From positions 1 through 33,542 of the forward strand of contig CAXCDZ010000003.1 of the NCBI GenBank assembly GCA_963981525.1: a DNA stretch of 33,542 nt, read 5' to 3'. Shown here piece by piece: positions 1 to 33,542 of this stretch (its first letter is position 1; the number at the start of each line of letters is the position of its first letter). The notes beneath the pieces are model-generated. The model did no database searches and was not told where the DNA came from. It saw nothing but the letters and a program-made list of their open reading frames with translations. The DNA is from an uncultured bacterium (lineage in GTDB: Bacteria; Patescibacteriota; Microgenomatia; UBA1400; UBA12108). The position numbers and the translations under genes are program-made.

Positions 1-13
1 GAGGCCTACTTAA

Positions 14-358
14 GTGAGCGCGAATCCGAAGTATAAACAAGGCGATATATATCTCGTCAAATTCCACCCTTCATTGGGAAAAGAACTTCGCAAATATAGA
101 CCTGCCGTTGTTGTTTTTGACTCAGTAAATAATGGTTTCGTTACTATTGCTCCACTAACTTCCAATCTCAATATCAAACATTCTGATCACGAGTTTGTTA
201 TTAATTCTTCTAAGAATAATGGACTCAAACAATCATCTCTCGTCTTAGCCTGGTATCTACGCACTATAGATGATCAGGCTATGCAAAAACTCTTAGGTCG
301 ACTAAGTAAGTCAAATCTCACCAAACTCAAAAAGTCTCTCACCAAACTCTTCTCATAA
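14..358 (+). CDS. PemK/MazF-family type II toxin (endoribonuclease)
   Basis: 114 aa with N-terminal 'QGDIYLVKFHPSLGKELRKYRPAVVV' and 'VTIAPLTS', typical PemK motifs. The antitoxin would lie upstream, outside the window. Confidence 0.88.
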   Translation: MSANPKYKQGDIYLVKFHPSLGKELRKYRPAVVVFDSVNNGFVTIAPLTSNLNIKHSDHEFVINSSKNNGLKQSSLVLAWYLRTIDDQAMQKLLGRLSKSNLTKLKKSLTKLFS

Positions 359-730
359 CTGTACATTCTCCCAGTGCTTAATCTTACTCACCTCTCCCAT
401 AATATCCAACCACACCCCCACCACGTCAATCCGACACAATCCGTCCCAGCTGAACTCCTCACACCACAGATACCCCATATTCTCCACTCGCTTAAGCTTA
501 CGAGAATCAATCATCTCCCACGGCTCACCATATGAGTCATCCGCCTTCGTCTTAACCTCCACAAACATCACATAATCTTCATCCCTCACTTTTTTCTTTA
601 CAATTATATCGATTTCTCCCCATTTATTCCGATAATTCTTGGCTATAATCTCATATCCCTTCTGCCCCAACATCTCCCCCGCCGCTCGCTCTCCCCTCTC
701 CCCCGTCTTTCTATTATTTCTTTTCACCAT
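353..730 (-). CDS. yraN: YraN (UPF0102) family endonuclease
   Basis: 'GERGERAA...GYEIIAKNYRNKWGEIDII...FVEVKTK...CRIDVV' PD-(D/E)xK pattern; lies directly downstream of comM. Confidence 0.92.
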   Translation of the reverse strand: MVKRNNRKTGERGERAAGEMLGQKGYEIIAKNYRNKWGEIDIIVKKKVRDEDYVMFVEVKTKADDSYGEPWEMIDSRKLKRVENMGYLWCEEFSWDGLCRIDVVGVWLDIMGEVSKIKHWENVQL

Positions 731-2295
731 ACATCCTCCCGATACTGCACCGCCTCCGCCACGTGTTCTAGCCCAATCTCATCTACTCCCGCAAGGTCAG
801 CAATCGTCCTGGCTACTTTGATCACCTTGTAATAGGCTCGTGCCGAAAGATTGTACTTGGTGTTTGCAGTTGTGAGAAACTCGCGCACGTCACTACTCAA
901 CTTACAATATTTCTTAACTAATCTATTTCCCATCTGCGAGTTAGAGTAGATTCCATTATGCTCCGCGAATCTCGCCTCCTGCATTTTCCGCGCTTTCTCC
1001 ACTCTCTCCCTTATCATTTTCGAACTCTCTCGACTTTCCACTTTATCCTGTTTACTATTATCCTGAGAAGTCAGTTTGTTCACCTCAACTGGATCCACCC
1101 AGACATGTAGATCAATGCGGTCCAATATCGGCCCACTAATCCTCTTACGATACTTCTCAATTGCCCGCTCTCCGCACCTACACTCCTTGTACGGATGGTT
1201 AAGAAATCCACATGGACACGGATTGGCCGAGGCTAATAGTAAGAATGAGGCCGGATACTCTGCCTTCCCCGCGACTCGCGTAATCTGCACTACCCCATCC
1301 TCCATCGGCTGACGCAAAACCTCCAGAGTCGACCTAGGAAACTCAGGGAGCTCATCCAAAAATAGCACTCCCAAATGAGCCAGCGAGATCTCCCCCGGCA
1401 TCGGATTACTCCCTCCCCCGATTAGCCCCGCCCGGCTCGTCGTATGATGAGGAGAACGAAACGGCCGCCTTCTCACGAGAGCCTGCCCTGCCGGCATCAT
1501 CCCTGATACTGAATAGATCTTAGTTACCTCCAACGCCTCCTCAGGTAACAATGGTGGGAGTATAGATGGGAATGCCTTAGCTATCATCGTCTTACCTGCT
1601 CCCGGTGGCCCCACCAAGATCAGGTTATGCCCACCCGCTGCCGAGATCTCCGCCGCCCTTTTGGCTAGCTCCTGCCCAATCACCTCGCGCATATCCACCA
1701 CCGGCTCTACCTCGCGAGTTACATCAGTGATCGGAATCGTCGAGAGCGGTTTCATTAATTTATTATTCGCCAAACCTACCTGCACAGACAGGTGATCTCC
1801 CAGCTGACCCAATGTTCGGACCGCATAAACTGACACCCCCTCAATCACCGCAGCCTCACTCGACGACTCCACGGGTACAAAAATCTCCTTGATCCCATTA
1901 TCCTTTGCGAGCATCCCCACGAGTAACACTCCTCGACTATGCTTGACCGCACCTGAGAGCCCGAGCTCACCATAGTAATAACCTTCTATTTCCTTTTTCT
2001 CTACTCCTATTACCTCGCTTGCCAACAGGATTCCTACCGCGATTGGTAAGTCATAGTTACTCCCCACCTTGCGCACTCCTGCTGGAGCCAGGTTAACTGT
2101 AATTCGCTTGTCTGGGAACTTATATCCTGAGTTCTCAATTGCTTTTTTAACTCGGGCGCGCGACTCTCCCACTGCCTTGTCAGGCAACCCCACAATCTCA
2201 AAAGCCGGAAATCCTTTACTTGCAACATCCACCTCCACCAACACTTCTTGTGACTCCAAGCCAACGGTAGCCACCGACTTAACTCTTGCTAACAA
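724..2295 (-). CDS. comM: ComM/YifB Mg-chelatase-like AAA+ ATPase
   Basis: 'VGLPDKAVGESRARV', 'ITVNLAPA', Walker A 'GPPGAGKT', 'PFRSPHH', 'GVLFLDELPEF', 'NPCPCG'. Confidence 0.95.
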   Translation of the reverse strand: MLARVKSVATVGLESQEVLVEVDVASKGFPAFEIVGLPDKAVGESRARVKKAIENSGYKFPDKRITVNLAPAGVRKVGSNYDLPIAVGILLASEVIGVEKKEIEGYYYGELGLSGAVKHSRGVLLVGMLAKDNGIKEIFVPVESSSEAAVIEGVSVYAVRTLGQLGDHLSVQVGLANNKLMKPLSTIPITDVTREVEPVVDMREVIGQELAKRAAEISAAGGHNLILVGPPGAGKTMIAKAFPSILPPLLPEEALEVTKIYSVSGMMPAGQALVRRRPFRSPHHTTSRAGLIGGGSNPMPGEISLAHLGVLFLDELPEFPRSTLEVLRQPMEDGVVQITRVAGKAEYPASFLLLASANPCPCGFLNHPYKECRCGERAIEKYRKRISGPILDRIDLHVWVDPVEVNKLTSQDNSKQDKVESRESSKMIRERVEKARKMQEARFAEHNGIYSNSQMGNRLVKKYCKLSSDVREFLTTANTKYNLSARAYYKVIKVARTIADLAGVDEIGLEHVAEAVQYREDVW

Positions 2296-2343
2296 TTTCC
2301 CCCTCTCCTCAACCCTATATACTATGTACTATACCCTATCTCC

Positions 2344-3216
2344 CTACGAGATCCGCCACACTCCTCGCTCCTCCTCCACTAATCCCCTCATCTCTAACTG
2401 AGAGAGAGTTGCCATTACCTCACCCATTGGTTTTTTTACCACGCGAACTAGCTCATTTCGCGAACTAGGTCCTGATATTTTTAGACTCGCCCACAACTCA
2501 TGCTCTTGATCACTCATTTTTGCCTTGTCACGCATTACCTTCCCTTCACTCCCAAACGACTTGCCAGTAATCTCCCGCAACTTAGTTCTCGTGAGTGCCT
2601 CCGCCGTCCCATCAGCTACCAGCGTATTCGTCCCTACACTAGTTAGTGAGAACACCGATCCAGGCACCGCCAAAATTCTCCTTTTCATCCGCACTGCCCA
2701 ACTCGCAGTGTTCAGTGATCCCGACTTCTCTCCCGCCTCGATTATTACCACCATCTCACTTATTCCCACCACAATCCGATTACGTTGCGGAAATGTCCAG
2801 ACCTTAGGTGCAGTCTCTCCCTCATATTCCGAGAGTACAACTCCTCCGTTTTTCACAATCTCATCTGCCAGCTTTCGCGCCCCTTCCTCACTCCGATGTG
2901 TAATTCCGTACCCCAACACTCCCACAACTCTCCCTCCACACTCCAGCGTTACTCTGTGCGCTTCCTGGTCTACTCCGTACATCAGTCCCGACACGATCCC
3001 ATATCCAGCTGCAACTAACTGAGGCACCACTTCCGAGATTACTTGCTTCCCGTACCGACTCATCTTACGAGGTCCCACTACCGCAATCAACTTATCCCAG
3101 TTCTGAGCATCATAATCTCCTCGATACCACAACCCCTCTATTATCGGATCAACTGTCAATAATCGTGACAAAAACTTTTCACTATCTCTTTCGATATATC
3201 CAACATTATCCTGCAC
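2344..3216 (-). CDS. dprA: DNA-processing protein DprA
   Basis: 'IAVVGPRKMSRYG', 'IVSGLMYGVDQEAH', 'FPQRNRIVVGIS', 'EAGEKSGSLNTA', plus a C-terminal winged helix. The ORF track starts at 3327; GTG 3216 is preferred because a TTGTCA-N17-CATACT promoter-like match lies just upstream. Confidence 0.92.
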   Translation of the reverse strand: MQDNVGYIERDSEKFLSRLLTVDPIIEGLWYRGDYDAQNWDKLIAVVGPRKMSRYGKQVISEVVPQLVAAGYGIVSGLMYGVDQEAHRVTLECGGRVVGVLGYGITHRSEEGARKLADEIVKNGGVVLSEYEGETAPKVWTFPQRNRIVVGISEMVVIIEAGEKSGSLNTASWAVRMKRRILAVPGSVFSLTSVGTNTLVADGTAEALTRTKLREITGKSFGSEGKVMRDKAKMSDQEHELWASLKISGPSSRNELVRVVKKPMGEVMATLSQLEMRGLVEEERGVWRIS

Positions 3217-3284
3217 ATAATTAGTATGACAATATTCATTGCTCTTGACAACTCTCTCTCTCTCTCTGCGAAAATCCTTATAGG

Positions 3285-3794
3285 ATGTTAAAAGAACAAA
3301 GATTAAACTCTCCCGAATCATATTCACTGTGGTATGGTGATTTTATTAATCACCTACCAAGCATAAGTAACAGAGCTAAGCTGGCTTCACACATTCAAAA
3401 CACTGAGATTCCTTATTCCAAAACTACTAATTTACGCTTTTCCGAACCACAATCAATTATCCAAATTTTACAACAAGGATTTGTTCCTTCACCTGGCGAA
3501 TATGACATTGGATCCTCTGGTAATACCACCAATCATATAATAGATACTTGGGCATATGGTGGTAAAAGTTCTCAAGAAAAAACATCAGACCAATACTACA
3601 ACAAACTATTTGGATCAAATAATTGGATTGCAGTCAAACTAGATCAAACCAACCATTCTTCAAACTCTCCCATGACAGAACCTCTACTACGTATGCCGTT
3701 TATCAAAAAGGAAATAGTACAACAACTATACGGAGATTTAGTTAATCAAAAATATTCTCGATATTCAGGTATTACAAGTAAAATCCTTCCATAA
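3285..3794 (+). CDS. hypothetical protein
   Basis: 169-aa AT-rich ORF filling the gap between dprA and the next gene. No recognisable motif; start uncertain. Confidence 0.55.
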   Translation: MLKEQRLNSPESYSLWYGDFINHLPSISNRAKLASHIQNTEIPYSKTTNLRFSEPQSIIQILQQGFVPSPGEYDIGSSGNTTNHIIDTWAYGGKSSQEKTSDQYYNKLFGSNNWIAVKLDQTNHSSNSPMTEPLLRMPFIKKEIVQQLYGDLVNQKYSRYSGITSKILP

Positions 3795-3857
3795 ACACTC
3801 AACTTGTATTACCCGCCACCATGTTTCGAAACATAGTAACAATAACCCCCTACTTGC

Positions 3858-4538
3858 TCACAACACCTCCCTCTTCATTCCATCAATCATTCCATGAACC
3901 TTGCGCAAAAAATCTGCACTCCGCCTAACTCGTATTCTAAGCACTCCATAATATTCCCCTGGGTTCTCATATACTTTCTTCCACTTCACCTTCTGATAAA
4001 AAGGTTTGCGAAACTCACCCTCATCAACATCAAGTAATTTCGCCCAATACTGCACAATCTCTTTTATTCTATATTCATGTGACTCATTCACAGTCACTCG
4101 AAAAATCAAATCATCTTTTGAATATCCAAAACACTCAACTAACCATTTCACTACCATCAACACCATCTCTGGATCAGAACTACCAAGTCCAGCTTGATTA
4201 TCTTTCTTATATCCCTCTGCCCAATACAAAGCAATTCCCACCAGCAATAACTCTCTTTTATTCATTTCTCCTACAAGCTTCTCACCTTCTAAGTTTAATG
4301 TCCTCGTCTTATCAATGCGAATTTGCTGTTGCTTAAGTACATTCTCCAATCGTTTTCCATAATATGGATCTCGTCCCTGTTTTTCAAGCTGCTTTATTTG
4401 TTCCTGAGTCAACTTCACGTCTCGACACCACAAACTCACAGATCCTGGAGAAACAGACAATTCGTGAGCAATCCACTTAATACTTTTCCCACTCTTTCTA
4501 AATATTCTCGCCTTGATCTTTTCTTTTGATTTAGCCAT
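3858..4538 (-). CDS. HTH + single LAGLIDADG-like domain protein ('LYWAEG' type)
   Basis: N-terminal HTH-like 'FRKSGKSIKWIAHELSVSPGSVSLW', then 'LVGIALYWAEGYKK...LGSSDPEMV'. Paralogous to 15412..16065. Confidence 0.7.
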   Translation of the reverse strand: MAKSKEKIKARIFRKSGKSIKWIAHELSVSPGSVSLWCRDVKLTQEQIKQLEKQGRDPYYGKRLENVLKQQQIRIDKTRTLNLEGEKLVGEMNKRELLLVGIALYWAEGYKKDNQAGLGSSDPEMVLMVVKWLVECFGYSKDDLIFRVTVNESHEYRIKEIVQYWAKLLDVDEGEFRKPFYQKVKWKKVYENPGEYYGVLRIRVRRSADFLRKVHGMIDGMKREVL

Positions 4539-4660
4539 ACACAGTTCTTAGTGTCATTATAGCAAGGTACAATTATTTTGCAATATTCCCGTTCTCAAGT
4601 TACAATACACGAGTACATTCAAAAAACCTGTCTCGTCGTAATAATCGATGAAGACGGACG

Positions 4661-4936
4661 CGCGGGATAGTGTACGGTGCACGTGAGGCTCAAAATGGGC
4701 CCCTACCCGAGTAATTAGGTAGAGAGAATTTGGCTATATCGGTGAATGCCTATTGCTAGACAATAGGTTAACCCCGAGGGAAGGCTCCCGATTTATCGAG
4801 AGAACCCGTAGAGACTACACGCCAGACTCCCCACTTTCTTCACAGAAAAGGGAGATGATATAGTCCGACACTCCAGGTAACCGGAGAATACAGATCGCAT
4901 AATCTCACAGGCTAGGTTCAACTCCTAGTCCCGCAA
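4661..4936 (+). tRNA. tRNA-Met(CAT), initiator-type, intron-containing (exons 4661-4690 and 4898-4936)
   Basis: Acceptor CGCGGGA/TCCCGCA with C1:A72 mismatch. The spliced anticodon arm reads TGAGG-CT|CAT-AA-TCTCA. T-arm CTAGG-TTCAACT-CCTAG. Confidence 0.9.
4691..4897 (+). ncRNA. group I intron (207 nt) in initiator tRNA, inserted after U33
   Basis: 5' exon ends in U and the intron ends in G. Core motifs GTAGAGACTA (R/P7) and GATATAGTCC (S/P7'); P9-like hairpin CTCCAGGTAACCGGAG. Confidence 0.9.
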
Positions 4937-4943
4937 CAAACAT

Positions 4944-4972
4944 AAAAGCCACTCGTAAGAGTGGCTTTTTTT
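4944..4972. terminator. bidirectional intrinsic terminator between convergent tRNAs
   Basis: AAAAGCCACTC-GTAA-GAGTGGCTTTTTTT, a perfect hairpin flanked by A and T tracts. Confidence 0.85.
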
Positions 4973-4980
4973 ATCTCGTG

Positions 4981-5052
4981 TAGCAGGGGAGAGAATTGAA
5001 CTCTCGACCTAAAGTTTATGATTCTTTTGCTCTACCACTGAGCTACCCTGCC
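4981..5052 (-). tRNA. tRNA-Met(CAT), probably elongator
   Basis: GGCAGGGTAGCTCAGTGGTAGAGC-A-AAAGA-AT-CAT-AA-ACTTT-AGGTC-GAGAG-TTCAATT-CTCTC-CCCTGCT-A. A31:A39 mismatch in the anticodon stem. Confidence 0.85.
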
Positions 5053-5114
5053 TTGATTATCATAGCTTTCGCAACGACAACTCGTATATTCTAACATCTA
5101 AAAAGAATATTTCC

Positions 5115-6146
5115 CTACAACACTAATAACCCAGCAAGTCCAAGCACCAAGAATAACAATCCCACCGAGATCGTCCCCATCGTAACCTCAAACACTCCTG
5201 CCTCAGGTAACGTCTCTCCCTCTGGTTGAGTTACCCTTGGAGATGGTGTTGGAGTTGTAGTTGTAGTCGAACTACTCGCCGTTGGAGTGGGGGTTGGTGT
5301 AGCAGTTGCGCTTGCACCCGGACTCGCGCTCGGTGTAGGAGTTGGTGAGCTCACCACGCTTGATGGCGTATATGACCAGATCACAACATAATCATTAAAG
5401 TCCGCGTTCGACGGGTCACCAGACCCTCCCCAGTCTCCCCAACACTGGATCGAAACTAGAGGTTCTCCCTCTGCCTCCTCTGTAGCCCAGTTAATATATG
5501 AGGTAATATCTGGATGAACTTGACTCCCATCTCCTCCACATGTGTTATCAGCTTTCGGCGGGATCCATCCATATCCTGGCTTATCATAATCTCCTCCATC
5601 AAACGCTCCAATCGTTACTTTCTCCGCTCCAGGTAATACAAATCCAGTATCCAAGTATGACATTGAGGTGCTCGATCCGTTCCCGACGATCTGCACTCCC
5701 ACTCCCCCACTCGCACTCTCCATGTCCAAAAGAACACTAGAGCTACCAGAATAATTACTAAAATAGACTCTCACCTCTCCTGCCTTTGGATAAGAGATCT
5801 CATTCCCACTCGGAGTTACTTGACTCACACTAATTGGCGCAATCGAAGGGGATGGGATCGCTACAGGTGACGGTAACGCAGCCACCGTTGGTCTAGGCGT
5901 AGTAGAGGGCTTAGGTGCGGGTGCAATCGATTGCTGGTATACCACCACTCCCAAACCAACTCCAACCACCACACAAGCCAGGACTATCATCCATAGCTTT
6001 GATCCCTTTTTCTGCTTCTTGATCTTGGGAATAGCCTTGCTCTCGGCACTCTCACCTATTGATGGAGGTGGTATTAACGGTTCATTGTTCACCATATCAG
6101 AATATCCCTTCCTATCCATCATGCCAAATCTTATCGTCGAGGTCAA
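5115..6146 (-). CDS. surface/membrane protein with N-terminal TM, Pro/Thr/Ser linkers and C-terminal LPxTG-like (LPEAG)+TM
   Basis: Hydrophobic 'LWMIVLACVVVGVGLGVVVY', PT/S-rich linkers, 'NADFNDYVV', terminal 'LPEAG...LLFLVLGLAGLLVL'. The true start may be ATG 6095. Confidence 0.8.
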   Translation of the reverse strand: MTSTIRFGMMDRKGYSDMVNNEPLIPPPSIGESAESKAIPKIKKQKKGSKLWMIVLACVVVGVGLGVVVYQQSIAPAPKPSTTPRPTVAALPSPVAIPSPSIAPISVSQVTPSGNEISYPKAGEVRVYFSNYSGSSSVLLDMESASGGVGVQIVGNGSSTSMSYLDTGFVLPGAEKVTIGAFDGGDYDKPGYGWIPPKADNTCGGDGSQVHPDITSYINWATEEAEGEPLVSIQCWGDWGGSGDPSNADFNDYVVIWSYTPSSVVSSPTPTPSASPGASATATPTPTPTASSSTTTTTPTPSPRVTQPEGETLPEAGVFEVTMGTISVGLLFLVLGLAGLLVL

Positions 6147-6413
6147 TCAGCAATATCAAGCACAATATCAAATGCTCACACTTCCCAGAAAAATACTCAT
6201 CTCCCTCTAAAAAATATTCCTAATTACTTTGATAGAATATGCTAATTATTAATAATCAAAAAGGACAATATGAAATGCTCAATATGTGGTGCAAATGCTT
6301 GTTACATGGTTGCTGTAGATAGTAGATTGAGTAGGATTTTCAAACAAGTAGTTGATAAATATGCAGCAAGATGCAAAGAATGCACCGACAAGACAGAAAA
6401 GTAAAAGTGCTAG

Positions 6414-6697
6414 CTCCCCCGGCTGGACTCGAACCAGCGACCTTGAAGTTACATGTAACCCACTTGTTACCAAATGGCATGGACTATCTCATCACCATAG
6501 CAAACACGTTAGGTGGTGGGCGCTCGAGGGTGTAATCACCTAGTCTCTGCACCTGCCTACATCTTAGATGAGGATTGGCTCAGGATTGCCCTACATATGC
6601 AGGGGTTCCCTGATTTCACCCACTTTTCACTCAAATGTTTCCATCTGAGGCTGCAAACTTTCACAGCTTCCTGCTCTACCGACTGAGCTACAGGGGA
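6414..6697 (-). tRNA. tRNA-Asn(GTT), intron-containing (exons 6697-6663 and 6451-6414)
   Basis: Spliced sequence TCCCCTGTAGCTCAGTCGGTAGAGCAGGAAGCTGT|TAACTTCAAGGTCGCTGGTTCGAGTCCAGCCGGGGGAG; U1-A72 and G73 as expected for Asn. Confidence 0.9.
6452..6662 (-). ncRNA. group I intron (211 nt, IC3/trnL-like) in tRNA-Asn between positions 35 and 36
   Basis: Minus strand carries GGGCAATCCTGAGCCAA (6575-6591), GCAGAGACTA and GAGATAGTCC. Preceded by exon U and ends in G. Confidence 0.9.
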
Positions 6698-6772
6698 ATG
6701 TATTGAATTGTTAAATCTGATACACTGGAATTATATCACGCAAATCCTCAAACCCTGAGGAGAAAGGTCTAC

Positions 6773-7045
6773 ATGAGCTACACAAACATGATGGGGTGGG
6801 GAAACAGCTGGGGATCATTTGGCACCGGCATCTCACTCTTTGTTCTCTGGAGCTTGCTCTGGAAAGGTCTCGCTCTCTGGCGCTCTGCCAAAGAAGATAA
6901 TAGATACTGGTTCATCGCTTTTCTCGTTGTCCACACCGGCGGATTACTTGAGTTAGCTTATCTCTTTTTCTTCGCCAAGGAAAAACTCAACCTCTCCACT
7001 ACCCCAAAAAAGAAACCAGCTAAGAAAAAATCAACCAAGAAATAG
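6773..7045 (+). CDS. small membrane protein, DUF5652-like
   Basis: 'LWSLLWKGLALWRSAK...WFIAFLVVHTGGLLELAYLF' pattern, Lys-rich tail, GAGGAG upstream. Confidence 0.8.
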   Translation: MSYTNMMGWGNSWGSFGTGISLFVLWSLLWKGLALWRSAKEDNRYWFIAFLVVHTGGLLELAYLFFFAKEKLNLSTTPKKKPAKKKSTKK

Positions 7046-7047
7046 AG

Positions 7048-8292
7048 TTACTCCAAATAGTCCTGAAGCATCTTACGCTTGCTAGGATGCTTGAGTTTTC
7101 TAAGTGCCTTTGCCTCAATCTGTCGAATGCGCTCGCGTGTAACCCCAAACTCTCTCCCCACCTCCTCCAGTGTCATCGGTTTTGCTCCAAGCAAACCAAA
7201 CCGCATCTCCAACACCTTACCCTCTCGGTCCGATAGTGCAGCCAGCACCTCTTCGATATTCTCACGCAAAAGTCGCTGACTTGTTAGTTCATACGGAGTA
7301 GCTTGTTTAGTATCCTCAATAAAATCCCCTAGATAAGAATCCTTGTCGTCTCCAATCGGCGTCTCAAGAGAGGTTGTTTTCTGACTAATTTTCAGGATCT
7401 CTCGCACCTTCTCAGGTGTAATCTCCATCACCTCTCCTACTTCCTCAGGTGTAGGATCTCTCCCTAACTGTTGCATCAACTTACGGCTAGTTCTAATGAG
7501 CTTATTAATCGTCTCGACCATATGCACCGGGATCCTAATCGTTCTCGCTTGGTCAGCTATAGCACGAGTAATTGCCTGCCTAATCCACCACGTCGCATAA
7601 GTCGAAAACTTAAACCCCTTTTTCCAGTCATACTTCTCCACCGCTCGAATGAGTCCTTTGTTGCCTTCTTGGATTAAGTCTAGAAACGATAATCCTCTCC
7701 CAATATATTTTTTCGCAATCGAAACTACTAGGCGAAGGTTAGAGCTCGTTAACTTCTCCTTCGCCCTCAAACTACCCGCATCATTCTTCTGCGCTAGCTC
7801 AATCTCCTGGTCTCGAGTAAGTAAGGGAATACGCCCAATCTCTCGCAGATACATTCGCACTGGATCACTAATTGACCTAGAATCAATCGTCGTCAACATC
7901 TCTAGCTCCTTCTCCAGTTCCGAGGCTTTCTTCTCATCATCATCCGTCTCTGCCACAGTCTCAAACACATCAATCTCTTTGTATATTAGCTCCTCATACA
8001 AATCATCCAGCTGATCAATCCAGTTCTCTGCGTCAGGAAACAAACTCAAGATCTCATCTTGCGTCACGTACCCCCGACTCATTCCCTTGAGCACTAACTC
8101 ACGAATCTTCTTCTTGCGTACCCCACCCACACCTTCATCAGTATATGTAATCTCAGAACTATCTATTTTTTTATTTCTTTTTTTCGCTACTTTCTTAGCA
8201 GGTTTTTTCTCCACCTTTTTACCAACCTTTTTTGCAGGTTTCTTAACTACTTTTTTTGACTTAGTTGTTGTTTTCTTTTTCTTTGTTGGCAT
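7048..8292 (-). CDS. rpoD: primary RNA polymerase sigma factor RpoD/SigA
   Basis: '[11 protein letters not shown]', '[12 protein letters not shown]', '[31 protein letters not shown]', '[17 protein letters not shown]'. Confidence 0.98.
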
Positions 8293-8337
8293 ACAAAAAT
8301 CCCCTTATTTGCGTAGTATACTCGATTTTACTGTTTT

Positions 8338-10098
8338 TTATAACTCCGAAAGCATTTTTGACGTCTCACTAAACTCACTCTGAGCCTTCGCTAAGCCAGG
8401 ATTATTCCCACTTTTCTCCAGTTCATCTATTTTGCCGGAGAGTTGCTTTAGCCTCTCTTTTAGATACATCTCCTCAACTTCTTTTCTGACTTTTGACCAT
8501 TCTTTCTCTGAATTGGCAATTTCCGAGAGATCACTCAGATATGCTTTATCAAACACCGCAATCATTTCTGGTTTTAGCTTCTTCCCAAAACTCTCTATGC
8601 TCCACTCACCCTTATATCTTGCTAGCTCCGCCATAATCATTCGGATCACAGGCACTTCTAACCACAAAACATCAATCTCACTCAACTTCTCCTTAATCTG
8701 AACATAAAACTGCAAACTCAATGATAGCAAATATTCCTCCACTCGCTCTCTCCGACTCACCACCTCACCCTTCTCGATCTTCTTGACCACATGTTTTAGA
8801 TTAGAGAGTTTCTTTTTTTTATTCACTCTCTCTATCTCCTCAAAAATCGACTCTTCTGGCACTGACAGCTTCTTGGCAAGTAGCTGCGCATAATGCGCTT
8901 TCACCACTGCATTGCTAATACTCGCGAGCACCGGCACTACTTCTTGACTAATCAAACTCGCCCCAGTTCCACTCGACGGATCATTTCGCTCGCACGCTGT
9001 GTTAATCAGATAATCCCAAAACAGTGTCGCTCCCTTGACCATCTTTCGCCAAGCCTCTGGATTCTCACTCGCCACATCCCCCGGATCCTTACCTCCCGTA
9101 ATCTGGATCACTCGCACGGATAGCTCCAATGGATCTGCCACAAGCACCGCTCGCTTGACTGCCTCTTGTCCTGCCTTATCAGCGTCAAGAGCATACACCA
9201 CATTCTTGGTGTAACGAGCAATCAGTCTCCCCATCTCCTCGGTAAACGCACTCCCCTTGATTGCAACTACATTCTTCACCCCTGCCTGATAACTCGGAAG
9301 AACATCAAGCTCTCCCTCCACCAAAATAATCTGATCTCCCTTCCTAATCTGCTCTCTATTCTCATATAGTCCGTACAGCATCTTACTCTTATGATAGATC
9401 AAGGTCTCCGGCGAGTTAATATACTTCGCTTCTTTTTTATCATTTGAGAGTGTCCTCCCAGAAAACCCCACCACACTCCCTTTGTGGTCACGCAGTGGGA
9501 ACATCACACGCCCTCGAAATCGATCATAGTAATGTCCACTATCACTCCTAATCACAAGCCCCACGGCAGATAATTCCTCCATCGTGTAACCCTTTTTCTG
9601 GTTTAGGAATGTACTCACTCCCTGCCACTGCTTAGGCGCATAACCGAGTCCGTATAACTTAATTGCTCCTGCATTAATCTTTCTCTCTTTTAGATACCCT
9701 CTCGCTTCCTCTCCTGCCTTGTGAGTATTGAGTAGATATTGATAAAACTCACTAGCCATACTCATTATTTCCAAGAGTTTCTTCTTTTGCATATCCTGTG
9801 CAGTTGGTCGATAACTCTCAAGCTCCACCCCCACTCTCTGAGCAAGTGATTCCAGTGCCTCCAAAAAACTCATCCCATCATATTTCTGCAAAAATGAAAT
9901 CGCATCGCCCCCTTCGCCACACCCAAAACATTTGTAACTCTGTCTCTCCGGTGAAACAATAAAACTCGGTGATTTTTCTGAATGAAACGGACAGAGTCCC
10001 TTATAATGCCTCCCGGCTTTCTTAAGAGTCACACTCTCCCCCACGAGCTCCACTATCTCTACCTTTTGCTTGATCTCATCTACTTGATCTCTTGCCAT
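8338..10098 (-). CDS. dnaG: DNA primase
   Basis: Zn finger 'CPFHSEKSPSF...CFGC', 'DRFRGRVMFP', 'KYINSPET', TOPRIM 'VEGELD...DADKAG'; upstream of rpoD. Confidence 0.97.
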   Translation of the reverse strand: MARDQVDEIKQKVEIVELVGESVTLKKAGRHYKGLCPFHSEKSPSFIVSPERQSYKCFGCGEGGDAISFLQKYDGMSFLEALESLAQRVGVELESYRPTAQDMQKKKLLEIMSMASEFYQYLLNTHKAGEEARGYLKERKINAGAIKLYGLGYAPKQWQGVSTFLNQKKGYTMEELSAVGLVIRSDSGHYYDRFRGRVMFPLRDHKGSVVGFSGRTLSNDKKEAKYINSPETLIYHKSKMLYGLYENREQIRKGDQIILVEGELDVLPSYQAGVKNVVAIKGSAFTEEMGRLIARYTKNVVYALDADKAGQEAVKRAVLVADPLELSVRVIQITGGKDPGDVASENPEAWRKMVKGATLFWDYLINTACERNDPSSGTGASLISQEVVPVLASISNAVVKAHYAQLLAKKLSVPEESIFEEIERVNKKKKLSNLKHVVKKIEKGEVVSRRERVEEYLLSLSLQFYVQIKEKLSEIDVLWLEVPVIRMIMAELARYKGEWSIESFGKKLKPEMIAVFDKAYLSDLSEIANSEKEWSKVRKEVEEMYLKERLKQLSGKIDELEKSGNNPGLAKAQSEFSETSKMLSEL

Positions 10099-10168
10099 TG
10101 TTCTCCTATTTTATCAAATAAACACCCTATTCACCTCACCGACACGCTGATACGCTGACTCACTGATC

Positions 10169-10792
10169 TCAGTATCTCTCCCCAGTCTTCTTCATCGCAA
10201 AAGCTCGAAACTGATCCAGTTTTTCTTTTTCTTTATTAAAAGTAAAAATCAACTTATTCATCCAGTTATGCAGATCCTCTGCCATCTGGATGTTTACGAT
10301 CTTAAAGTTCTTGATATTCCCTGCACTAGACCTGGCAACAAATGTTCCTAGCTTAAATATAGCCTGGAGATATCCCTTACTATACGCCGCCGAATCCACT
10401 ACCTTATCCAGAGTCAGTGACATCTGATATCTCGTCCACGGTGTAGTGTGGATAAACTTGGTAAGCCTACGAGTAGTAATAATAAACAAAGTCTTACGGT
10501 AGACCTGCCACCCCCACCACAATCCCCCAAACATCACCACTAACCCAAGCACCATAATCACTCCCACAATCCACCCAGTCGCAAAATTAAGCATCTCACC
10601 AGTTTGCGCAACTAGCACCGCTCCTATCACGATCGCCACTGCCGTCGCAAGAAAAAATCCCGTTAGTCGTGCCGCAAGCATCACCGGACTCTCGCGAGTT
10701 ATATAGAGAATTCTCTCATCCTCTGCTTGTCCAGGAAACTTAACTCCAGTATATGGAGCTTGATAATCTGTAGCTTCAAAAATATTTTGCAT
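10169..10792 (-). CDS. membrane protein with bacterial PH-like domain
   Basis: Two TM segments followed by 'FIITTRRL...LDKVVD...IFKLGTF'. Confidence 0.65.
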   Translation of the reverse strand: MQNIFEATDYQAPYTGVKFPGQAEDERILYITRESPVMLAARLTGFFLATAVAIVIGAVLVAQTGEMLNFATGWIVGVIMVLGLVVMFGGLWWGWQVYRKTLFIITTRRLTKFIHTTPWTRYQMSLTLDKVVDSAAYSKGYLQAIFKLGTFVARSSAGNIKNFKIVNIQMAEDLHNWMNKLIFTFNKEKEKLDQFRAFAMKKTGERY

Positions 10793-10814
10793 AACTCAAA
10801 AACCTTCTTATTTG

Positions 10815-10897
10815 CGGAGGAGGCGGGACTCGAACCCGCGAGAGCTTGCGCTCGCATCCTTTCCAAGAATGTGCCGTAGCCACTGGGCCACTCCTCC
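10815..10897 (-). tRNA. tRNA-Ser(GGA)
   Basis: GGAGGAG/CTCCTCC-G acceptor, CATTC-TT-GGA-AA-GGATG anticodon arm, long variable arm, GGTTCGAGTCC. Confidence 0.95.
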
Positions 10898-10905
10898 ACT
10901 TTCTC

Positions 10906-11931
10906 CTATTTTAACTTACCCAGCCTATTTCTGCCAGATGAATACTCAACAAGTCTATTGAGATGTTTTATATTCCTAGGTTCAAATACTTCAAAAAATC
11001 TTTTTGCTGTCCTAGTTCCATATAGAAAAGAGTTGTAACCAGAGCCATGCACCCCAAACCCATTCTCTTGCAATCCCAACTTATAACTACTCAACAATGG
11101 AACAGATGCCGAAGTAAATGACAAGCCAAAATGGATATATTGATATCCATTCACAGTATGTCTATGAGTAAATGTTCCTCCATCAGTATCATAAAGTCCC
11201 CTCATGCAAGCTCTAAGATAATCAGAATTATTCTTGATCCACTCTGGAATATCAACCTGATGTCTGATTTTGTTTCCTGTTTTCAGTCCCAAACCTTCCA
11301 ATATTTCTGTGAATTTCACTCCAGAGAAAATCACTCTAATAATATTCTGTTTTGGATACGAACATACAGATGGTTTTGCCCCAAACAATTTATCCGCTAG
11401 CTCACATACATGCTTTGCATACTCGATATCATCCATCATGTGCAAGCTAATTTGACATTGAGTTTTAGTTAAACAACCATCGCCCAATACTATCCCCACA
11501 AATTCAGCTAATTTCGTAGAGTGCTTTGGTATTACAAATTTACTTGCAACCCTGCATCCTAATTTTCGATAATAATCAGGATTCTCTCTTCTTTTCTTCT
11601 GAGACACCCTTCCTCCCTTAGCTCGATCAGCTTGAGTTAGTGTCACACCATACATCTCTATTCTCTTCTTGGCTCCCTTACTACCATTCACTCTCCCACT
11701 CCACCACTCTTCTCTCTCTTCGATTACTGTAGGAATTGACAATCCAGATAGATCACTTAATAATTCCATTTTATTTTTGCTGGGCAATATCTTCCCCGCA
11801 ATCCAATCTCGATAATTACGACCTGACATACCAATTAATTTTCCCACCTCCTCCGCGCTCAACCCCAACTGATCACGTACGCCTCTAAGAAACTCAGCCT
11901 GTTCACTCTTATCCATCACCAACCTAGTCAT
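10906..11931 (-). CDS. free-standing HTH + two-motif LAGLIDADG endonuclease-like protein
   Basis: N-terminal XRE-like HTH 'LRGVRDQLGLSAEEVGKLIGMSGRNYRDW'; motifs 'LAEFVGIVLGDG' and 'ACMRGLYDTDG'; no intein splice blocks. Start is 11958, 11931 or 11916. Confidence 0.85.
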   Translation of the reverse strand: MTRLVMDKSEQAEFLRGVRDQLGLSAEEVGKLIGMSGRNYRDWIAGKILPSKNKMELLSDLSGLSIPTVIEEREEWWSGRVNGSKGAKKRIEMYGVTLTQADRAKGGRVSQKKRRENPDYYRKLGCRVASKFVIPKHSTKLAEFVGIVLGDGCLTKTQCQISLHMMDDIEYAKHVCELADKLFGAKPSVCSYPKQNIIRVIFSGVKFTEILEGLGLKTGNKIRHQVDIPEWIKNNSDYLRACMRGLYDTDGGTFTHRHTVNGYQYIHFGLSFTSASVPLLSSYKLGLQENGFGVHGSGYNSFLYGTRTAKRFFEVFEPRNIKHLNRLVEYSSGRNRLGKLK

Positions 11932-11981
11932 ACTTAATACTAACAATACCCGAATCATTAGTCAAGTGATATACTCAATTT

Positions 11982-12446
11982 ATGCCTACCTGGAAACTAC
12001 CTCCCAAGATCAAGATCTACGAAGCACTCGGCGCTATCGCCGACGAGCGGATCGAGCTAGATGGCAACACGTCCCGTGTCTACTCCAGTAGCAGAGGCAA
12101 ATTCTACACCGTCTCATATGATCCAGATAACAACTCCATTATGGCCAATGACAACGGCTCATACTGGCAGGGATATCTCGGCTACCCTTCTATCGCTTAC
12201 CTCCTTGCAACCAAGATTATTTCTTACTCCCCAAAAATCGCTCACTATCTAATCGATATCAAATGGAAAGATCTTAATACTCAGTTAAAAAATGACTGGG
12301 ATAAAACAATCAATCATCTTCACAAGACTCTCACCCCTCAACAACTAGATCTTCTGACCACAGAAATCAATCGAATTCACGAGTATCTTAAATCTCACCC
12401 CATAAATAAACTCGGCAAACGAACAAAGCCTCCTTCTGGCTACTAA
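11982..12446 (+). CDS. hypothetical protein
   Basis: 154-aa ORF with host-like strand bias; extended -10 (TGATATACT) 6 nt before the ATG. Confidence 0.8.
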   Translation: MPTWKLPPKIKIYEALGAIADERIELDGNTSRVYSSSRGKFYTVSYDPDNNSIMANDNGSYWQGYLGYPSIAYLLATKIISYSPKIAHYLIDIKWKDLNTQLKNDWDKTINHLHKTLTPQQLDLLTTEINRIHEYLKSHPINKLGKRTKPPSGY

Positions 12447-12451
12447 AAATG

Positions 12452-12533
12452 CGGAGAGTACAGGAGTCGAACCTGTTTGAGATTGCTCCCACTAGTTTTC
12501 GAAACTAGCGCATTACCGTCCTGCCCACTCTCC
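12452..12533 (-). tRNA. tRNA-Ser(CGA)
   Basis: GGAGAGT/ACTCTCC-G acceptor, CTAGT-TT-CGA-AA-ACTAG, long variable arm, ACAGG-TTCGACT-CCTGT. Confidence 0.9.
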
Positions 12534-12574
12534 AGACGTAGATATTGTACCAAAAGCTCTGCTATACTAAAACT

Positions 12575-13087
12575 ATGCCTACCACAGCACCTCAACTCAA
12601 CCAAACACAAAAATCCCTCATTACCTGGGCCGCCCCCGCTCGCCCTTTCAAGGAACGCACTCGCGAGTTCTACACTACTATCCTCAGCATCGCCTTTCTC
12701 CTCACCATCATTCTCTTTTTGCTCAAGGAGTTTCTCCTCATCGGTGTCATCATGGCTTTCGCCTTCCTCAGCTATGTCCTCTCCACCCACAAACCAGATG
12801 ATGTCACACACGAGCTCACCTCAGAAGGAATAGTATCCGACGGCAAGCTCTACTCATGGGAAACATTCACCAACTACTGGATCGAGAAGAAGTTCGACCA
12901 AGAAGTCATAATGGTCAAAACCAAAACCACAATCCCTGGCCTAATCCTCATGGTTATCGACCAAAAAAAGAAAAAGCAAATCACTCAGATTCTTGAAAAA
13001 TACCTCCCACAAGAAAAGCCAGCCGACAACTTCGTTAGTCGTGCTAGTTCCTGGCTCTCAGACAAAGTTCCCCTCGAAAACACCTAA
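12575..13087 (+). CDS. two-TM membrane protein (DUF5673/YcxB-like)
   Basis: 'WAAPARPFKER' followed by 2 TM and 'LTSEGIVSDGKLYSWETF'; ATG 12575 follows TGCTATACT by 6 nt. Confidence 0.75.
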   Translation: MPTTAPQLNQTQKSLITWAAPARPFKERTREFYTTILSIAFLLTIILFLLKEFLLIGVIMAFAFLSYVLSTHKPDDVTHELTSEGIVSDGKLYSWETFTNYWIEKKFDQEVIMVKTKTTIPGLILMVIDQKKKKQITQILEKYLPQEKPADNFVSRASSWLSDKVPLENT

Positions 13088-13117
13088 TTCTCAACTTGGG
13101 TTATAATATTACCTCCT

Positions 13118-13189
13118 GCTCCCGTCGTTCAACGGATAGGACACCAGTTTGCGGAACTGGCAATGCAAGTTCGATTCTTGCCGGGAGCA
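13118..13189 (+). tRNA. tRNA-Arg(GCG)
   Basis: GCTCCCG/CGGGAGC-A acceptor, CCAGT-TT-GCG-GA-ACTGG, GCAAG-TTCGATT-CTTGC; TATAAT at 13102-13107. Confidence 0.93.
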
Positions 13190-13197
13190 CCCTTCAA

Positions 13198-13707
13198 CTA
13201 CAGTAGTTTACTTGCTGCCACCAAAACCTCCCGCTCACTCTCAAAGCCCAGTAGCTTCATTGCCTCCTCATAACTCACCCACTTCCTCTCACTCATCTCC
13301 CAGCCATGATCTGGCAGCTCTTCCTCTAGCTCCATCAGGTAAAACACCACCTTCTTGTGTACCTCTACTCCCTCTCCCCCATCTTCCTGATACTTCTTCA
13401 CTCTCCGCTCGCTTACCTGGCCATTTGCACTCTCTCCCACCTGCTTACCCAGCTCTGCCACATATGAGTACTCTATCGTCTTTACTGGCACTAGATTAAC
13501 TACCTTCGCCATCACCCCCACCTCCTCCTCTACCTCACGCACAGCAGTCTCTACTAACCCCTCTCCTTTCTCTACCAACCCCTTCGGGAGCACCCATTTG
13601 CTGTACCCAGAGTGCTTTCCGATCAAGAATTGCCAACTGACACGCTGACCTGCCGACACGCTGACACGCCGACACACTACTCCTCCAGCCGACAACTCTT
13701 CTTTCAT
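13198..13707 (-). CDS. NUDIX hydrolase
   Basis: Nudix box 'LPKGLVEKGEGLVETAVREVEEEVG' and 'SAGGVV'. ATG 13707 lies 6 nt after TATAAT. Confidence 0.92.
   Translation of the reverse strand: MKEELSAGGVVCRRVSVSAGQRVSWQFLIGKHSGYSKWVLPKGLVEKGEGLVETAVREVEEEVGVMAKVVNLVPVKTIEYSYVAELGKQVGESANGQVSERRVKKYQEDGGEGVEVHKKVVFYLMELEEELPDHGWEMSERKWVSYEEAMKLLGFESEREVLVAASKLL
13637..13676. repeat. 8-nt tandem repeat (CYGACACG x5) inside the NUDIX gene
   Basis: ctgacacg ctgacctg ccgacacg ctgacacg ccgacaca; related arrays at 10139-10167, 20294-20325 and 26083-26130. Confidence 0.8.
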
Positions 13708-13745
13708 ATCCATATTATATCCTATGTAGTACAATAGTCTCGTCT

Positions 13746-13829
13746 GGTGAGGTGCTCCGAATGGTTAAGGAACCAGTCTTGAAAACTGGCGCCCGCAAGG
13801 GCTTGCAGGTTCGAGTCCTGTCCTCACCG
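13746..13829 (+). tRNA. tRNA-Ser(TGA)
   Basis: GGTGAGG/CCTCACC-G acceptor, CCAGT-CT-TGA-AA-ACTGG, variable arm GCCC-GCAA-GGGC, GGTTCGAGTCC. Confidence 0.93.
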
Positions 13830-14177
13830 CCCAAGTATTACATCCAACCACTTCTCCCAATTTGTTTTTTTAGCTGTCTTTTCTTCCTGAGAACTGATCA
13901 CTGAGAACTGATCACTATCCTCTGGTACGATTACTACCACCTCTCCTTCCTTCGCCAGGTTCAGCTCATCTCTAGCTATCTTCTCTAGATAATCCTCTCC
14001 CTGAACATACTCCAGCTTCTCGAGTAACTCTGCTCGCTGATTACCTAGCTCTTGCTTCTCCTCAAGCAAACTCTCCACCCTTCCCCTGGAGTGCTTTGAT
14101 TTCTCAATTCCCTTGACCAGAGAAACGATGAGAACTACCTGAAATCCAATTATTCCCCACTTTAGATATTTATTCAT
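13824..14177 (-). CDS. septum formation initiator, FtsB/DivIC family
   Basis: N-terminal TM, coiled coil, 'YLEKIARDELNLAKEGEVVVIV', and C-terminal 'NWEKW'. Confidence 0.88.
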   Translation of the reverse strand: MNKYLKWGIIGFQVVLIVSLVKGIEKSKHSRGRVESLLEEKQELGNQRAELLEKLEYVQGEDYLEKIARDELNLAKEGEVVVIVPEDSDQFSVISSQEEKTAKKTNWEKWLDVILGR

Positions 14178-14238
14178 AATTTGCTATTTATATATTAACG
14201 GTTGCATTACATCCCATAATATTGTATTATTCTCCCAT

Positions 14239-15096
14239 ATGGAATCTCATAAGAACCAGTTTATCAAATATCTAGAGAAAAATGGTCGCGCAACTGCCAC
14301 CATCCTCGCCTACTCAAAGGATCTAGATCAGCTCATAGAATTTCTCGCAACTCTGGGAGTAACTGATGTTACCACCATCACCACCGAGAATCTCGAGGGC
14401 TTCAAGAACGACCTTAGCAGCAAACAATATACCCTCAAGAGTATCTCCCGCAAACTCAACTCCGTCAAAAGTCTCTTTAAGTATCTCCTCAGCGCAAATA
14501 TCGTCACCTCCTCCCCTGCCAACGGAGTCGCCCACCCCAAATACGAAATCACTCCTCCCCACGTTCTCTCTCCTCTCGAGTATCGCGCTCTACGTGACGC
14601 ATGCCGTGACGACGTTAGAATGTATGCCATTGTCGAGATTCTTCTCCAAACTGGCCTTCGTATTGGTGAGCTAGCCGGCATCCAACTCCAAGACATCACT
14701 CTGGAACAAAGCACCCTCAAGATCAGAGCCTTCGAGTCCCACGACTCTCGTCGCGTTCCTCTGAACAAAACCGCCAAGGAAGCCATCGAGATGTACGTCA
14801 AAGAGAGACCAAAAACCAAAAACACCACCCTTTTTATCACCAAAACCGGCAATCCCTTCTTGATTCGTAACATCCGCACCGCCATTAACCGCTACTTCCG
14901 CATCGCAGGGATCGAAGGAGCAAAGGTCAATGATCTCCGCCACACCTTCATCGTCGAACAGCTCAAGGCAGGAGTACCCCTGGTTGATCTTAGTAAAATG
15001 ATCGGCCACAAACGCCTCAGTACTACCGAGAAATACCTCCAGTTTCTTAACGGCAACAAATCAGAACCAAAGAAAATCAAAATCGCCGAACTTTAA
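14239..15096 (+). CDS. tyrosine recombinase, XerC/XerD-like
   Basis: SAM-like N-domain, 'TGLRIGEL', 'NDLRHTF', 'IGHKRLSTTEKY'. Confidence 0.92.
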   Translation: MESHKNQFIKYLEKNGRATATILAYSKDLDQLIEFLATLGVTDVTTITTENLEGFKNDLSSKQYTLKSISRKLNSVKSLFKYLLSANIVTSSPANGVAHPKYEITPPHVLSPLEYRALRDACRDDVRMYAIVEILLQTGLRIGELAGIQLQDITLEQSTLKIRAFESHDSRRVPLNKTAKEAIEMYVKERPKTKNTTLFITKTGNPFLIRNIRTAINRYFRIAGIEGAKVNDLRHTFIVEQLKAGVPLVDLSKMIGHKRLSTTEKYLQFLNGNKSEPKKIKIAEL

Positions 15097-15108
15097 TCCT
15101 CCGAAGGT

Positions 15109-15288
15109 CTAGATCTTCACCTTCTTCGTCTCCTTAATCAGCTTCGCATTCTCCACTAGCACTACTTGCTTATTCCTATCCACTACCATATACCTCTCTC
15201 CCGCTTGCCCTGAGAGCGCATTCATCCGATCCCAGAACATCTCATCCCCCGCTTGCATTATTGTTTTTTTGGTTATCTTTATTTTCAT
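15109..15288 (-). CDS. small hypothetical protein (59 aa)
   Basis: MKIKITKKTIMQAGDEMFWDRM... starting at ATG 15288, downstream of tRNA-Ile; purine-rich coding strand like its neighbours. Confidence 0.6.
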   Translation of the reverse strand: MKIKITKKTIMQAGDEMFWDRMNALSGQAGERYMVVDRNKQVVLVENAKLIKETKKVKI

Positions 15289-15311
15289 ATATAGATACTG
15301 TCTATTATGGG

Positions 15312-15383
15312 TGGGCTGGGGAGGACTTGAACCCCCAACCAACGTTGTATAAGAACGCCGCTCTACCATTGAGCTACCAGCCC
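15312..15383 (-). tRNA. tRNA-Ile(TAT)
   Basis: GGGCTGG/CCAGCCC-A acceptor, GCGTT-CT-TAT-AC-AACGT anticodon arm, GGGGG-TTCAAGT-CCTCC. Confidence 0.9.
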
Positions 15384-15411
15384 ACGTACCAGATCATATT
15401 CTACCACTTAA

Positions 15412-16065
15412 TCAATACATTCGAGACAACACTTCCATCCCTGCAAAAACTGGTCTGGCATACTTCACTCCTCCAGATATTACATTGCATGTACCATGTC
15501 CCCAACTCATTCTTGTCAACTTAGAATAATAACTATCTTTTATATACGGATTCACAAAATGACTCTTTTCAAGTCCGGTGACATTCATCCAATATCTCAC
15601 CTCATCATCTATTATCATGTCTTTGTATAAGTGTAGTCTTATTCGTATTTTTTCTTTCGGAAATCCCAAAGAAGACATCAACCATTTTAAATAAAACTTA
15701 ATCATTCTTGGATCTGTATTAGCGAACGTCAGCTCAGAATATTTAGTTTTTCCTCCTTCTCCCCAGTACAAAGCAAGACCTACCAGATACAGCTCTCGTT
15801 TGCTCAAAGATCCAATTTCTGCGTTTTGAATATTTAGTGCATCACTAAATGCCTTTTCCCTCTTTTTCTTCATCGTCTCTCGAAATTTCTCCGCTACAAC
15901 TTCATTGTGTTGCAGCTTATATATCTGTTCTTTTGTTAGTGGATAGTCCCTCAACCACAAACTCAACGAGCTCTTACTCACTTCTATTTTTTTCTTTATC
16001 GCCGAATAACTCCACCCCAATCTCCGTAATCGTAGTGCCTCCTCATGTTCTTTTCTTTTTGCCAC
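15412..16065 (-). CDS. HTH + single LAGLIDADG-like domain protein ('LYWGEG' type)
   Basis: 'ALRLRRLGWSYSAIKKKIEVSKSSLSLW' and 'LVGLALYWGEGGKT...FANTDPRMIKFY'; paralog of 3858..4538. Confidence 0.7.
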   Translation of the reverse strand: MAKRKEHEEALRLRRLGWSYSAIKKKIEVSKSSLSLWLRDYPLTKEQIYKLQHNEVVAEKFRETMKKKREKAFSDALNIQNAEIGSLSKRELYLVGLALYWGEGGKTKYSELTFANTDPRMIKFYLKWLMSSLGFPKEKIRIRLHLYKDMIIDDEVRYWMNVTGLEKSHFVNPYIKDSYYSKLTRMSWGHGTCNVISGGVKYARPVFAGMEVLSRMY

Positions 16066-16103
16066 ACCTCTATTTACCCAAATCTAACCCAAAATGTCAA
16101 GTG

Positions 16104-18431
16104 TTATAACCTCGCCCTCTTCCCGATCTCTACCTCCAGAATATTCTTATCCTTCCCGTACTTCAAACGTGACAACTTCTTAATCATCTCCGCGAGTTTA
16201 GGATTAGCTAGCTTACGCTCTGCATCGATATCACGTGTCAGGTCCATCGAGAACGGAGGCATCGGCTCATTATCAACAATTGTTTTTACGAATGTATGAT
16301 ATCGCTCCACGTTCGTGAGGTCTGACTCACTAAACGTTGGCGAGAACTCATGCTGGAGAAAATTAGCATCCTGCACACCTACTCGGAATGAGGCTAGCGT
16401 TCCCACATTCCCAAACACAGCATTCTTTACCTCCTCGTCAATCTGACCAATAAACTGGTTAGCCACAATCAGATTCAAGTGATATTTACGAGCCTCACTT
16501 AAGATGGTTGCAAAATCAGGGGTGGCAAAATTCTGGAACTCGTCAACATAGAGGTTAAAATCACGTCGTTCGGCCTCCGGAATATCTTGCCTACTCATTG
16601 CCGCAATCAAGATTTTAGGGATCAAGATTAGTCCCAAGAATGCCGAGTTCTCCTCCCCAATTCTCCCCTTTGCGAGATTAATTAAGAGGATCTTCCCATC
16701 ATCCATTACCTGCCGAAAATCAAATGCCGACTCAGACTGCCCAATAATATTCCTCATCATCTTGTCAGTAATAAATCGACCAAACTTACTAACAATATAA
16801 TCCAACACCTCTGATTTATGAAAGTCACTGGTCTGCGCGATCTGATCCGTCCAATACCGCTTAACCATCGGATCCTGGATCTTGGGCAAGAGTTCCTGCA
16901 CGAATTTGGCGTCTGTTAACACCCTCACTACCTCGATAAAAGTCGCCCCCGGCTCACTCATCACAGTTAACATTGCGTTACGTATAGCATGCTCAAACCT
17001 AGGACCAATAATACCTGTCTTGTGTGGATCGTACAGTTTGTACATCAGGTTAATAATCGAGCTCGAGACAAAGTGTTTCTGCTCCTCAGTGTGTGCCTCG
17101 ATCATGTTTAGTCCCATCGGGCGCTCAGTATCAAACGGATCAAAATAGATTACATCCTCAGCTCGCTCTGGCGGAATATACTCGAGTATCTTCTCCACCG
17201 TATCATGCGGATCAATAAAACAAACCCCTTTACCAGCCCGGATGTCCTGCAGGATCATATCCATCATAAACTCAGATTTACCCACACCCGTCTTTCCGAT
17301 GATATACATATGCCTTGCCCTATCAGCATCAGACAGATAGATGTCACGTGAGAGCCCACGATACACACTCTTCCCGAGAAACAATCCCTCGTGCGGGATC
17401 TTAGATGGTGCTGGCGCTGACTTGGAGTTGAGCCAGTTGATATGAGGTGTCTCGACTTGTTTATTAGGAAAGTGAAAAATCGTTGCCAGCTCTTCTGCGT
17501 TAAGTACTGACTTTCCATTAAACATTGCCTGATATCGATAGATAAAATCCGTCATAAATAAACGCTTGAGCCAGATTTTTTGCTTCGTCAACTTATTATA
17601 AGGACCCGAGAACTGTGCCATCGTTCCCGAGAACTGTGCCATCAGAGTTTTGGCTTCCTTTTTTGTTGGTGCATTCACCACTAACCTGATCGAAACCTCA
17701 AATCCCGCCTTTCCAGTTGATCTCTCGATCGCCTCCAGAGATCTGGGGTCTACAGAATGTGTAGCGCTCTCTGGATTACTCTCATCCTTTTTGGAACTGC
17801 TAATAAACCCTTGCCCTGATGAGGACCACTTACCTCCAGCTGGCGAGACCACGATCTGGAGCATCCCACCCTCTCCATCGCGCATCTTTGCCATAAATGA
17901 AGTGATCGACGAGAGTGGATCAGTCGGTAAATCACGAAATGATTGGAGCGGATAAAATCCTGCATTTTTCTTAACAAGTGATTTGTACTCTACTTTCCCC
18001 TCTTCCGTAAATATCGTTGGCTCCTCGACCGTCTTAATCTGCGCACCTGGATATGCCCCGTGAATCTGCTTCTCAACTAGATCCATCAACTCCTTTGGAG
18101 CCGACACATAAAATCTAATATCTTCCTTACTCCCCACTATCTCAAAGCTAATCGCATGCTCTGATTGCAAGAAAGAATACCACTCATCATTTTTGACAGA
18201 ATACAAAGAAGCAAACATCTGCTCTGCCGCGTCTATCTTGATCTCATTGTCCCTGGGCAACTTAATCTCTAGAGTCACAAAAGAGAGCGAATACTCCTCA
18301 CGTCCTCGATTGCGAAACCATAATACAAACGCATAGCCCAACGAAAATAGTCCTGCCATCCCTGCCGCTGCAAACACCAACATATAAGCAATATTGGTCA
18401 CTAGCGTCGAGAACTGATCTAATCCATTCAT
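16104..18431 (-). CDS. VirB4/TraG(TrwB)/HerA-like P-loop ATPase with N-terminal TM
   Basis: 'RHMYIIGKTGVGKS', 'FIDPH', 'LYVDEFQNF', 'SEARKY', 'ANQFIGQ'. Confidence 0.88.
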   Translation of the reverse strand: MNGLDQFSTLVTNIAYMLVFAAAGMAGLFSLGYAFVLWFRNRGREEYSLSFVTLEIKLPRDNEIKIDAAEQMFASLYSVKNDEWYSFLQSEHAISFEIVGSKEDIRFYVSAPKELMDLVEKQIHGAYPGAQIKTVEEPTIFTEEGKVEYKSLVKKNAGFYPLQSFRDLPTDPLSSITSFMAKMRDGEGGMLQIVVSPAGGKWSSSGQGFISSSKKDESNPESATHSVDPRSLEAIERSTGKAGFEVSIRLVVNAPTKKEAKTLMAQFSGTMAQFSGPYNKLTKQKIWLKRLFMTDFIYRYQAMFNGKSVLNAEELATIFHFPNKQVETPHINWLNSKSAPAPSKIPHEGLFLGKSVYRGLSRDIYLSDADRARHMYIIGKTGVGKSEFMMDMILQDIRAGKGVCFIDPHDTVEKILEYIPPERAEDVIYFDPFDTERPMGLNMIEAHTEEQKHFVSSSIINLMYKLYDPHKTGIIGPRFEHAIRNAMLTVMSEPGATFIEVVRVLTDAKFVQELLPKIQDPMVKRYWTDQIAQTSDFHKSEVLDYIVSKFGRFITDKMMRNIIGQSESAFDFRQVMDDGKILLINLAKGRIGEENSAFLGLILIPKILIAAMSRQDIPEAERRDFNLYVDEFQNFATPDFATILSEARKYHLNLIVANQFIGQIDEEVKNAVFGNVGTLASFRVGVQDANFLQHEFSPTFSESDLTNVERYHTFVKTIVDNEPMPPFSMDLTRDIDAERKLANPKLAEMIKKLSRLKYGKDKNILEVEIGKRARL

Positions 18432-18817
18432 TTTTTAACCTCCGGAATATCTTGCAATGATACTCTCATACCTAGTCGCTTTAATTGCTTAATTCTCCTC
18501 ATCGCCCATGCTACCAACCAGGTAATACTGTTCTCGATAGGCGCTCTCTTCCCCTTACTCATTCCAACTTGCGTCACTGGCAAATTAATTGGAGGTTGCT
18601 GACTATCATCTTGTTGCACTATCACAGTATCATCCTGTACTCCAGGTGCTCCCTTTGGGATCCGCGCAAACCTTTTCTCAATCTTCTCCATCCAGCTCTC
18701 TACCTCCAGATTTTCCTCTTCTTTTTGTGGCAACTCTACACTAGGCATGGGATCAACTACTGCCTCTCGCACTCCTTCAATTATCTCTTTTTTCTTGCCA
18801 ATTTCTACCACAAACAC
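18428..18817 (-). CDS. hypothetical protein
   Basis: 129 aa; its stop overlaps the ATPase start (ATGA); GGAG lies just upstream of the GTG. Confidence 0.75.
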   Translation of the reverse strand: MFVVEIGKKKEIIEGVREAVVDPMPSVELPQKEEENLEVESWMEKIEKRFARIPKGAPGVQDDTVIVQQDDSQQPPINLPVTQVGMSKGKRAPIENSITWLVAWAMRRIKQLKRLGMRVSLQDIPEVKK

Positions 18818-18918
18818 CTCCTATTATTATAATATTGTGCAGTCACTCCATAGCTTTATGCGACGGGTGATACATTCATTATACGGCAATTCTCAGCTTC
18901 TTACCCTGACTAACTTTC

Positions 18919-19449
18919 TTAGTAATCAAGCCCCTTCACTGCCTTCTCTCCTTTATCAAACGGATGCTTAATTTTCTTACACTCCGTCACAAGATCAGCA
19001 CCTGCGAGGATGGTCCTCGCAGGATCAGTTCCCATTCTTCCTGTCATCACTATGTGCGTCTCTCCTCTCTCCTCTACTAGCTTCACAATCTCCTCTTCAC
19101 TTAACAACTCATCTCCCATCGTATTAATAATCTCATCTAACACCAACACATCCACCTCACCCATCAACTCTCTAGATTTTTTGAATGCTGCCTGTGCAGC
19201 CTGCTTGTGCTCCTCGGGTGTCCCGTGGTCTGTTGGCAACTGATAAAACCCACTCCCTAATGGATAGATCTTAATATTCTCAAATTTCTCCCCCAGCTTA
19301 TGCTCCGCAACCGGCCATCTCTCCTCCTTGTACCACTGCACTATCGCGACCTTCATCCCCGTTAATGCCGCCCGCACCGCAACACCCAACGCGGCTGAGG
19401 TCTTCCCCTTTCCCTCACCCGTAAATATATAAAATAATCCCTTACTCAT
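18919..19449 (-). CDS. cobO: cob(I)yrinic acid a,c-diamide adenosyltransferase (CobO/BtuR/CobA)
   Basis: 'YIFTGEGKGKTSAALG', 'LVLDEI', 'VMTGR', 'ADLVTE', 'KHPFDKGEKAVKGLDY'. Confidence 0.93.
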   Translation of the reverse strand: MSKGLFYIFTGEGKGKTSAALGVAVRAALTGMKVAIVQWYKEERWPVAEHKLGEKFENIKIYPLGSGFYQLPTDHGTPEEHKQAAQAAFKKSRELMGEVDVLVLDEIINTMGDELLSEEEIVKLVEERGETHIVMTGRMGTDPARTILAGADLVTECKKIKHPFDKGEKAVKGLDY

Positions 19450-20093
19450 TCTTCGAGTCCTATCTTCTCTCCTATTATCTCGATCTCCACCTGCTTAGGA
19501 TCTACCTCTATCACCACTCCCATCTCCTCAAGTAATTGGGCAGTTAATACTACCGGCATCCCAATAATCGCCGAGAATACGCCAGTTTGCTCCATCACCC
19601 ACTCTTTTGCTCCTCCTTGAATCGCATAACACCCCGCAAACCCTTTCCATTTCCCGTCCGTAATATACTGCGTGAGCTCTTGCTCACTAACATCCCGGAA
19701 TCTCACCTCTCCCACTGCACTCCCCACCGCTCGCTCACCTGTCAATGAGTCTACGACTGCCACTCCTGTCACGACCTCATGACTCTTCCCAATCAACTTC
19801 AAGAGGATCTCTCTAGCTTCATCCTCGCTATGTGCCTTCCCTAATATCTCGCCATTCATACCTGCCTGCGCAGGCAGGCTCACCACCGTATCCCCCCCGA
19901 TCACTAGCGCGTCCTCCTCACTACTTATTGCCAAAGCTTTCTGCAACGCCAGCTCCTCAACTAACTCTCGCGGATTCTCGCACGCAATACTCGACTCATC
20001 AAACCCAGATTCCTGGATCGCGTACTCCACACCGAGTCTGGTCAGGATCTCACTTCGCCTTGGTGACTTACTCGCCAGAATTATATTTTGCAT
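19446..20093 (-). CDS. maf: Maf-family nucleoside triphosphate pyrophosphatase
   Basis: 'IILASKSPRRSEIL', 'LALQKA', 'IGGDTVV', 'ILGK', 'AGCYAIQG'. Confidence 0.94.
   Translation of the reverse strand: MQNIILASKSPRRSEILTRLGVEYAIQESGFDESSIACENPRELVEELALQKALAISSEEDALVIGGDTVVSLPAQAGMNGEILGKAHSEDEAREILLKLIGKSHEVVTGVAVVDSLTGERAVGSAVGEVRFRDVSEQELTQYITDGKWKGFAGCYAIQGGAKEWVMEQTGVFSAIIGMPVVLTAQLLEEMGVVIEVDPKQVEIEIIGEKIGLEE
19861..19878. repeat. perfect 18-bp palindrome inside maf
   Basis: CCTGCCTGCGCAGGCAGG equals its own reverse complement; a 15/18 copy lies at 1775-1792 in comM. Confidence 0.85.
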
Positions 20094-20102
20094 TTTCTTA
20101 TT

Positions 20103-22433
20103 CTACCCCCCGCATACCGAATATCCACATCCATAACACTTCGAGCACCCTTCCTCTTTCACAAGCTTTGCTCCGCACTCTGGGCACGCATTCGCATGAG
20201 TTTCTCCGTTTCTCCGTTTCTCCGTTTCTCCGTTTTTTTTACGTTCAGCTAACGTTTCGCTTCTAATCTTACTTTGTATAATTTGCTTTGCCCCTGACTC
20301 ACCGACACGCTGACTCGCTGATCCGACAGACAATATCTGCCCCTCAATACTCCCATCACGGTAACACGTAATCCCTTTACATCCTGCTTTCCATGCACTC
20401 ATATACGCATCCCCCACCTCCTCGATCGTCGCCGTAGAGGGGAAGTTGATAGTCTTACTCACCGCATTATCAGTATAACTCTGCCATGCAGCCTGCATGC
20501 TTATATGCCACTCGGGCTTGATATCATGTGCCGTCCTGTAAACTTGCTTTACTTCTTCTGGCACACCGGACACGTGAGAGAGACTCCCCTCGCGCACTAC
20601 GTCACGTATTATCCTGTCACGCACCTTATGTTCCGGATCTCCGTCTGCCCATTTAGATACCTCCAACTCCCTCTCAAAATATTGGTTAATATAGGAGAGT
20701 CCCGCCTCTTCCACCACGTTCTTAGTGTATGCGAGAGCAAACACCGGCTCGATCCCGCTCGACGCTCCCGCTAACATCGAGATACTCCCAGTCGGCGCAA
20801 TCGTCGTGATCGCGACATTACGAACCTTCCGCGCCCCTAGCGAAGCCTTAGGCGAAGTGGGGTTAGCAAACGACGACTCACTCCAACGCGGGAACTCTCC
20901 TTTTTCACGCGCTAGCTCCACACTCATCTCCCAACTTACCTCTTGGATATACTTCGCAACTTTGCGAGCTAACTTGACCCCTTCTTTACCGTCATACGCC
21001 ACTCGCAGTTGGTATAGCATGTCCGCCCACCCCATTACCCCCAGCCCAATCCGACGATTAGCTTTCACAGTTTTCGTAATCTGCGGGAGTGGGTACTTAC
21101 ACGCATCAATCACATTATCAAGCATCCTCACTCCCACTCGCACTGTATGCTTGAGCTTATCCCAATCAATTTCTTTCCGTACTCCATTTGCTGTATGCTG
21201 CTTGCCATCTCGCACATGTCGTGCGAGATTAACCGATCCCAGATTACACGCATCAAAAGGATGAAGTGGCTGCTCTCCACATGGATTAGTCGAGTCAATC
21301 TCGCCGAACGCTTCTTTAAGCGGATTATTCTTGTTAATTGGATCCAGGAATATGAGCCCTGGGTCACCAGTGCGCCATGCTAACGTCACTAATTGGTTAT
21401 AAAGACTCCTCGCCCGCACCACCGTTACCACCTTCCCATCTCTAGGGTTCTTGAGCTCCCACTCACGGTCACGATCCACTGCCCTCATAAACTTATCTCT
21501 CACTCCTACCGAGATATTAAAGTTCGCAATCTCCCCAGTCTCTTGTTTTGCCGAGATAAACTCCATAATGTCAGGGTGATCAATATTCAGAATCCCCATA
21601 TTCGCCCCTCTCTTCTTCCCTCCCTGCATCACTTGTCTAGTCGCAATATCAAAAACTTTCATAAATGATATAGGGCCAGTCGCAAATCCTCCCGATGACT
21701 TTGTAATCACGTCGCCTCTGGGCCTAAGATTAGAGAAGTTAAATCCAGTTCCTCCTCCTTTTTGATGGACCATCGCCATCCACTTCACCGCATCAAATAT
21801 TCCCTCCATCGAATCCTCGACTGGGAGCACAAAACAGCTAGCCAGTTGAGATTGCGGAGTCCCCGCATTGTTAAGTGTTCTCCCAGCGGGCAAGAATTCT
21901 AGCTTACTCATCACCTCATAAAATTCCTGCTCAACTTGCTTTCTTTTTTCTTTCTTTTCCACTTTTGCCAAGTTACGTGCCACGCGGTGAAACAGCTCAC
22001 TTGGCGTCTCCACCACTACCCCGTCCTCGTTCTTCAAGAGAAACCTACTCTCCATAATCTTGAGTTGATTTACCGAAAAATCAAGATCATCCTTCACTCC
22101 CAGCTGCCTCTCCGCTCGTCGGTCTTGACTTCTTTTTTCTCGATACAGAATATATGCCTTTGCAGTTTTGTAATATCCTGCTGCCATAAGAACTTGTTCA
22201 ACTATGTCCTGAACCTGCTCGACTGATGGAATCTTGTGATCTGATTTAACTAGCAGAGTTACCGCAATCTCAGCTAGTCTCCTCGCCTCCTTCTTAGCTT
22301 GTGGTGAGCCTGCCGAACCATACTCTCCAGTCTCTACCCCTGCTCGCACGATCACCTCCACCAGCTTAGACTGGTCAAATATAACCTCTCTCCCATCTCG
22401 TTTGATTATTTTTTTGATCATCTTATCTTTCAT
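20103..22433 (-). CDS. nrdJ: class II (AdoCbl-dependent) ribonucleotide reductase with N-terminal ATP cone, intein-free (copy 3)
   Basis: ATP cone 'IIKRDGREVIFD...VEQVQDIVE', 'QLASCFV', uninterrupted 'TNPCGEQ', 'ACNLGS', 'TIAPTGS', C-terminal 'CPECG...EGCSKCYGCGYSVC'. Confidence 0.95.
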   Translation of the reverse strand: MKDKMIKKIIKRDGREVIFDQSKLVEVIVRAGVETGEYGSAGSPQAKKEARRLAEIAVTLLVKSDHKIPSVEQVQDIVEQVLMAAGYYKTAKAYILYREKRSQDRRAERQLGVKDDLDFSVNQLKIMESRFLLKNEDGVVVETPSELFHRVARNLAKVEKKEKRKQVEQEFYEVMSKLEFLPAGRTLNNAGTPQSQLASCFVLPVEDSMEGIFDAVKWMAMVHQKGGGTGFNFSNLRPRGDVITKSSGGFATGPISFMKVFDIATRQVMQGGKKRGANMGILNIDHPDIMEFISAKQETGEIANFNISVGVRDKFMRAVDRDREWELKNPRDGKVVTVVRARSLYNQLVTLAWRTGDPGLIFLDPINKNNPLKEAFGEIDSTNPCGEQPLHPFDACNLGSVNLARHVRDGKQHTANGVRKEIDWDKLKHTVRVGVRMLDNVIDACKYPLPQITKTVKANRRIGLGVMGWADMLYQLRVAYDGKEGVKLARKVAKYIQEVSWEMSVELAREKGEFPRWSESSFANPTSPKASLGARKVRNVAITTIAPTGSISMLAGASSGIEPVFALAYTKNVVEEAGLSYINQYFERELEVSKWADGDPEHKVRDRIIRDVVREGSLSHVSGVPEEVKQVYRTAHDIKPEWHISMQAAWQSYTDNAVSKTINFPSTATIEEVGDAYMSAWKAGCKGITCYRDGSIEGQILSVGSASQRVGESGAKQIIQSKIRSETLAERKKNGETEKRRNGETHANACPECGAKLVKEEGCSKCYGCGYSVCGG
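20201..20232. repeat. (TTTCTCCG)4 perfect tandem repeat in the nrdJ copy 3 linker
   Basis: Read directly from the sequence; encodes NGETEKRRNGET. Confidence 0.9.
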
Positions 22434-22442
22434 TAATAATTT

Positions 22443-22576
22443 TGACTAACAAAATTTGCTTAATATCTTGTTTGTGAAATTTTTAGCAGGCTGACGAGCC
22501 GAGAGTAAAGATAAATTTTCTACCAAGAAAATATTATCGGTTTCTAAAAACAACGGTGTTAAGCAAATTATAGTCA
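22443..22576. other. long branched inverted-repeat element filling the mazG-like/nrdJ spacer
   Basis: AATTTGCTTAATATC (22453-22467) pairs with GGTGTTAAGCAAATT (22555-22569); further nested stems inside. Confidence 0.65.
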
Positions 22577-22579
22577 TAA

Positions 22580-23005
22580 TTATTCCGCCAATGGGTGGCT
22601 TCCTCGATACTTTGCCTTAATCTGATAATAATGCTTACGCTTCTCCTCATCCGTCAGGTCACTCGAAAACTTCTCTGCTGGATACTTAATCTCATTTTTT
22701 TTCATTTTTTGTACTAGTGCTCGCGTTACATCAATATCCAATCTGTTTGCCATCGAAAGTACCCACCACAATACATCTGCCAACTCATCACAAATCGGAC
22801 CATACAGCTTTGCCTCCTCAAGCACTTCCTTTCCTGACTTAAACTGAAAATGCTCAAGTAACTCAGATACCTCCAAAACCATCGAAAGAGCGATATCCTT
22901 CGGACTCTCACTCCCCCACCCACGCTTGGACTGGAAGTCTCTGACTTTCTCTCTCAGATCCTCTAGCTTCGCTGTCTGATCTGTTAATTGTTGTGTATCG
23001 CTCAT
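22580..23005 (-). CDS. MazG-like (all-alpha) nucleotide pyrophosphohydrolase
   Basis: 'SPKDIALSMVLEVSELLEHFQF', 'DELADV', 'KMKKNEIKYP'. Confidence 0.9.
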   Translation of the reverse strand: MSDTQQLTDQTAKLEDLREKVRDFQSKRGWGSESPKDIALSMVLEVSELLEHFQFKSGKEVLEEAKLYGPICDELADVLWWVLSMANRLDIDVTRALVQKMKKNEIKYPAEKFSSDLTDEEKRKHYYQIKAKYRGSHPLAE

Positions 23006-23026
23006 ATTATCTTTCTATTATTAATA

Positions 23027-26000
23027 TCACCCACAAACCGAGAAGCCGCAATCATAACACTTTGAGCATCCCTCTTCTTTCCGCAGTGTCCCTCCACACT
23101 CCGGACACACTGGATTCACTGAATCTACTGAGCCACTCGAAACAAGAACCTGGTCTTGTTTCGATCCATCCCGATAAATCGTGATCCCCTTACACCCCGC
23201 CCTCCATGCCTGCATATATGCCTCCTCCACCTCCTCCACTGTCGCACTTGATGGAAAGTTAATCGTTTTGCTGATCGAGTTATCAAAAGATTCTTGCCAC
23301 GCAGCCTGGATCTTAACGTGCCACTCTGGCTCTACCTCATGCGTAGTAACAAATAGCTTCCTCTCTTCCTTTGAGAGCGTCTCTTTCTCATTATTTGCGA
23401 GTTTAGTGAGGATATCTTCTATCTCTTTTTTCTTATACTTGCTCTTCAGATACTCCTTGAGCACCGGATCCACCATCACAAGCTCACGGGTCGAGTGATT
23501 GCTCTTATCATCCTCATAGAATGTCCGTCTCTTTGTCACGAGTGAGAACACTGGCTCAATCCCAGAACTTGTGTCTGCAAGAATCGAGATCGTCCCAGTT
23601 GGCGCAATCATCGTCACTGCACAGTTTCGCATTGGCTGGCCCTTGGCTGGATATACCGACATGTCCCAGTTGGGGAATGACCCTCTCTCTTCTGCTAGCT
23701 CCTCACTCATCTCCTTAGCCTCTGTGTAGATAAACTTGGATAGTTTCTTTGCCATTTTCACCGCACTAGCCGAATTATACGGAACACCAAGTCGGTACAG
23801 TAAGTGAGAGAATCCCATCACTCCGAGCCCGATCCGTCTATTCCCGAGCTTCACCGTCTGCTCAATTTCTGGAATCGGATAGGCATTCACCTCGATCATG
23901 TTATCGAGGAATCGTACCCCTAGTCTCACGGATTCTTTTAGCTCATCCCAATCGATCTCGTCATCTTTGATATGCCTTGCTAGATCAATGCTAGTTAGAT
24001 TACACGACTCATATGGGAATAGCGCAATCTCACCGCAATTATGCACCACCAATCCATTTGCCACAAATGAATGAGTCTCTTGTTCAGTTAGATCATAAAC
24101 AGCTTCCTTCCCAACCATCTCAATATTAATTATTTCTTCCTCAAACTTCATTGCATAATAAGTTTTTCCTCTCAATTTTGCTATTTTCTTTTCATGCATC
24201 TCAAACAGAAACCCAACTTCATCAAGAAATTTAATTACCACATCTTTAGATATCTCTAACTCCCACAATAATCCATCAGAGCTGTATCTTCGCACCTCAC
24301 CATCAGCTGCTACATACTCAGGAAAAAGATCCACTCTAGCTGCTCTTGATCTATCATAAATTCTCGCCTTAATTCCTAACTGCAACAACAATAACTGCAC
24401 ATCTCTCAACAATTCTATTGACTTACTTGTTAGTCGCACATAAGCCGACTTATTTTTTACATATCCAACAGTACCATCAGCTGAGAATAATCCCTGCAAA
24501 AACCCTACCACCACTTCTCTTGGCGCCTCGTAAATACTCTCTGGCACCCGCTTATATTCAGAGGTAACAGGCAAAACTCCCAATTTCATAAAATACTCAA
24601 CCACAAATTTACTGTTCACAAATATCTGCTTTGCACGCTCAGTGGGATTATGCAATCTACCTGATCTAGCCCACTTTTGCATTAGTTGTAAAAAATAATC
24701 CACTGCTTTCTTATATTTATCCCCAGCACCAAACGTTAGATTCACATATGCTCCATGTGTCTCAGTAGCTTCCCGCAAAAATCCATCTCCCACCATCCAC
24801 CCCATTACTTGGCCTAACTCCTTATTCCATTTTTTTGGTAGATCAAAATCATAACTCCTACCATTTCTACCCTTTCTGTTATTACTCCACTCAAACGGCA
24901 ATTTTTTATTTCTACCAAACTGCCCTTCTCCCATTTGAATTAATACTTTGTCTCCCAACTCAAGTTCCCCCAACTCTTTCCACCCATTCACAGTCATTAT
25001 TTTATGATCTCTCGTAGCCTTGATTCTATATCCTGATTTTGTCTCAACCTGCCAAACTTCTTTTTTGCCTGTTTTTACTACATTGCTAGCTGTGCAAATT
25101 TTTACCCCCTCTTCTCCCGCCACCCTTCTATCAACTACTACTCGCACATTTTGCATATTAACTAATTTCTCAAATCTCACCAGCCCTTCATTAGTAGATA
25201 TAAGAGCATCTCCAGTAATACACGGGTTAGTAGCATCTAGTTGTCCAAACTGTGGCACTGTATTCCCACGCTCGGTGGTATCAAGAAACATCAATCCTGG
25301 ATCTCCTGATTGGTGAGCCATCTGGGCAATTCCGCGGAATAGCTTCTTAGCTTTAACTTTTCTCACCACTTTTTGCGTTCGAGGATTAATTAGTTCCCAA
25401 TTCTTATCATTCTCGACTGCGCTCATAAACTCATCCGTCACACCAACCGAAACATTAAAATTCTTAATTGTTCCATCAGTCTCTTTTAACTCAACAAAAC
25501 TCTCAATATCAGGGTGATCCGCATTCAGTATCGCAATATTCGCTCCTTGTCTTTTTGCTCCCTGCAAGATCTGTGAGAGTGCTGCCGAGTATGCCCGGAC
25601 AAAATCCACCGGCCCCGATGAGGCTCCTGCCACGTTTTTTACCTTATCTCCGTGCGGACGAATCTTAGAGAAATTAAACCCAGTCCCCCCATTATTCTTA
25701 TGCACCACCGCCGCCTCACCCAGGGTTTTAAATATAGTATCAATCGAGTCCTCAACTGGGAGCACAAAACAGCTTGATAATTGTCCTGTTCCACCCGGGT
25801 TTCCTGCCTCAAACATCGCCTTACCCGCACACACCATCTTCATTGATACCATCCTGTTATAGAACTTGATGGCCGTCTCCATCACAATCCCATTAGTTCC
25901 CCAGGTAACCTCGGCCTTCGCCATATGATACGCCACCCTCCACAACATCTCTCCTGGAGTCTCCAGCACCTTTCCTTCCATGTCTTGCCTGAGATATCTC

Positions 26001-26062
26001 TTACGAGCAATCTCGATCGCATTCTTAGTTAGCTTTGGTTCTATTATTTTTGGTTTACGCAT
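23027..26062 (-). CDS. nrdJ: class II ribonucleotide reductase, intein-containing (copy 2)
   Basis: 'QLSSCFV', 'ATNP[intein]CGEI', 'ESCNL', 'RRIGLGVMG', 'MIAPTGT', C-terminal Cys cluster. Confidence 0.95.
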   Translation of the reverse strand: MRKPKIIEPKLTKNAIEIARKRYLRQDMEGKVLETPGEMLWRVAYHMAKAEVTWGTNGIVMETAIKFYNRMVSMKMVCAGKAMFEAGNPGGTGQLSSCFVLPVEDSIDTIFKTLGEAAVVHKNNGGTGFNFSKIRPHGDKVKNVAGASSGPVDFVRAYSAALSQILQGAKRQGANIAILNADHPDIESFVELKETDGTIKNFNVSVGVTDEFMSAVENDKNWELINPRTQKVVRKVKAKKLFRGIAQMAHQSGDPGLMFLDTTERGNTVPQFGQLDATNPCITGDALISTNEGLVRFEKLVNMQNVRVVVDRRVAGEEGVKICTASNVVKTGKKEVWQVETKSGYRIKATRDHKIMTVNGWKELGELELGDKVLIQMGEGQFGRNKKLPFEWSNNRKGRNGRSYDFDLPKKWNKELGQVMGWMVGDGFLREATETHGAYVNLTFGAGDKYKKAVDYFLQLMQKWARSGRLHNPTERAKQIFVNSKFVVEYFMKLGVLPVTSEYKRVPESIYEAPREVVVGFLQGLFSADGTVGYVKNKSAYVRLTSKSIELLRDVQLLLLQLGIKARIYDRSRAARVDLFPEYVAADGEVRRYSSDGLLWELEISKDVVIKFLDEVGFLFEMHEKKIAKLRGKTYYAMKFEEEIINIEMVGKEAVYDLTEQETHSFVANGLVVHNCGEIALFPYESCNLTSIDLARHIKDDEIDWDELKESVRLGVRFLDNMIEVNAYPIPEIEQTVKLGNRRIGLGVMGFSHLLYRLGVPYNSASAVKMAKKLSKFIYTEAKEMSEELAEERGSFPNWDMSVYPAKGQPMRNCAVTMIAPTGTISILADTSSGIEPVFSLVTKRRTFYEDDKSNHSTRELVMVDPVLKEYLKSKYKKKEIEDILTKLANNEKETLSKEERKLFVTTHEVEPEWHVKIQAAWQESFDNSISKTINFPSSATVEEVEEAYMQAWRAGCKGITIYRDGSKQDQVLVSSGSVDSVNPVCPECGGTLRKEEGCSKCYDCGFSVCG
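24038..25222 (-). mobile_element. intein (395 aa) with LAGLIDADG homing endonuclease, canonical C...HN/C
   Basis: Starts 'CITGDALI', block B 'IKATRDH', endonuclease motifs 'MGWMVGDG' and 'FLQGLFSADG', ends 'VYDL...SFVANGLVVHN' before Cys+1. Confidence 0.96.

Positions 26063-33542: not shown

Follow-up and report, generated by a model that had tools for sequence, protein, structure and literature searches.

Why do three small genes, each encoding an N-terminal helix-turn-helix (HTH) followed by a LAGLIDADG or LAGLIDADG-like domain, lie beside the 5' ends of tRNA genes? The genes, here called P0001, P0002 and P0003, are found in a 33,542-nucleotide stretch of DNA (the window) from an uncultured bacterium of the Patescibacteriota. 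A sequence-only reading of the window proposed that they form one family of selfish elements that target tRNA genes without interrupting them, or alternatively that they are regulators or maturases. Our analysis suggests, with a probability of about two in three, that each is a homing endonuclease gene, free-standing and lodged in the 5' flank of a tRNA gene; this prediction draws on sequence comparison and structural models.

Three genes and their partner tRNAs

All three ORFs are present on the minus strand at the positions first read for them. P0001 (3858..4538, 226 aa) encodes a resolvase-type HTH and a LAGLIDADG-like domain with the signature LYWAEGYK...SDPEM. It is divergent from an initiator-like tRNA(CAU) on the plus strand (4661..4937; exons 4661..4690 and 4898..4937), and the claimed 122-nt gap between them (4539..4660) is borne out by ARAGORN in intron mode. 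Plain ARAGORN misses this tRNA and the intron mode mislabels it Leu(caa); we regard it as an initiator tRNA because its exons read C1...A72 with the anticodon CAU. Between U33 and C34 it carries a 207-nt ORF-less group I intron (Rfam RF00028, 4681..4887, 56.4 bits). In a consensus scan, the sole basis for these sites, the spacer has promoter-like sites in both directions, at 4583..4556 on the minus strand (TTGCAA-16-TATAAT with TG) and at 4618..4645 on the plus strand. A tRNA-Met(CAT) (4980..5052, minus strand) converges on the initiator tRNA, 3' end to 3' end. Its 5' flank, bounded by a host gene (5115..6146) that stops 62 nt before the tRNA, is an empty site in this genome. A second Rfam intron (6460..6673), within the feature at 6413..6697 on the minus strand, has no adjoining endonuclease gene here.

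P0002 occupies the ORF 10906..11958 with a likely start at 11931 (MTRLV...), which matches the starts of its homologues, and encodes an Xre-type HTH and a two-motif LAGLIDADG endonuclease (LAEFVGIVLGDG, MRGLYDTDGG). As had been read, it is co-oriented with tRNA-Ser(GGA) (10814..10897, minus strand) and its stop lies 8 nt before the tRNA in the ARAGORN annotation. A promoter-like site (10937..10908) falls within the last 30 nt of P0002 and ends 10 nt before this tRNA. P0003 (15412..16065) encodes a 217-aa paralogue of P0001 from a clade specific to tRNA-Ile(TAT). Its insertion separates a conserved 775-aa ATPase gene (16104..18431) from the co-oriented tRNA-Ile(TAT) (15308..15384, minus strand), to which it leaves a gap of 27 nt (ARAGORN) or 28 nt (Rfam). 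The three genes are AT-rich, as stated before, with GC contents of 0.388, 0.386 and 0.376 for P0001, P0002 and P0003 against a median of 0.476 and a 5th percentile of 0.388 for the genome's 746 ORFs of 150 aa or more. They are whole genes between host genes, clear of both Rfam introns, and in this sense free-standing.

Two unrelated protein families

The paralogy of P0001 and P0003 holds (31% identity over 190 aa, E 6e-27), with LYWxEGxK...DPxM present in both. The idea that all three genes form one family does not: P0002 and the LYWxEG pair align at the HTH only (hhalign probability 9.5%), with no alignment between the LYWxEG profile and the LAGLIDADG domains of the P0002 family. The N-terminal HTH itself is found in all three proteins. 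P0002 passes Pfam HTH_31 and HTH_3; P0001 and P0003 have sub-threshold HTH matches, which are backed by HTH_23 in 22 of 31 relatives and by the likeness of model residues 1-42 to resolvase and transposase HTHs (Z 5-6).

For P0002 the earlier LAGLIDADG assignment is firm. Its model (pLDDT 90.8) shows the alpha-beta-beta-alpha-beta-beta-alpha fold twice, and a Foldseek search gave 138 chains at E<=0.001, of which those listed are all LAGLIDADG enzymes, maturases or intein endonucleases (best match I-Tsp061I, E 6.5e-10, TM 0.79 on the target). The family profile also matches the TliVMA intein endonuclease (2.7e-6). P0002 scores 17.9 bits on Pfam PF14528, below the cut-off of 22.5, and PF14528 is precomputed in many of its homologues. 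Its two motifs, LAEFVGIVLGDG and RGLYDTDGG, each have an acidic residue followed by a glycine. Invariant in 30 sequences are L150, A151, E152, G155, G159, D160 and G161 in the first motif and R253, G254, L255, D257, T258, D259 and G260 in the second, D160 and D259 being the motif aspartates. By sequence and model, P0002 is a canonical two-motif LAGLIDADG enzyme joined to an Xre-type HTH, predicted to be monomeric and two-domain, with a presumed nuclease activity that the HTH would aim.

The LYWxEG family is large and is not described by Pfam. For this pair the LAGLIDADG assignment is tentative and comes from fold and motif, at Z 5-8, a mid-range that according to the tool is common for unrelated folds. 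In VIA-align the best eight matches of the P0001 model (pLDDT 89.2) are all LAGLIDADG domains and all cover residues 91-226 (Z 6.3-8.1; 7qsu 8.1, WhiA 7.3, I-DmoI 7.2 at 21% identity, E-DreI 7.0), while Foldseek gave no match at E<=0.001. A LAGLIDADG Pfam family was found in 0 of 31 members, and sequence and profile searches of Pfam and the PDB returned HTH matches alone, so that P0001 and P0003 do not join the LAGLIDADG endonucleases at the level of sequence profiles. Both proteins do have a LAGLIDADG-type helix that closes with an acidic residue and a glycine (GIALYWAEG in P0001, GLALYWGEG in P0003). Among 193 unique ORFs of the family, E or D occupies position 108 in 190/190 aligned sequences, G109 is kept in 190/190 and K111 in 182/189.

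A similar helix is found in the homodimeric single-motif enzymes I-CreI, I-CeuI, I-MsoI and I-Vdi141I, the last of which matches the P0001 fold at Z 6.5, followed by I-CeuI (5.5) and I-MsoI (4.9). A homodimer predicted for P0001 residues 88-226 scored 0.78, against 0.01 for the best of three controls. Of proteins solved as one-chain pairs 20 of 30 attain the mark used, compared with 1 of 23 whose solved structure is a single chain. Between runs at least 95% of contacts agree, with a partner pLDDT of at least 84, and in the predicted interface helix 95-108 packs on itself, as the corresponding helix does in the homodimeric enzymes, where two active sites lie side by side. Since LAGLIDADG homodimers have already been solved, this result may reflect no more than likeness to them. 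P0001 shows no sequence-level match to those enzymes and differs from them in an extra helix (152-169) between strands and in the N-terminal HTH, which is added on a long linker helix. The strand order of its model departs from the LAGLIDADG canon, and its first beta hairpin, the DNA-reading element of known LAGLIDADG enzymes, is very short (residues 109-120). The models suggest that P0001 and P0003 are probably single-domain LAGLIDADG-like enzymes acting as homodimers and aimed, like P0002, by the N-terminal HTH.

The presence of WhiA, a LAGLIDADG scaffold with an HTH in which the catalytic acidic residues have been lost, among the best structural matches of P0001 (8dy9_I, Z 7.3; 3hyi, Z 6.3) brings in another explanation, that the genes encode domesticated WhiA-like DNA-binding proteins that bind the adjoining tRNA promoter and regulate the tRNA or themselves and play no part in mobility. 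An HTH in every member, tRNA promoter-like elements within or beside the ORF 3' end and the short hairpin of P0001 fit this, and the P0001 clade, well conserved (55-73% identity) at one locus across orders, would also suit a host function. The acidic residue, however, is not lost in any of the aligned LYWxEG members, the genes are AT-rich, and their distribution, given below, is patchy; we consider a purely regulatory role quite unlikely.

Distribution beside tRNA genes

Homing next to tRNA genes predicts that relatives of these genes are also found there. Far from the lack of tRNA enrichment that would speak against this, adjacency is extreme: within the same GTDB family 41 of 48 LYWxEG copies, found in 20 of 24 genomes, adjoin a co-oriented tRNA, as do 66 of 69 from 43 more genomes in a 201-genome sample of the phylum. 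Adjacency here means a tRNA start about -90..+35 nt from the stop codon (-88..+30 in the same GTDB family), and at such offsets 126 of the 193 unique LYWxEG ORFs have a co-oriented tRNA. In the P0002 family 12 of 14 copies lie upstream of a co-oriented tRNA, the remaining two being at contig ends. Usually the 3' end of the ORF touches or overlaps the 5' end of the tRNA, and the stop codon of LYWxEG ORFs is often the tRNA's own U8-A9-G10: the offset is -10 in 37 ORFs, of which 34 use TAG at tRNA positions 8-10 as their stop. The sequence-only reading overlooked this contact, as it did the division into two unrelated families and the association of a P0001 clade with initiator-tRNA introns.

A passive position could account for part of this pattern, if the 5' flank of tRNA genes were a tolerated, well-transcribed safe harbour for small selfish genes and the endonucleases, if active, had their targets elsewhere. 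Small selfish-looking ORFs that resemble toxin-antitoxin genes occur upstream of tRNA-Ser(ACU) in genome G000 and upstream of the initiator tRNA in G011, so these flanks may simply tolerate insertions. In the genome of the window, 13 of the 746 ORFs of 150 aa or longer have their end at -100..+60 nt relative to a co-oriented tRNA start; this group includes four of the genome's five genes of both families, and the other nine come from the 741 remaining ORFs. Against this explanation, the LYWxEG clades follow tRNA identity across the phylum-wide sample: 18 changes of partner-tRNA label suffice on a tree of 159 rows, where no fewer than 15 are possible and shuffled labels average 63.7. The same orientation and offsets also recur, nearly all phylum-sample copies lie at a tRNA and not in other intergenic DNA, and, as described below, adjoining tRNA alleles are replaced while flanks stay 98% identical. 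A passive safe harbour thus appears improbable.

The presence of the genes is patchy. LYWxEG copies number 0-5 per genome among the 24 genomes of the same GTDB family, and 44 of the 201 phylum-sample genomes have any; one copy in the phylum sample has several stops and is evidently decayed. The search for empty sites suggested by the sequence-only reading found filled and empty syntenic sites among congeners at tRNA-Met(CAT), tRNA-Ile(TAT) and tRNA-Ser(GGA). At tRNA-Met(CAT), a family member of about 230 aa fills the gap between host gene and tRNA in G004, G007, G008 and G015, and G019 also has a family member at this tRNA. At tRNA-Ser(ACU) the P0002 family is present in eight genomes, the LYWxEG family in four and neither in the genome of the window. 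Patchiness at a fixed site among close relatives, together with decayed copies, is the pattern of homing endonuclease genes; conservation at one locus across orders is seen in the P0001 clade. The counts given here overstate the support, because related genomes are not independent. A regulator of the WhiA kind would not be expected to vary in presence between sisters with 98% identical flanks, to decay, or to alternate at one site with an unrelated family.

The tRNAs adjoining these genes are divergent alleles. At tRNA-Met the flanks of genomes G015, G016 and G017 are 98% identical, and only G015 has the gene there; its tRNA-Met is 100% identical to those of G007 and G011, from another genus, and 72-73% identical to those of G016 and G017. 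At tRNA-Ile(TAT) one allele is common to eight gene-less genomes of four genera (91-100% identity), and all five gene-bearing alleles are 58-69% identical to it (58-62% for the partner of P0003 compared with the eight). Non-standard alleles in three gene-less genomes count against a strict association. The alleles of tRNA-Ser(ACU) are 94-100% identical across genera and 53-70% identical within a genus. Here the identities of the endonucleases disagree with the tRNA allele groups (56% for G004-G017, 66% for G017-G001), and gene and tRNA are therefore not always one travelling block. No allele pattern was seen at tRNA-Ser(GGA), the partner of P0002. Co-conversion of flanking markers is thus seen at tRNA-Met, with a similar picture at tRNA-Ile(TAT) and tRNA-Ser(ACU), and by sequence comparison the genes seem to arrive with an adjoining tRNA allele of their own. 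Such replacement of linked alleles also speaks against a regulatory role.

The initiator-tRNA intron and a proposed model for homing

A P0001-type gene adjoins five of seven intron-bearing initiator tRNAs and none of 12 intronless ones, and within a genus the exons of intron-bearing and intronless alleles are identical. Among 80 wider P0001-type loci an intron-bearing tRNA lies just upstream in 66 and there is none in 11; in six the upstream sequence is too short for a verdict, and the tally includes a few further loci. These comparisons link the P0001 clade to the initiator-tRNA intron, with which it probably works. Some LAGLIDADG proteins act as maturases, and the same association could mean that the proteins aid the splicing of ORF-less tRNA group I introns in trans; the fold matches of P0002 include the bI3 maturase (2ab5) and I-AniI (1p8k). 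Outside the P0001 clade, however, only 9 of 126 partner tRNAs have an intron, P0002 and P0003 adjoin intronless tRNAs, and the tRNA-Asn intron of the window has no such neighbour. The initiator-tRNA intron is kept without the gene in two of the seven cases (G011 and G014), and the catalytic residue is retained. We consider a maturase role very improbable; with patchy presence added, the regulator or maturase alternative of the sequence-only reading fits poorly. Its selfish-element reading is supported by adjacency, filled and empty sites, clade specificity, allele replacement and the kept acidic residue.

Homing endonuclease genes with parts of this arrangement are known. An endonuclease encoded by an initiator-tRNA anticodon-loop group I intron has the same intron link, differing from the LAGLIDADG-like P0001 in its PD-(D/E)XK fold and in its position inside the intron. 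In collaborative homing, described for a phage protein gene, the endonuclease gene likewise adjoins an intron-bearing gene with an ORF-less intron. P0001-type genes occur beside initiator tRNAs only when the intron is present, with exons unchanged, as if the intron breaks the target; here the host is a bacterial tRNA gene, the enzyme family is another and the target is proposed. SegB of phage T4, as its abstract describes it, is a free-standing GIY-YIG homing endonuclease in a tRNA gene cluster, in no intron or intein, that favours the inheritance of its own gene together with the adjoining tRNA region (PMC2330249). It is a single phage gene in a single cluster, as opposed to a radiation of bacterial LAGLIDADG clades that each go with one tRNA species, and that abstract describes no overlap of ORF and tRNA. 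LAGLIDADG homing endonucleases of the same phylum and superfamily have been reported from rRNA-gene insertions of CPR bacteria, with target-specific homing inferred; these lie inside the insertions, and "tRNA", "free-standing" and "helix-turn-helix" each have 0 occurrences in the main text (PMC11270868).

We infer a nuclease activity, a target, an immunity and a route of transfer as follows. The enzyme would cut the common allele of its partner tRNA gene, or the junction of tRNA and flank, in genomes that lack the gene. Repair of the break from a gene-bearing copy would then copy in the gene of about 0.65-1 kb, often with the adjoining tRNA allele, which differs in sequence and presumably is not cut. 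For the P0001 clade the probable target is an intronless initiator-tRNA gene, with the cut at the intron site or close to it; if so, we propose, the intron would protect the resident copy and travel along with the gene, as in collaborative homing.

Because the gene is so close to the tRNA, the tRNA promoter would come to lie inside the 3' end of the ORF, and the ORF frequently terminates at U8-A9-G10 of the tRNA. It is conceivable, though on balance unlikely, that this tight fusion is itself functional, the gene having taken over the promoter region of the tRNA and borrowed its U8-A9-G10 as a stop. If this were true, deletion of the gene would put an essential single-copy tRNA at risk and so act as a form of addiction, and RNase P, by cutting at the tRNA 5' end, would remove the stop codon and hand the nuclease to the non-stop rescue pathway, tying its dosage to tRNA processing. 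Together with endonuclease-driven allele replacement, this would turn the genes into a main driver of tRNA gene turnover in ultra-small bacteria.

Proteins encoded beside tRNA genes

The window corresponds to contig C3 of the genome under study (G000; 0.9 Mb, 103 contigs, 97% complete), whose relatives by protein search are Microgenomates and other Patescibacteria. ORF calling and translation placed three minus-strand genes in the window: P0001 at 3858..4538, P0002 at 10906..11958 with a likely start at 11931, and P0003 at 15412..16065. In ARAGORN and Rfam searches tRNA-Ser(GGA) begins 8 nt past the P0002 stop, and tRNA-Ile(TAT), at 15308-15384, lies 27-28 nt past that of P0003. On the plus strand an initiator-like tRNA (4661..4937; C1/A72, anticodon CAU; ARAGORN with intron detection) is divergent from P0001, 122 nt from its start, and is interrupted between U33 and C34 by a group I intron of 207 nt. 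The sequence-only reading had described three AT-rich genes adjoining tRNA 5' ends. Both parts of this description hold, the GC content of the genes being 0.376-0.388, at or below the 5th percentile for the ORFs of this genome (746 ORFs, each 150 aa or longer; median 0.476). A second group I intron, likewise without an ORF, splits tRNA-Asn(GTT) at 6413..6697 (Rfam, ARAGORN intron mode), and a third is found at G000:C13:2988-3223 (61.7 bits), where ARAGORN detects no tRNA. The genome uses a tRNA-Ile with a UAU anticodon, and the same tRNA occurs across the taxonomic family. An AdoCbl riboswitch is present in this very small genome at 30974-31120 on the minus strand (52.2 bits vs the Rfam threshold of 50). 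From window position 1 to 20000 the GC skew stays strongly negative, at about -0.1 to -0.6, and almost every long ORF is encoded on the minus strand; a strand composition disparity has been reported, according to the title of the source, for a Microgenomates genome (PMC7143001).

The sequence-only reading had assigned all three proteins an N-terminal HTH and a LAGLIDADG or LAGLIDADG-like identity; the HTH is confirmed, P0002 stands as LAGLIDADG, and the other two are LAGLIDADG-like. P0002 has an Xre-type HTH above the Pfam thresholds for HTH_31 and HTH_3 and two LAGLIDADG motifs, in each of which the aspartate is invariant among 30 relatives. Its model (pLDDT 90.8) matches I-Tsp061I in Foldseek with an E value of 6.5e-10, one of 138 chains at E<=0.001, and its family profile matches an intein endonuclease by sequence (2.7e-6). 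P0002 thus belongs to the LAGLIDADG enzymes. P0001 and P0003 are paralogues, as had been proposed (31% identity, E 6e-27), and belong to a family, here called LYWxEG, with 6483 cluster representatives at E<=0.001, of which 3571 remain at E<=1e-10. Pfam detects only the N-terminal HTH in this family (HTH_23 in 22/31 members). In the P0001 model (pLDDT 89.2) the N-terminus is a three-helix HTH resembling those of resolvases and transposases (Z 5-6), followed by a long linker helix. The best structural matches of the C-terminal domain (residues 91-226), whose first hairpin is very short in the model, are all LAGLIDADG domains, with modest Z values from 8.1 down to 4.9. A Foldseek search of the PDB with this model gave nothing at E<=0.001, the top rows being unrelated alpha/beta folds, and the alignment of the LYWxEG and P0002 family profiles (hhalign) is confined to the HTH; together with the modest Z values, this is why we term the domain LAGLIDADG-like, its membership being unproven. 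Searches of PDB sequences with P0001 (phmmer) and the family profile (hmmsearch) returned only weak HTH matches, and NCBIfam and PHROGs gave nothing informative on P0001 or P0003.

The terminal residue of the LYW(A/G)EG helix is E or D in 190/190 aligned members, and G109 is kept in 190/190. In a structure prediction, two copies of P0001 residues 88-226 pair through this helix with a score of 0.78 (best control 0.01); the mark for a pair was reached by 20/30 proteins solved as same-chain pairs and by 1/23 solved as single chains. As LAGLIDADG dimers have been solved, the predicted pairing may mirror only likeness to them. Taken with the conserved acidic helix end, it favours an active enzyme in this family. 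Six LYWxEG representatives (P0280, P0304, P0313, P0316, P0334 and P0350) are 428-576 aa long with 2-4 matched stretches, and may represent tandem or fused genes, or gene predictions that read across a tRNA into another copy.

Association with the 5' ends of tRNA genes

Of the five genes of these families in the genome, four are LYWxEG and one is P0002-type. The two LYWxEG copies outside the window both touch tRNAs, the one on C34 running 24 nt into tRNA-Val(GAC) and the one on C36 entirely through tRNA-Tyr(GTA). LYWxEG genes are present in 20/24 genomes of the same GTDB family, with one to five copies each, and a co-oriented tRNA starts between -88 and +30 nt from the stop in 41/48 copies; of the seven copies that do not fit, five are P0001-type genes and two lie at contig ends. 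In the phylum sample 44/201 genomes have a copy, and the rule is obeyed by 66/69 copies outside this genome; among pooled unique LYWxEG ORFs it is followed by 126/193. As background, among the 746 ORFs of this genome that reach 150 aa, 13 end beside a co-oriented tRNA, and four of the 13 are these genes. The commonest offset between ORF and tRNA is -10 (37 cases), 34 of which stop at the TAG of tRNA positions 8-10, and the conserved domain mostly ends 5-39 nt from tRNA position 1. Promoter-like -35 and extended -10 boxes of the tRNA are retained within the final codons of the ORF at the tRNA-Met(CAT) site. A similar promoter-like site is found in the final 30 nt of P0002; a promoter scan around P0003 and tRNA-Ile gave no site. 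P0002-family copies follow the positional rule in 12/14 cases, with tRNA-Ser(GGA), tRNA-Ser(ACU) and tRNA-Gln(CTG) as partners. P0002-type genes before tRNA-Ser(ACU) (loci L135-L139 and L146-L148) have one TGA or TAA inside the match and open frames of 326-445 aa; the match probably extends beyond the stop codon. A passive safe harbour beside tRNA genes would account for part of the data, and we rate it below homing.

The sequence-only reading had first inferred selfish elements beside tRNA genes, and comparison of syntenic sites, filled in some genomes and empty in others, backs this. Nine genomes, this one among them, have a host membrane-protein gene (5115..6146 in the window) whose end lies 35-79 nt ahead of tRNA-Met(CAT). 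A LYWxEG family member of about 230 aa occupies the gap between host gene and tRNA in G004, G007, G008 and G015, and one likewise lies just upstream of the tRNA in G019. A BLAST search with the window copy of tRNA-Ile(TAT) recovered this tRNA in only 7/24 genomes, so the site was traced through its conserved 775-aa ATPase neighbour. The ATPase gene leads directly to the tRNA (31-33 nt) in G001, G010 and G023, and an endonuclease gene lies between them in G000, G004, G005, G008 and G018. This ATPase (16104-18431, minus strand) has weak TraG/TrwB/HerA-type domains and a match in 24/24 genomes. Its identity across full-length orthologues, which occur in 18 other genomes of the family, is 82-85%, and a second paralogue shares about 36%. 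We rejected the possibility that a tyrosine recombinase gene at 14239..15096 is part of an integrative element at tRNA-Ile, because in other genomes the endonuclease gene comes and goes alone between ATPase gene and tRNA. At tRNA-Ser(GGA) a P0002-type gene is present in G000, G001 and G005 and absent from six others with sufficient sequence. The slot at tRNA-Ser(ACU) is taken by a P0002-type gene in eight genomes and by a LYWxEG gene in four, all of them from two or three genera; in G000 it has neither.

ARAGORN places the tRNA-Ser(ACU) of G000 outside the window, at G000:C4:22507-22591, and finds others at L135-L139 and L147-L148. Throughout the taxonomic family this tRNA is conserved and stands in tandem with tRNA-Ser(GCU), and its anticodon loop in G000 is TTACTAA; among bacteria, A34 is unusual in tRNAs other than tRNA-Arg. 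Small AT-rich ORF pairs with a toxin-antitoxin look, which we take to be BrnT/BrnA-like and MazF/PemK-like, are found at G000:C4:21884-22506 and L228:1765-2395 (G011), in the same tRNA 5' flanks that hold endonuclease genes elsewhere. Searches for endonuclease remnants upstream of tRNA-Ser(ACU) in G000 and in the gaps upstream of tRNA-Ile(TAT) in G006, G007, G011 and G014 gave only chance-level matches (E 0.04 or worse). In the phylum sample the LYWxEG copy before tRNA-Gln(TTG) at L194 (G082:C1:769456-770116) is interrupted by several stop codons and is likely a decaying gene. In a search for empty sites at population level, contigs of four DNA runs compared with 10700..16200 contained no joints, a result that, as the contigs are fragmentary, carries no weight either way.

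tRNA alleles and the initiator-tRNA intron

In a tree of 159 LYWxEG members the identity of the partner tRNA needs 18 changes, close to the minimum of 15 and against an average of 63.7 in shuffles; the tree excludes 34/193 rows with fewer than 170 aligned residues, including tRNA-Tyr and most tRNA-Thr(GGT) partners. Members with Ile(TAT), Val(GAC), Ala(GGC), Gly(TCC), Arg(GCG) and Ser(ACU) partners each form a single group. The strongest allele case is tRNA-Met(CAT). The host flank is 98% identical among G015, G016 and G017, only G015 has the endonuclease gene, and its tRNA is 100% identical to that of G007 and G011, from another genus, and only 72-73% identical to that of G016 and G017. Since 27% divergence of the tRNA is impossible while its neighbour remains 98% identical, the sequences indicate that the allele was replaced in G015. 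At tRNA-Ile(TAT) one allele is common to eight gene-less genomes of four genera (91-100%), and all five gene-bearing alleles, including that of the window, are 58-69% identical to it. Between genera, alleles of tRNA-Ser(ACU) share 94-100% identity, compared with 53-70% inside a single genus. Three results argue against a simple cassette model: endonuclease protein identities do not track the tRNA-Ser(ACU) allele groups, tRNA-Ser(GGA) has no allele pattern, and three gene-less genomes have odd tRNA-Ile alleles, which could reflect gene loss after invasion.

P0001-type genes, the LYWxEG clade adjoining the initiator tRNA, depart from the orientation rule and stand head to head with their tRNA. 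The initiator tRNA was found in 19/24 family genomes, seven with the intron and 12 without. A P0001-type gene lies 85-122 nt upstream of 5/7 intron-bearing vs 0/12 intronless copies (one-sided exact test, by hand, 21/11628, or 0.002, the related genomes not being independent); G011 and G014 have the intron and lack the gene. Within a genus, exon sequences are identical with and without the intron, in contrast to the divergent alleles at other sites, as expected if the intron, rather than sequence change, shields the resident copy. At the wider loci an intron-bearing tRNA is just upstream in 66, too little DNA is available in 6, and there is none in 11 of L006-L085; in about 19/80 a tRNA-Met(CAT) also lies within 72 nt of the match end. 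The anticodon arm, a natural near-palindrome, would fit a homodimer. The second inference of the sequence-only reading, that the proteins are domesticated regulators or trans-acting maturases, draws no support from the comparative evidence; a regulator or a maturase would each account for part of the data, and both score below homing.

Proposed homing at tRNA genes

Intronless homing at tRNA genes, with collaborative homing for the P0001 clade, is the most likely explanation of the folds and motifs, the position and patchiness of the genes, their specificity, the allele replacement and the intron link. Under intronless homing the endonucleases would cut the tRNA genes of genomes without the endonuclease gene, at a target presumably within or near the tRNA, the resident tRNA would escape cutting, and DNA would move between cells. 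In the P0001 clade intron and endonuclease would spread together, the intron shielding the resident copy. Homing endonucleases of the free-standing kind have been described chiefly in phages and organelles. Both modes of homing are described for phages (PMC3984707), and the closest cases are T4 SegB, which lies within a phage tRNA gene cluster (PMC2330249), F-CphI and the psbA intron (PMC3984707, PMC6083498), the intron-encoded tRNA-fMet enzyme of Synechocystis, and the CPR rRNA insertions with LAGLIDADG genes inside them (PMC11270868). Of such enzymes, PMC7143001 mentions only a 23S intron enzyme. Among the matches listed in searches of open-access papers and preprints, none describes free-standing LAGLIDADG-type genes that have radiated on chromosomes in association with tRNA 5' ends.

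Our results place on bacterial chromosomes two families, one of them (LYWxEG) large and without a name, that have spread into many lineages, each linked to the 5' edge of a single tRNA species. If these enzymes cut tRNA genes, this would explain the sharp tRNA differences between very close relatives in the phylum. It would also provide a natural bacterial case of an intron and an endonuclease cooperating on a tRNA gene, and would yield a range of compact nucleases that come with distinct targets already in place.
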